Source: Acidimicrobiales bacterium (GTDB lineage Bacteria > Actinomycetota > Acidimicrobiia > Acidimicrobiales > CADCTF01). From it: a stretch of 51,373 bases of DNA. A program made the translations under genes and the position numbers. Shown here piece after piece: positions 1 to 51,373 of the stretch. The notes below the pieces were generated by a model. It was given only the letters and a program-made list of their open reading frames with translations. It did not search any database and had not been told where the DNA came from. Position 1 is the stretch's first letter. Each line of letters starts with the position of its first letter. The DNA lies in assembly GCA_046597375.1 (NCBI GenBank), contig JBKJKM010000168.1, positions 1 to 51,373 on the forward strand, written 5' to 3'.

Positions 1-507
1 ATCGCCCGCCGGCTCGGCCTGATGTATGTCATCTGGGACGGACGGATCTGGTCGTCGTTCCAGGCCGCCGACGGGTGGCGCGCCTACGTCGGGCGCAGCG
101 ACCATCGCGACCACATCCACTTCTCCTTCGATTGGGCTGGCGCCCTCGGTGAAACCACGTTTTGGCGGGGTGGGCGAACCGAGCTCCTCGGGCGCGCCGC
201 ACCCGATCTCCCGCTGGCCCCGGTCGCTCCTCGAGCCGTCCCCCTGGTGCCGCTGCCAGGACTCCCGGTCACACCTCCCCCGACGCTTCCGGTTCCGGCT
301 CCAGGCGCAGGTGGTTTCGGCCCCGTCGCCGAACCCTCGTCTGAGCCGGCCCCGTCGCCGCCGCCTCCGAGCTCGACGACCACCACTGCGCCTCCGACGA
401 CAACCACCACGTCACCCCAGGAACCCCCGCCGACGGCCACCACCAGCACCCCCAGCCCGACGGTCCCCCTGACAACACCGACGACGATCCGGATCGGCAG
501 CCTCTAG
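1..507 (+). CDS. 3' part of a CDS that starts left of the window: conserved globular block followed by a Pro/Thr/Ser-rich tail (probable secreted or envelope protein)
   Basis: Frame 1 is open from nt 1 (IARRLGLMYVIWDGRIWSS...). A conserved-looking block (YVIWDGRIW..GW.AY.G.SDHRDHIHFSF) is followed by about 90 aa of low-complexity P/T/S tail (TTTTAPPTTTTTSPQEPPPTATTSTPSPT) up to the TAG at 505-507. Confidence 0.6.
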   Translation: MARRLGLMYVIWDGRIWSSFQAADGWRAYVGRSDHRDHIHFSFDWAGALGETTFWRGGRTELLGRAAPDLPLAPVAPRAVPLVPLPGLPVTPPPTLPVPAPGAGGFGPVAEPSSEPAPSPPPPSSTTTTAPPTTTTTSPQEPPPTATTSTPSPTVPLTTPTTIRIGSL

Positions 508-533
508 AGCAGCTGTGCGTTGCGACCGTGCGC

Positions 534-1316
534 CTAGTTGAGGAAGTCGTCCTCGTTCGACGATGCGGTCGAGGCCCTGCTGGACACCTGCCGTCGCAGC
601 AGCAACGTCCAGCCCACCAGGCCAACGCTCGCGAACAGAAACCACTGCACGGCATAGGAGCGGTGGGAGCCCTGGGAGAGGTCCGGGGGCTCCACGGGCG
701 CGGGATACACGGCGCCTGGGCCGGCGACGCCGTCGTCAGCCAAGAGGTGGAGGGCGTAGACCGGGGTGCCACGGCCGGCCACGAACGTGGCCAACTTCGC
801 CGGGTCAATGGTGGCGACAACCGGCGGACCCGAGCCGCCGTCGGCGAGACGGGGAGCGCCCTGCTCGGCCGGGGCCAGGAGGCCGGTCACGGAGACCTCC
901 GTCGAGGGCGGCGCCATCGACGGTACGGGCCAGCGGTCGCCATCCCGCAGCGGCACCCACCCACGGTCGACGAGGACCACACCGCCGCCGTTCTCGGAGC
1001 GCAGCGGGGTCATCACCTCATAGCCGGGAAGGCCTTTGCGACTTCGGAACCGAACGAGCACCTCCCGGCTGGCGTCGTAGGTGCCGCGCACGGTCACCCG
1101 TCGAAATGCCAAGGCCTCCCGGTCGGCCCCCTCGTCGAAGCCGACCTCTGGGAGATCCTCCGTGGTGGCCGATCGCTCTCGGATGCGTTGGTTCGTCTCG
1201 AGGCGGTCGTCGAGTCGCCGGAGTTGCCAGAAGCCTGCACTGATGCACGCGCCGCTGATGGCGAGCACCAGAACGGTGCCCACGATCCAACGGGGACGGC
1301 GGAGCAATGCGACCAC
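534..1316 (-). CDS. SURF1-family protein (cytochrome oxidase assembly type)
   Basis: 260 aa with a GTG start. The N-terminal TM helix is followed by GFWQLRRL. The C-terminal SHRSYAVQWFLFASVGLVGW segment plus a second TM helix matches the SURF1 layout. Confidence 0.8.
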   Translation of the reverse strand: MVALLRRPRWIVGTVLVLAISGACISAGFWQLRRLDDRLETNQRIRERSATTEDLPEVGFDEGADREALAFRRVTVRGTYDASREVLVRFRSRKGLPGYEVMTPLRSENGGGVVLVDRGWVPLRDGDRWPVPSMAPPSTEVSVTGLLAPAEQGAPRLADGGSGPPVVATIDPAKLATFVAGRGTPVYALHLLADDGVAGPGAVYPAPVEPPDLSQGSHRSYAVQWFLFASVGLVGWTLLLRRQVSSRASTASSNEDDFLN

Positions 1317-1453
1317 GCCCTCAGCCTCGCATCCACGCCCCGCCTACGACCAAGCGCCAGCTGGTCGGTCTCGTCGATTCCACTCAGGGCGGTCGTGGTG
1401 ATTGCCGAGAACAACCTGGAGGAATCGTTCCTCTTTCGCCAGGTTGGAGCGTC

Positions 1454-2911
1454 ATGTCCAGATTCCACGTCGTGCTCGGTCGACGCATTGCGGCCTGCGG
1501 CGCGCTCGTGTTGCTGGTCGGTCTCTTCCTCGCCCCATCGGCCGGTGCCGCCCAAGCTCCCGTCGGACTCGGCACGGCCGGGAGCTTCGCCGTCTTGGCG
1601 GGCGCAGGCATCACCAACACGGGTCCGACGACGATCAATGGCGATGTGGGCACCTTCCCCACGACCAGCCGGACGGGCTTCGACTCGGTCGTGCTCAGCG
1701 GTGTCGACCATGGCGGCGACGCCGTGACCCAGGGCGCCAAGAACGACCTCGTGACCGCCTATAACGACGCAGCCGGTCGTGCACCCGTGACGCCGGTGGC
1801 TGTCGAACTGGGAGGGTCAACCCTCCTGGCTGGCGTCTACCGCTCCCCCACCCTCGGGCTCACCGGCACCCTCACGCTCGACGCCCAGGGGAGCGCCGAC
1901 GCCGTGTTCGTGTTCCAGGCCGAATCGACGCTCATCACTGCCTCCAACAGCCGAGTCGCACTTCTGAACGGCGCCGATCCGTGCAGGATCTACTGGCAGG
2001 TCGGCAGTTCGGCCACCTTCGGGACGGGCACGGAGTTCGTCGGCGACGTTCTCGCCTCGACCTCCATCACCGCCAACACCAGTGCCACCTTTCGCGGTCG
2101 TCTCCTTGCTCAGAACGGCGCAGTCACCCTCGACACCAACACGATCACGAACAAGACCTGCGCCGCATCCGTCGACTCCACGACTTCAGGCGCGGGGACG
2201 CCGACCACCACACCAGGTGGGTCGGCGGTCGACCCGACGTCCGACAGCACCTCGTCCGCAACCTCTCCGGCGCCGGCGCCCGAGGGGGGATCGACGATGC
2301 AGGCCTCGCCCGCCGGGGGGTCGTCGACGACTGCGTCGGGTGCGACGGTCCCGCCCGCCCAGAGGGCTCCAGCGACCCCAGCCGGCGGTACGGCCCGGAC
2401 GGCCAGCCGCACCTCGACCTCCGGGGGCGCACCGCCCTTGGCCGACACCGGCATCGCCTACCAACTGGTTCCTCTCGGGCTCGCGCTCGTGGGCCTCGGC
2501 GCCACGGCGGTGCGTGCGGCAGGATCTCCCCATGCCGAAGCTCCAACTCGACCTGCTCGATCCCGGGCTCTACCGCTCCAACCCGCACGAGTTCTGGACG
2601 CAGCTCCGGCGGGAGGAACCGGTGTACCGCGACGAGGCGAACGGCCTGTGGGCCCTCACCCGGCACAAGGACGTCCTGGAGGCCGAACGGGCTTCCGACC
2701 GTTTCTCCAGTCGGGGCTGCTACCGGGCCAATGTCGGGGTCGAGGAGCAGAACATGATCGCCCACGACGACCCCCGTCACGCCACGCAACGCCGCCTCGT
2801 CCTGGGTCGCTTCACCCCCGCAGCCATGCGAGCAAGGGAACCGGAGATGCAGTCCCTCATCGACGAACTGCTCGAGCCAGTTGCTGCCGCCGGCCGAATG
2901 GAAGTCGTTGA
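1454..2911 (+). CDS. Secreted DUF3494 (ice-binding-like) family protein with S/T/P-rich linker and LAXTG (LADTG) sortase sorting signal. The open frame continues about 130 codons past the sorting signal into the P450 gene.
   Basis: ATG at 1454 is preceded by GGAG (1446-1449). Signal peptide MSRFHVVLGRRIAACGALVLLVGLFLAPSAGAAQA. Ice-binding-like core: LGTAGSFAVLAGAGITNTGPTTINGDVG...IYWQVGSSATFGTGTEFVGDVLA...GRLLAQNGAVTLDTNTI. LADTG is followed by a hydrophobic helix and RAAG. The first in-frame stop is only at 2909-2911. Confidence 0.75.
   Translation: MSRFHVVLGRRIAACGALVLLVGLFLAPSAGAAQAPVGLGTAGSFAVLAGAGITNTGPTTINGDVGTFPTTSRTGFDSVVLSGVDHGGDAVTQGAKNDLVTAYNDAAGRAPVTPVAVELGGSTLLAGVYRSPTLGLTGTLTLDAQGSADAVFVFQAESTLITASNSRVALLNGADPCRIYWQVGSSATFGTGTEFVGDVLASTSITANTSATFRGRLLAQNGAVTLDTNTITNKTCAASVDSTTSGAGTPTTTPGGSAVDPTSDSTSSATSPAPAPEGGSTMQASPAGGSSTTASGATVPPAQRAPATPAGGTARTASRTSTSGGAPPLADTGIAYQLVPLGLALVGLGATAVRAAGSPHAEAPTRPARSRALPLQPARVLDAAPAGGTGVPRRGERPVGPHPAQGRPGGRTGFRPFLQSGLLPGQCRGRGAEHDRPRRPPSRHATPPRPGSLHPRSHASKGTGDAVPHRRTARASCCRRPNGSR
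2438..2452 (+). other. LAXTG-type cell-wall sorting motif (LADTG) of the DUF3494 protein
   Basis: ttg gcc gac acc ggc, in frame with the CDS at 1454. It is followed by IAYQLVPLGLALVGLGATAV and then a basic residue. Confidence 0.7.
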
Positions 2912-3704
2912 GGATCTCGCCGCTCAACTTCCCTCGCGGCTGACGGCCCGGATGCTCGGCCTCCCCGAGGACGAGTGGCCGACGGTGAAGAGCTGGTCGG
3001 AACGCCTGATGCGCATCGACGATCGACGAACGTCGGACTCGATCGAAGGCCTGATGTACGCCTCCATGGAGCTCTACCAGCGGGTGGCGGCCGAGGTGCC
3101 GGAGCGCAGGGCCTGCCCCATGGACGACCTGCTCTCGGTGTGGTCGAACGCCACCGTCGATGGTGAGCAGCTCACTGTCGACACCATCTTCCACGAGGCC
3201 GGACTGTTCGTCTCGGGCGGCGCCGAGACCACCCGCACCCTGATCTCCCACGGCCTCCGCACCTTCGTCGACCACCCCGACCAGTGGGAGCTTCTGGCCC
3301 GGAAGCCCGAGCTCGTTCCGTCGGCCGTGGAGGAGATGCTCCGGTGGGTGACGCCTCTCAACAACATGTTCCGCACCGTCACCGAGGACACGACGATCGG
3401 GGAGCAGGAGCTGGCCGCCGGCGACCGGGTGATGCTCCTGTACCCGTCGGCCAACCGCGACGAGGACGTGTTCTCCGACCCGTTCACCTTCGACGTCACC
3501 CGAAATCCGAACCCGCACCTCGCCTTCGGGAACGGCACCCACTTCTGCCTCGGTGCGACCCTTGCCCGCCAACTCCTCAGGCTTCTCTTCACCTCCCTCA
3601 CCGCTCGGTTCACCGACCTGCAGGTGGTCACGGAGCCCGACGTCGAAGCCAACCTCTTCGCTCGGGCCGTCCGCTCCTTCGATCTCTCGTTCTCGGTCCG
3701 ATGA
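2532..3704 (+). CDS. Cytochrome P450 monooxygenase
   Basis: 390 aa. I-helix GGAETTR, ExxR motif (EEMLRW), heme-Cys loop FGNGTHFCLGATLAR, and a typical N-terminus (LLDPGLYRSNPHEFWTQLRREEPVYRDE). Confidence 0.9.
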   Translation: MPKLQLDLLDPGLYRSNPHEFWTQLRREEPVYRDEANGLWALTRHKDVLEAERASDRFSSRGCYRANVGVEEQNMIAHDDPRHATQRRLVLGRFTPAAMRAREPEMQSLIDELLEPVAAAGRMEVVEDLAAQLPSRLTARMLGLPEDEWPTVKSWSERLMRIDDRRTSDSIEGLMYASMELYQRVAAEVPERRACPMDDLLSVWSNATVDGEQLTVDTIFHEAGLFVSGGAETTRTLISHGLRTFVDHPDQWELLARKPELVPSAVEEMLRWVTPLNNMFRTVTEDTTIGEQELAAGDRVMLLYPSANRDEDVFSDPFTFDVTRNPNPHLAFGNGTHFCLGATLARQLLRLLFTSLTARFTDLQVVTEPDVEANLFARAVRSFDLSFSVR

Positions 3705-4072
3705 GCGTCCCGGTGGCCCTCGACGATCTCCGAGAGCGTCTCTCCTCGGCCGGTGCCGACGTCTTCCTGCTCACCGTCTCGGAGGGCTCGTCTCCCCACG
3801 CCGTGTCGGCCGAGGTGCACTGGGACGGCGACCACCTCATCGTCGGCGCTGGACGCACGACGGCCCGGAATGTGACCTCGACGCCCGCAGTCACGCTGCT
3901 GTGGCCGACGTGCGGACCGGACTACAGCCTCATCGTCGACGGTACCGCCGAGGTCGACGGCGACGTCGTGCGTATCACGCCCACGCACGCCATCCTCCAC
4001 CGATCGGTGCGCGCCCCGGCGTCTGACGGGCACCAGGACGGCGAGGCACCTCGCTGCATCACCGTGTTGTGA
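3701..4072 (+). CDS. Small pyridoxamine 5'-phosphate oxidase-like (split beta-barrel, flavin/deazaflavin-binding type) protein
   Basis: 123 aa. Its ATG overlaps the P450 TGA (ATGA at 3701-3704). The sequence FLLTVSEGSSPHAVSAEVHWDGDHLIVGAGRTTARN..LLW.....YSLIVDGTAEV resembles the PPOX-class fold. The assignment rests on pattern only. Confidence 0.55.
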   Translation: MSVPVALDDLRERLSSAGADVFLLTVSEGSSPHAVSAEVHWDGDHLIVGAGRTTARNVTSTPAVTLLWPTCGPDYSLIVDGTAEVDGDVVRITPTHAILHRSVRAPASDGHQDGEAPRCITVL

Positions 4073-5999
4073 CGCGCTCGCCGGAGGCGTGGGCCTCCCA
4101 GGTGGCGTACATCTCGGCGTAGCGACCACCGGTGCGAGCGACCAGCTCGTCGTGGGAGCCGAGCTCGACGATCTCGCCGTCGTGGACGACGGCGATGCGG
4201 TCGGCCCGCATAGCTGTCTGGAGGCGGTGGGCGATGATGATGGCCGTCCGTCCCTCGAGCAGCACGTCGAGGGCGTGCTCGATCTTCGACTCGGAACGAA
4301 GGTCGAGGTTCGACGTCGCCTCGTCGAGCACCAGCACTCGCGGCTGGGAGAGGAACGCGCGGGCCAGCGCGAGGAGCTGGCGCTCACCTGACGACAGCGA
4401 GACCCCTCGTTCGTGACAGGGCGTGTGGATGCCGTCGGGGAGGCGATCGATGAGGTCGTCGATGCCCACGGCGCGGCAGGCGTCCAGCACCTCGTCATCA
4501 GTGGCGTCGGGCCGGGCGAAGGCGATGTTGTCGCGGATGGAGCCGCTGAAGAGGAACGGCTCCTGCGGAACGATGCCGAGCTGGCGGCGCAGGGATGTCA
4601 AGGTCACGTCCCGCAGGTCGTGCCCGTCGATGAGCACCCGACCGGCCGTCGGGTCGTGGAAGCGGGTGACGAGCTTGGCGATGGTGGACTTGCCGGCTCC
4701 GGTCTCGCCGACCAGAGAGAAGGTCTCCCCCTCTTGGATGACGAGGTCGACATCGCGCAGCACTGGGCGATCGGGCAGGTACCCGAACGACACACCTTCG
4801 AGGCGGATCTCGCCGACGAGCGGCGGGATGTCGATGGCCCCGGGCTTCTCTCCCACCGTGGGCTCGGTCGACAACAAGTCGCCGAGCTTGCGCAACGAAG
4901 CCTGGCCCTTCTGAAAGGTGTCATAGAGCTGCACGAGCTGCTGGATCGGGGCGAAGAAGGTGTTGAGCGACAGCACGAAGGCACTCAGTTCACCAAGGGT
5001 GAGTCGACCGTCGAGGACCATATTGCCGCCGATGAGCAGCACGAGCACTTGGCCGCACAGGCCGATGACCTCGGCGCTCGGGCCGTAGATGGCGCCGACG
5101 GTGGCGGTGTAGTCATTGGCGTCGCGGTAGCGAGCGGCGACGTTGCGGTGCTCGACGATGTTGTGTCGCTGGCGGTTGTAGGCGGCGATGATCCGGATAC
5201 CCGAGAGGCTCTCCTGCAGGTGCGACAGCAGCTCACCGATCCGGTCTCGGACCATGTCGTAGCCCCGGTCGGACGCGCGGCGGAACCAAATGGTCACGGC
5301 CAGGAGCGCCGGCACGATGGCGAACAGCGTGATGAGCGCGAGTGTCGCGTTGTAATAGAAGAGGATCCCGGCAACGAAGACCATCGTCAGCCCTTGCACC
5401 ACCATCTGCACCAGGCCTTCCTGGAACAACTGGGTCAACGACTCGAGGTCGCTCGTCATGCGGGTCATGAGGATGCCGGCCTTCGACTTGGTGAAGAAGT
5501 CGACCGAGAGCCGTTGGAAGTGGGAGAAGATCCGCACCCGCAGGTGGTACATGAGGTTCTGGCCTACGCGGCCGGTCTGGGCGACCCGGAGTCCACTGGC
5601 GATGACGTTGATGCCCACGGCCAGGAAGTAGGCGATCGAAACGGCGACGACGACGCCGATGTTGCCCTTGCGGATGCCGCTGTCGATACCGATCTGCGTG
5701 AGTACCGGCCCGGCCTGCATGGCCGCCGTCTCGAAGAGGACGAGGAAGCTGCCCCCCACCAACGCCCACTTGTGTGGGGCGAGGAAGCGTCGCAGCGTCA
5801 AACGCCGGCGGTCGTAGTCGACATGGCTGAAGTCGACGTGCTCGTCGGCGAAGGCCGGCTCGTCGGCCACGATCCTCTCGACGCCGGCCCGCAGTTCGGA
5901 GGGAATGCCGGCGAACGGCAACCCGGCGTTGCGCGCCGAGTTGTTGCCGCCACCGAAGGCGCCGCCATTGAAGCCGCCACCACCCATGCTCCAGGCCAT
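4059..5999 (-). CDS. ABC exporter, fused permease/ATPase subunit (downstream partner of a heterodimer)
   Basis: 646 aa. Six-TM exporter domain, Walker A GETGAGKST, signature LSSGERQ, Walker B LVLDEATS. The Gly-rich N-terminus is typical of actinobacterial pairs. Confidence 0.9.
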   Translation of the reverse strand: MAWSMGGGGFNGGAFGGGNNSARNAGLPFAGIPSELRAGVERIVADEPAFADEHVDFSHVDYDRRRLTLRRFLAPHKWALVGGSFLVLFETAAMQAGPVLTQIGIDSGIRKGNIGVVVAVSIAYFLAVGINVIASGLRVAQTGRVGQNLMYHLRVRIFSHFQRLSVDFFTKSKAGILMTRMTSDLESLTQLFQEGLVQMVVQGLTMVFVAGILFYYNATLALITLFAIVPALLAVTIWFRRASDRGYDMVRDRIGELLSHLQESLSGIRIIAAYNRQRHNIVEHRNVAARYRDANDYTATVGAIYGPSAEVIGLCGQVLVLLIGGNMVLDGRLTLGELSAFVLSLNTFFAPIQQLVQLYDTFQKGQASLRKLGDLLSTEPTVGEKPGAIDIPPLVGEIRLEGVSFGYLPDRPVLRDVDLVIQEGETFSLVGETGAGKSTIAKLVTRFHDPTAGRVLIDGHDLRDVTLTSLRRQLGIVPQEPFLFSGSIRDNIAFARPDATDDEVLDACRAVGIDDLIDRLPDGIHTPCHERGVSLSSGERQLLALARAFLSQPRVLVLDEATSNLDLRSESKIEHALDVLLEGRTAIIIAHRLQTAMRADRIAVVHDGEIVELGSHDELVARTGGRYAEMYATWEAHASGERVTTR

Positions 6000-7879
6000 C
6001 AGCCGACCTCCTCTTCCGCGTCGGCGATGTGGGCCAGGACCTCGGTGTAGCGGGGCTCGGTCTGCATCAGCTCGACGTGCGTACCGGTGGCCACCACACG
6101 ACCGCCTTCGAGAAGGCAGACCCGGTCGGCCAGGCTGATGGTCGACAGGCGGTGGGCGATCACCAGTGTGGTGCGGCTCTGCAGCAGGTGGCTCAGAGCC
6201 TGGTGGATCAGGTCCTCGATGTGCACGTCGATGGCGCTCGTGGCGTCGTCGAGCACGAGGATCTTCGGGTTCACGAGCAACGTGCGGGCGATAGCGATTC
6301 GCTGGCGCTGACCGCCGGAGAGGTCGTAGCCCCGCTCTCCGATGACACTGTCGTAACCGTTCTTCAGCTGCACGATGAACTCGTGGGCGTTGGCCGCCTT
6401 GGCCGCAGCGATCACTTCGTCCATGGGTGCATCAGGCCGGCCGTAGGCGATGTTGTCGCGCACCGACGAAGAGAAGAGGAAGGGCTCGTCGAGCACGACG
6501 CCCACGTGGTGGCGCAGGCTCGGCAGTGTGAGGTTGCGCACGTCGTGGCCGTCGATCTGCACGGTGCCCGCTTCGACGTCGTAGAACCGCGTCAGCAGAC
6601 GCGCCACCGTCGACTTGCCGCTTCCGGTACGGCCGACCAGGGCCACCGTCTCGCCAGGCTCGATGGTGAGGTCGAGGCCGTCGAGCACTGTCGGACCGTT
6701 CTTGTAGGTGAAGCGCACGTCGCGCAGCTCGACGCGACCGGCCGGGTCGACGAGGTCGACGGCGCCAGGACGGGACACGATCTCCGGCACCTCGTCGAGG
6801 ATCTCGTAGATCCGGGCAGCCGAGGCCGCAGCCCGCTGGCCCATCATCATCAGCATGCCGAGCATGCGGAACGGCGCCTGCAGCATGACGACATAGATGC
6901 TGAAGGCGACGATGGTGCCGATGGTGACTTCACCGTTGATGGCCAAGATCCCGCCGTAGAGAAGCACGCCGGCCATGCCGAGGCGGGGCAGGTTCTCCAT
7001 GATCGGCGCGTAGCGAGCGCGCACATCGATCTGCCGGTTCTGACCCCATTCGAGGCGGCGGGCGTTGCGAGCGAGCACGTCGACTTGCTGCTGCTCGGCC
7101 GCGAACGACTTCACGACGCGAGCTCCGGCCACGTTCTCCTCGACCACCGTGGCCACGCCGGCTTGGCGCTCCTGCACGATCCACGAGATCGGGAACATCA
7201 GTCGACGCATGCGCAAGCCGGTCAGGAAGACGAACGGCAACGGCGAGAGGGCAACCAGCGAGAGCGGGACGTGGATCATCATCATCAGCCCGAAGGCGAC
7301 ACCGAAGCTGATCATCTGCAGGCCGATGAGCGGGGCGAACGTGAGGAACATCTGCACCGAGCGGATGTCGGAGTTGGCGCGGGAGATCAGCTGGCCCGAC
7401 TGCACGCGGTCGTAGAACGAGAACGACAGCCGGGAGAAGTGCTCGTACATGTTGACCCGCAGGTCGTACTCCAGGTCGTACGCAACCCGGTAGAGCAGGC
7501 TTCGGTGGGTGAACGTGAAGACGGCACGGATCACACCGATCACGCCCAAAGCGATGATGAAGTTCGAGATCGGCGTCGTGCGCTTGGCCAGGCCCTGGTC
7601 GATGGCTGCCATGACGATGCGCGGAACGGCGACCTGGGAGAGCAGCCCGATGACCGATGCGGTCATGGCCAGGCCGAAGCGACCCTTGCGGGCCCGCAGC
7701 AGCGGCACCATGCGGCGGATCCAGCGCTTGTCGGGGTCAGGGTCGACGTTGGCACGAGGGGGGTTGCCCACGGCGTCGACGTGCAGCGGCTCGAACGGCG
7801 AGGCGCCGTCGACCACCGGATCGATGTTCGCCAGCATGGCCAGGTCGCGCTCGAGCGTGCTCGTCACGGGCGCCACCAC
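5999..7879 (-). CDS. ABC exporter, fused permease/ATPase subunit (upstream partner)
   Basis: 626 aa. Walker A GRTGSGKST, signature LSGGQRQR, Walker B LVLDDATS. Its TGA shares one base with the ATG of the downstream subunit at 5999. Confidence 0.9.
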   Translation of the reverse strand: MVAPVTSTLERDLAMLANIDPVVDGASPFEPLHVDAVGNPPRANVDPDPDKRWIRRMVPLLRARKGRFGLAMTASVIGLLSQVAVPRIVMAAIDQGLAKRTTPISNFIIALGVIGVIRAVFTFTHRSLLYRVAYDLEYDLRVNMYEHFSRLSFSFYDRVQSGQLISRANSDIRSVQMFLTFAPLIGLQMISFGVAFGLMMMIHVPLSLVALSPLPFVFLTGLRMRRLMFPISWIVQERQAGVATVVEENVAGARVVKSFAAEQQQVDVLARNARRLEWGQNRQIDVRARYAPIMENLPRLGMAGVLLYGGILAINGEVTIGTIVAFSIYVVMLQAPFRMLGMLMMMGQRAAASAARIYEILDEVPEIVSRPGAVDLVDPAGRVELRDVRFTYKNGPTVLDGLDLTIEPGETVALVGRTGSGKSTVARLLTRFYDVEAGTVQIDGHDVRNLTLPSLRHHVGVVLDEPFLFSSSVRDNIAYGRPDAPMDEVIAAAKAANAHEFIVQLKNGYDSVIGERGYDLSGGQRQRIAIARTLLVNPKILVLDDATSAIDVHIEDLIHQALSHLLQSRTTLVIAHRLSTISLADRVCLLEGGRVVATGTHVELMQTEPRYTEVLAHIADAEEEVG

Positions 7880-7954
7880 CGGAGGGAACGTTCGAGAGCC
7901 ATACCATTAGCCTCTCTAACTTTTCTGGTCATTGCAAGCCGGATTTCGTCCGGT

Positions 7955-8998
7955 CTACGTCTCGGCGACCTTCTTGGCCCGACTGGGCGCCACCCGCGGC
8001 GGTTCGTCGGCCTGCTTGGGGTAGACGGGCGGCCACGGCGCGTCGTGAAGCCCGCGGCTGCGGTCGCGTTGATGAAGGGCCAGCAGCGGTTCGAGAGACT
8101 GGCGGTCATCGCCGTAGTCGCGCCACGGGTCATCCGTCGCCTCCAGCCGAGCCGGCAGGCTGGCGACCGTCAGGTCATCCGGATGGATCGTCTCGAGCTC
8201 CCCCCATCGGAACGGCGTCGACACCTGCGCGCCGGGACGAGCCCGAACCGACCAGGCCCCGAACACCGTCTTGTGCGGTGCGTTCTGATTGAAGTCGACG
8301 AAGACCCGGGTGCCGCGTTCCTCCTTCCACCACGCCGCCGTGATCGTGTCCGGATGACGGCGCTCCAGCTCGCGAGCCACGGCTATCGCGCAGGACCGCA
8401 CGTCGTAGGAGTCCCAGCGGGGCTCGAGGTGGACATAAACGTGGATGCCGCGGTTGCCAGTGGTCTTAGGGTACCCACGGAGACCCAATTCCTCGAGCAG
8501 CTGGCGGAGCTTCTCGGCGGCGGCCCGGATGTCGGCGAACTCCAGGCCGGGCTGCGGGTCGAGGTCGATCCGCAGCTCGTCGGTGTGGGCGGGGTCGGCC
8601 GCCAGGTACGGCCACGGATGGAACCCCAGACAACCGAGGTTCACCGCCCAGACGATGTGGGCGAGGTCGGCGATGACCAACGCATCGGAGGTGGTGCCGT
8701 TGGGCGTCGCCACGACGGTCGTCTCGAGCCACTTCGGCGCGTTCTTCGGCACCCGCTTCTGGAAGAACGACTGCTCACCGGCTCCGTTCGGGAAGCGCTG
8801 CAACATCGTGGGCCGGCCACCCATGGCTCGCAGGATCGGCTCACCGACGCGCAGGTAGTGGTGCACGAGGTCGAGCTTCGTCTCGCCCCGCTCGTCGAAG
8901 AACACCTTGTTCGGGCTCGAGATCGTGACCTCCTGCCCGCCGGCATCGACCACGACGTCCTCCCCTTCGTCGAGCGGGAGACCGGAGGCGTCGACCAT
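7955..8998 (-). CDS. Stand-alone LigD-type polymerase/primase domain protein (NHEJ PolDom)
   Basis: 347 aa. Motifs ITSPNKVFF, LQRFPNG, FFQK, GCLGFHPW, ELRIDLDP, KTTGNRGIHVYV, VFVDFNQNA. There is no ligase or nuclease domain in the ORF. Confidence 0.85.
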   Translation of the reverse strand: MVDASGLPLDEGEDVVVDAGGQEVTISSPNKVFFDERGETKLDLVHHYLRVGEPILRAMGGRPTMLQRFPNGAGEQSFFQKRVPKNAPKWLETTVVATPNGTTSDALVIADLAHIVWAVNLGCLGFHPWPYLAADPAHTDELRIDLDPQPGLEFADIRAAAEKLRQLLEELGLRGYPKTTGNRGIHVYVHLEPRWDSYDVRSCAIAVARELERRHPDTITAAWWKEERGTRVFVDFNQNAPHKTVFGAWSVRARPGAQVSTPFRWGELETIHPDDLTVASLPARLEATDDPWRDYGDDRQSLEPLLALHQRDRSRGLHDAPWPPVYPKQADEPPRVAPSRAKKVAET

Positions 8999-9018
8999 CG
9001 GCCGAGCCTATTGAAGCC

Positions 9019-9420
9019 TCAACCCCCGAGAGCCGGCAGGTCGTGGAAGAAGGCGGCGACCCGCCGGATGCGACCGTCGGTGGCGAGGTCAGCAACGTCG
9101 AGCGCGGTGACGATCACGGTGCCGTCCGGCCCGACGAGTTGCCACCCGTAGCGCACCTGGTCGTGGTGCCTGTCGAAACCGCTTGTGCGGACGAAGCGGT
9201 GGTTGGGGAAGCGCTCCTGCACGCCGGCGATCATGGCCGCGAGGTCATCGAGGCCAGTCACGTCGGCCAGAGGGTCGACGTGACGCCCGTCCTCGGTCCA
9301 GGCCTCAGCGAGGAGCGCACGACGGCGCGCGGGATGCGCCTCGTTCCAGGAGGCGAAGTACGCGTCGAGGGTGCGGGCCACCTGGTCGGTGGTGTCGTCG
9401 GTGGTTGTGGTGTCGGTCAT
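9019..9420 (-). CDS. NTF2/SnoaL-like small protein
   Basis: 133 aa. LDAYFASWNE......LLAEAWTEDG...DP is typical of the SnoaL-like fold. It is divergent from the XRE/MmyB-like regulator. Confidence 0.55.
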   Translation of the reverse strand: MTDTTTTDDTTDQVARTLDAYFASWNEAHPARRRALLAEAWTEDGRHVDPLADVTGLDDLAAMIAGVQERFPNHRFVRTSGFDRHHDQVRYGWQLVGPDGTVIVTALDVADLATDGRIRRVAAFFHDLPALGG

Positions 9421-9505
9421 GTCACCACCATGCGGCTGACGGCGTCGCGAAGCGATGACCTGACAGGGAAGCGACGAGCGCGCACGACACCGTTACCTTG
9501 ATCAG

Positions 9506-10291
9506 GTGCGCGTCGGCGAGTTGCTCCGGGACTGGCGCCAGCGACGCCGCCTGAGCCAGCTACAGCTGGCGACACAGGCCGAGGTCTCCCCGCGCCACCT
9601 CAGCTTCGTCGAGACCGGGCGCTCACGACCGAGCCCTGAGCTCATTCTCCACCTGGCCGAGCACCTCGATGTGCCCCTCCGCGAACGCAACACGCTGCTC
9701 CTCGCGGCGGGGTATGCGCCGACGTTCCGGGAGACGTCGCTCGGTGCTCCCGAGCTCGAGACGGTGCGCGGGGCGCTCGACCAGGTGCTCGTCGGCTACG
9801 AGCCCTACCCCGCCGTCGTCGTGGATCGCCGATGGGACGTTGTCGCCATGAATGGCGCCGTCGGCATTCTCCTCGAGGGCGTGAACCCGGCCCTGCTGGC
9901 CCCGCCGGTCAACGTGCTTCGCCTCGCACTCGACCCGAAGGGCATGGCGCCCCGCATCCTCAATCTCGAAGAGTGGCGGGCCCATCTCCTCGACCGTCTG
10001 CGGCGTCAGGTGTTGCTCACCGGCGACGAGGTGATGTCCGGGCTGTTCGATGAGCTCGCCGGCGGCGGTGGCACGGGAGCCAGGACATGGGCCGCGCCGT
10101 CGCTGGCCGAGTCGCCACCGGCCCTGGCCGTTCCCCTTCGTCTTCAGGGGCGTGACGGCGTCCTGTCGTTCATCAGCACGGTGACCACCTTCGGCACGGC
10201 ACTCGACGTGACCCTCGCCGAGTTGGCGCTCGAGGCGTTCCTCCCGGCGGACGCTGCGACCGCCTCGGCGCTGACCAAGACATCGACCTGA
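9506..10291 (+). CDS. XRE-family HTH regulator with MmyB-like C-terminal domain
   Basis: 261 aa. HTH region LRDWRQRRRLSQLQLATQAEVSPRHLSFVETGRSRPS, then the pattern RN.LLLAAGYAP......YPAVVVDRRWDVVAMN. Confidence 0.8.
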   Translation: MRVGELLRDWRQRRRLSQLQLATQAEVSPRHLSFVETGRSRPSPELILHLAEHLDVPLRERNTLLLAAGYAPTFRETSLGAPELETVRGALDQVLVGYEPYPAVVVDRRWDVVAMNGAVGILLEGVNPALLAPPVNVLRLALDPKGMAPRILNLEEWRAHLLDRLRRQVLLTGDEVMSGLFDELAGGGGTGARTWAAPSLAESPPALAVPLRLQGRDGVLSFISTVTTFGTALDVTLAELALEAFLPADAATASALTKTST

Positions 10292-10403
10292 GGCGCCGGT
10301 GCCGGGTTCAGCCCAGGACGTCGACCGACCACGTCGATTCCGTGGCGACGAGGACAGCTCGCCGCCGACCATCGGGGCATAACCCACCTGCTTCGGGGTC
10401 CGG

Positions 10404-10964
10404 CTACCCGCCGGTTGACCCTCCTTCGCCGCCAGGCCGACGGTGCACGTCGACCAGGTCCGCTCCGCACGTGCCACAGATGCCAGCCGACGCGGGCGTG
10501 ATCCCGTCACAGCGATCGCAAAAGATGATGCGCCCGTGGTGCGAGGTCAACTCCCAGATGGCCGAGAAGTGGCTGTACTGCCAGCGCTGGCCGTACAGGT
10601 CGCGCACGGCCGCACGGTGCTCGGGGGTCGCGGCGAAGGCGCGAGCATCGTCGGCCGTGCGCCAGAGGACGATCAGGGTGATGCTCGGTCCGTCGGGAAA
10701 GCTGTAGCGGCGGATGAAGCCCGGCGCCGTCGCCAGCAACGAGAGCAACGGGACGGCGGCCGCCCAGAATCCGGCAGCTCCGTCGGGACGGTCAAACGTG
10801 GCCTGGAGCATGAGGACCGCCCCCGCCGCTTCGGGGCCGAGTTGACCATCGGCAGTAGCACCCTGCTGGGTGGCCAGGATCGTCGGGGTGATCTGTGTGA
10901 ACGGCATCCCCAACATGGCGCCGATGGCGTCCGCCGGGGGTGGGAGGATCTGTAATTCGGCCAC
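10404..10964 (-). CDS. Hypothetical protein: ABM-like (dimeric alpha-beta barrel) segment plus C-terminal CxxC...CxxC zinc ribbon
   Basis: The listed ORF reaches 11051 and would overlap the divergent TetR start. A GTG at 10964 or an ATG at 10916 is more plausible. ITLIVLWRTADDARAFAATPEHRAAVRDLY looks ABM-like. The zinc ribbon is FCDRCDG...GICGTCG. Confidence 0.5.
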   Translation of the reverse strand: MAELQILPPPADAIGAMLGMPFTQITPTILATQQGATADGQLGPEAAGAVLMLQATFDRPDGAAGFWAAAVPLLSLLATAPGFIRRYSFPDGPSITLIVLWRTADDARAFAATPEHRAAVRDLYGQRWQYSHFSAIWELTSHHGRIIFCDRCDGITPASAGICGTCGADLVDVHRRPGGEGGSTGG

Positions 10965-10988
10965 GAGAAGTTCGCTCTCTCTATTCGT

Positions 10989-11003
10989 CCGAGTGATACT
11001 CGG
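10989..11003. promoter_or_regulatory. Perfect inverted repeat CCGAGTgatACTCGG in the divergent intergenic region (candidate TetR operator)
   Basis: Read directly from the sequence. Arms are 6 bp with a 3-bp spacer, 26 nt upstream of the TetR ATG at 11029. Confidence 0.35.
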
Positions 11004-11028
11004 ATCATTACACTGACCGTAGGATGAA

Positions 11029-11706
11029 ATGACGAATTCCGTCAAGGGCAAGCGCAGCTACCGATCGCCAACACGGTCCGTCCAGGCGGCCCAGACCCGC
11101 CAGCGGATCCTCGACGCCGCCGGCGAACTCTTCGCCGCGGACGGTTACGGCCGCACGACCGTAAAGGCCATCGCCACCGCCGCCGGCGTGGCCGGTGACA
11201 CCGTCTACGCCACGTTCGGCACGAAAGCCCGGGTGCTCACGGCGATCATCGACCAGCGCCTGGCCCCCAGCGGCGACGTCGGCAACGTGATGGATCGGCC
11301 CGAGGCCCAGACGGCGCGCACCGCCGCGGGCGCCCGGCGCCAGATCGAGGCCTTCGCCCGGGACATGGCCACCGTCTCCGAGCGTGTCCGACCGGTCTAC
11401 GAGATCTTGCGAACGGCGTCGGCCGTCGAGCCCGAGATGGCGACGGTGTTCGCCGAGATGGACGGCTACCGCTTGGTCAACATGCGACGGTTCGTCGGGT
11501 GGCTCACCGCCTCTGGCGCGTCGCTGCGGGTGGACGCCGACCGCGCCGGGGAGATCGTGTGGGCGATCGCCAGCCCGGATGTTGCCCGCTTGCTCTGCGA
11601 TGTGCGCGGCTGGAGCCAGGAGGACTACGCCGGATGGCTCGGTGACACCCTCACCGTGGCGCTGCTCGGGCGTCCGGGGCGAGCGACCCCGAGTCGCTCC
11701 TCGTAG
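11029..11706 (+). CDS. TetR/AcrR-family transcriptional regulator
   Basis: 225 aa. RBS aggatga. HTH region RILDAAGELFAADGYGRTTVKAIATAAGVAGDTVYATFGTK. Confidence 0.85.
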   Translation: MTNSVKGKRSYRSPTRSVQAAQTRQRILDAAGELFAADGYGRTTVKAIATAAGVAGDTVYATFGTKARVLTAIIDQRLAPSGDVGNVMDRPEAQTARTAAGARRQIEAFARDMATVSERVRPVYEILRTASAVEPEMATVFAEMDGYRLVNMRRFVGWLTASGASLRVDADRAGEIVWAIASPDVARLLCDVRGWSQEDYAGWLGDTLTVALLGRPGRATPSRSS

Positions 11707-11741
11707 CGTTGAGCCCACCACACTGGAGAGGACCCCCCACG

Positions 11742-12140
11742 ATGTCCACCACAGGTTTCGCCGGGCTGTACCTCGAGACGCGGGACTACCAAGCGTCCTC
11801 CACGTTCTGGTCGTCGCTGGGCTTCGTCCCCGACTTCGAGACCGGTCACGGCTCCGGGCAGTGGTCGCATCCCGCCGGCGGGCCCTACGTCTTCCTGTCG
11901 GAACACCAGGGTGAGGAGCTGCAGACCTACCCCATCCTCGGCGTCGCCGATGCCACGTCGTTCGAGCCGCAACCGCCGCTGGCCGGACTGCCGCCCTTTG
12001 TGCCCCAACACTGGGGGGTCGTCGAGGCCCTCGTACCCGATCCCGACGGTCGCTTGGTGAGTCTGCACGCCCCACTTCCAGCGGGCGTGATCGCCCCGGA
12101 CGCCGACGCGCACCACACCCAGAAGTACGGTTCGGACTGA
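11742..12140 (+). CDS. VOC/glyoxalase-fold small protein
   Basis: ATG at 11742 is preceded by GGAGAGG. FAGLYLETRDYQASSTFWSSLGF ... VPDPDGRLVSLH resembles the VOC fold. It lies directly downstream of the TetR gene. Confidence 0.55.
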   Translation: MSTTGFAGLYLETRDYQASSTFWSSLGFVPDFETGHGSGQWSHPAGGPYVFLSEHQGEELQTYPILGVADATSFEPQPPLAGLPPFVPQHWGVVEALVPDPDGRLVSLHAPLPAGVIAPDADAHHTQKYGSD

Positions 12141-12235
12141 CGCACCTGAACCTCTCGGAGCCCCTCGCTAGTGTTGAGGTCAAAGACCGACCGGGCGTGC
12201 AGCCCTGCGACAGGGGGCCATGTGCGGAGGGCCGG

Positions 12236-13390
12236 GTGAGTCGTTCGCTGGTGCTCGTCGAGGATGACGCCGGAGACACGCTTCTCGTCACCGAGATGCT
12301 CTTCGACGTCGCTCCGGATGTGCACCTCACCTGCTTCACCACGCTCCAGTCCGCTCTCGACAACTGGCCGCCCGACGCCGACTGTGCGCTGCTCGACCTC
12401 GGCCTGCCCGACGCCGTGGGACTCACGGCGCTCGAGAAGTTGCGGGCACAGATTCCGGATGTGCCTGTCGTCGTCTTGACCGGCCGCATCGACGACGGGA
12501 TCGGGCCGGAAGCCCTCGCCGCAGGAGCGCAGGACTTTCTCGTCAAGGGCGAGGTCGACGGACCCGGGCTGGAGCGGTCGCTGCGCTATGCCATCGAGCG
12601 GGGCCGAGCCACGGTCTATCAGCGCGACCTCGTGGCCGCGGAGCTGCGAGCGCAGGAGAACACCCGCCTGCAGCGAGGGTTGGTGCCGAGCCCGCTGATG
12701 GAGACCAAGGAGCTCGGTCTTGCGCTCTTCTACCGGCCAGGGAGCGAGCGGGCGCTGCTCGGTGGCGACTTCTACGACGTGGTGCAGACGCCGACCGGCG
12801 TGCACCTCCTGATCGGGGACGTCTGTGGCCACGGCCCTGACGAGGCGGCCCTGGGTGTGGCACTCCGGATCGCCTGGCGTGCCTTGGTGCTCGCCGGGCT
12901 CCCTGTCGTTGGGGTGCTCCGAGGCGTTGAGCAGGTACTTCTGGCCGAGCGGAACGACGATGAGCGGTTCGCCACCGTGGCGATGGTCTCGCTGAATCCC
13001 ACGTTGTCCGAGGCCGACATCGTGCTCTGTGGCCACCCGGCACCTCTGCTCGTCCGCGGCGACGAGGTCGTCGAGTTGGAGGTCAACGCCCTGCCAATGC
13101 TCACCATGCTCCAGGGCAGGGACATCGAGCCTGTGAAGGTGCACCTCGAAGGAAATTGGGGTCTGCTGCTGTTCACCGACGGCCTGGTCGAGGGACGGCG
13201 GTCACCCGGCGCGACCGAACGCTTCGGCGTCGATGAGCTGGCTCGCAACCTGGCGCCCCTCGTGGCCCAACGGATGGCCCGGGACGACCTGGCTCCGTCG
13301 CTGCTGGCCGAAGCGGAACGCTGCCAAGGTGGACCGTTGACGGACGATGTCGCCGTGCTGCTCGTCGGCAGCTTGGGCTGGTGGTGTTGA
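12236..13390 (+). CDS. Response-regulator receiver domain fused to a PP2C/SpoIIE-type phosphatase
   Basis: GTG at 12236 follows GGAGG. REC domain: LVLVEDDAGD...ALLDLGLPD...VVVLTG. PP2C domain: GGDFYDV, LIGDVCGHG, LLLFTDGLVE. Confidence 0.85.
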   Translation: MSRSLVLVEDDAGDTLLVTEMLFDVAPDVHLTCFTTLQSALDNWPPDADCALLDLGLPDAVGLTALEKLRAQIPDVPVVVLTGRIDDGIGPEALAAGAQDFLVKGEVDGPGLERSLRYAIERGRATVYQRDLVAAELRAQENTRLQRGLVPSPLMETKELGLALFYRPGSERALLGGDFYDVVQTPTGVHLLIGDVCGHGPDEAALGVALRIAWRALVLAGLPVVGVLRGVEQVLLAERNDDERFATVAMVSLNPTLSEADIVLCGHPAPLLVRGDEVVELEVNALPMLTMLQGRDIEPVKVHLEGNWGLLLFTDGLVEGRRSPGATERFGVDELARNLAPLVAQRMARDDLAPSLLAEAERCQGGPLTDDVAVLLVGSLGWWC

Positions 13391-14931
13391 CGGCGCCGAG
13401 CGACCGGGGGTGGGCCGGCTGGACGCTGGCGCGTCGACTGCGCGCCGCGCTGGTCGCCCTCTCCGTTCTCCTCCTGCTGGCTGGACTCGCGCTGGTCGTG
13501 GTGCTTCGACAAGCCGACCGCGCGCTGTCCAACCAGACGCAGCGGACCTTTCCCGCCCGCGTGGCGGCCAGCCAGCTCCTGACCTCCCTGGTCGACCAGG
13601 AGACCGGCTTACGGGGGTACGCCCTCACGCGAGACGAGCGGTTTCTCGAGCCGTACCGACGAGGCCTCGTCGATGAGCAGAAGACCCGAGCGCTACTCGA
13701 GCGCAACGTCCGGCCTGGTGACTCGGCTCGACTTGCGCTCCTCACGGTCGACGCCGCCATCACGGCGTGGCGCGACCAGTACGCGTCGCTGCGCATCGCC
13801 GGCGTGGACGGCGTCGGCTCGGACAGCACCATCCAGTTCGGCAGGGAGCTCTTCGAGCGGGTGCGACAGACCACCTCGGCCCTCGATGTCCAGCTGGCCC
13901 GACAGGTGAGCACGGCCCAGGACGAGGCCGATCGAGCTCGACAGCTCGTTCTGGTGGTCCTCGCTCTGATGGCGGTTGCCGTTATGGCCGCGGTTGTCGG
14001 ACTCCAACGGGCGCTGCAGAACGTCGTGCTCCGGCCGATGGGCCACCTGGCCGAGCAGGTCGCCGTCGTATCGCAGGGACAACACACCACGTCGATCCGA
14101 CCCGAGGGTCCCCCGGACATCCGGGAGATGGGTGCAGCCGTCGAGTCGATGCGGCTGGAGCTCGTCGGCGTGCTCGCCGAGGTGGAGCACCAACAGCGCG
14201 GCCTCGAGCGCAGGGCGGCCGAGCTGGCCCGTTCCAACGCCGACCTCGAGCAGTTCGCCTACGTCGCCTCGCACGACCTCCAGGAGCCGTTGCGCAAGGT
14301 CGCCAGCTTCTGCCAGCTGCTCGAGCAACGGTATGGCGGACAGCTCGATGAGCGGGCCGACCAGTACATCTCCTTCGCCGTCGATGGCGCGAAGCGGATG
14401 CAACTGCTGATCAGCGATCTGCTCACGTTCAGCCGGGTAGGCCGGACGAGCGAGGGTTTCGTGCCAGTCGACCTGGCGGTCACGATCACCAAGGCCTGGA
14501 ATGGCCTGGAGTCGCAGGTGCTGGAGACCGGCGGCCAGCTCGAACAGGACCTCGCTTCGGATTCGCAGCACGTCGTCGGCGACCCCTCGCTCCTGCAGAT
14601 GCTCCTTGGCAACCTTTTCGGCAACGCGTTGAAGTACCGCCGGGAGGACGTGGCCCCGCGGGTGCGCGTGACCACGACAACCGAAGGACCTCTGGTCCGC
14701 GTCGACGTCTCGGACGATGGCATTGGTATTCCAGCCGAGTACGCAGAGAAGGTGTTCGTGATCTTCCAGCGCCTGCACGGTCGCGACGAGTACGGGGGCA
14801 CCGGCATCGGCTTGGCTCTCGCCAAGAAGGTCGTGGAGTTCCACGGTGGCACCATTGCCGTGCTCCCGTCGCCGCTCGGCGGCGCCCGCATCACATTCAC
14901 GCTTCCTTCGGAGAAGAGCCCCGATGTCTGA
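13381..14931 (+). CDS. Sensor histidine kinase with CHASE3-like extracytoplasmic domain, HAMP, HisKA and HATPase domains
   Basis: 516 aa. The GTG start overlaps the upstream stop. CHASE3-like segment: LVDQETGLRGYALTRDERFLEPY. H-box ASHDLQEPLRKV, N-box GNALKY, G-boxes DDGIGI and GTGIGLALAKK. Confidence 0.9.
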   Translation: MVLTAPSDRGWAGWTLARRLRAALVALSVLLLLAGLALVVVLRQADRALSNQTQRTFPARVAASQLLTSLVDQETGLRGYALTRDERFLEPYRRGLVDEQKTRALLERNVRPGDSARLALLTVDAAITAWRDQYASLRIAGVDGVGSDSTIQFGRELFERVRQTTSALDVQLARQVSTAQDEADRARQLVLVVLALMAVAVMAAVVGLQRALQNVVLRPMGHLAEQVAVVSQGQHTTSIRPEGPPDIREMGAAVESMRLELVGVLAEVEHQQRGLERRAAELARSNADLEQFAYVASHDLQEPLRKVASFCQLLEQRYGGQLDERADQYISFAVDGAKRMQLLISDLLTFSRVGRTSEGFVPVDLAVTITKAWNGLESQVLETGGQLEQDLASDSQHVVGDPSLLQMLLGNLFGNALKYRREDVAPRVRVTTTTEGPLVRVDVSDDGIGIPAEYAEKVFVIFQRLHGRDEYGGTGIGLALAKKVVEFHGGTIAVLPSPLGGARITFTLPSEKSPDV

Positions 14932-15370
14932 TCCGTTCCCCTCCCAGCCCATCGAGGTCCTGCTCGTCGAGGACGATCCCGGCGACGTGTTGATGACGCA
15001 GGAGGCCTTCGCCGACTACAAGATCGCCAACCGCCTGACCGTCGTCACGAACGGTGAAGACGCGATCGCGTACCTCCGCAAGCAAGGTCGGTTTGCGGAC
15101 GCCGCCACCCCGGACCTCGTGCTCCTCGACCTCAACCTCCCCCGGCGCGACGGGCGCGAAGTCCTCCGCGACATCAAAGGAGACCCCGACCTCCGTCGTA
15201 TCCCCGTCGTGGTGTTGACGACGTCAGAAGCGGAGGAGGACGTGCTTGCGTCCTACGACCTGCACGCCAACGCCTACGTCCGCAAGCCCGTCGACTTCGA
15301 GCAGTTCGTCGCCGCTGTGCGGGCCATCGACGACTTCTTCATCACGGTGGTGCGGCTCCCCCCTCGGTGA
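14924..15370 (+). CDS. Single-domain response regulator (Rcp1-like)
   Basis: 148 aa. The ATG at 14924 overlaps the kinase stop by 8 nt. Motifs VLLVEDDPGD, DLVLLDLNLPRRDG, PVVVLTTS, ANAYVRKP. Confidence 0.9.
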   Translation: MSDPFPSQPIEVLLVEDDPGDVLMTQEAFADYKIANRLTVVTNGEDAIAYLRKQGRFADAATPDLVLLDLNLPRRDGREVLRDIKGDPDLRRIPVVVLTTSEAEEDVLASYDLHANAYVRKPVDFEQFVAAVRAIDDFFITVVRLPPR

Positions 15371-15397
15371 ACGTCGCGATGCGATCGCGAGGCTACG

Positions 15398-16591
15398 ATG
15401 CCGCCGTCTTCCCGAGAGGTGGGTCCATTGTCGACGGTGTCGCGCAGAGACGTCCTCCGGCTCGGCGCCGCCGGCGCCATCGGCCTGCTGTCGATCGATC
15501 TCCTGGCCGCCTGCGGCGACGACACCAGACCTCAGGCGACACTCGACCCGAACGACCTCGAGGCCTTCGAGCCGGGCGGATCGAAAGGAAGGCCGACCGG
15601 ACTCGCCGAACGGATCGCCTGGGCCTCCACCGCCGACTCGGAGTTCTTCCTCGCCCTCGGACGCGGCATGCAGGAGGCGGCCAGACAACGGGGGGTCGAC
15701 TACGTCACCGCGACCTCCGGCAACGACCCTGGGAAGCACGTCGATCAGATGAACGCGTTCCTCGAACAGGGCGTCGGTTCGCTGGCCATGCAGCCACTCA
15801 ACCCGGACGCAGACAGCCTGGTGCTCCAGCGGGCCATCGACAAGGGCGTCTGCGCCCAGGGCATCATCACCGCTCCGAGCACGATGCAGGTCGTGGCGAG
15901 CCAGTACCAGATCGGCTTCGATCAGGGGAAGGCCGCAGCGGACTACGTCACTGCCTCCCTGGGCGGCAACGCCGAAGTCCTCTACTTCAACCTCGACACC
16001 GCCTCGCCCCAGCTCAAGATCCGCCACCAAGGTGTCCTCGACGGCCTCAAGACCGGCGGCGGCGGGATCGAGGTCGTCGGAGACCTCACCGTGGCCGACA
16101 TCAGCACGACCTCAGGCTTCAACACGATGATCAGCGCCCTACAGACACACGCCAACATCAAGGTCGTGATGGGAGGGGACACCATCGTGGTCGGCGCCTT
16201 CAAGGCCCTGAGGGACACCGGAAAACTCAGGGACGATATGTTCCTGTCCGGCGTCGACGGCGACCGAGAAGCCCTCGATCTGATCAAGGCCGGTGGTGCC
16301 TACAAGCTCAGCATCGCCTTCGCCTGGTCGCTGATGGGCTACGGGTTGGGCCAGTTCGGGGCCGATTGGATCGAGGGCAAAGAGGTGCCTCGAGTTCTCG
16401 TCGCCAAAGGGGTGCAGCTGGACTCCGCAGCCGCCGTCGACCGGTTCACGAGTGCGAGCGCCGATCCAGCCAGCGTGTTCGCGGATCGAGCCCGATACGA
16501 GGACTACCTCCCCCTGCTCGGGAACGTCAGCCACGCGACCCGGCGCACGTACTGGACCTCGCCCATCGACCCTCCCGCCGACAAGCCCTGA
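15398..16591 (+). CDS. Periplasmic-binding-protein (type I, sugar-ABC-like) lipoprotein, with no transporter genes nearby
   Basis: 397 aa. Tat-like SRRDVLRLGAAGAIGLL followed by lipobox LLAAC. PBP1-type body (VTATSGNDPGKHVDQMNAFLEQGVGSLAMQP). Confidence 0.75.
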   Translation: MPPSSREVGPLSTVSRRDVLRLGAAGAIGLLSIDLLAACGDDTRPQATLDPNDLEAFEPGGSKGRPTGLAERIAWASTADSEFFLALGRGMQEAARQRGVDYVTATSGNDPGKHVDQMNAFLEQGVGSLAMQPLNPDADSLVLQRAIDKGVCAQGIITAPSTMQVVASQYQIGFDQGKAAADYVTASLGGNAEVLYFNLDTASPQLKIRHQGVLDGLKTGGGGIEVVGDLTVADISTTSGFNTMISALQTHANIKVVMGGDTIVVGAFKALRDTGKLRDDMFLSGVDGDREALDLIKAGGAYKLSIAFAWSLMGYGLGQFGADWIEGKEVPRVLVAKGVQLDSAAAVDRFTSASADPASVFADRARYEDYLPLLGNVSHATRRTYWTSPIDPPADKP

Positions 16592-16627
16592 TCGGACGAC
16601 GAACACACCGGGCTCGCCCAACTGACA

Positions 16628-16648
16628 CTGCCGAAGGTTTTCGGGCAG
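16628..16648 (+). terminator. Weak hairpin after the binding-protein gene
   Basis: CTGCCGAAggttTTCGG(G)CAG, 37 nt after the stop. It has one bulge and no U-tract. Confidence 0.3.
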
Positions 16649-16703
16649 GCGCCCGAGCGCGCTGAGTAGCCTCGAACACCCTTCGAAGATTGGACGAACC
16701 GAC

Positions 16704-16997
16704 ATGGGCTTTGTGCAGATCATCGAGTTCCGGACGTCGAAGATGGACGAAATGCGCGCCCTCGGCGACGAGTGGGAGGCGGCCTCGGCCAGTGACCGGA
16801 AGGCTCTCCGGCGGGTCATGTGCGAGGACCGTGACCAGCCGGGCAGGTATTTCAACATCGTGTTCTTCGACTCGTACGACGAGGCGATGGAAAACTCTGC
16901 GTTGCCGGTCACGCAGGAGTACTCGCAGAAGTTGATGGCCCTCGGCGACGGACCTCCCACCTTCTACAACCTCGACGTCCTCGACGACCGCAGCTGA
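16704..16997 (+). CDS. Small conserved hypothetical protein (97 aa), possibly a ferredoxin-like/ABM-type fold
   Basis: Clean GC3-rich ORF (MGFVQIIEFRTSKMDEMRALGDEWE...YFNIVFFDSYDEAMENS). Function is not recognisable from sequence. Confidence 0.5.
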   Translation: MGFVQIIEFRTSKMDEMRALGDEWEAASASDRKALRRVMCEDRDQPGRYFNIVFFDSYDEAMENSALPVTQEYSQKLMALGDGPPTFYNLDVLDDRS

Positions 16998-17059
16998 AGG
17001 AGGTCACCGCACGGTCGGCGGCCGGGCGGTGGCGTCGACGAGGATCCGACATCACCGTT

Positions 17060-17079
17060 AGTGACTGCAGATTGTCACT
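17060..17079. promoter_or_regulatory. Inverted repeat AGTGAC-N8-GTCACT in a lower-GC patch of the long leader upstream of the second LAXTG protein
   Basis: Read directly: ttAGTGACtgcagattGTCACTcaa. It lies about 215 nt upstream of the ATG at 17292. Confidence 0.25.
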
Positions 17080-17291
17080 CAAGCACGGAGCGTGGTCGTC
17101 CGAAGACTCCCGTGACGGTCCAGCATCGCCGGACCGTCGCAAAGGGAAGCGTTGATCCGAGCAGTCCTCACCGGCTCCAAACCAGGAGCACGGAGAAAAT
17201 CCGGTCGCCAAGACCGCTCGGGGAGTGAGTGGCGAGACCGACCCGGCCTCTAGGAGTCACCACCGTGGTGGCCCTACCGGACGGGAGAGCA

Positions 17292-18134
17292 ATGTCCAGC
17301 AAGTCCATCCGCCGCCTGACCATCTTCACCACTGGAGTCGCCCTTGGCCTGACCTCTCTCACCGTCGATGCATCCGCGCTGACTCCGGCCCCTGACCCCG
17401 TCGGCAACAACGGGACCATCAAGGTGGACGGGATCGACTACGACGACACCCCGGGCAACGAGCCGCACGTCGATTGCAAGTTCTCGATCGACTTCTTCGG
17501 GTTCGACGCCGACGATCATGCCGACGTCCGGTTCTATGCGCAGCCTCCCACTGGCGACCAAGAGTTGCTGAAGGAGGACCTCGCACAGCTCGTGAGTGTC
17601 GATGGTGCCGCCGGCGGTCCGAACGACGTCGATGAGTCCTTGGAGTACGACGCCACAACCTGGTTCACCGGCCTCGCCCATGATCAGCAGGGGTACCACG
17701 TCAAGGTCGAGGCGAACATCGTCGGAGCACCGGGAGGCGCCAAGCAGAAGGTCTTCTGGATCAACTGCCCGCCGGTCGTCGAGGAGATCGTTGTCGAGGA
17801 GATCGTTCTCGAGAAGGTTGTTCTCGAGGAAGTCGTTCTCGAGAAGGTCGTTCTCCAGGAAGTCGTTCTCGAGAAAGTCGTTCTCCAGGAAGTCGTCATC
17901 GAGCAGAAGCTGGTCCTCGAAGAGGTCATCGTGGTTGCGGAGTCGGTCCTCGCATCGGACGCAGTGCAACCTTCTACGCAGGTGCTCGGCGTCACCTTCA
18001 CAAGCGCACCACCCCTCGCCCGCACGGGCTTGGACACCGGCGTCATGGCGATGGTGGCCGGTCTCCTGCTCGCTCTCGGATCGATCCTGGTCCGGCTGGG
18101 CCGAGTGCCGGCACCCACCGTCGGTAACTCGTAG
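17292..18134 (+). CDS. Secreted surface protein with LAXTG (LARTG) sorting signal and an internal V-V-L-E-x pentad repeat
   Basis: ATG at 17292 follows GGGAGAG. Signal peptide MSSKSIRRLTIFTTGVALGLTSLTVDASA. N-terminal domain: GNNGTIKVDG...NEPHVDCKFSIDFFGFD. LARTG lies at 18015-18029, followed by a hydrophobic helix and RLGR. Confidence 0.75.
   Translation: MSSKSIRRLTIFTTGVALGLTSLTVDASALTPAPDPVGNNGTIKVDGIDYDDTPGNEPHVDCKFSIDFFGFDADDHADVRFYAQPPTGDQELLKEDLAQLVSVDGAAGGPNDVDESLEYDATTWFTGLAHDQQGYHVKVEANIVGAPGGAKQKVFWINCPPVVEEIVVEEIVLEKVVLEEVVLEKVVLQEVVLEKVVLQEVVIEQKLVLEEVIVVAESVLASDAVQPSTQVLGVTFTSAPPLARTGLDTGVMAMVAGLLLALGSILVRLGRVPAPTVGNS
17775..17936 (+). repeat. About 11 tandem copies of a 15-bp unit (gtcgttctcgagaag-like) encoding VVEEI/VVLEK/VVLEE/VVLQE pentads
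   Basis: Read directly from the DNA and the translation (VVEEIVVEEIVLEKVVLEEVVLEKVVLQEVVLEKVVLQEVVIEQKLVLEEVIVV). Confidence 0.9.
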
Positions 18135-18182
18135 AACTCGGCAACGCCGGGGTTCGCCTCGGAAGTCCGAAGTTCGAAATGA

Positions 18183-18214
18183 AAGAGGTCCCCGGCATTG
18201 ACCGGGGACCTCTT
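18183..18214 (+). terminator. Strong hairpin after the LAXTG protein gene (intrinsic-terminator-like, no U-tract)
   Basis: AAGAGGTCCCCGG cattga CCGGGGACCTCTT: a perfect 13-bp stem with a 6-nt loop, 49 nt after the stop. Confidence 0.6.
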
Positions 18215-18349
18215 CGCGCCTCCGAGCAAATTGCGGTCCGATCTCGATCGACTCAGTTTGATGGTGGCGCAGCGAGCCGGCCGATCGCTTCGCTGACCGT
18301 CGACCGTCACCCCGGCTGACCCACGGACCTTGCGCACTACGGTCGTTTT

Positions 18350-19744
18350 GTGAACTTCCCGGACCCCTACGACCTTGTCGTGATCGGGGGCGGGCCGGCG
18401 GGGGAAAAGGCTGCGGCCCAGGCTGCGTACTGGGGGAAGCGAGTGGCACTGGTGGAACGACGCCCGGTGCTCGGCGGCACGATGGCGGGGGGCGCTGTCG
18501 CATCGAAGACGATGCGGGAAGCCGCGTTGTACCTGACGAGTTTTCAGGGTCGAGATGTCTATGACGTCGGCCTCGACCTGTCGCCGGCGGTTGCGATGGC
18601 TCGGCTGCGCTCACGGACGGATGGCGTGGCCGAGGCCGTCACCAATGGGACAGCCGCCAATATGAGCCGGCACCGAGTCGATGTCGTACCCGGACACGGA
18701 CGCCTTGGCGTCGACCGCACCGTGATCGTCACCGGCGGCCCCTCGGATGTCACCCTGCAGGGCGAGGTCGTGCTTCTCGCGCCGGGTTCCCGGGCGTACC
18801 GCCCTTCGGGCGTGCCGTTCGACGGAACGCGTGTTCTCGACGCCGACGAGGCGGCGCGCCTCGAAGAGCCGCTCTCGCAGGTCGCCGTGGTGGGCGGCGG
18901 GGCGGTCGGCTGCGAATTCGCCTCGATCTTCCTCGCGCTCGGCGCCGAGGTCACACTGGTCGACAGCGGGCCCCGCCTGCTTCCGTTCGTCGACGAGGAA
19001 CTGGCCGACCTGCTGGCGGCGACCTTTCGAGCGCGGGGGATGCGCGTCGTGCAGAACGAGGGGCGAGCCGATGTCGAGCGATTGCCCGACGGCGTCGCGG
19101 TCGTGCTCAAAAGCGGGGAGCGCCTGCGAACAGAGGCCGTCATCCTCGCCACCGGACGAGCCGGGAACACGTCGGACCTCTTCCTCGACCGCGCCGGCGT
19201 CGACGTGGACGAACGGGGCCGGATCATCGTCGACGCACGCTTCCGCACGACCGCAGCGGGCGTCTACGCCGCGGGTGACGTTGTCGGCCCGCCGGCGCTG
19301 GCTTCGGTGTCCATGGAGCAGGCACGCGTCGCCATGTGCTGGGCCTTCGATTTGCCCCTCAAGCGCGACCTCGAGGAACTTGCTCCCTTTGGTGTCTACG
19401 CCATCCCCGAGGTGGCGATGGTCGGCATGACAGAGCGGGCCGCGGCCGCAGTGGGAATTGACTACGTGGTCGGGCGTTCCGACTTCTCCGGCAACACGCG
19501 CTCATTGATCGCGGGCGCAACGGACGGTCTGCTCAAGTTGGTGGCGCGGCGAGACGACCACCGCCTGCTCGGCGTCCACATCCTCGGCAGCGCGGCCACA
19601 GAGCTGATCCACCTCGGACAAGCCGCGCTGCACTTCCACGCTGGAATCGAATACTTCATCCACACGACGTTCAACGTGCCGACACTCACGGAGGCCTACA
19701 AGTACGCGGCGTACGACGCCCTAGGGGCGGCAGAACGCGAGTAA
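18350..19744 (+). CDS. sthA: Soluble pyridine nucleotide transhydrogenase-like flavoprotein (pyridine nucleotide-disulfide oxidoreductase family without the redox CxxxxC)
   Basis: 464 aa with a GTG start. FAD fold VVIGGGPAGEKAA, NAD fold VVGGGAVGCEFAS, GD motif YAAGDV. The position of the Lpd redox disulfide reads GGTMAGGAVASKT (no Cys pair), as in STH-type enzymes. Confidence 0.75.
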   Translation: MNFPDPYDLVVIGGGPAGEKAAAQAAYWGKRVALVERRPVLGGTMAGGAVASKTMREAALYLTSFQGRDVYDVGLDLSPAVAMARLRSRTDGVAEAVTNGTAANMSRHRVDVVPGHGRLGVDRTVIVTGGPSDVTLQGEVVLLAPGSRAYRPSGVPFDGTRVLDADEAARLEEPLSQVAVVGGGAVGCEFASIFLALGAEVTLVDSGPRLLPFVDEELADLLAATFRARGMRVVQNEGRADVERLPDGVAVVLKSGERLRTEAVILATGRAGNTSDLFLDRAGVDVDERGRIIVDARFRTTAAGVYAAGDVVGPPALASVSMEQARVAMCWAFDLPLKRDLEELAPFGVYAIPEVAMVGMTERAAAAVGIDYVVGRSDFSGNTRSLIAGATDGLLKLVARRDDHRLLGVHILGSAATELIHLGQAALHFHAGIEYFIHTTFNVPTLTEAYKYAAYDALGAAERE

Positions 19745-20059
19745 TGGGGACGGTGGTGGACCTGTCACTCCAACCCCCGCACAGGACGGGCTAGCGCTGC
19801 AGAGCCTCCACGATGCCGGGCAACGCCTCTTCGATCGTCAGCGCGATCTTCGTGTCGAGTTCGAGCCATTTGCGCGTATGCCAGCGCTTGCGTATGGAGG
19901 GATCTCGAGTCGCTTTCGTCAGCGATCACCACACCGCCACTTCCGTCGGCAAGACGTAGTGGGCGAGTGCAGTCTCCGCTGGTGGCCATCGAACGTCCCC
20001 ACCTTGGACTGACCCGGAGGAGGAGAGGAGCTGTCGTCGATACTGGGCACGTGCGGGCC

Positions 20060-20347
20060 ATGGAGTTCCAATTCGAAGGCACCGTCGTCGAGTGGCGCGG
20101 GCCCGCCCCCTTCTACTTTGTGGCCATCCCCACGGAGGAGAGCGCCGACATCAAACTCGTCGCAAAGGGGATCGAGTATTGGGGGCAAGTGCCGGTGACG
20201 GTTCGTATCAGAGATACCCAGTTCTCGACGGCACTGTTCCCCAAGGACGGCCGCTACCTCCTGCCATTGAAGGTTGCGGTCCGCAAGTCAACAGCGATCG
20301 AGGTCGATCAGATCGTGGCGGTCAAGTTGAGCGTCGGACGGCAGTAG
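20060..20347 (+). CDS. DUF1905-family small protein
   Basis: 95 aa starting at the ATG at 20060. The pattern FEGTVVEWRGPAPFYFVAIP...GQVPVTVRI.DT.F.TALFPKDGRYLLPLK matches the family. Confidence 0.7.
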   Translation: MEFQFEGTVVEWRGPAPFYFVAIPTEESADIKLVAKGIEYWGQVPVTVRIRDTQFSTALFPKDGRYLLPLKVAVRKSTAIEVDQIVAVKLSVGRQ

Positions 20348-20461
20348 CGAGGAGCGGGTGCATGGGATCGAAGACTTGCCCGCTCGAGAGTCGGGCAGAT
20401 CAACTGTGCGCGACCGCTCGCCGAATCAGTAGCGCAACTGGTCCGCGTAGGCTGGCTGGTC

Positions 20462-21907
20462 GTGGTCGACCTCGCCTCCCGTCTCGCCGGCCACTCCACC
20501 GCAACCGCACTGCTCGAGCGCGGCGATCGCGTCACCTATGGCGAGCTGAGCGACCGTGTCCTTCGGACCGCTGCGGCGCTGCGGGCAGCCGGTCTGGCCG
20601 ACGGTGCGCGAGTGGCAGTAGCCGCGGCGTGTACCACCGACGGCGTGGTCGCCTACCTCGGCGTGCAAGCGGCCGGACTTCTGCCCGTGATGGTCAGCCC
20701 CCGCTCTCCGGCCGCCGAGCTGCAACGCCGCTTCGACGAAGTCGACCCCGCCCTCGTGATCCTCGGGGCATCGGCCCGAGCCGAGGTGCCGGAGGGCATC
20801 CGAGTCGTGCGGCCGGCTGGGTCCACTGCAGGCGATGCAGAAGTGCTCACGGCGGGGCCGGCCGGCGTGGCGGAGGTGGGCGAGGACGATCCGGCGGTGG
20901 TGCTCTACACGAGTGGTGTCTCCGGGATGCCGAGGCCCGTGGTCCTCACCCACGGCAACCTCAGCGCGACCCGCACCGGCCTGATCTCCGCTCCTGGCGC
21001 CGGCCTCGACCCCCGCACCGTCGCCTTTGCCGGTCTGCCGATGTCACACGTCTTCGGCTTGAACAGCATCATCGGCACGGTGTTGCGGGCGGGGGGCAAG
21101 CTCGTCCTCCACGAGACCTTCGACCCGGTCGAGGCAGCCGAGCTCGTGGCCAGGCACCGCGTGACCGCCCTCAGCGCCGTGCCCCTGATGTGGAAGAGGC
21201 TCGCCGACGTCGGCGAGCGGGCCCTCTTCGCCACCATCGACCGTGCCACCTTCGCTGCCGCTCCGATGCCGATAGGGGTCGCCACTGCGGTAGCTGAATC
21301 TCTCGGACTGGTCGTCGCCGGTGGCTTCGGGTTGACCGAGACGGCCGGCACGATCTGCCACGACGACCCGACGCAGCCGCACCCGGGCTCTGTTGGCTAC
21401 ACGCTCGGCTCCACGGAACTGCGCTTGGTCGACGACGGCGAGGACGCCCTCGAAGGCGACATCGGGGAGATTTGGCTGCGGGGTCCGTCGGTGGCCCTCG
21501 CCTACCTCGATGGCACGCCGCTGGATCGCACGGAGGAGGGTTGGTTCCGGACGGGCGACCTCGGCGTGCTCGACGACGATGGTCGACTGACGATCGTCGA
21601 CCGCCAGAAGGACGTCATCAACATCAGCGGCTTCAACGTGTCTCCCGTCGAGGTCGAGCTCGCGCTGATGGCGCACGACGCGGTGGATGCCTCGGTCGTC
21701 GTCGGCGAGGTCGACCACGACCGTGAGGTGGTGGTCGCCCACGTGACCCTCCGGTCCGGGCTGACGGCGACGCAGTCCGATCTCATCGAACACTGTCGGA
21801 CCCAGCTATCGCGTTACAAGGTGCCGACGCGCATTCTGATCCACGACGAGCTGCCTGTGACCGATTCGGGCAAGGCCCTGCGCCGACTGCTCGACCGCAG
21901 CGCCTGA
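20462..21907 (+). CDS. AMP-dependent acyl-CoA synthetase/ligase (FadD-like)
   Basis: 481 aa. Motifs YTSGVSGMPRPV, GFGLTET, WFRTGD, DRQKDVINISGFNV, and the terminal GK. Confidence 0.9.
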   Translation: MVDLASRLAGHSTATALLERGDRVTYGELSDRVLRTAAALRAAGLADGARVAVAAACTTDGVVAYLGVQAAGLLPVMVSPRSPAAELQRRFDEVDPALVILGASARAEVPEGIRVVRPAGSTAGDAEVLTAGPAGVAEVGEDDPAVVLYTSGVSGMPRPVVLTHGNLSATRTGLISAPGAGLDPRTVAFAGLPMSHVFGLNSIIGTVLRAGGKLVLHETFDPVEAAELVARHRVTALSAVPLMWKRLADVGERALFATIDRATFAAAPMPIGVATAVAESLGLVVAGGFGLTETAGTICHDDPTQPHPGSVGYTLGSTELRLVDDGEDALEGDIGEIWLRGPSVALAYLDGTPLDRTEEGWFRTGDLGVLDDDGRLTIVDRQKDVINISGFNVSPVEVELALMAHDAVDASVVVGEVDHDREVVVAHVTLRSGLTATQSDLIEHCRTQLSRYKVPTRILIHDELPVTDSGKALRRLLDRSA

Positions 21908-21908
21908 A

Positions 21909-22535
21909 TCAGGCGACCTCGCCCCGTCGCTTCATGTACTTGTCGACGTAGGTCTGCCCGCAGAGCTGGGCGATCTCGAACATCAGGTCGTCCGTCATCT
22001 GCCGGGGGGCGAGCGCCGGGTCCGCCCTCGACCGGTATCGCTCGGCGGGGATCGGCTCGCCGAAGCGCACCTTGATCTGCTTGCCGAAGCGGATCACGGT
22101 GATCGGATCGCTCGCCGCCTGCATCTTGTCCGTGCCGACGAGGCCGACCGGGACGATGGGTGCGCCGGTGCGCAACGACAGGCGCGCCGCCCCCGTCTTC
22201 CCCTTGTGTAGCAAGCCGTCTCGGCTGCGAGTGCCTTCCGGGAAGACGCCGAACAGGTCGCCAGCGGCCAGGACGGCGGCGGCGGCGTCGAGGGCGGCCT
22301 TGCCCGAATCGGGGTTCGCACGGTCCACAGGGATGTTGCCGAAGGCCAGGAAGGCGAAGCGGGTGGTCCAGTCGTCGACGTACTCGGACTTGCCGATGAA
22401 TCGAACCATGCGCGGCAGCACGCCCATCAGGACCGTCGAGTCGTGGACCGAGAGGTGGTTGGGAGCGATGATGGCCGGCCCTTTGGCCGGTACATGCTCG
22501 ATTCCTTCGACCGTCAGCCGTTCGCCGAAGCGCAA
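21909..22535 (-). CDS. 1-acyl-sn-glycerol-3-phosphate acyltransferase-like (PlsC family)
   Basis: Motifs NHLSVHD (HX4D), FIGKSE, FPEGTRS, PIVPV. The first canonical start is a TTG at 22535, yet family-like sequence (SRPLYALARGAIDLLL) continues upstream in frame, so the start is uncertain. Confidence 0.8.
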   Translation of the reverse strand: MRFGERLTVEGIEHVPAKGPAIIAPNHLSVHDSTVLMGVLPRMVRFIGKSEYVDDWTTRFAFLAFGNIPVDRANPDSGKAALDAAAAVLAAGDLFGVFPEGTRSRDGLLHKGKTGAARLSLRTGAPIVPVGLVGTDKMQAASDPITVIRFGKQIKVRFGEPIPAERYRSRADPALAPRQMTDDLMFEIAQLCGQTYVDKYMKRRGEVA

Positions 22536-22611
22536 CAGCAGGTCGATGGCCCCACGCGCGAGGGCGTAGAGCGGACGGCTCGGCTCGTAGGTGGCGACGG
22601 CGATGGGAGCA

Positions 22612-23250
22612 TCATCGCGCCTCGTCGCAGATCGAGGTCAGAGCGACGGCGGCAAGGTCGAGAAGATCCGCGGCGCCGCCGGTCACGACCCATTGGCGCA
22701 GCGCAACCCGCAGCGCCGACATGGCGGCGCCGGCGATCACTTCAGGGCGGGGATCGGCCACGGGGTCGACGTCCATGCGCTCGGCCAGCGCACTGATGAT
22801 CACCCGCTCCAGCCCGCGCTGGACGACGGCGCGGCTGTAGGCGGAGACGGACGGATAGGCCGCAGCCAGCTTCGCTTGGAGGAAGGTGCGCTCGGGATCG
22901 CCCGCATACGACGCAGTGAGCGTGCGGAGCGCGGCGGAGACGGCGACGAGCGGCGGCTCGTCCGCCGGACGGCCGGCGATGGCCGCACGGAATGCGCGCT
23001 CGGCCTCTTCGTCGCCGCCGTAGAGCACCGCCTCCTTGGATGGGAAGTGGCGGAAGAACGTGCGTTGTGAGACGTCGGCGGCCTCGGCGATGTCCTCGGT
23101 CGTCGTCTCGTCGAAGCCGCGCGCCGCAAAGAGGCGCGCCGCCGCCTCGATCAGGTCCTCTCGCGTCTTGCGCTTCTTGCGCTCGCGTCGTCCGATCGCT
23201 TCGATCACCTCAGCGGCTTCGACCGCCGTTCCCGTCGACATGACGGCCAT
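22612..23250 (-). CDS. TetR-family transcriptional regulator
   Basis: HTH region LIEAAARLFAARGFDETTTEDIAEAADVSQRTFFRHFPSK. The ATG at 23250 (or 23241) is preferred over the listed 23304 start, which would cover the operator-like repeats. Confidence 0.85.
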   Translation of the reverse strand: MAVMSTGTAVEAAEVIEAIGRRERKKRKTREDLIEAAARLFAARGFDETTTEDIAEAADVSQRTFFRHFPSKEAVLYGGDEEAERAFRAAIAGRPADEPPLVAVSAALRTLTASYAGDPERTFLQAKLAAAYPSVSAYSRAVVQRGLERVIISALAERMDVDPVADPRPEVIAGAAMSALRVALRQWVVTGGAADLLDLAAVALTSICDEAR

Positions 23251-23270
23251 ACTACGACAGTGAACGCCAA

Positions 23271-23304
23271 ATGTCAGCAACTGTATGATGTCAGCAGTTG
23301 ACAT
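23271..23304. promoter_or_regulatory. Two direct ATGTCAGCA boxes, the second embedded in the palindrome ATGTCAgcagtTGACAT (candidate TetR operator/divergent promoter)
   Basis: Read directly: ATGTCAGCA at 23271-23279 and 23288-23296, palindrome at 23288-23304. The site lies between the TetR gene (minus strand) and the HAD-PlsC gene (plus strand). Confidence 0.4.
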
Positions 23305-23333
23305 CAGTTCCCTTGGCGTCCTAACGTGGTCGG

Positions 23334-24758
23334 GTGACGACCACCGCCGCCATCTTCGATCTCGACCGAACCGTGCTCCACGGTTCCTCGACCCCCGTGA
23401 TCCAGCGCCACCTCAAATTGGCCGGCCTCGCTTCCCGGAACTTCCCCGGTGAGCGGCTGTTCCAGACCGCATATGAGCTCTTCGGCGAATCCGGTCTCGC
23501 CATGCGGGCCGCCCGCCTCCAGTCCGGCGCCACGGCCGGTTGGCGCGTCGACGAGATCGCGGCGGTGGCCGGGAAGATCGCCGACGAGCTGATTGATCAG
23601 GTCCAGTCGTTCGTGCCCGGGTTGCTCAAGGAGCATCGCAACGCAGGCCGCACCCTGGTGCTGGCTACCGCGTCGAACCTGCCGACGGTCGAGGCCCTCG
23701 CCGACCGGCTCGGCTTCGACCACGTCATCGCCACCCGCTGGGCCACCGATGGCGACATCTACACCGGTGAGCTCGACGGGCCGCGGTTGTTCGGCGCCGA
23801 CAAGCGCGACGCCGTCCTCGGCTGGGCGAAGTCGCACAGCATTGACCTCGCGGGGAGCTGGTTCTACACCGACAGCCGCTTCGACGCCGACCTGCTCGGA
23901 GCCGTCGGCCACCCCGTCGCCGTGAATCCCGACGTTCAGCTGGCGATCGTGGCGCGGCTGCGGGGTTGGAAGGTGCGTCATCTCGACAAGCCCGAAGGCG
24001 TCGCCAAGATCGTCGGGCGTGAGCTGCAGGAGTGGCTGCGCCCCCTCAGCCGTCCGGGCCTCGACCCGACGGCGACCATTGTCATCGAGGGCTTGGAGAA
24101 CATCCCCGCCGAGGGTGGCGCCATCCTGGCCTTCAACCATCGCAGCTACTACGACTCGACGGCCATCAGCTACGCCATCAGCCAGTCGGGTCGCAATGGC
24201 CGGTTCCTCGGCAAGAAGGAAGTGTTCGACGTGCCCGTCGCCGGGACGATCGCCAAGGCGATGGGGGGTATTCGTGTCGATCGAGGCACCGGCTCGGACG
24301 AGCCTCTCGAGCAAGCGGCCGAAGCGTTGCGAGGCGGCGACATCATCGCCATGGCCCCGCAGGGCACCATCCCGCGTGGGCCGCCGTTCTTCGACCCCGA
24401 GCTCACGGGGCGGTGGGGCGCGGCCAAGCTGGCGGCAATGACCGGTGTGCCCATCATCCCGGTTGGGCTCTGGGGCACCGACAAGGTGTGGCCGCGCAAC
24501 GAACGGCTCCCGCGCTTCCCCCGGCCGGGCCAGCACAAGCCCGTCGTCACGGTGACCGTCGGCAAGCCGTTCAAGGTGAAGGCGAAAGACCCGGACGAGG
24601 CAACCCGGTCGATCATGCGCAAGATCGTGGCGGTGCTCCCGCCCGAGGCTCGCGAAAAGCGCGTTCCGACCGAGCGCGAGCTCGCCCAGTCTTACCCGTC
24701 CGGATACAAGGGCGATCCCAACCAAGAAGTCGTGCGCCGCCCCGGCCGCGACACCTGA
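23334..24758 (+). CDS. Fusion protein: HAD-IB-type phosphatase domain plus lysophospholipid (PlsC-type) acyltransferase domain
   Basis: 474 aa with a GTG start. HAD motif I is IFDLDRTVL (DxDxT), with LVLATAS and YTDSRFDADLL further on. The acyltransferase half has FNHRSYYD (HX4D), FLGKKE, APQGTIPRG, PIIPVG. Confidence 0.85.
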   Translation: MTTTAAIFDLDRTVLHGSSTPVIQRHLKLAGLASRNFPGERLFQTAYELFGESGLAMRAARLQSGATAGWRVDEIAAVAGKIADELIDQVQSFVPGLLKEHRNAGRTLVLATASNLPTVEALADRLGFDHVIATRWATDGDIYTGELDGPRLFGADKRDAVLGWAKSHSIDLAGSWFYTDSRFDADLLGAVGHPVAVNPDVQLAIVARLRGWKVRHLDKPEGVAKIVGRELQEWLRPLSRPGLDPTATIVIEGLENIPAEGGAILAFNHRSYYDSTAISYAISQSGRNGRFLGKKEVFDVPVAGTIAKAMGGIRVDRGTGSDEPLEQAAEALRGGDIIAMAPQGTIPRGPPFFDPELTGRWGAAKLAAMTGVPIIPVGLWGTDKVWPRNERLPRFPRPGQHKPVVTVTVGKPFKVKAKDPDEATRSIMRKIVAVLPPEAREKRVPTERELAQSYPSGYKGDPNQEVVRRPGRDT

Positions 24759-24769
24759 TCGGAGCGACG

Positions 24770-26290
24770 ATGGCCGAGACCCCCAAGGCTGCGACCCCCA
24801 AGGCTGCGACCCCCAAAACGATGGACCGCCAGCGCGTGTTGGCCTTCGATCGCCGCATGTCCGATCAGGAAGCCCTGATGTGGAACATCGAGAAGGACCC
24901 CTGGCTCAACCCGAACGGCGCGGCGTTGATGGTGCTCGACCGGCCCGTCGACATCGACCTCATGGAGGCCAAGATCCGCTACGGGCTCTCGCGCGTGCCG
25001 CGCCTCCGTGAGCGCATCGTTCCGGGGCTCGGGCGACTGGCTCCGCCCGTCTGGGCGACCGATGCGGAGTTCGATCTGGCCTACCACGTTCGCCACCTCC
25101 GGCTGCCCGAGCCCGGCTCGATGCGCCAGTTGCTCGACCTCGTGACTCGGCTCTACGAAGAGCCCTACGACCGGACCCGGCCGCTCTGGATGTTCTATGC
25201 CATCGACGGTCTCGAAGGCGGCAAGGGCGCGCTGTTCTCGAAACAGCACCACGCCATCGCCGACGGGATCGGCGCCCTCCGCATGGCCGAGGTGTACACC
25301 GACCTCGAGCGCAAGGCTCCCCGCCCCCCGGTCGTCGACCTCGACGAGATCTTCGCGGCCGCCGTCGAAGCCGAGCAGGGTGAGGTGCTGGAGGCGGGCG
25401 CCGACCTGAGCGCATCCATCCTCGACACCGCGACGCGCACGCTGACCCACAACCTGCGCCGCCAAGGCGGGATCCTCACGAGGACGATCGGCGGCGTCGC
25501 CGGCTTCCTGGGCGCCCCCAGCAAGATCTCGAGCGGCGTCGGCAGCGCCGTCGGCCAGGTCCGCTCCACCCTCGACACCGCCACCGGTTCGCGTACGGTC
25601 GACGCCGGCGCGCCGCTCTGGACCAAGCGTTCGCGGCGACGCCACCTCGAGGTGCTCAGTGTCTCCCTCGACGACGCCAAGGCCGCGGCCAAGGCGATGG
25701 GCGGGTCGGTGAACGACTTCTTCGTCGCGGGTGCGGCGCTCGGTGCGTTGGCGTACCACGCCGAGCGCGACACCCCAGTCGAGGCCATCAACATGACGTT
25801 CGTCGTGAGCACCCGGACGGACAAGGCGATGGGCGGGAACTCGTTCACACCGGTGCCCCTCCAGATTCCCGGCGCCGGAGCCGAGACGACCGCCGATCGC
25901 TTTCAGCAGATCCGTGACCTCATGGCCGAGCGTCGCAGCAGTGTCAGCGGACGCGGAGCCATGAGTGCCGTCGCGGGTGTCGCCAACCTCCTGCCCACGT
26001 CGGTCACCACCCGCTTCGCCCGCCAGCAAGCGGCCAAGATCGACCTGGCGACGTCCAATCTGCGGGGAGCGCCGATGCAGACCTACGTGGCCGGCGGCAA
26101 GGTGCTGTCTTGCATCCCTCTCGGGCCGGTCGCCGGCACCGCGGCCAACCTCACCACCATCAGCCAAAACGGGTCGATGGACATGGGGTTGCTCATCGAC
26201 CCGACCGCCGTCGCCGACCCGGCGGGACTCCGACGCAACATCGAAGAGGCCTTCCGTGACCTGATGGAGGCCGGCGGCATCGTCAGCTGA
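24770..26290 (+). CDS. Wax ester synthase/diacylglycerol acyltransferase (WS/DGAT family)
   Basis: 506 aa. The ATG follows GGAGCG. Active-site motif HHAIADGIG, N-terminal MSDQEALMWNIEKDP, C-terminal TSNLRGAP. Confidence 0.85.
   Translation: MAETPKAATPKAATPKTMDRQRVLAFDRRMSDQEALMWNIEKDPWLNPNGAALMVLDRPVDIDLMEAKIRYGLSRVPRLRERIVPGLGRLAPPVWATDAEFDLAYHVRHLRLPEPGSMRQLLDLVTRLYEEPYDRTRPLWMFYAIDGLEGGKGALFSKQHHAIADGIGALRMAEVYTDLERKAPRPPVVDLDEIFAAAVEAEQGEVLEAGADLSASILDTATRTLTHNLRRQGGILTRTIGGVAGFLGAPSKISSGVGSAVGQVRSTLDTATGSRTVDAGAPLWTKRSRRRHLEVLSVSLDDAKAAAKAMGGSVNDFFVAGAALGALAYHAERDTPVEAINMTFVVSTRTDKAMGGNSFTPVPLQIPGAGAETTADRFQQIRDLMAERRSSVSGRGAMSAVAGVANLLPTSVTTRFARQQAAKIDLATSNLRGAPMQTYVAGGKVLSCIPLGPVAGTAANLTTISQNGSMDMGLLIDPTAVADPAGLRRNIEEAFRDLMEAGGIVS
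24781..24816 (+). repeat. 15-bp tandem duplication (ccccaaggctgcgac, 2 copies plus a partial) encoding PKAAT-PKAAT-PK at the 5' end of the WS/DGAT gene
   Basis: Read directly from the sequence. Confidence 0.85.
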
Positions 26291-26396
26291 GCCGCGGGCG
26301 CGCTCGTGCCGTCATCCCTCGCGATGGTGAACGAGTGACTGCACGCCCGTGAGTGGCCGTCTACCGTGAAGCCGCCAGAGGCGAAGGGAGAACGGC

Positions 26397-27527
26397 ATGG
26401 CGGACGTACACGGCTTCTGCGACGAGCGCTTCCGTGCGCTGGAGGCTTCGCTCCGAGGCAACCTCGAACGCGGGCTCGACAAGGGCGCGTCGCTGGCGGT
26501 GACCCTGCATGGCGAGCTTGTCGTCGATCTGTGGGGCGGCACGCGCGACTACGAACAGGCCCTGCCCTGGGAGGCCGACACCCTCGTGCGGGTGTTCTCT
26601 ACGTCAAAAGTGGCGGTCATGATCACGACGCTGCTGCTCGTCGACCGTGGTGTGCTCGACCTCGACGCGTCGATCGCCGGCTACTGGCCCGAGTTCGGTC
26701 GGAACGGCAAAGACGGAATGACCGCGCGACAGGTTCTCGTGCACCGTTCCGGGCTCCCCGGTTTCGGGCGCTCGGTCTCGTTTGACGAGATCCGCGATTG
26801 GGACCAGGTCATGAAGATCCTGGAGGACGCCGCGCTCTGGTACGAGCCGGGGACCATCAGCTGCTATGCCCCTCAGACGTTCGGGTTCATCCTCGGTGAG
26901 CTCGTCCACCGGCTCACCGGGCTCCCGCTGGCGGAGTTCTTCCAGCAGGAAATCGCCGGTCCGCTCGACGCCGACTTCCACTTCCGGCTGGACCCGTCGA
27001 ACGCCCCGGGCGTGGCGGCGCTCTGGCCTGCAGAAAACGAGACACTCGAGTTCGAGTCGGCGATGGCCGCAGCCGCCATGGGCGAGCTCGCCGCGATGGG
27101 CGAGTGGATCGACCCTGACTGCCTCCCGGTCGTCATCCCGGCCGCAAGTGGGATCACGAATGCACGGGCACTCGCTCGCATCGGGTCGATCGTGGCGTGC
27201 AGGGGAGAACTCGACGGCCGTCGCTTCCTGAGCCGGGAGATCGTTGCCGAGGCGGGCCGCGAGCAGAGCTTCGAGCACGACGCGGTGTTTGGCCCGCTTC
27301 GCCTCGGACTCGGGTTCGGGCTCGACAGCGAAGGCTTCCCCGCACCAACACCCACGACGATGCACTGGGGCGGGTACGGGGGATCGTTCTTGACGATGGA
27401 TCCTGCGTCGGGCATCAGCTGCGGCTTCGCTCAGAACCAGCTCATGGAAGGCGACGGGTTCGGTGACGACCCCCGCCTCTCGACCTATTGGCGGTTGCTC
27501 GGCGAGATCTCGAACGAACTGGCCTGA
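26397..27527 (+). CDS. Serine hydrolase of the beta-lactamase/esterase (class C-like) family
   Basis: 376 aa. RBS AAGGGAGAA. S-x-x-K motif in VFSTSKVAVMITTLLLVDRG. LDASIAGYWPEF is typical of this family. Confidence 0.85.
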   Translation: MADVHGFCDERFRALEASLRGNLERGLDKGASLAVTLHGELVVDLWGGTRDYEQALPWEADTLVRVFSTSKVAVMITTLLLVDRGVLDLDASIAGYWPEFGRNGKDGMTARQVLVHRSGLPGFGRSVSFDEIRDWDQVMKILEDAALWYEPGTISCYAPQTFGFILGELVHRLTGLPLAEFFQQEIAGPLDADFHFRLDPSNAPGVAALWPAENETLEFESAMAAAAMGELAAMGEWIDPDCLPVVIPAASGITNARALARIGSIVACRGELDGRRFLSREIVAEAGREQSFEHDAVFGPLRLGLGFGLDSEGFPAPTPTTMHWGGYGGSFLTMDPASGISCGFAQNQLMEGDGFGDDPRLSTYWRLLGEISNELA

Positions 27528-30500
27528 CGCTCGAACCAGTTCCGAAGCTCGGGATCGGAGATGCGGGCAGAAAGCGCGGCGGCCTCCGACCGCGCGTACG
27601 CCGACTCACGGGCGGCGTCATCGATGCGCCCGAGGCCCTCGCACGCGAGGGCGCGCACCGCACGCATCCGCCAGAGGATCGAGCCGAAGTTCATCGGATC
27701 AGCCAGCTCGATCCCTCGTGTCGCCGCCTCGAGTGCCGCGTTGTGGTCGCCGAGAGCGAGGTGCGCGCAGGCGACAACGTCGAGCGTGGTGGCGTGGTCG
27801 GCCAGCGCCGTACTCTCGCCCGTCGGGAGGACCAGCGCGGCCAAAGTCACGGCCGACGCTGGATCACCGTCGGCCAGAGCGACCTGCGCGGCGCTCGCCC
27901 CGCGCGGCCCCGTCCCGAACCGGGGGATGCTCGCGGGGTCCGGCACCACGCCCGCCGTCTCGGCCCGGCATTGCGCGGCAACGACCTCGAGCAACGAGCC
28001 CGCCCAGCGCTGGAACCGCACGCGTGACATCGACGTCGCCCCCTCCAGGGTCTCGGTCAGCGATGTGGCGGCCGGCCCCCATGCGCACAGGTTCATCAGG
28101 TGCACCGACCGGGCGAGCGAGGCCATGACCTTGCCGAAGGGATGGTCGTCGTCGGTGACCTCCTGGCCGATTGCGGCATCGACCTCGTCGAACCGGCCCA
28201 TGTAGCTGAGCGCCATCGCTTTGATCGATCCGTACTGCACGGGGGCGGAGCCAATGAGGTCGGCGAGCTCGATCCCTCGATCGCACATGGCGACGGTCCG
28301 TTCGAACTGACCCATCACCAGGTATTCCCACATCATCCAGAAGCAATGGGCGTTCAGCTTCACGGGGTCGCGGCGCCGTTCCAGTCGTGCGAGCAGCGCC
28401 TCGGACTCCGCATGGTTGGCTCGGACGCCGCCGGCTTGGATGGAGGCGGACAAGGCGTCGAGCTCGAGATCCTCATCGCCGATCGCCTCGGCCAGCGCCC
28501 GCGCCTCGGCGACGTTGCGCTGCGCGGTGGCGGCATAGTCCGCCCAATAGTCGGTGAACCAGGTCGTGGGCAGCAGCGCCCGAACCATGTTGGTTCTGTC
28601 GTCACGGATTGCCGCAGCTGCATACGCGGCCTCGTACGCGTCGCGAGAGACCTCGGCGTGCCCAGGCCGGTCGAGCGAGAGGATGTAGTGGGCACGACCC
28701 CGCGCCAGCTGCACGGCGATCGAGAGCTCGGCGTCGTCGGTCTCGGCGGCGGCGGCCACGAGTGCATCGAGATCGTCGAGGCCTTCGCCGGCGCGGTACT
28801 GGTCGTTCAAGAGTTGGACGCGCTGGAGGCGCAGCGCCACCTCGCGAGTCCGGTCGCTCGTTCGCGCGAGCTCGCGTCTGAGCACCGCGAGCGCGTCATC
28901 CACGCGACCTGCCCCTCGGAGCGCGCTGGCTTGAAGCCTGGCGATCTCAAAGCGGCGGTCGTCGTCGACGAGTGGGGCGGCGTTGTCCAGGTGGCGCAGC
29001 GCGTCCTCGAAGGCAAGCGCGTCGATGTTGAGTCGAGCGGCGACGACCAGCGCCGTCGCGGTCCGCTCGGCCGGCGCAGCAGGGCCGGCGGACAAGAGAT
29101 GATGCGCAACCTCGACTGGTGACGGCGGGCCCTGCGCCTCGATGGAATCGGCGATTCGAAGGTGGATGCGCTGACGCCGCGGGAGTGAGAGCTCGCCGAC
29201 AAGGGTCTGGCGGACTTGCTCTTGGACGAAGACGTATTCCGCCGGATGGTCGACGGGCAGCTCTTCGATCAGGTGGCCGCGCCCGGCGGCCTCGAGCGCG
29301 TCGAAGCGCTCGTCGTCGGTGGCCTCGGCCACCGCGGAGAGGTGACGGAACGAGAAGGTGCGTCCGATCACTGCGGCCGACGCCAGTACCTTGCGATACG
29401 GCGGTTCGAGTTGATCCAGCCGCCGCGCTATGAGCAGCCGGATGCCCTGTGGCACTTCGGTCGCGCCAATCTCGAACCCTGAGCGCCAGTGGCCCTCGTC
29501 GTCGAACAGCCTGCCGGCGTCGCGAAGGTGCCGAAAGAGCTCCTCGACGAAGAACGGGTTGCCCTGCGTCTCGTCGATGACGAGGTCGACGAGCTCCTGT
29601 GGCGGGGCGAGGCCGGTGCGGGCCGAGAGCACCTCGCGCACTTCGTCGGCAGTAAGCAGCCGGGGCCGGACATCCACCGCGCCAACGTCCCGCAGCAGCG
29701 GGCCGATCGCCGTTGACAACGGTCGCCGCGGCTCGAGCTCGTCGTCACGGTACGTCCCGATCACGACGAGGGGCACGGCCTTCAGACGACCACCAAGGTG
29801 CCGCAGGAGCAACAAGGTGGACTCGTCGGCCCAGTGCAGGTCCTCGTAGACCAGCACCATCGGTTGGGCCTTCGCAGCCCGCTCAATGAACTCGCCGACA
29901 CCGTGGAGCATGTAGCGCCGTTCCTGCTCGGGCGTGAGCTCGGGCGCCGGAGGGATGTCGTCGTAGCGCTGCCGGAGCGAGGGGAGGAGCTTGGCGACCT
30001 CGGGCGCGTTCACCCCCAGCGCGGCGCGGAATCCTTCCGGCGACGCCTGGCGCGCCGCATGTTCCAGGTGATCGATCGCCGGCTGGTACGGAGGCGGGGA
30101 CTCCATGTCGAGGCAGTTGCCGGTGTAGACGACGAGGCCCATCTGCTCCGCGAGTGAGGCGGTCTCGCGGGCCAGCCGGGTCTTGCCCATGCCGGGGGGC
30201 CCACCAATCAGGGCCATACCGCCCCGACCCTCCAGCGCGGCCTCGAGAAGCATGCGTAATTGCGCGCGCTCCGCGACTCTGCCCACATACGGGGTGAGGT
30301 CGCCGTCAGCCAGGGTCGCGTGGTCGCCGTCGTCGTCGGGAACCGGGACGAGCCAGAGCCGCCACTCGGCCTCGATGCCCTTCAGCGTCGCCATGCTCTG
30401 GTCGATCAGTTCGTCGCGGGCAGTACCGAGAACGCCGTGCACCGTGTCCGACACGAGGATCCCACCAGGCGGAGCCAGCCCCTCGATCCGCTTGGCGATG

Positions 30501-30859
30501 ATCACCGTTTCGCCGTGGAGGTCACCGTCTTCGTCGATCACCTCGCCTGTGTGGATGCCGATTCGCATCTGCACGGCGGCGTTCAGCCCGTCGCGTCGGA
30601 GGCGCCGCAATTGCAGCTGCATCTCGCGGGCGGCAGCAATCGCCCGCCGTGCCGACGCGAAGGCCGCCATCAGACCGTCGCCCATCTCCTTGATCAGCAC
30701 GCCTCGGTTGGCAGCGATGACGCTTCGCGCCATCTCGTCGACCTGTCGTCCGACGGCGCGGGCGGCATCGTCACCCAGCGTCTGGTTCAGATTGGTGGAC
30801 TCGACCAGGTCCGTGAACAGGACGGTGACCGTGCCCTCAGGGATGTCGAGATTGGCCAT
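27485..30859 (-). CDS. Large signalling protein: class III adenylate/guanylate cyclase domain plus AAA/STAND P-loop ATPase plus TPR-like helical repeats. No DNA-binding output domain is visible.
   Basis: 1124 aa from the ATG at 30859. The listed 31054 start would overlap the divergent phhB gene. Cyclase motifs: VLFTDLVEST, IKEMGDGLMAAF, RIGIHTGEV. Walker A GGPPGMGKTRL. Long Ala/Leu-rich helical C-terminus. Confidence 0.85.
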   Translation of the reverse strand: MANLDIPEGTVTVLFTDLVESTNLNQTLGDDAARAVGRQVDEMARSVIAANRGVLIKEMGDGLMAAFASARRAIAAAREMQLQLRRLRRDGLNAAVQMRIGIHTGEVIDEDGDLHGETVIIAKRIEGLAPPGGILVSDTVHGVLGTARDELIDQSMATLKGIEAEWRLWLVPVPDDDGDHATLADGDLTPYVGRVAERAQLRMLLEAALEGRGGMALIGGPPGMGKTRLARETASLAEQMGLVVYTGNCLDMESPPPYQPAIDHLEHAARQASPEGFRAALGVNAPEVAKLLPSLRQRYDDIPPAPELTPEQERRYMLHGVGEFIERAAKAQPMVLVYEDLHWADESTLLLLRHLGGRLKAVPLVVIGTYRDDELEPRRPLSTAIGPLLRDVGAVDVRPRLLTADEVREVLSARTGLAPPQELVDLVIDETQGNPFFVEELFRHLRDAGRLFDDEGHWRSGFEIGATEVPQGIRLLIARRLDQLEPPYRKVLASAAVIGRTFSFRHLSAVAEATDDERFDALEAAGRGHLIEELPVDHPAEYVFVQEQVRQTLVGELSLPRRQRIHLRIADSIEAQGPPSPVEVAHHLLSAGPAAPAERTATALVVAARLNIDALAFEDALRHLDNAAPLVDDDRRFEIARLQASALRGAGRVDDALAVLRRELARTSDRTREVALRLQRVQLLNDQYRAGEGLDDLDALVAAAAETDDAELSIAVQLARGRAHYILSLDRPGHAEVSRDAYEAAYAAAAIRDDRTNMVRALLPTTWFTDYWADYAATAQRNVAEARALAEAIGDEDLELDALSASIQAGGVRANHAESEALLARLERRRDPVKLNAHCFWMMWEYLVMGQFERTVAMCDRGIELADLIGSAPVQYGSIKAMALSYMGRFDEVDAAIGQEVTDDDHPFGKVMASLARSVHLMNLCAWGPAATSLTETLEGATSMSRVRFQRWAGSLLEVVAAQCRAETAGVVPDPASIPRFGTGPRGASAAQVALADGDPASAVTLAALVLPTGESTALADHATTLDVVACAHLALGDHNAALEAATRGIELADPMNFGSILWRMRAVRALACEGLGRIDDAARESAYARSEAAALSARISDPELRNWFERQASSFEISPSNRQ

Positions 30860-30900
30860 CGCGCCCACAGTCTCGCAGCGTTCCGTGAGGTGCAGCCGAT

Positions 30901-30964
30901 CCCAAGGCGGTTCCGCCCCAAGGGCGGCGTGATGTTCCGGGCAGTGCCGTAAATCGCCCTTGGG
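30901..30964. promoter_or_regulatory. Three copies of CCCAAGG(G)CGG (two direct, one inverted) in the cyclase/phhB divergent region
   Basis: Read directly: cccaaggcgg at 30901-30910, cccaagggcgg at 30917-30927, and its reverse complement cgcccttggg at 30955-30964. GGCGGttCCGCC lies at 30906-30917. Confidence 0.3.
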
Positions 30965-31017
30965 TTCATCGCACCACTTCGCGCCGACGTTGCCAGGTTG
31001 GTGATAGGCAGCGGGCC

Positions 31018-31308
31018 GTGAGCGACCAGGTGCTGTCGGATCTGGAGATCGCACGTCGGCTCGCAGAGCGACCCGCGTGGACGTTGGCTGATGGCGTGCT
31101 CCATCGGGAAGTCGTGCTCGGCGACTTCAACGAGGCCTTCGCCTTCATGACCCGGGTGGCCTTGCGCGCCGCGCAGCTCGACCATCATCCAGACTGGTCG
31201 AACTCGTGGAACCGCGTCGTGCTCGACATCTCGTCGCACTCAGCTGGCGGGCTCACCAGCCGATGCTTCGCCCTGGCCGAAGCCGTCGACGACGCCCTCA
31301 GGGAGTAG
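31018..31308 (+). CDS. phhB: Pterin-4-alpha-carbinolamine dehydratase
   Basis: 96 aa with a GTG start. The signature FMTRVALRAAQLDHHPDWSNSWNRVVLDISSHSAGGLT is present. Confidence 0.85.
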   Translation: MSDQVLSDLEIARRLAERPAWTLADGVLHREVVLGDFNEAFAFMTRVALRAAQLDHHPDWSNSWNRVVLDISSHSAGGLTSRCFALAEAVDDALRE

Positions 31309-31313
31309 GGCGG

Positions 31314-31832
31314 TCAGACCTCGGGGAAGGGGAAGGCGCTCATCGGACGGTGCTCCTCCTCGAGCACGAAGATCGTCCGGGTCGAACGGACGGCCTCCAT
31401 CCCCTGCAGACGCACCAGGAGCACGTCTCGTAGCGCGGCGATGTCGGGCACACGCACGAGCAGCACGAAGTCGGAGTCGCCGCTCGTCAGCGCGACCCAT
31501 TCGACTCCCGGAAGACCGGCGAGGTCGGCACGGATCGTCTTCCAGCTGCCCTGCTCGACGTCGACGCTGATGAGCGCGGCCACGTCGTAGCCGAGCGCGA
31601 CCGGGTCGGGCCGAGCCGTGAAGCCCTCGATGGCGCCGGTGGCCCGAAGGCGATCGAAACGGGAGTAGGCCGTCGCCCGGGAGACGTTCGCCCGCACCGC
31701 CAGCTCATTGACCGACACCCGTCCGTCGGCGATGAGCTCGGCCATGAGGCGGCGGTCGACATCGTCGAGCGGGCGGTGGCCGGGCGACGGACGTCCAGCC
31801 GGCCCGGAGGAAGCATCGGGGTTGCCAGACAT
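31314..31832 (-). CDS. Lrp/AsnC-family transcriptional regulator
   Basis: 172 aa from the ATG at 31832 (RBS GGGGAG). HTH region LDDVDRRLMAELIADGRVSVNELAVRANVSRATAYSRFDRL, followed by a RAM-type C-terminal domain. Confidence 0.85.
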   Translation of the reverse strand: MSGNPDASSGPAGRPSPGHRPLDDVDRRLMAELIADGRVSVNELAVRANVSRATAYSRFDRLRATGAIEGFTARPDPVALGYDVAALISVDVEQGSWKTIRADLAGLPGVEWVALTSGDSDFVLLVRVPDIAALRDVLLVRLQGMEAVRSTRTIFVLEEEHRPMSAFPFPEV

Positions 31833-31922
31833 TTCTCCCCTCTTCACCATGCTGTGCGTCTGAATGTCTCGAACTCGTCCAAGTGCTTGAGCATCCGTCC
31901 GGAAGAGAGGATCGTTGGCCCC

Positions 31923-32783
31923 ATGATGTCTCCGGCATCGACCGATGGCAAGCACGTGCTCCCCGATGACCATCCCGGCTTCCACGACGCCGACTACCGC
32001 CGCCGACGAGCGGAGATCGGCCGGCTCGGTGCGGCCTACGTCGCCGGCGCCCCCATCCCCGACGTCCACTACACGGCCGCCGAGGACGAGGTCTGGCGCA
32101 CGGTCTCGACCGAGTTGGGGGCCAAGCACCGCCGCTTCGCCTGTCGCGAGTACCTCGATGGCGCGACCCGCTTGGTGCTGCCGACCGACCGGGTGCCACA
32201 GCTTCGCGAGGTCGACGCACACGTGCGCTCACTGACCGGGTTCGCCATCCGTCCGGTGCCGGGTCTCGTGCCGACGCGGCAGTTCTACGGCGCCCTCGCC
32301 GAGCGGGCCTTTCTGTCCACGCAGTACATCCGTCACCACTCGACGCCGCTCTACACACCCGAGCCCGACATCGTCCACGAGATCGTCGGGCACGCCAACT
32401 CGCTGGCCGACGATCGCCTCGCCGACCTCTACGAGTCGGCCGGGAAGGCATCGCTGCGGGCCGAGACCGAGGAGTCGCTGGCCTTCTTCAGCGGCGTGTT
32501 CTGGTTCACGCTCGAGTTCGGTGTCGTGTTCGAGGACGCCGAGCTGAAGACGTACGGCGCCGGCCTGCTCTCGTCGTTCGGCGAGATCGAGGCCTTCCGT
32601 GACGCCGACGTCCGGCCGTGGGACCTCGCCGCCATGGGCACCCTCGCCTACGACATCACGCAGTACCAGCCGGTGCTCTTTGCGGCCCCTTCGTTCGCGG
32701 CACTTGCCGACGACCTGGGGGCCTTCTTCGAGGACTTCGACGCCGACTCCCCCGCCCGCCTTCTCTCCGGAGCTCATCGATGA
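31923..32783 (+). CDS. phhA: Phenylalanine 4-hydroxylase (pterin-dependent aromatic amino acid hydroxylase)
   Basis: 286 aa. Iron-ligand region PEPDIVHEIVGHANSL, FWFTLEFG, YGAGLLSSFGE. The ATG at 31923 is preferred because the listed 31776 start overlaps the divergent regulator. Confidence 0.9.
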   Translation: MMSPASTDGKHVLPDDHPGFHDADYRRRRAEIGRLGAAYVAGAPIPDVHYTAAEDEVWRTVSTELGAKHRRFACREYLDGATRLVLPTDRVPQLREVDAHVRSLTGFAIRPVPGLVPTRQFYGALAERAFLSTQYIRHHSTPLYTPEPDIVHEIVGHANSLADDRLADLYESAGKASLRAETEESLAFFSGVFWFTLEFGVVFEDAELKTYGAGLLSSFGEIEAFRDADVRPWDLAAMGTLAYDITQYQPVLFAAPSFAALADDLGAFFEDFDADSPARLLSGAHR

Positions 32784-33916
32784 ACGACCTCTTGACCTCC
32801 GAATCCACGAGCACCACCACGGCGCCGTCGTCGCGCCTGAGGGGCTGGGACTGCATCGAGCTGTGGGTCGGCAACGCGCGGACGACAGCGGGTTTCCTGG
32901 TGTCGTCGTTCGGCTTCCGATGCACCGGCTACGCCGGGCCCGAGACCGGCGTGCGCGACAAGGTCAGCTACGTGCTCGACCAGGGTGCGATCCGACTCGT
33001 CGTCACCGGCGCACTGTCGGCCGACTCGCCCGTGGCCGCCCACGTGCGGGCCCACGGTGACGGTGTGCACGACCTCGCCTGGCAGGTCGACGACGCTGGC
33101 GCGGCGTTCGCCGCCGCCGTCGCGCGGGGGGCGCGCCCCGTGCGTGAGCCCTGGGCGGTCGACGACGAGCACGGATCGCTGGCGCTGGCCACGGTGGCGA
33201 CCTACGGCGAGACCCAGCACACCTTCGTCGACCGCCGCGCCTACGGCGGCCCGTCGCTGGCTCCGGGTTACGCCACCGACGATCTGCTCCCCGATCCGGT
33301 CGGTCCCGTGGTGGGGCTCAACGCCATCGACCACGTGGTCGCCAACGTCGAGCAGGGCTCGCTCGACCAGTGGGTGGCCTTCTACGAAGACGTCCTCGGC
33401 TTCGCCCAACTCGTCCACTTCGACGACGACCAGATCTCTACCGGCTATTCGGCGCTCATGTCGACCGTCGTGTGGGACGGCAGTCGGATCGTGCTCCCGA
33501 TCAACGAGCCCGCAGACGGGCGCAAGAAGAGCCAGATCCAAGAGTACGTCGAGGCCTACGACGGCCCCGGGGTGCAGCACATCGCACTGGCCACCAACGA
33601 CATCGTGGCCGCCGTCGCTGCGCTGCGTTCCCGCGGCGTGCGATTCATGCGGGTGCCGGCGACGTACTACGTCGAGGCCCGGGCTCGGCTCGCCGGCGTC
33701 GACTTGGCCTGGGACGAGCTCGAGCGACTGAACATTCTCGTCGATCGCGACGACGACGGGCACTTGCTGCAGATCTTCACCGAGACGATCACCGACCGCC
33801 CGACGGTGTTCTTCGAGATCATCCAGAGAGCCGGCGCCAAGGGCTTCGGCGAGGGCAACTTCAAGGCCTTGTTCGAGGCCATCGAGCGCGATCAGGACCG
33901 GCGCGGCAATCTCTGA
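32780..33916 (+). CDS. hppD: 4-hydroxyphenylpyruvate dioxygenase
   Basis: 378 aa. ATGA overlap with phhA. Motifs IDHVVANV, GVQHIALATNDI, QIFTE, FFEIIQR, GFGEGNFKALFEAIE. Confidence 0.9.
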   Translation: MNDLLTSESTSTTTAPSSRLRGWDCIELWVGNARTTAGFLVSSFGFRCTGYAGPETGVRDKVSYVLDQGAIRLVVTGALSADSPVAAHVRAHGDGVHDLAWQVDDAGAAFAAAVARGARPVREPWAVDDEHGSLALATVATYGETQHTFVDRRAYGGPSLAPGYATDDLLPDPVGPVVGLNAIDHVVANVEQGSLDQWVAFYEDVLGFAQLVHFDDDQISTGYSALMSTVVWDGSRIVLPINEPADGRKKSQIQEYVEAYDGPGVQHIALATNDIVAAVAALRSRGVRFMRVPATYYVEARARLAGVDLAWDELERLNILVDRDDDGHLLQIFTETITDRPTVFFEIIQRAGAKGFGEGNFKALFEAIERDQDRRGNL

Positions 33917-35124
33917 TGGCCGCGGGAGGCGACTCGTGGGCGCCCATACCGGACGGGTCGGGCTTCACCCTGGCCGCCCTCCCCTACGGCATCGCAGGCC
34001 GCCTCGGTGGGCGGCCCCGGATGGTGGCGCGCATCGGCGACGCCGTGCTTGCCGTCGGTGACGTGCTCGGCGACGACCATGACCGCTCGGCCTTCGAGAC
34101 CGACTCGCTCAACGCCTTTCTCGCCCTCGGCCCGCAGAAGTGGGCCTCGGTGCGCGGCCGCATCACCGACCACCTCACCGATCCGACCAACGAACGGCCC
34201 CTCGATGCGATCGACGACGTCGAACTGCGCCTGCCCGTCGAGATCGGCGACTACGTCGACTTCTACTCCTCGATCGAGCACGCCACGAACCTCGGTCGGC
34301 TGTTCCGTCCCGGTGGGGAGCCGCTGCTGCCGAACTGGCGCCACCTGCCGGTCGGCTACCACGGGCGATCGGGCACCGTCGTCGTGACGGGCACGCCAGT
34401 GCGCCGTCCTGCGGGACTGATGCTCGATGGCGATCGAGTCGTGCGTCGCCCGACGGAGGCCCTTGACATCGAGATCGAGGTCGGGTTCGTCGTTGGCGAA
34501 GGCAATCCCGACGGCGCACCCATCGCGCCAGACGATGCCGCCCGCCACGTGTTCGGCGCCGTCCTCGTCAATGACTGGTCAGCGCGTGACATACAGGCGT
34601 TCGAGTATCAGCCACTCGGCCCATTCCTCGGCAAGTCCTTCCTCACAAGCATCTCGGCGTGGGTCGTGCCCCTCTCCGCCCTCGAGCCATTCCTGATCGC
34701 CCCGCCGGCGCAGGCGCCCGAGCCCGACGTCGCGCTGCGAGCATCACAGCCATGGGCCCTCGATCTCGATCTGGCCGTCGAGCTGAATGGCTCGACCATC
34801 TCGCAGACCTCGTTTCGCCACCTCTACTGGACCTTCGCCCAGCAGCTCGCTCATCTCACCTCCAACGGCAGCACCACCCGTGCGGGCGACCTCTTCGCCT
34901 CGGGCACCGTGTCCGGCCCGGGACCCACCGAACTGGGCAGCCTCATAGAACTGACGCAGCGAGGCGCCAGTCCGGTCACCCTGGCCGACGGCCGTGAGCG
35001 CTCGTGGCTCGACGACGGCGATACCGTCGTGCTGCGCGGGTCGTGCGGGCAGGGTGCGGACAAGGTGGGCTTCGGCGAGGTCGTCGGCACGGTCGTCGCC
35101 GCCACAACGAAGGGACAGTCATGA
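33916..35124 (+). CDS. fahA: Fumarylacetoacetase
   Basis: 402 aa. The start shares one base with the hppD stop. Motifs DYVDFYSS, HLPVGYHGRSGT, GFVVG, NDWSARDIQAFEYQPLGPFLGKSF. Confidence 0.9.
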   Translation: MAAGGDSWAPIPDGSGFTLAALPYGIAGRLGGRPRMVARIGDAVLAVGDVLGDDHDRSAFETDSLNAFLALGPQKWASVRGRITDHLTDPTNERPLDAIDDVELRLPVEIGDYVDFYSSIEHATNLGRLFRPGGEPLLPNWRHLPVGYHGRSGTVVVTGTPVRRPAGLMLDGDRVVRRPTEALDIEIEVGFVVGEGNPDGAPIAPDDAARHVFGAVLVNDWSARDIQAFEYQPLGPFLGKSFLTSISAWVVPLSALEPFLIAPPAQAPEPDVALRASQPWALDLDLAVELNGSTISQTSFRHLYWTFAQQLAHLTSNGSTTRAGDLFASGTVSGPGPTELGSLIELTQRGASPVTLADGRERSWLDDGDTVVLRGSCGQGADKVGFGEVVGTVVAATTKGQS

Positions 35125-36299
35125 CCTACTACCGAAGCGTCGGTGACGTGCCCCGCAAGCGCCACACCGTCGCCCGTGACGCAGGCGGAGAGCGCCTCTT
35201 CGAGGAGCTCATGGGCGCCGACGGGTTCTCGGGACCGTCGTCGCTGCTCTACCACCGGCGTTCGCCGAGCGCGCTGCTCGCCGTCGAGGACGTGGCAGAC
35301 GACCGGGCCAAACTGCGGAGCAACCATCCGGTCGCGCCACTTCACCTACGGTCGGGCGAGGTCGAGGTCGGCAACGACGCTGTGACCGGACGCGTCGTGC
35401 TCCTGGCCAACGACGAGGTGTCGCTCGCGGTCGCCGGCGGACTGCGATCGAGTCCGCTGTTTCGCGACGCCGTCGGCGACGAGCTCGTCTTCGTCCATCG
35501 GGGCGCAGCTCGGCTCGAGTCCGTGTTCGGCATTCTCGACGTGACCGCCGGCGACTACGTCGTCATACCGACCTCGACGACGCATCGTTGGGTGCCGGAC
35601 GGCGGCGGCGAGCTGCGACTGCTCGTGGTTTCCTCCGTCGGGCACATCCGCCCACCCCGCCGTTACCTGTCGACAACGGGCCAGCTGCTCGAACATGCGC
35701 CGTACTGCGAGCGCGACCTGCGCGCACCAACCGGGCCGCTCGTCGTCGACGCCGCCGAGCTCGACGAACCGATCGACGTCCTGGTGCGAACGCATTGCGG
35801 GATGTCGCGTCACCGCCACGCCACCCACCCCCTCGACGTCGTCGGTTGGGACGGCAGCCTCTACCCCTACGCCCTCTCCATCCACGACTTCGAGCCGATC
35901 GTCGGCAGCATCCATCAGCCGCCGCCGGTACATCAGACCTTCGAGGGCCCGGGCTTCGTGGTGTGTTCGTTCGTGCCCCGGCCGCTCGACTTCCACGCTG
36001 ATGCCGTGAAGGTGCCCTATCACCACGCCAATGTCGACTCAGACGAGGTGCTGTTCTACGCCGACGGCAGCTTCTTGAGTCGCGCCGGAAGCGGGATCGG
36101 CGTGGCCTCGATGACGGTGCACCCCGCCGGCTTCGTGCACGGCCCCCAACCCGGCAGCTGGGAACGTTCCGTCGGCGCCACCCGCACCGAGGAGTTGGCC
36201 GTCATGATCGACACCTTCCGCCCGCTCCGTCTTTCGGCGCCCGCCGACGCCGTCACCGCCGGCGACTACCTCACGTCCTGGTCGCGCCACCCCTCCTGA
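35121..36299 (+). CDS. hmgA: Homogentisate 1,2-dioxygenase (short, roughly 390-aa cupin type)
   Basis: 392 aa. ATGA overlap with fahA. N-terminus MTYYRSVGDVPRKRHT, PYHHANVDSDEVLFY. Its position in the pathway cluster supports the call. Confidence 0.75.
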   Translation: MTYYRSVGDVPRKRHTVARDAGGERLFEELMGADGFSGPSSLLYHRRSPSALLAVEDVADDRAKLRSNHPVAPLHLRSGEVEVGNDAVTGRVVLLANDEVSLAVAGGLRSSPLFRDAVGDELVFVHRGAARLESVFGILDVTAGDYVVIPTSTTHRWVPDGGGELRLLVVSSVGHIRPPRRYLSTTGQLLEHAPYCERDLRAPTGPLVVDAAELDEPIDVLVRTHCGMSRHRHATHPLDVVGWDGSLYPYALSIHDFEPIVGSIHQPPPVHQTFEGPGFVVCSFVPRPLDFHADAVKVPYHHANVDSDEVLFYADGSFLSRAGSGIGVASMTVHPAGFVHGPQPGSWERSVGATRTEELAVMIDTFRPLRLSAPADAVTAGDYLTSWSRHPS

Positions 36300-36386
36300 T
36301 TCAACGCTTCGGATTCAGCGTCGCCGCCATGCAAGCCGGGACCGGCGGCAGTGATATGCCACCGGTGACCGGGGTCGTGCGCCCGG

Positions 36387-37550
36387 TTACGTAGGGGTGT
36401 TGGCGCCACTCCTCGGGTCGATGATGACCTTGGCGTGGGTCTCAGGGTTCGCGAGGGCGTCGAAGGCGTTGGCGACACCTGCGAGGCCGACGGTGCCGGT
36501 GATGATGGCCGACGCATCGATCTTCCCGTCGGCGAGGAGGTGGAGGGTGTCACGGAACTCGAGTGGCCCGTAGCCAACCACGAAACGAAGGTCGATCTCC
36601 TTGTTGATCGCCATGACGGGCCGGAACCGGTCGGGTTCCATGCAGACGCCGGCGACGACGACCCTGGTGCCAAGGGGCGCATCGGTGATGATGCCGTCGA
36701 TGATGCCGGGGACGCCGACGCACTCGAACACGATCGGCCGCTTGGGTGCCGTCGCGCCGAGCTTGTCGAGCGCGCCGATCACGATGTGCCAAGGGATGGG
36801 GAGTTTCTGGAGGCCCTTCATCGCTTTAAGTCCTCCGGCCGCTCCTTGGGCGATGGAGGTGGTGTAGCCGCGATCACCGAGTGCCTCGTAGGGCGATTCG
36901 GCAGCGGGGTCGACGACCACGGTGGCGCCGCACGCGGTGGCGAGCGCGCGCCGGCCTGCGGAGTAGTCGCTGGCGACGATGGTCTCGATGCCTTTGGTCT
37001 TGAGCAGGCAGATGATGGCGAGCCCCACGGGCCCGCAGCCGATGACGACCGCGGCGTCCTTCTTGGTGATCTGGCTTCGGTTGACGGCGTGGTGGCCGAT
37101 GGCCAGAGGTTCGGTGATGACGGCGATGTCGGGGGCCAGGCCGTTGGGGACGGGCATGGTGAACGCCTCCTCGACGAGCACCCGTTCCGCGTAGGCCCCG
37201 GGGGCGGAGGCCGAGAGACCGATGGCGTGCATGCCGTTGGGCATCTTTACGAGCGGGAGTGCCACGACCGGCGTGCCTGCCTTGAGCTTCTTCGACGCAC
37301 CGGGCCCGTGGTCGGCGACGGTGCCGCAGAACTCGTGACCGAACACGACCTGCTCATGGGCGCGAGCGAACCCGTCGTAACCCGCTTCGGCCAGCACGTC
37401 GGCCTGGGCGTCGGCGTGGTGGCGGGCGTGGAGATCCGAGCCGCAGATCCCGCAGCCCGTGACGTCGAGGACGAGTTGGCCCGGACCAGGAGTGGGGTCG
37501 ACCAAGTCGACGACTTCGAGTTGTCCGTTCTCGCAGGCGACGGCCCTCAT
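36387..37550 (-). CDS. Zinc-dependent medium-chain alcohol dehydrogenase family protein
   Basis: 387 aa from the ATG at 37550 (ATGA overlap with the upstream gene). Motifs CGICGSDLH, GHEFCGTV, and Rossmann fold VIGCGPVGL. Confidence 0.85.
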   Translation of the reverse strand: MRAVACENGQLEVVDLVDPTPGPGQLVLDVTGCGICGSDLHARHHADAQADVLAEAGYDGFARAHEQVVFGHEFCGTVADHGPGASKKLKAGTPVVALPLVKMPNGMHAIGLSASAPGAYAERVLVEEAFTMPVPNGLAPDIAVITEPLAIGHHAVNRSQITKKDAAVVIGCGPVGLAIICLLKTKGIETIVASDYSAGRRALATACGATVVVDPAAESPYEALGDRGYTTSIAQGAAGGLKAMKGLQKLPIPWHIVIGALDKLGATAPKRPIVFECVGVPGIIDGIITDAPLGTRVVVAGVCMEPDRFRPVMAINKEIDLRFVVGYGPLEFRDTLHLLADGKIDASAIITGTVGLAGVANAFDALANPETHAKVIIDPRSGANTPT

Positions 37551-38173
37551 GACGGCAGCATCGAGTCGTCGAAGTCGGGCAGCGGCTTGATGAAGGGGTC
37601 GAGGAGCTTCCGGCTTTGATCGACGGTCAGGACGTCCGCAGGATCGAGCTTGAACAGACCAGCCTCTGCGGTGTCGAACTCCCACACGTCCTCACCGAGC
37701 AACCGGCCGCGATCGTCGTAGGGCCACAGCATCATGATCTGGGACTTCTTCAGATACATCGCGCCGGGATCGACATCGAGCCCAGCGGCCGCCAGCTCCG
37801 AGCCCAGTGTTTGCTGGTAGCCGATGCCGCGGCCGACCACCATGTGGTCGCCGACGGCGACGTCCTCGTCCGAGACGTAGAAGACGCACTGGTTGGTGTT
37901 GGTCCAGTGGCCGTAGAGCATGCCAACCTGGTCCTTGCCCGTCAGGGTGAACGGCTCACGCCCCGCCACGTTGAACCGGTAGTGCGGTTCGTCGACGGTG
38001 AGGTCGGGGTCGAGGATCTCTTCCCACCGACCCGCTGACTCCAGGTAGCGGTGTCGGAGGTAGGCCTCGAGGAGGTAGCGGTGCCGTCGGTTGGTGGTGT
38101 GTTCGAGCACCTTCTCGACCGCCTCGTTCTGGCGGGTGATGTCGAGGCGGCTCATGTCGATCTCTGATGCCAT
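37547..38173 (-). CDS. Hypothetical protein, 208 aa, function unknown (translationally coupled to the ADH)
   Basis: GC3-rich ORF with an ATG start. I recognise no motif. The repeated-aromatic pattern may indicate an NTF2-like fold, but this is a guess. Confidence 0.6.
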   Translation of the reverse strand: MASEIDMSRLDITRQNEAVEKVLEHTTNRRHRYLLEAYLRHRYLESAGRWEEILDPDLTVDEPHYRFNVAGREPFTLTGKDQVGMLYGHWTNTNQCVFYVSDEDVAVGDHMVVGRGIGYQQTLGSELAAAGLDVDPGAMYLKKSQIMMLWPYDDRGRLLGEDVWEFDTAEAGLFKLDPADVLTVDQSRKLLDPFIKPLPDFDDSMLPS

Positions 38174-38193
38174 CCCTTTATTATATGCATGGT

Positions 38194-38206
38194 CAACAGC
38201 TTGTTG
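38194..38206. promoter_or_regulatory. Short inverted repeat CAACAgctTGTTG in the AT-rich divergent intergenic region (candidate TetR site)
   Basis: Read directly. It lies in the lowest-GC stretch of this neighbourhood (ctttattatatgcatgg...). Confidence 0.25.
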
Positions 38207-38238
38207 CTAGATCGGTCAGTAACAGCAATGGTGTGCGG

Positions 38239-38865
38239 ATGGCACGCGCAGCAGAACCCACGACGAAGCCGGACGGGTCTGCGAGGCGGCGGCTGGCCGT
38301 TGAAGATCGACGGTCGGAGCTGATGGCGGCGTGTCTGCACCTCATCGGGACGCGGTCGTGGGACGAGGTCACCATGGCGGACGTGGCCGAGGCCGCCGGT
38401 GCATCGAAGCCGCTGCTGTACCACTACTTCTCGACCAAGACCGACCTCTACGTCGCCACCGTCCGTTGGGCCGCCGACCAACTCGGCGGGGCCACACGAC
38501 CCGATCCGGCCTTGCCCCAACCGGCGCGCCTGCACCAGGCGTTGCGCGCGCACTTGGACTGGATCGACGACAACGCCGACACCTATCGCGCCGTTCTCCA
38601 CGGCGGAATGAGCGGGCATCCCGACGTGCGCAGAATCGTCGAAGAATCACGCTGCGATGTCGCCCACCGCCTCGCCGAAGGCTTCGGACTCGCAAGCCCG
38701 ACCCCAGCCCAACGCATCGCTCTCCGGGGCTGGGTCGGCTTCCTCGACGCCGCCTGCGTCGACTGGCTGATGAGCCGAGACATCTCGAAGGCGGACCTCG
38801 TGCGCCTCCTCGCCTCGTCCCTCACGCAAGGGCCGCTACGCGCGGCCGCTGCGGCCGCCGGGTAG
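38239..38865 (+). CDS. TetR-family transcriptional regulator
   Basis: HTH region LMAACLHLIGTRSWDEVTMADVAEAAGASKPLLYHYFSTK. The start is the ATG at 38239 (a GTG at 38233 is also possible). Confidence 0.85.
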   Translation: MARAAEPTTKPDGSARRRLAVEDRRSELMAACLHLIGTRSWDEVTMADVAEAAGASKPLLYHYFSTKTDLYVATVRWAADQLGGATRPDPALPQPARLHQALRAHLDWIDDNADTYRAVLHGGMSGHPDVRRIVEESRCDVAHRLAEGFGLASPTPAQRIALRGWVGFLDAACVDWLMSRDISKADLVRLLASSLTQGPLRAAAAAAG

Positions 38866-38929
38866 CGAAGCCACCGCTGCGGTTCGGGTGTTGTCGCAGG
38901 TGAGCTGGCGCACGTCTTGCTACCTGTTG

Positions 38930-39202
38930 TTACGGCGAACCACCTGTTATCACCTCTTCCTTGATTTCCTGATTGGATTTGTCGCCGCTCAGATCTGACG
39001 ATGGTGACGGGACCGGATCCGAGACCCCGACCATCTCGGCGGGGTCGCCCGTGATGATCTCGATGGCGCCCCAATCCGTTACGACAGCGACCGTTGCGCC
39101 GATGTGGGTGCCGCCCGCACCAGCGGCGCAGAACTCGTCGCCCACTACTCGATCCCAACCGCCGCCCACCCCGACGCACACCGTGGAGCGAGCGCACCGC
39201 AA
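38930..39202 (-). CDS. Possible small ORF or decayed gene fragment (90 aa), unknown function
   Basis: The frame is GC3-rich (GGGWDRVVGDEFCAAGAGGTHIGATVAVVTDWGAIEIITGDP). A second coding-like frame continues upstream (39200-39330: ELLDGEGGVSSWVRRLQAMLSDPGEDLRW), which suggests a frameshifted remnant. Confidence 0.3.
   Translation of the reverse strand: MRCARSTVCVGVGGGWDRVVGDEFCAAGAGGTHIGATVAVVTDWGAIEIITGDPAEMVGVSDPVPSPSSDLSGDKSNQEIKEEVITGGSP
38981..39003 (+). repeat. Left copy of an imperfect direct repeat (gtcgccgctcagatctgacgatg)
   Basis: Matches 44197-44220 at all positions apart from a single-T indel. Weaker similarity extends about 20 nt to the left of both copies. Confidence 0.6.
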
Positions 39203-39330
39203 CGAACAAGCCCGCTACTGACCACCTCAGGTCCTCACCGGGATCGGACAACATCGCCTGCAGGCGCCTCACCCAGCTCGACACGCCGCCCTCGCCGTCC
39301 AACAGCTCGACGTTAGGGGTCCCCCAGCGG

Positions 39331-39963
39331 TCAGCCGAGCACCCTGGCGGCGTGCGCAGCGGCCAGGGTGACGGCCACGATGATAAGGGCGACGTAGGAG
39401 CGCCCCGTCAGTTTCGGGATGCGCAAGGGGCTGACCATGAGCCCGGCCAACACGGCGCCGCCGACGCCGAGGGCAACTCGAAGGTCCGAGGGCCGGAGCG
39501 GCCCGTCGAGGAGCATCAACGCCACGAAGGAGATGATGGCCAGGTCCGTCGGCAGGCCGGTGTAGGTGCCCGAGGCTTCGTCGAGACCGTGGACGTTGAA
39601 GTAGCTGAGGCGAAGGGCGGTGGCCATGGCGAGCAGCACGGCCACGGTGACGTATGCCAACTGGAAGCGGCCATACGACACGATCACGACGCCGAGCGCA
39701 GCCCCTGCCGAGACCATGTCCGCCAGAGAATCCATGTTCGCCCCGAACGCACCTTGCTCGGCCGTGCGCCCCGACGTCCGTTTGGCCACCGGGCCGTCGA
39801 CCACATCGAATACGAAGCTCCCGACCAGGCAGATGGCGGCTTCCGCAAATTGGCCCCGGACGGCAAGCGTGATCGCCAAGACGCTCGTTGCCAGCCCGGT
39901 GAGCGTGAGCAGATTTGCCGCGTCGACGACGTGGGACAGGATCGGTGAAGGCGGCGAACCCAC
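39331..39963 (-). CDS. CDP-alcohol phosphatidyltransferase-family membrane protein
   Basis: About 210 aa from the GTG at 39963. The upstream gene stops at 39996, so the listed 40566 start is an artefact. Family motif DVVDGPVAKRTSGRTAEQGAFGANMDSLAD (DxxDGxxAK...GxxxDxxxD). Multiple hydrophobic helices. Confidence 0.8.
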   Translation of the reverse strand: MGSPPSPILSHVVDAANLLTLTGLATSVLAITLAVRGQFAEAAICLVGSFVFDVVDGPVAKRTSGRTAEQGAFGANMDSLADMVSAGAALGVVIVSYGRFQLAYVTVAVLLAMATALRLSYFNVHGLDEASGTYTGLPTDLAIISFVALMLLDGPLRPSDLRVALGVGGAVLAGLMVSPLRIPKLTGRSYVALIIVAVTLAAAHAARVLG

Positions 39964-39995
39964 TTCGCCGCCCGGGACGGGGGTCGGCGAGGCGC

Positions 39996-41885
39996 TCAGG
40001 ACCGGTCCAGCCCGAGTTGCGAGAGGGCGTCGACGAGGCGCCGGTTCTCCGGCGCAGTGCGCGACGCGATGCGGAGGTAGACCTCTGCGTCGGGCATCGT
40101 CTTCGACGCGCAGTCCTTGATCAGGATGCCGTGTTCGACGTACATCCTCCTTGCGAGCGCCGGCCCCGTGATGCCGGGTGTGGTGATCTTGCAAAACACG
40201 AAGTTCGCGTCGGGCCGAATCGGGGCCAGGCCTGGCAACTCGCAGAGTGCGACATAGAGGTCCTGGCACGTGTCGCGCACCACCTCGCAGCTGGCTGCGA
40301 ACTCGCTGCGGTAGCGGCCCACCCGTCGCAAGAACGACTCCGCCAAACCGTTGAGGTTCCAGATGGGGAGCTGGGCACGGACGGCCCCGGCGAATGCGTG
40401 GTCGCCGGTGAGGAGGTAGCCGAGACGAAGGCCGGCGACGCCGAACACCTTGCTCATGCTCTTGATGACGACCAGGTTCGCATGGTCGGCGACGTCGCCC
40501 TCGACGCTCGCCGTCCGGCCGGCGCGGGAGAACTCGATGAACGATTCGTCCACGATCAGCCGGCACTCATGCGTTGCGAGGCGACGCGCCAGCTCGAGGA
40601 TCTCCCCACGCCCCACGGAGAGCGCCGTCGGGTTGTTCGGTGTCACGAGGACGGCTGCGTTGGATCCGGCTCGCCGGGCCGACTCGGCGAACGCATCGAG
40701 GTCGAGATCAAAGGTGGCCGGATCGAGAGCGACGCGGTCGAGCTGTTCCGGGCGCAACACGTTTTCGTACTCGTTGAAGGAGGGGACGGAGATCGTCATC
40801 TTGTCGATGAAGGACTGGCCCAGCACCTTGATCAGCTGCGCCGCCCCGTTGCTGACGACCATCCCGGCCGGGTCGGTCCCCGTCCACTGGGCGGTGAGGC
40901 GGTCGAGCTCGATCTGGCCGACCGGGTAGTTGGTGATGATGTCGAGGAGCTCCTGGCGAAACCCGTCGAGCATGGCCTGTGGAGGGAAGTGCAGGTTGTA
41001 AAGGTAGGAGTGGTCGACGACGCCGTACCGCCAATGTGACCCGTGGAGAGTCTGTATCCGGTCAAATTGGCGGTCGCGGCTGAGGAACATGAACTCGGCG
41101 ATCTCGAGGTCGCGGGGATCATCGAGCTCGTACCAACGACTGCTCGAGACATCAACGGCGACAAGGTCTGGAAACGAGCCATCGGCCACCAGGTCTCGAA
41201 ACACCGTCTCGTAATAGGCGTAGACGTTGCCGAGCTCCACTTGCCGACACAACTCGGGAACGATCAGGCCGCGGAGAACCTCGGCCCGGAGTAGGTAGAT
41301 GTTGACCGTCTTGTGCAGGTCGACTCCGCCGAGGCCGCCGCCCAGATCCGCACCCAGGATGAACGACGTGACGAGCCCATTGTCGTCACGACGCACGACC
41401 GTGCCCGAGAAGTCATCGTTGTCAGGGGCCACGGCCATGCTGCTCCCGGCCTGTTCGCACAGGCGCACCACGACGTCTCTGTCGAAGACCACATCGCCCT
41501 CGAGCAGGAGGATGTCCTCGTCGCAGTACAAACGGGCATCCCAAAGCGAGCGAAGGTTGTTGGTCGACTCGTACGACGGAGCGTCGACGTAGACCATGTC
41601 GATGCCCTCGAATCTGGCCCCGACCCTCCGGCGGACTTGGGCCGCTTCGTGTCCGACAACGACGACGGCTTCGGTCACCCCTGCGGAAGCCAGCACCCGC
41701 AGGGCACGAAAGAGAATCGGCACACCGTTCACCTCGACGAGGCACTTGGGCACGTCGGTCGTGAAGGGCAGCATGCGGCTTCCGACCCCAGCGGCGAGGA
41801 TGACGGCGCGGCGCACGGGGTGTGGCCTGTGCGCGTCGGCCTGCGTGACCGGCTCGGTCGCGTCATCATTCACCGTCTGAGTCAC
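39996..41885 (-). CDS. Fusion protein: LicC-like sugar/alcohol-phosphate nucleotidyl(cytidylyl)transferase domain plus class I/II PLP-dependent enzyme domain (HisC/CobD-like)
   Basis: N-terminal half: AVILAAGVGSRMLPFTTDVPKCLVEVNG...YESTNNLRSLW...LLLEGDVVF. C-terminal half: VTPNNPTA, IVDESFIEF, and the PLP lysine in KSMSKVFGVAGLRLGY. The GTG at 41885 (after GGGGGG) is preferred over the listed TTG at 41981. Confidence 0.8.
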   Translation of the reverse strand: MTQTVNDDATEPVTQADAHRPHPVRRAVILAAGVGSRMLPFTTDVPKCLVEVNGVPILFRALRVLASAGVTEAVVVVGHEAAQVRRRVGARFEGIDMVYVDAPSYESTNNLRSLWDARLYCDEDILLLEGDVVFDRDVVVRLCEQAGSSMAVAPDNDDFSGTVVRRDDNGLVTSFILGADLGGGLGGVDLHKTVNIYLLRAEVLRGLIVPELCRQVELGNVYAYYETVFRDLVADGSFPDLVAVDVSSSRWYELDDPRDLEIAEFMFLSRDRQFDRIQTLHGSHWRYGVVDHSYLYNLHFPPQAMLDGFRQELLDIITNYPVGQIELDRLTAQWTGTDPAGMVVSNGAAQLIKVLGQSFIDKMTISVPSFNEYENVLRPEQLDRVALDPATFDLDLDAFAESARRAGSNAAVLVTPNNPTALSVGRGEILELARRLATHECRLIVDESFIEFSRAGRTASVEGDVADHANLVVIKSMSKVFGVAGLRLGYLLTGDHAFAGAVRAQLPIWNLNGLAESFLRRVGRYRSEFAASCEVVRDTCQDLYVALCELPGLAPIRPDANFVFCKITTPGITGPALARRMYVEHGILIKDCASKTMPDAEVYLRIASRTAPENRRLVDALSQLGLDRS

Positions 41886-42045
41886 GAGCCCCCCGGGCTG
41901 TCGATGGCACGACCTCGCCACCGATACACCGCCGAGGCAACGGAGAAGCGCTCCTGCGCCTATCTTACCGAAGCATGTCAATGCGACAGCGCTCCCTCTG
42001 CACGGAGTCGTCGTGAACGCAGACCGGTAGAACGGCTCGATTCGG

Positions 42046-42942
42046 ATGTCACGACGTCGGCGTGATGAGAACGGCCTTGACTACGAGGTGGTACGGACCT
42101 TTTGGGAAAACGCCGCCGACGAGGCGGCATCGGCTTCTTACATGGCGCACGAGCAGGGCCTGCCCAGGGATTGCCTAGAGCTTCGGTTTTCACTTGAGCG
42201 GGCGGTGGTCGAACGATGGTTTGCGGAACTGGGCCCCACGGCCTCGGTGCTCGATGTCGGGTGCGGCGCCGGCGCCTGGACAGAGCTGTTCGCAGGGCGA
42301 TACCAGCGCGTCGTGGGCGTGGACGCGAGTTCGGGCATGCTGGCCGCCGCTCGGCGGCGGCTGGCCGGGCAAGGCAACGTAGAACTGAAATTTGGGAACG
42401 CGCTGACCGTTCCCCTCGAAGGGGAGTTCCAGGGCGTTCTCGTCGGGGGGCTGTTGATGTACCTCAACCGAGCCGACGCTGTCGCACTGCTCGTCCGCCT
42501 TCGCGAACTCGCGCCCAAAGGTCGGATCATCCTTCGCGAATCGGGAGTTCGTTCCGGAACAGAGGTGCAAAACGGCCCGTACCAGGTGGTGTATCGATCG
42601 GTGCAGGAGTACGAAGCCATGGCACGTGAGGCCGCCCTGCGCGTCGTGACCGTCGAGCGGAACCGGGGCTACGCACAGATGGAGATCGCCGTCGTATTGG
42701 TGAACCTCCTTCGACGTGTGCCGCTCGTCGCACGGCGCGATGCGGCTGTCGTCGGTGGACCGCTGTGGCGTCTTCTGCGGGCCACCGCGCCCATCACCTT
42801 GGAGGCGCTGCCCCGAGCGATCGAGTCCGTTGGCCTCAACTGGCCGCACCTGACCAACCACTTCCTGCTTCTCGAACCCGTCCTCGCTGACAGCCCAACA
42901 GAGCGCCAGATGCTCGCTGACACCACCGCCCATGATCCGTAG
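42046..42942 (+). CDS. Class I SAM-dependent methyltransferase with a roughly 90-aa C-terminal extension
   Basis: 298 aa with an ATG start. Motif I VLDVGCGAGAWT, post-I VGVDAS, GLLMYL. It is divergent from the fusion gene. Confidence 0.8.
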   Translation: MSRRRRDENGLDYEVVRTFWENAADEAASASYMAHEQGLPRDCLELRFSLERAVVERWFAELGPTASVLDVGCGAGAWTELFAGRYQRVVGVDASSGMLAAARRRLAGQGNVELKFGNALTVPLEGEFQGVLVGGLLMYLNRADAVALLVRLRELAPKGRIILRESGVRSGTEVQNGPYQVVYRSVQEYEAMAREAALRVVTVERNRGYAQMEIAVVLVNLLRRVPLVARRDAAVVGGPLWRLLRATAPITLEALPRAIESVGLNWPHLTNHFLLLEPVLADSPTERQMLADTTAHDP

Positions 42943-42950
42943 AGCGATGC

Positions 42951-43151
42951 TCAGCCTTCTGTGACCTGCGGTCTCGTACGTTGTCGCGGGTCAGCGACCG
43001 CACGTATCTCGGCGAAGAACGCCACGTGTCCCGCTATAGGGGCGACGTGGGAGTGCGGGTCGTCGTAAACCAGACGTCGTCGAGTGGCCAGGTTGGCGGC
43101 GTCAACGAGCAGGTCGATACAGCCGACCTCCTCGCCGAATCGGTCGGCCAC
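42951..43151 (-). pseudogene. Possible C-terminal remnant of an alpha/beta-hydrolase-like gene
   Basis: 66-codon ORF ending ...LVYDDPHSHVAPIAGHVAFFAE... (resembles the catalytic-His end of the fold). An in-frame stop lies 15 codons upstream of the GTG. There is no room for a full-length enzyme. Confidence 0.3.
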
Positions 43152-43291
43152 CAGGCGCCATACGAAGCGTTTGGGGCGCCCGCTGTGCCGTCGTCACCAA
43201 CCCGGATCGGAAAGCCGTGGGATCATGAGCCCGTGATCCCGTCCGGCGCACGGCTGCACCGAATCGCCAATCGTCGAAGGAGCTTTACGCC

Positions 43292-43741
43292 ATGTCACCA
43301 GAAGAGCCCCACTCCCCGTCGCCGATCGTCAATCAGTTCGTCCGGTCGCTCGCGCGAGTTCTACCTGAGGAGGAGCGGGTCGGGCTTTCGGCGTTCGACT
43401 CCGCCGTTGCCGGAACGACGAGCGACGGCGACCTGCGCCGCGCCTGGCGCTGTGCGGAGTGGGCGCTCCAGCTCGCTGGTCATCCTGACGAATCGAAGGT
43501 CGACCGACTGGCCCATGAGATCCAGGGGGCGTACCGCCTGCTGAAGGACTCGATGTACGGTTTCGCGTTCGGGGCGGCGTTTCACGACGGTGTCGGGCCG
43601 GGAACCGACGTGCAGATCCAGTGGGTGGAGCGGGCGGTGGCCGTTGCCAAAGAAACCGGCGCCTCGCTCGGATGGGATGCCGTCCCCTGGCAGGCCCTGC
43701 TGGAGGAGCTCATCACGACGTCCTCAGTGGAGCGCGGGTAG
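43292..43741 (+). CDS. Hypothetical protein, 149 aa, helical, unknown function
   Basis: Strong RBS (GAAGGAG) 8 nt before the ATG. GC3-rich frame with no recognisable motif. Confidence 0.6.
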   Translation: MSPEEPHSPSPIVNQFVRSLARVLPEEERVGLSAFDSAVAGTTSDGDLRRAWRCAEWALQLAGHPDESKVDRLAHEIQGAYRLLKDSMYGFAFGAAFHDGVGPGTDVQIQWVERAVAVAKETGASLGWDAVPWQALLEELITTSSVERG

Positions 43742-43816
43742 GGACAACACCGGCTAGCACGTCGGATCTCGGAGGACCTGATGCACCCTCTCCGTCTGCC
43801 GTCCGCTGTGGGCGGT

Positions 43817-43858
43817 GGCTTGACCCGAAAGGGGACGTCGGTAGGGTGGGGTCAAGCC
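43817..43858. repeat. 10-bp perfect inverted repeat GGCTTGACCC ... GGGTCAAGCC with a 22-nt spacer, in non-coding DNA
   Basis: Read directly from the sequence. Confidence 0.7.
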
Positions 43859-44044
43859 ATCCACCTCGCCGCCCGACCCTTGCTTCGGCTCGGACGTCGG
43901 TACGGAGCCTCCGGAATTGTCGGCAGACTCCCGAGCATCGAACAGAGGGAGGACTGCCGATGTCTTTGTTGCCGTCGCATGCCAGCGAGCGTCTTCAGGA
44001 AGTTGCCTCGTGACGAAGCAGGGGCAACCTCCGCTTCTCTACCG

Positions 44045-44215
44045 ATGTCCAAGGCAACTCTCGACATTCCGCTCCGCGCCCTCTTTCGTGTCGACGTTCA
44101 GGGCCTTGAGCATGTTCCCGATGGACGAGGCGCAGAACGAGGCGCAGAACGAGGCGCAGGTTCGTGGCGGGACGGGTCTGGATTCCTGAAGAATTCGTCG
44201 CCGCTCAGATCTTGA
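44045..44215 (+). pseudogene. Possible N-terminal fragment of an acyltransferase-like gene
   Basis: MSKATLDIPLRALFRVDVQGLEHVPDG resembles the start of PlsC-type acyltransferases (compare RFGERLTVEGIEHVPAKG at 21909-22535). It then degenerates into a 12-bp tandem repeat and stops after 56 codons. Confidence 0.3.
44127..44159 (+). repeat. 12-bp tandem repeat gaggcgcagaac, about 2.75 copies
   Basis: Read directly from the sequence. Confidence 0.85.
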
Positions 44216-44463
44216 CGATGTCGAGCGCGCTGCCAAGGAACAGATCGTCCTCCTGCTGCAGCTGCAGAACTTCGACGCGGCGACGCCAGAGTGGCAGACA
44301 TTGCAGACCGCCCTCATTGAGTACGGCTACGGCGTCTTCATGGCGTGGACGAAGGCCGGCGTCGTCAGGAGGATGGCGTCGCAGCACGGCGGGGGCCGCG
44401 GCGTCTACGGCCTGGAGAAGGTCCCTGAGGCGTTCCGCCTCGAGCGGCCACCGTCGCCGTGGT
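44190..44463 (+). pseudogene. 5'-truncated coding remnant (91 codons, no start codon), unknown family
   Basis: Frame 0 between the stop at 44187-44189 and the TGA at 44461-44463 is strongly GC3-biased (DLDDVERAAKEQIVLLLQLQNFDAATPEWQTLQTALIEYGYGVFMAWTKAGVV...). It has no ATG/GTG/TTG near its 5' end. Confidence 0.4.
44197..44220 (+). repeat. Right copy of the imperfect direct repeat (gtcgccgctcagatcttgacgatg)
   Basis: See the left copy at 38981-39003. Confidence 0.6.
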
Positions 44464-44577
44464 GAACCCGCGCTTCGTGACCTGGATGCGCTTGCCTGTC
44501 AACGGGTCGCGCCCGACCGTCGCCTTGAAGTACCACGAGCCGTTTCCAGCCCGGTAGACGCCCTCTACATTGGGCAT
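44365..44577 (-). pseudogene. Tyrosine-recombinase (phage-type integrase) N-terminal fragment
   Basis: An ATG at 44577 with a GGAGG RBS gives MPNVEGVYRAGNGSWYFKATVGRDPLTGKRIQVTKRGF, the arm-binding N-terminus typical of actinobacterial integrases. After about 38 aa the frame becomes the antisense of the neighbouring remnant and stops at 71 aa. It lies 121 nt from the 3' end of tRNA-Arg. Confidence 0.55.
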
Positions 44578-44697
44578 TGAGAACCTCCGTGAGAACCAGT
44601 TGTTCTGGACCCCGGTTCTCAAACGGTTCTCACGGCGGGGACGACCGGTTGTGCTGGGGAGGCAGATTCACCTCCGACCTGCACTTATGCTGTGCTG

Positions 44698-44770
44698 CGC
44701 GCTCGGAGGGATTCGAACCCCCAACCTTCTGATCCGTAGTCAGATGCTCTATCCGTTGAGCTACGAGCGC
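44698..44770 (-). tRNA. tRNA-Arg (anticodon ACG)
   Basis: The reverse complement folds as a cloverleaf. Acceptor stem GCGCTCG/CGAGCGC, D arm GCTC..GAGC, anticodon stem TCTGA/TCAGA with loop CTACGGA, T arm GGGGG-TTCGAAT-CCCTC, discriminator G. CCA is not encoded. Confidence 0.95.
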
Positions 44771-44961
44771 TGGCTTTTGGTGCTTTGACCTGCGGTTTTG
44801 TGTCCGGAGGGCAGCCTAAAACGATAGCACAGCGCTCAGACGGCAGGCTCCAGAGACTTGCGTTGCGCCTGGGGGTCGATCAGTCGTGTCGTCTCCTTTC
44901 GACGTGGTCATCGCAGAGGGATGCCTGTCCGGTGTTCCTGTTGTTCCCGGACATTGGCGGA

Positions 44962-47808
44962 CTACTCCGTCACCTCGAGGCGGTGCTTCGGTTCCTCGTC
45001 GGCTGGGTGAATCCTCGCTGATCCCTCTGCGCCGAATCGAACGACGTAGGCCGACGCCAGCTCGGCCTTCGACCGAACATCGAGCTTGTCGAACACATGT
45101 GCAACGTGGGTCTCCACGGTGCGGCGCGACACATAGAGGCGTTCGCCGATGACGCGGTAGGTGAGTCCGCGCGAGACCAGTTCGGCGACTCGTAGCTCGG
45201 ACTTGGTGAGGCTCCCCCAACCAGTCAGCGGACGAGGCGACGGTGGGGTCTTGCGCGACAACCCCGCCTCACGCAGGCGACGCGCGAGGCGCATGAGATC
45301 GCGTTGGCCGCCCAGGGCTTCGTAGACCGAGGTCGCACTGTCGAAGAGTTGTTGCGCCTGCGTCTCGTCTGAACGTACGAACGCGGCGGCGGCGTCTTCG
45401 TCGGCGCGCGCAGCCTCCACCGGCCGACCGAACCGTCGATACAACGCCGCAGCTTCGAGCAGGTCTGCACCTGCGCCCTCGATCAAGGCGAGGCAGTGCT
45501 TGGCGACGGCTACTGCGATGTCGCCGCCTCGTGGTACCAGGGCTTGCACGACGGATGCGACCTCCCGCCCCAGCGGATCGTCACCGGACAGGACTGCGTG
45601 GCGAACGAGGTCGGCGGCGTAGAGCTTTTGCCACACACGGACCCCCGCTTGGTCGTCCTTCCGCCAGGCCTCGGCGAGCAGTTGGCGGCCCTTGTCCAGA
45701 TCGCCTTCGACCTCGGCGGTCACCGACGCCACCCAGGTACCGAGCCCCGCCGACGATGCCATGGTCCGGCTGTGCACTAGCCATTCCCGCGCAGCATCCA
45801 GCCGTCCGCGTTCCGCCTCGATCAGCGCCGCGACCCCGAACAGGCTGTCCGAGATGCGCGGACCTGACTCCTCGGTGCGGCAGCGCGAGGTCTCGAACTG
45901 AGCCAGGGCTTCGTCCCACTCGCCGGCCAACCAGTAGGCGAAGCCCGCGCCGGCGTCGATCTCTGGGAAGGCATGCGATGCAGCGGAACCGATGCGGTGC
46001 AGCGATTGTCGCCACCCTGCGTCGCTGCCGTCGCTTCCGAGGACCAGGGTGGCCCCGTCCATCGACTGGGGTGGAAGGCCGACGTCCTTGGTCAACTCCT
46101 CCCAACGGTGGGCAATCGCCGGCCCTGCCTCGTTCTCGCCCCGCGACCACGCGACGAGCCCCCGGCAGACGGAGAGCCAAAAGTCGACGATTCCGTGCGT
46201 GTCGTCAGGATCTTGCGCGTAGTGGGCCAGGACTTGCGCTTCGTCCTGTTCGTCGCCGGCGACGAAGCTCAGGAGACCGTCAGTCACGCGCTCTGCGGTG
46301 TCGGGATCGCCGAGGAGGCACCGGGCCCCGACGATGGCGACGGCCATCGCAATCTGGATACTGCGTGGTCGCGGCGTCGCGAACGCGACACGCTCCGCTT
46401 CATTGACATCGCCGGCGAGCGCTCGGCCAGTCACCAGCGCCTCCTCCGTCACCCACCGAAGCAGGTTGGGCAAGGGCTCGCGCAGCATGGCATGGGCACG
46501 ATCGAGTCGCGCACTTCCGGGTTGGGCGGCACCGTAGGTCGCCACCAGGACGCGACGCTCCAGGAGGCTCTCGTGGTTAGGGGGCGTCAGCGCGACCGAC
46601 CGCTCCCGCAACTCGAGACTCGTGCTCCGGTCGAGTGCATAGGTCGCGATCGCCGCCCTCCACAGCCAGTCCGACGCGACCGCGTCCGGTCCGTCGACAC
46701 CGAGTTCGAAGTGCCGCGCCACGCGCGTGACGTCCGCGGTCGGTTCCGCTGCAAGAATTGCTCCGGCGTCGGTGTGAAGCACTCGCCGGTGCGGCTCGGG
46801 GGTGTCAGCGTAGGCAGCCTCGTGGATGAGGTCGTGGCGAAAGCGGAATCCATCGGATGTGGCGATCACGACGCCGCCGTCTATCGCAGGCTGGAGCAGC
46901 GGCATCAGCTCCAGAGCCGGGCGACGCGCCACTGCGGTGAGCTCGCCCAGAACGAACGACGCCCCGAGTATGGCGGCGGTGCGGAGGAGCTCGATCGTCT
47001 CGGACGGAAGCAGCCCGAGCCTGTGCACGATGGTCAAGGGAAGGGACGGGGGCGCCGACGAGTCCGGCACGTCAGCTATGCCGTTCGCTCGAGTGAGATC
47101 GCTGCCCAGCCCCTCGACGAACTCGGTGACGTAGAGCGGGTTGCCCGACGCACCCCGGACGCGGGCCGACAGCGCGGGCCCAAGCCGCGCGTCCACGAGC
47201 TCCTCGACGATCTCCTCCACGGCGGCATCGGGGAGCGGGCCGAGCCGTATCTCCACTCCTCCCTCATCAGCGAGCGATCTGAGCAACGCCTCGAGGTTGG
47301 ACGAACGGGGTGACAGTCGCCGGGTGCAGAGCAGGGACGTGTTGAGCGGGCCACGCTGCCGCGCAAGACGGCCCAGAAGCGACAAGGTCGCCGCGTCGGC
47401 CCAGTGGATGTCTTCGAGGACGAACACCACGGGGCCCTCAGCGCTCGCGCGCTCGAACAGGTCGAGGAAGTGGTCGGCGACGGCGAACTGGCGGGTCGAG
47501 TCCAGGCTCGCAAGCTCTTCGTCTGGCGACCTGACAATCGACGGCACCAGCTCATGGCTCCGCACCTCGAACGCGTCGAGCAACGGACCGAACGGACGCT
47601 CGCGCTCGAGCTCACACGCTTTGCCGACCAACACCCGAAGACCGGTGGCGACATAGGTGGCTGTCTCGACCAGGCGCGACTTTCCGATGCCTGCTTCACC
47701 CTCGACGATGACCGCAAATGGCGTGCCGGCGGTGGCGCCCTCCAAGGCCGCCGTGAGCTGACCCAACTCGGACGTCCGCCCACGGAAGCCAACCCGTCGC
47801 GACCGCAC
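44962..47808 (-). CDS. Large ATP-binding LuxR-family regulator (LAL/MalT-like: P-loop NTPase plus helical repeats plus C-terminal LuxR HTH)
   Basis: 948 aa with a GTG start. Walker A GEAGIGKSRL, Walker B VFVLEDIHWAD. LuxR HTH: LTKSELRVAELVSRGLTYRVIGERLYVSRRTVETHVAHVFDKL. Confidence 0.85.
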   Translation of the reverse strand: MRSRRVGFRGRTSELGQLTAALEGATAGTPFAVIVEGEAGIGKSRLVETATYVATGLRVLVGKACELERERPFGPLLDAFEVRSHELVPSIVRSPDEELASLDSTRQFAVADHFLDLFERASAEGPVVFVLEDIHWADAATLSLLGRLARQRGPLNTSLLCTRRLSPRSSNLEALLRSLADEGGVEIRLGPLPDAAVEEIVEELVDARLGPALSARVRGASGNPLYVTEFVEGLGSDLTRANGIADVPDSSAPPSLPLTIVHRLGLLPSETIELLRTAAILGASFVLGELTAVARRPALELMPLLQPAIDGGVVIATSDGFRFRHDLIHEAAYADTPEPHRRVLHTDAGAILAAEPTADVTRVARHFELGVDGPDAVASDWLWRAAIATYALDRSTSLELRERSVALTPPNHESLLERRVLVATYGAAQPGSARLDRAHAMLREPLPNLLRWVTEEALVTGRALAGDVNEAERVAFATPRPRSIQIAMAVAIVGARCLLGDPDTAERVTDGLLSFVAGDEQDEAQVLAHYAQDPDDTHGIVDFWLSVCRGLVAWSRGENEAGPAIAHRWEELTKDVGLPPQSMDGATLVLGSDGSDAGWRQSLHRIGSAASHAFPEIDAGAGFAYWLAGEWDEALAQFETSRCRTEESGPRISDSLFGVAALIEAERGRLDAAREWLVHSRTMASSAGLGTWVASVTAEVEGDLDKGRQLLAEAWRKDDQAGVRVWQKLYAADLVRHAVLSGDDPLGREVASVVQALVPRGGDIAVAVAKHCLALIEGAGADLLEAAALYRRFGRPVEAARADEDAAAAFVRSDETQAQQLFDSATSVYEALGGQRDLMRLARRLREAGLSRKTPPSPRPLTGWGSLTKSELRVAELVSRGLTYRVIGERLYVSRRTVETHVAHVFDKLDVRSKAELASAYVVRFGAEGSARIHPADEEPKHRLEVTE

Positions 47809-47835
47809 CTCCGAACGCTAACTCCCCGAGCGCGA

Positions 47836-47859
47836 CATATCCGTAGATCTACGGATGTG
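47836..47859. promoter_or_regulatory. 24-bp near-perfect palindrome CAtATCCGTAGATCTACGGATgTG (18-bp perfect core) just upstream of the LAL gene
   Basis: Read directly. The core ATCCGTAGATCTACGGAT lies at 47839-47856, 31 nt upstream of the GTG at 47808. Confidence 0.5.
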
Positions 47860-48071
47860 AAACGGAGGCGATCTGGCCAGATTGTCAGTGGGTCCGAAGG
47901 GCGGACCAGGACCGCTCGGGAGACAAAGATGCCGGGTTCTGTTTCTGCATCCACACCTGATTCGTCGGGCCGCTTGCTGATCGTTCTTCGTCGAGCAGCC
48001 AAAAGGGCGGACTGCTCGACGAGCTCGACCAGGCCGAGGCCCGACGGATCAGGGACCTGCTGTTCGACGCC

Positions 48072-48311
48072 ATGGCCCTGAAGCGGGAGGGGCCCATGAC
48101 GCCGGGGGGCTGGCGAGCGGTGAGGTGCGACCTGCCGAGCCGCTCGCCTCTCCACCCGGCCGTCGACAAGTACGGCCAACACGGAAGTCTGGCCCCGAGC
48201 ACCCCGCCTTTGCCGCGGCCGGACGACGCTCAGGCGCTCGTACGCGGCGTTTCCTGGGCGCTTCTCTTGGCTGCGCCCTTCTGGTACGCCCTCTTCGATT
48301 TTCTGACGTAG
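48072..48311 (+). CDS. Possible small protein with a C-terminal hydrophobic helix, or the 3' part of a decayed longer gene
   Basis: 79-aa ORF ending in VSWALLLAAPFWYALFDFLT. The same frame is coding-like for 37 codons upstream of the ATG (GLLDELDQAEARRIRDLLFDA) but has no canonical start there. Confidence 0.3.
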   Translation: MALKREGPMTPGGWRAVRCDLPSRSPLHPAVDKYGQHGSLAPSTPPLPRPDDAQALVRGVSWALLLAAPFWYALFDFLT

Positions 48312-48510
48312 ACGATAAGAAGCGGATCATGCTTGACGCTCCGCTGCCCGCGGATTTCGCTGGTCGACGCGAAGAGCGGGTCCGCCCAGAGGGGGACCCG
48401 CCCTCGCCGCTGCGGCGGACAGCGGCGGTGGTGTTGGCCCGCCCGCTGCGGTCGTATGGCTGGCTGCAAACGGGATTTTATGGCCGGAATCGTCCAGAGG
48501 CAAACAGCGT

Positions 48511-48891
48511 TTAGTCCGGCTGGTTCACCATGAAATCCGCGGCCGAGTCGAAGTAGCTGAGCAACTCGTTGCGCTCCTCGGGCCCCAAATCCCCGTCGGC
48601 GGCAACCGCAGCGCGCATGTGGAGGAGCCAGCGATCGCGTTCGTTCCGTCCGATGGCGAACGGGAAGTGGCGCTGCCGCAGTCGGGGGTGACCGCGCAGC
48701 TTCGAGTACGTACCCGGTCCGCCCCAGTACTGCATGAGGAAGAGAGCGAGCCATCGCCGCTCGTCGGAGAGATCGCCATCCGGGTAGAGGGGTCGCAGCA
48801 CGGCGTCGCCGGCGACGCCCAGGTAGAACCGATCGACCAGCGCCACGAAGAACACTTCGCCGCCGACCCGTTCGTAGAGCGACGCCGTCAT
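48511..48891 (-). CDS. glbO: Group II truncated hemoglobin
   Basis: 126 aa from the ATG at 48891: MTASLYERVGGEVFF..., then QYWGGPGTYSKLRGHPRLRQRHFPFAIG. The listed 49014 start would run into tRNA-Ser. Confidence 0.85.
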   Translation of the reverse strand: MTASLYERVGGEVFFVALVDRFYLGVAGDAVLRPLYPDGDLSDERRWLALFLMQYWGGPGTYSKLRGHPRLRQRHFPFAIGRNERDRWLLHMRAAVAADGDLGPEERNELLSYFDSAADFMVNQPD

Positions 48892-48970
48892 GCCGGCGAC
48901 CGTAGGGCCGTCGTGCAGCCTCGCTCGATGTTCCTGGAGCTCATCCTCCAAGTTGAAGGTTCGTCGGTAC

Positions 48971-49062
48971 TGGCGGAGAGGGAGGGATTTGAACCCTCGG
49001 ACCCGGTTTCCCAAGTCACCTCATTAGCAGTGAGGCCGATTCGGCCACTCTCGCACCTCTCC
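48971..49062 (-). tRNA. tRNA-Ser (anticodon GCT), long variable arm, CCA encoded
   Basis: Reverse complement: GGAGAGGTGCGAGAGTGGCCGAATCGGCCTCACTGCTAATGAGGTGACTTGGGAAACCGGGTCCGAGGGTTCAAATCCCTCCCTCTCCGCCA. Acceptor stem GGAGAGG/CCTCTCC, anticodon loop CTGCTAA. Confidence 0.95.
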
Positions 49063-49093
49063 CGATGCTGCAGGCGAGCAGTGTAGGTGGAGG

Positions 49094-49126
49094 GGACGGC
49101 CCGTCGACGGTAGCGACGGGCCGTCC
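49094..49126 (-). terminator. Strong GC hairpin immediately after the beta-propeller gene stop
   Basis: GGACGGCCCGTCG acggtag CGACGGGCCGTCC: a perfect 13-bp stem with a 7-nt loop, 6 nt downstream of the TAG on the minus strand. There is no U-tract. Confidence 0.6.
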
Positions 49127-49132
49127 GCTCCT

Positions 49133-51373
49133 CTACAGAGTGGCGGCCATTCCGACGATAGGCCGGTTGAGCGCCAGATCACCGGTCGAGCCACGGAAGG
49201 TCGCGTCGCCGAAGGTGAAGATGCCACCGTCGGAGGCCACGAGTCGATAGCCGACCCCTTTACTGATCGCTGACATGCCGACAACCGCCTTGTTCAGGGG
49301 CATCCCACCAGTCGACCCCCGGAAGGCGGCGTCGCCGAAGGCGAAGATGCCGCCGTCCGACGCCACCAGCCAGTAACCGTTGCCGGTGGAGGTCGACGCC
49401 ATCCCGACCACGGGCTGGTTCAGCGGGAAGCCGCCGGTCGAACCGAAGAAGGCCGCATCACCAAAGCTGAAGATGCCGCCGTCCGACGCCACCAACCAGT
49501 AACCCTTGCCGGTCGGCGTCGACGCCATGCCGACCACCGGCTTGTTCAGCGGGATGCCGCCGGTAGAACCGAAGAAAGCGGCATCGCCGAAGCTGAAGAT
49601 CCCGCCATCCGAAGCCACCAGCCAGTAACCCTTGCCGGTCGGAGTCGACGCCATCCCCACCACCGGCTTGTTCAACACAATGTCACCGGTCGAGCCGAAG
49701 AAGGCCGCATCTCCAAAACTGAAGATGCCGCCGTCCGAGGCCACCAGCCAGTAACCGTTGTCGGTCGGCGTGGAGGCCATGCCGACCACCGGCTTGTTCA
49801 ACGGGATGCCGCCGGTCGAGCCGAAGAAGTCGGCATCGCCGAACGTGAAGATCCCGCCGTCCGAGCCGACCAGCCAGTAGCCGTCCTCGCTGGCGCCGGC
49901 CGGAGGCGGAGTCGTCGAGCTGGGAGCGGCGTTCCGGAACTTGTAGACAAACACGCCTTTATCGCTGGCGAACTGCACGAACTGGCGGCTCAGCGACGGC
50001 TGGCCGATGGAAATGGCCGATCCGCCATGCGCAGGGTTGGCGGTGAAGTCGCCGGCAGAAACGGGCTGGAGGGTTGCCGCGTCGAGTACGAGCGGCTGGC
50101 CGCCGTCAGTGACGACGAAGACCAGATCGCCGCCGGCGGCCGGCACGGTGGCACTGAAGCCACTGAGACCGCCCTCTCGATTATCGGCCGGGCTCAGGCG
50201 GGCCGCCACCGAGAGGTCGGCACTGGCCAGGGCATAGAGGTTGGACTCCGTGGCGACGAACACGCGCCCGGGAGTCGTCACGCCGGCGACGACCTCTTGG
50301 TCGATGGCCAGCGCCGAGGACGCTGCCCCGGCCAGGGCCATGCTCGACGCCACCGTAAAGGCGGCGCCGGCCTGGGTGAGACGTCGCACCGTCGTGGTGG
50401 GGTTGGAGAACGTGGCATTGGCCGTCGTGGCGGCGTAGAGGAACGGGGCTCGAGCGGCACCACTGCCGGTCACGCCGGGCGGCATGCCGTTGTTGGCCAC
50501 CGGGACCGATGGGGTCATGACGACGTCGTCAGGGCCGGCGATCTGTTCAGACGGCCCCACGATCGAGAGATCGGAGGCGGCGAACGTGCGGACCTTGCCG
50601 TCGAGGGTGCCGACGGCGACGAAAGCGCCGACGCTCCCGGAGGCCGGGTTCTCGAGGAAGGCGAGGGTTGGACTGGCTTCCGGGGTGGCGTTGATGTCGC
50701 CAGTCATGGTGGCCGATCCGATGGTGGCTCCGGTGGTGGCTGCAGACGAGATGGGTACCCGGAAGAGCGCCTGTATACCGGCGGTGTTCTCGGCCACGAA
50801 GAGGAGGGCGCGGCTGCCGTCGGCGGCGGCACCAGTCAAAAGGACCGAGCTGTTGACGTCGTAACCGGCAGCAGCGGCGACGGCCACGTCCTGCACGAGG
50901 CCGCCGGTGGTCTCGTCGATCTGGGCGATGCTGACGCCGGAGGCATCATTGTGCAGGGCAAAGACCTGGCCGAGGGCAGCACCCGACGACGTCTCCCCGA
51001 AGGTCACGCTACCGATGGCACCGTCGCCAAAAGCATTCGGCTCCGAGCTGACGTCAATACCGGCGGCCGAGCCGACCGGGGCGCCGCTATTCAGCATCCG
51101 CACGTGGACAACCCCATCGGCGGTGCCGTAGGCGAAACGCTGAACGGTCGACGGCCCCGCCGACGTGATGATCGAGGTCACGACGTTGGCGTCTTCAGCG
51201 CCCGTCTTGGCGTACAGGGCATCGAGCGGGCCGGTGCCGTTGTCGACGGGCTGGTAACCGGAGCGTCCTGCATCACCGCCGAAGAGGGGCCAGTGGACGG
51301 CGCCGGAAGGACTGGCGAACGCGGCCAGGGCGGCAAGCGAGGTTGCCGCGGCGACCTTCAGACGGCGGGAACG
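49133..51373 (-). CDS. Secreted repeat protein (5' end outside the window): PQQ/BamB-like beta-propeller-type N-terminal region plus six C-terminal 42-aa repeats
   Basis: The frame stays open beyond the listed GTG at 51181 to the window edge. The extra 64 codons read RSRRLKVAAATSLAALAAFASPSGAVHWPLFGGDAGRSGYQP, a signal peptide followed by a propeller-like start. The C-terminus holds six GYWLVASDGGIFSFGDAAFFGSTGGIPLNKPVVGMASTPTGK repeats. Confidence 0.8.
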   Translation of the reverse strand, partial: RSRRLKVAAATSLAALAAFASPSGAVHWPLFGGDAGRSGYQPVDNGTGPLDALYAKTGAEDANVVTSIITSAGPSTVQRFAYGTADGVVHVRMLNSGAPVGSAAGIDVSSEPNAFGDGAIGSVTFGETSSGAALGQVFALHNDASGVSIAQIDETTGGLVQDVAVAAAAGYDVNSSVLLTGAAADGSRALLFVAENTAGIQALFRVPISSAATTGATIGSATMTGDINATPEASPTLAFLENPASGSVGAFVAVGTLDGKVRTFAASDLSIVGPSEQIAGPDDVVMTPSVPVANNGMPPGVTGSGAARAPFLYAATTANATFSNPTTTVRRLTQAGAAFTVASSMALAGAASSALAIDQEVVAGVTTPGRVFVATESNLYALASADLSVAARLSPADNREGGLSGFSATVPAAGGDLVFVVTDGGQPLVLDAATLQPVSAGDFTANPAHGGSAISIGQPSLSRQFVQFASDKGVFVYKFRNAAPSSTTPPPAGASEDGYWLVGSDGGIFTFGDADFFGSTGGIPLNKPVVGMASTPTDNGYWLVASDGGIFSFGDAAFFGSTGDIVLNKPVVGMASTPTGKGYWLVASDGGIFSFGDAAFFGSTGGIPLNKPVVGMASTPTGKGYWLVASDGGIFSFGDAAFFGSTGGFPLNQPVVGMASTSTGNGYWLVASDGGIFAFGDAAFRGSTGGMPLNKAVVGMSAISKGVGYRLVASDGGIFTFGDATFRGSTGDLALNRPIVGMAATL
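49136..49882 (-). repeat. Six tandem 126-bp coding repeats (42-aa units, last unit 39 aa)
   Basis: Read directly from the DNA and the translation. Units are about 80-100% identical at the protein level. Many of the DNA differences fall at synonymous positions. Confidence 0.9.

Follow-up and report, generated by a model that had tools for sequence, protein, structure and literature searches.

A cassette of three adjacent genes occupies positions 39331-42942 of the window (the whole 51,373-nucleotide stretch of Acidimicrobiales DNA analysed here). The genes encode a bifunctional nucleotidyltransferase-PLP fusion, a CDP-alcohol phosphotransferase, and a SAM-dependent methyltransferase. On balance, analogy with characterised enzymes suggests that the cassette makes a phospho-amino-alcohol head group and attaches it, passing from phosphoserine through CDP-ethanolamine and N-methylation to transfer, with diacylglycerol as the simplest acceptor. 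If true, it would constitute a Kennedy-like route to a lipid head group, of a kind so far undescribed in bacteria. The cassette is present in many uncultured Actinomycetota and Chloroflexota.

Each gene lies where the preliminary description of this DNA had placed it (Table 1), and profile HMMs bear out its domain assignments for all three proteins. The spacings also agree: 32 nt from the fusion stop codon to the transferase gene on the same strand, and 160 nt between the oppositely oriented methyltransferase and fusion starts. Promoters of both divergent genes presumably sit in the latter interval. In a search for riboswitches, no Rfam family matched positions 38000-44500 at E<=1, one chance snoRNA match elsewhere excepted. 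The minus-strand open reading frame of the fusion spans 39996..41981, or 661 aa if read from TTG. The GTG at 41885, immediately preceded by a G-rich Shine-Dalgarno-like run, is the start in homologues and in the collection's own gene call, yielding 629 aa.

Table 1. Features of the three-gene cassette
Feature	Coordinates	Strand	Details
Small CDP-alcohol phosphotransferase, PssA-like subfamily	39331..39963	-	210 aa; PF01066
Bifunctional fusion, whole gene	39996..41885	-	629 aa; GTG start at 41885
PLP domain of fusion, CobD/SMUL_1544-type	39996..40988	-	C-terminal, aa ~300-629 + stop codon; PF00155
Nucleotidyltransferase domain of fusion, LicC/PntC/FrbH-type, predicted cytidylyltransferase	41076..41816	-	N-terminal, aa ~24-270; PF12804/PF00483
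Divergent intergenic region, methyltransferase/fusion	41886..42045	.	160 nt; sequence inspected
Class I SAM-dependent methyltransferase	42046..42942	+	298 aa; Methyltransf_25/11/12

Pfam places NTP_transf_3/NTP_transferase at residues 59-207 and Aminotran_1_2 at residues 353-653 of the 661-aa reading frame, and the translation contains every motif quoted earlier (ILAAGVGSRM, PKCLVEV, NNLRSLW, NNPT, DESFIEF, and SMSKVFGVAGLRLGY). The nucleotidyltransferase domain bears the G-loop LAAGxGxR and the PK lysine (K47), and its PDB matches include LicC (1JYK) and a PntC-aminotransferase fusion (6PD1). In an alignment of 14 diverse homologues, residues L30-R37, P46, and K47 are invariant, as are N418, D446, K479, R487, R605, and R609 of the PLP domain. 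In FrbH, the K38A substitution, equivalent to K47, kills cytidylyl transfer (PMC6697681).

The PLP domain has CobD-type phospho-amino-acid decarboxylases, rather than HisC, as its nearer relatives, in support of the earlier reading. Its best NCBIfam match is CobD (TIGR01140; 167 bits, under the 290-bit equivalog cut-off), with HisC (TIGR01141) at 124 bits. Likewise, a PDB search returned 6OUX ("threonine phosphate decarboxylase-like enzyme") at 114 bits and CobD 1LC5 second at 91 bits, with true HisC at only about 56 bits. We take 6OUX to be SMUL_1544, a serine-phosphate decarboxylase. The PLP-binding Lys, Asp, Asn, and Arg of Salmonella CobD and Sulfurospirillum SMUL_1544 are kept, but those enzymes stand alone and feed the cobamide nucleotide loop, whereas this domain is joined to a cytidylyltransferase. 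From its sequence, it is predicted to be a phospho-amino-acid (or CDP-amino-acid) decarboxylase.

The fusion family is large. Homologues number over 1100, most of them full length; at 50% identity, 461 clusters match with E<=1e-30, most top matches being ~600 aa with both domains; and 300 fusion loci were confirmed among species-representative genomes. Neighbourhoods counted at 80 loci in genomes resolve into two cassette types, whose gene sets are never mixed. Type A (34 loci) pairs the fusion with the CDP-alcohol phosphotransferase, which lies directly downstream wherever there is room, and includes the methyltransferase at every locus with room except one. Type B (the other 46) comprises an aspartate-aminotransferase-like gene, then the fusion, then LicD. 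The trio occurs together in 28 genome loci and in six truncated or partial ones, in at least two phyla and two gene orders, with unrelated flanks and nothing conserved beyond the cassette. Such recurrence is not chance, and answers the gene-neighbourhood survey proposed at the outset. A metagenome contig repeats the trio at 44/39/42% identity, and the fusion-transferase pairing is kept at 44%, 36%, and 34% identity to the fusion described here. A literature search found no paper describing this cassette. The arrangement, which the preliminary description did not recognise as a characterised pathway, is not rare but widespread, with a LicD sister cassette.

Rosetta-stone fusions among distant relatives extend the picture. 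These include nucleotidyltransferase-PLP-methyltransferase proteins (five cluster representatives), fusions ending in LicD or GNAT, and fusions beginning with GT4. At one locus (L081), two TagF-like Glyphos_transf genes flank a nucleotidyltransferase-PLP-methyltransferase fusion next to flagellin. CDP-alcohols are the donors of LicD and TagF-like enzymes, and the CDP-alcohol phosphotransferase family accepts either these or CDP-diacylglycerol. Because these partners share only the CDP-alcohol donor class, the fusion most likely makes a CDP-alcohol. Comparative genomics thus strongly backs the original proposal that it supplies a downstream phosphotransferase with a CDP-amino-alcohol.

The closest characterised relative of the fusion, compared here by published description, is FrbH of FR-900098 biosynthesis in Streptomyces rubellomurinus. 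FrbH likewise joins an N-terminal PF12804 cytidylyltransferase to a C-terminal class I/II PLP decarboxylase; it is at least ~575 aa long, since cited Lys residues reach position 573, and converts CTP and L-2-amino-4-phosphonobutyrate to CMP-3-aminopropylphosphonate (PMC6697681; PMC8007912). As in our proposal, an alpha-amino acid with a terminal phosph(on)ate becomes a CMP/CDP-linked amino compound, and the nucleotide conjugate is tailored later. FrbH differs in its phosphonate substrate, its PEP-mutase natural-product cluster, and the freeing of its product by hydrolysis, whereas no phosphonate genes accompany the cassette in the neighbourhoods examined, and its conjugate would be passed to a phosphotransferase. 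A family member (L084; 29% identical to the fusion) adjoins Iso_dh and flavoenzyme genes, a neighbourhood reminiscent of frb clusters. By chemical reasoning, the FrbH substrate and product are C-P isosteres of phosphoserine and CDP-ethanolamine. Since FrbH converts the phosphonate isostere of phosphoserine, we infer that the fusion would convert phosphoserine to CDP-ethanolamine.

Homology and context suggest the following scheme. First, the LicC-type domain would use CTP to activate an O-phospho-amino acid of primary metabolism, with O-phospho-L-serine the likeliest, and the CobD-type domain would decarboxylate it, the product being a CDP-amino-alcohol, most likely CDP-ethanolamine. The probable order runs from CTP and phosphoserine through CDP-serine to CDP-ethanolamine, possibly the reverse of the earlier suggestion that the PLP step precedes cytidylylation; FrbH cytidylylates first and decarboxylates the CMP conjugate (PMC8007912; PMC6697681). 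The opposite order, through free phosphoethanolamine, would give the identical product. Second, the SAM methyltransferase would N-methylate the amine one to three times, acting either on the CDP conjugate or on the head group after transfer. Third, the membrane phosphotransferase would take the phospho-amino-alcohol off CMP and join it to a membrane alcohol; with diacylglycerol, the simplest candidate, this would give phosphatidylethanolamine or N-methylated forms, up to phosphatidylcholine.

Parts of this scheme have precedents. The Kennedy pathway, the bacterial LicC/LicD system, and the Treponema CDP-choline route also join a CDP-amino-alcohol donor to an alcohol acceptor, and they share with the cassette the LicC-type nucleotidyltransferase fold and the CDP-alcohol phosphotransferase signature. 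Those routes need a kinase and start with ethanolamine or choline in free form; the cassette instead has a fused decarboxylase and no kinase, implying that the amino alcohol is made de novo from a phospho-amino acid. Archaeal IPCT-DIPPS, which gives weak profile and fold matches to the cassette proteins, similarly couples a cytidylyltransferase to a small phosphotransferase using a CDP-alcohol donor. It differs in its inositol phosphate substrate, its soluble product, its want of a PLP domain, and its fusion of both activities in one protein, the cassette counterparts being separate genes. The FtaABCD and PA1088-PA1091 systems for the flagellin glycan of Clostridioides difficile and Pseudomonas aeruginosa proceed, as proposed here, from a phospho-amino compound to a CDP conjugate, SAM-dependent N-methylation of that conjugate by FtaC, and a phosphotransferase (bioRxiv 10.64898/2026.02.12.704994; PMC11833859), and the flagellin-linked fusion at L081 has a similar context. 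In contrast to the cassette, FtaB has no PLP domain, the carboxylate (of threonine) is retained, and a TagF-like transferase acts on a protein-linked sugar.

The transferase matches PF01066 (E 8.7e-12) and carries DVVDGPVAKR...GANMDSLAD, that is, the signature D53xxD56G57xxA60-K61-R62...G74xxxD78xxxD82. Its AlphaFold model (pLDDT 86) has about six helices, a minimal PssA-like fold, whereas CPT/EPT enzymes have ten. Its best PDB match is Methanocaldococcus jannaschii PSS (7POW; 38.6 bits), and its top Foldseek match is the same protein (7B1K/7POW; TM 0.70-0.75, 21-23% identity). The donor chemistry may be as proposed, with transfer to a glycolipid, lipoglycan, or polyprenol-linked glycan, or into a soluble phosphodiester as with DIPP synthase; we regard this as fairly unlikely. 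The LicD of the sister cassette is typically glycan-modifying, and DIPPS-like small six-helix phosphotransferases, which are among the fold matches, act on soluble acceptors. Moreover, a 34%-identical fusion (L085) and its adjacent CDP-OH_P_transf gene lie amid glycosyltransferase, sugar aminotransferase, and flippase genes. However, the 6-kb flanks of type-A cassettes contain no conserved glycan genes (19 long loci), the closest structural relative of the transferase acts on a glycerolipid, and the ability of three genes to serve unrelated genomes points to a universal acceptor.

A grouping of the transferase with ordinary CDP-diacylglycerol-dependent enzymes had been named in the preliminary description as an argument against its model. 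In part the grouping holds: the nearest relatives by sequence and fold are PssA/PSS enzymes and not Kennedy CPT/EPT, the PssA-type motifs RLSYFN (RL..F) and GLP are present, and JGI pipelines label homologues phosphatidylserine synthase. A conventional PssA-like synthase would combine CDP-diacylglycerol with a free alcohol to give phosphatidylserine or a similar lipid, the fusion supplying the alcohol or being unrelated. Best matches in family, sequence, and fold to PssA or archaetidylserine synthase fit such a role, but the scores fall under the equivalog cut-offs (pssA, 80 bits against 107; archaetidylserine synthase, 89 against 240). The Arg of DGxxAR is Lys here and Lys or Ala across the family, with an invariant Arg one residue later. 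Moreover, in these loci the gene never stands apart from a predicted CDP-amino-alcohol-forming enzyme, whose invariant, catalytically intact cytidylyltransferase domain would be left without a role, as would its pairing with LicD or TagF-like transferases be left unaccounted for. No phosphatidylserine decarboxylase gene lies within the cassette or adjoins the transferase gene in the examined loci. A conventional synthase is therefore improbable. Two observations nonetheless count against the diacylglycerol scheme: the resemblance to CDP-diacylglycerol:serine phosphatidyltransferases over CDP-choline/ethanolamine:diacylglycerol phosphotransferases, and the L085 glycan-synthesis cluster, which leaves room for an acceptor other than diacylglycerol.

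Ethanolamine as the amino alcohol is suggested by analogy and by genes missing from the cassette. A product derived instead from O-phospho-L-threonine by the CobD reaction, (R)-1-amino-2-propanol, or from O-phosphohomoserine, 3-aminopropanol, is similarly improbable. CobD does provide the top NCBIfam match and the second PDB match, and HAD-family genes adjoining the pair at some distant loci (L083 and L086) could encode FtaA-like phosphotransferases. Yet the top PDB match, 6OUX, is taken to be a serine-phosphate decarboxylase, and phosphoserine, unlike phosphothreonine or phosphohomoserine, is isosteric with the FrbH substrate. By inference, phosphoserine, a universal metabolite, is favoured over phosphothreonine, as neither cassette type has a kinase or FtaA/ThrH-like gene to supply the latter.

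Transamination, the other PLP chemistry first suggested, would make this domain a HisC-like or Cj1437-like aminotransferase, converting, for example, dihydroxyacetone phosphate to serinol phosphate for cytidylylation; despite membership of the HisC/CobD fold family and the HisC profile match, this is very improbable, since decarboxylase profiles and structures outscore HisC ones throughout, the sole characterised enzyme of this architecture, FrbH, is a decarboxylase, and type B has a separate bona fide aminotransferase-like gene, fitting an aminotransferase-then-decarboxylase sequence. That extra gene would have no explained role were phosphoserine freely available, a point against the phosphoserine scheme.

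The methyltransferase is covered by Methyltransf_25/11/12 at residues 66-167 and has a conserved N-terminal motif, LDY..VR.YW..A....SASYMAH. The extra C-terminal segment noted earlier is real and family-conserved, but in the AlphaFold model (pLDDT 86.7) residues ~207-261 form a helical insertion ahead of the final beta-strand (270-278), not a separate tail; only the last ~20 residues are unconserved in the family alignment. Foldseek returned generic small-molecule methyltransferases only (TM ~0.5), and neither sequence nor structure searches gave a match pointing to a substrate. Between type-A and type-B fusions there are only nine class-specific differences, all conservative, and 154 of 629 positions reach >=95% conservation in both groups. 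This suggests that they probably make the same product, and hence that the methyltransferase acts after the fusion. Methylation of the final product, as first proposed, is one option. FtaC, however, N-methylates CDP-threonine before transfer (bioRxiv 10.64898/2026.02.12.704994), and one nucleotidyltransferase-PLP enzyme (P0487) carries a fused methyltransferase domain homologous to that of the cassette (32% identity over 149 aa, E 1e-16); this precedent and the placement of the domain on a soluble enzyme favour the CDP conjugate at least equally.

The cassette lies in high-GC DNA (about 0.64–0.70 across the window). Open reading frame translations at 39.3–43.0 kb yielded every motif quoted in the preliminary description, in the gene placement it had proposed. 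GTG at 41885 is the start of the fusion gene in all homologues and in the collection's own gene call, and inspection of the sequence revealed a G-rich, ribosome-binding-like run immediately 5′ of it. The transferase gene follows on the same minus strand after a gap of 32 nt; the methyltransferase gene is divergent, 160 nt upstream of the fusion gene. An Rfam scan of the divergent intergenic region found no riboswitch or other RNA at E ≤ 1. The public call for the methyltransferase (protein P0121, 266 aa) omits an N-terminal motif, LDY..VR.YW...SASYMAH, which homologues keep without variation; judged by this conservation, the start that gives 298 aa fits the family better.

Cassette genes, with the maximal reading frame of the fusion
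Feature	Coordinates	Strand	Description
Fusion gene, maximal open reading frame	39996..41981	-	661 aa from TTG
Fusion gene	39996..41885	-	629 aa, GTG start at 41885; protein P0001
CDP-alcohol phosphotransferase gene	39331..39963	-	210 aa, GTG start at 39963; PF01066; protein P0241
Methyltransferase gene	42046..42942	+	298 aa, class I SAM-dependent (Pfam)

In Pfam, the fusion joins an N-terminal PF12804 nucleotidyltransferase (MobA-like/NTP_transferase, in the N-terminal third) to a C-terminal class I/II PLP domain (Aminotran_1_2, in the C-terminal half) within one chain of ~600 aa, and homologues conserve it over the full length. The nucleotidyltransferase domain carries the GxGxR...PK signature, with K47 invariant in the fusion alignment (A1, 14 homologues). 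Its top PDB match is a MurU-type nucleotidyltransferase (4Y7T), ahead of LicC (1JYK, E 2.4e-9) and PntC-AEPT, a PntC-aminotransferase fusion (6PD1, E 5.8e-9). Fold and signature point to a LicC/PntC-type domain, presumably specific for CTP. The earlier LicC-like assignment thus stands: LicC is among the best solved relatives, and the signature is present.

The PLP domain is closest to the CobD family, yet by its profile scores it is no CobD equivalog. CobD (TIGR01140) is its best NCBIfam match at 167.4 bits, below the equivalog cut-off of 290.55; HisC (TIGR01141) scores lower, 123.9 bits, and is likewise below its cut-off of 276.55. Solved structures rank in the same sense: 6OUX, whose record is titled 'threonine phosphate decarboxylase-like enzyme' (114 bits); Salmonella CobD, 1LC5 (91 bits); two structural-genomics entries; and true HisC (~56 bits). 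We take 6OUX to be SMUL_1544 of Sulfurospirillum multivorans, presumably decarboxylating L-serine O-phosphate for norcobamide synthesis. According to the literature, SMUL_1544 governs norcobamide biosynthesis. The residues that hold PLP are invariant in the 14 homologues (60–100% identity): N418 (PNNPT); D446 (DESF); the Schiff-base lysine K479 (SKVFG; A1); R487; and R605/R609. Among the families with which the preliminary description proposed to compare it, the domain scores nearer to CobD and 6OUX than to HisC. A role in histidine biosynthesis can be set aside: HisC scores under the decarboxylases in both NCBIfam and PDB searches, and neither fusion nor context fits histidine synthesis.

The scored candidates included more than 1100 homologues of the fusion, chiefly from Acidimicrobiia-like metagenome bins. 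At 50% identity and E ≤ 1e-30 they form 461 clusters, and most of the top matches, ~600 aa long, cover both domains in alignment. When a single genome was scanned for each species, 300 fusion loci were confirmed. The best 80 of these 300 fall into only two kinds of neighborhood, never mixed. Type A (34 of the 80 loci) comprises Acidimicrobiia-type Actinomycetota and three Dehalococcoidia. Here the transferase gene is directly 3′ of the fusion gene, and the methyltransferase gene adjoins the pair: divergent and upstream in Actinomycetota; convergent and downstream of the transferase gene in the Dehalococcoidia (loci L075, L079, and L080). The gene-neighborhood survey proposed in the preliminary description thus finds the trio co-conserved, with all three genes present in 28 of the 34 type-A loci (28 of the best 80); the others end at contig ends, except L077, in which the fusion is disrupted.

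Type B (46 of the 80 loci) consists, in order, of an aspartate-aminotransferase-like gene, the fusion gene, and a LicD-family gene with a carboxypeptidase-regulatory-like (CarboxypepD_reg) C-terminal domain. It probably represents a system for de novo decoration of glycans with a phospho-amino-alcohol. Its hosts are Tepidiformaceae and other Dehalococcoidia, Gammaproteobacteria, Myxococcota, Limisphaerales, Acidobacteria, and some Acidimicrobiia, including a Microthrix bin. Examples among loci L026–L074 are L040:4599-8766, L039:4775-8830, and L052:1835-5948; across the Dehalococcoidia, Gammaproteobacteria, Myxococcota, Limisphaerales, and Acidimicrobiia bins, type-B identity is 66–87%. Identity at this level across such bins suggests horizontal spread.

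In a neighbor-joining tree of 76 fusions, every type-B protein falls in one clade. Type-A and type-B fusions differ at nine class-specific positions, all of them conservative, and share 154 of 629 positions at ≥95% conservation in both. With only these nine positions distinguishing them, there is no sign of a difference in substrate, and the two types probably make the same product. The 6-kb flanks of the cassettes contain no further conserved gene, including any kinase, phosphatase, or diacylglycerol-related gene. Neither the TetR gene of the window nor its 208-aa and 149-aa reading frames have a counterpart beside the cassette in the other loci examined.

More distant relatives keep the association. 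The trio recurs in a metagenome contig (L082) at 44/39/42% identity; the fusion–transferase pair is found again in L083 (36% identity) and, within a glycan cluster, in L085 (34% identity). Some distant fusions have a further domain. Five cluster representatives carry a methyltransferase; P0468 carries LicD, P0373 a GNAT acetyltransferase, and P0366 a GT4 glycosyltransferase. One such gene, L081:6001-8565, encodes an 854-aa nucleotidyltransferase-PLP-methyltransferase triple fusion (P0487). It is flanked by two TagF-like Glyphos_transf genes and adjoins genes for glycosyltransferases, an Asp/Glu racemase, and flagellin. By analogy with Clostridium difficile FtaABCD, this cluster likely modifies a flagellin glycan with a phospho-(N-methyl)amino-alcohol.

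Three transferase families of unrelated structure thus occur as partners of the fusion: CDP-alcohol phosphotransferase, LicD, and TagF-like. CDP-alcohols are the donors for LicD and TagF-like enzymes and can serve the CDP-alcohol phosphotransferase family as well. This shared donor class is a strong, if indirect, argument that the product of the fusion is such a donor. That the adjacent transferase draws on a CDP-amino-alcohol made by the fusion is, in our view, likely.

Two of the distant loci have other surroundings. In L083:4233-10689 the fusion and transferase genes are followed by genes for a HAD hydrolase, an ATP-grasp ligase, and an MFS transporter, with an Antibiotic_NAT gene upstream; the unit sits on an apparent mobile element (integrase, ParB, and HTH genes) and may be a small-molecule or resistance-related cluster. 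In L084:2148-8977 a 29%-identity fusion lies beside Iso_dh, succinate-dehydrogenase-like flavoprotein, and Formyl_trans_N genes, a neighborhood reminiscent of FR-900098-type (frb) phosphonate clusters; no PEP mutase was seen within the 9 kb around the fusion.

What amino-alcohol might be activated? The closest described counterpart is FrbH of FR-900098 biosynthesis, in which a PF12804 cytidylyltransferase is joined to a PLP decarboxylase and later steps proceed on CMP conjugates (PMC6697681, PMC8007912); K38 is the catalytic lysine of its GxGxRx(n)PK motif, and the result of a K38A mutation has been reported (PMC6697681). Compared by architecture and literature description only, the window fusion has the same domain order and keeps both the lysine of the PK motif and the PLP lysine. 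FrbH reportedly carries out cytidylylation before decarboxylation. On chemical grounds, its compounds have counterparts among phosphates: 2-amino-4-phosphonobutyrate is the methylene isostere of O-phospho-L-serine, and CMP-3-aminopropylphosphonate is the isostere of CDP-ethanolamine.

The gene content speaks against a PepM-linked phosphonate pathway, as for FrbH and PntC: no PEP-mutase or frb-like gene was found in the flanks of 40 long loci, nor among 33 reading frames scanned in the window (27 high-GC3 calls plus the methyltransferase, transferase, TetR, LuxR-type, zinc-ADH-like (36387-37685), and 37547-38173 frames). The cassettes also contain no kinase or phosphotransferase able to supply phosphothreonine, and phosphoserine is a universal intermediate. 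On these grounds, conversion of phosphoserine to CDP-ethanolamine is the favored reaction of the fusion, by analogy with its characterized relatives. The protein would combine phosphoserine with CTP through cytidylylation and decarboxylation, in that order by the FrbH precedent or in the reverse order by that of CobD and SMUL_1544. As a speculation, the type-B aminotransferase could make phosphoserine from 3-phosphohydroxypyruvate; FrbH is preceded by a transamination to which this reaction would be isosteric.

The methyltransferase would act after the fusion. As type-A and type-B fusions appear to share a product, and type B lacks a methyltransferase, methylation should follow the reactions of the fusion. 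The enzyme itself is generic class I in Pfam, NCBIfam, and PDB sequence searches. Its best NCBIfam match is CpaM (49.5 bits, far under the cut-off), and four of its top ten PDB sequence matches are phosphoethanolamine N-methyltransferase (PMT/PEAMT) entries, at 28–33 bits. Structure is uninformative about the substrate: the AlphaFold model is good (pLDDT 86.7), yet Foldseek returns only generic class I enzymes, many of them small-molecule methyltransferases, at TM ~0.5 (TleD, RebM/AtmM, PfPMT, AtPMT, and cyclopropane fatty acid synthase among them). The 'extra C-terminal segment' of the preliminary description is real and conserved, but proves to be a helical insertion (~207–261) before the last Rossmann strand, according to the methyltransferase alignment (A2) and AlphaFold. 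It might serve as a lid or membrane-facing element.

Two precedents favor methylation of the CDP conjugate. First, the methyltransferase domain fused to a soluble enzyme in P0487 is homologous to the window methyltransferase (32% identity over 149 aa, E 1e-16), although it lacks the insertion. Second, C. difficile FtaC has been shown to N-methylate CDP-threonine ahead of the step of the phosphotransferase FtaD (bioRxiv 10.64898/2026.02.12.704994; PMC11833859). The published account makes FtaC a minimal class I methyltransferase (bioRxiv 10.64898/2026.02.12.704994), whereas the window enzyme is modeled with extra N-terminal and inserted helices. PmtA-like methylation of the head group after transfer is a possible alternative; no PmtA model occurs in the best 25 of the 37 NCBIfam matches.

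The transferase step is the weakest link. The protein matches PF01066 with 46 bits (cut-off 22), and seven residues of its signature, D53xxD56G57xxA60...G74xxxD78xxxD82, are invariant in the transferase alignment (A3): D53, D56, G57, A60, G74, D78, and D82. The canonical arginine of DxxDGxxAR is lysine or alanine across the family, and an invariant R62 follows one residue later (A3). The AlphaFold model (pLDDT 86) has about six long helices. The transferase would move the head group from the CDP conjugate to diacylglycerol. An acceptor other than diacylglycerol is unlikely on balance; in its favor, the 34%-identity pair sits among glycan genes.

Donor polarity is the harder question. The nearest NCBIfam families are PssA (TIGR00473, 80.3 bits, cut-off 107) and archaetidylserine synthase (NF038087, 89 bits, cut-off 240), both below cut-off, and the nearest solved structure is Methanocaldococcus PSS (38.6 bits by sequence; TM 0.70–0.75 by fold in Foldseek). 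The eukaryotic CPT/EPT enzymes CHPT1 and CEPT1 are absent from the Foldseek matches listed (E ≤ 10) and from the phmmer PDB matches; a CPT/EPT-like mechanism may nevertheless operate. The preliminary description held that grouping with PssA or PgsA would count against a CDP-amino-alcohol donor. The protein does group with PssA-type enzymes by sequence and fold, but misses the PssA cut-offs. This weakens the CDP-amino-alcohol model without refuting it, because: the family cut-offs are missed and the signature is altered; the transferase is strictly coupled to a fusion whose cytidylyltransferase domain would otherwise be pointless; and in other loci the fusion supplies LicD and TagF-like enzymes. 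A PSS-like fold, as modeled, cannot by itself tell donor polarity, and an enzyme built on a PssA-like scaffold could carry out this phosphodiester exchange with head group and diacylglycerol in interchanged roles. A conventional PssA-type enzyme using CDP-diacylglycerol and L-serine is improbable, since the gene context speaks against these substrates.

The full sequence of events, with ethanolamine as head group, N-methylation, and transfer to diacylglycerol, we hold to be slightly better than an even proposition, and each detail less firmly. Of the pathway in the preliminary description, the CDP-amino-alcohol donor is retained on the strength of the partner families; FrbH had been omitted, the order of steps is probably reversed, and the transferase is PssA-like. 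A bolder extension, to which we give little credence, is a choline- and phosphatidylethanolamine-independent route to phosphatidylcholine or N-methylated phosphatidylethanolamines. Phosphoserine would pass through CDP-serine and CDP-ethanolamine on the same protein, then CDP-(mono/di/tri)methylethanolamine, to a PssA-derived enzyme of reversed polarity (CDP-head group plus diacylglycerol); CDP-serine would then be a new metabolite, and the sister cassette would conduct de novo phosphoethanolamine decoration of glycans.

Bacterial phosphatidylethanolamine is thought to be made via phosphatidylserine, and phosphatidylcholine via lipid methylation, choline condensation, or scavenging. Cultured Acidimicrobiia (Ilumatobacter, Aquihabitans) presumably contain phosphatidylcholine, a point given no weight here. 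Full-text searches found no paper on the three-gene cassette, and none that treats CDP-serine as a metabolite or describes de novo synthesis of CDP-ethanolamine in bacteria. In public annotation the three proteins go by 'aminotransferase class I/II-fold enzyme', 'phosphatidylserine synthase', and 'SAM-dependent methyltransferase'. All parts of the cassette come from known families, and the chemistry runs along Kennedy, FrbH, and Fta lines, so it is not categorically new. If correct, the proposal adds a new Kennedy-type entry point: a small, horizontally mobile module of three genes in which the head group is assembled on the nucleotide from phosphoserine. It would account for head-group synthesis in abundant uncultured Acidimicrobiia and Dehalococcoidia of soil, peat, and sea; hint at the origin of the antibiotic enzyme FrbH; and carry over to membranes a theme recently recognized in flagellin glycans, that of CDP-linked amino compounds such as CDP-threonine. 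As a marker of phosphodiester-decoration systems of at least three kinds (CDP-alcohol phosphotransferase, LicD, and TagF-like), the fusion family aids genome annotation.

Elsewhere in the window, two reading frames flanking the cassette (37547-38173, 208 aa; 43292-43741, 149 aa) have no Pfam match, nor at E ≤ 1e-5 does a 682-aa frame at 49133-51181 (minus strand) with coding-like GC3 (0.84). Two very large signal-transduction ATPase-type regulators are encoded at 27485-31054 and 44962-47808: one combines adenylate/guanylate cyclase with AAA_16 (1189 aa); the other, ~2 kb from the methyltransferase gene, combines AAA_16 with LuxR/GerE (948 aa). Neither is conserved beside the cassette in other loci. 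At 21909-24758, ~17 kb away from the cassette, an MftR-like TetR regulator gene stands between two genes of glycerolipid acyltransferase type, one PlsC-like (208 aa) and the other a HAD–acyltransferase fusion (474 aa); an AMP-binding acyl-activating enzyme is encoded at 20462-21907. An apparent cluster for aromatic amino-acid catabolism spans 31776-36299: a biopterin-dependent hydroxylase (31776-32783, Pfam) is followed by reading frames whose translations resemble, by eye, 4-hydroxyphenylpyruvate dioxygenase, fumarylacetoacetase, and homogentisate dioxygenase. Finally, a stand-alone LigD primase-polymerase domain gene of non-homologous end-joining (7955-8998) adjoins an ABC exporter gene pair (4059-7879).
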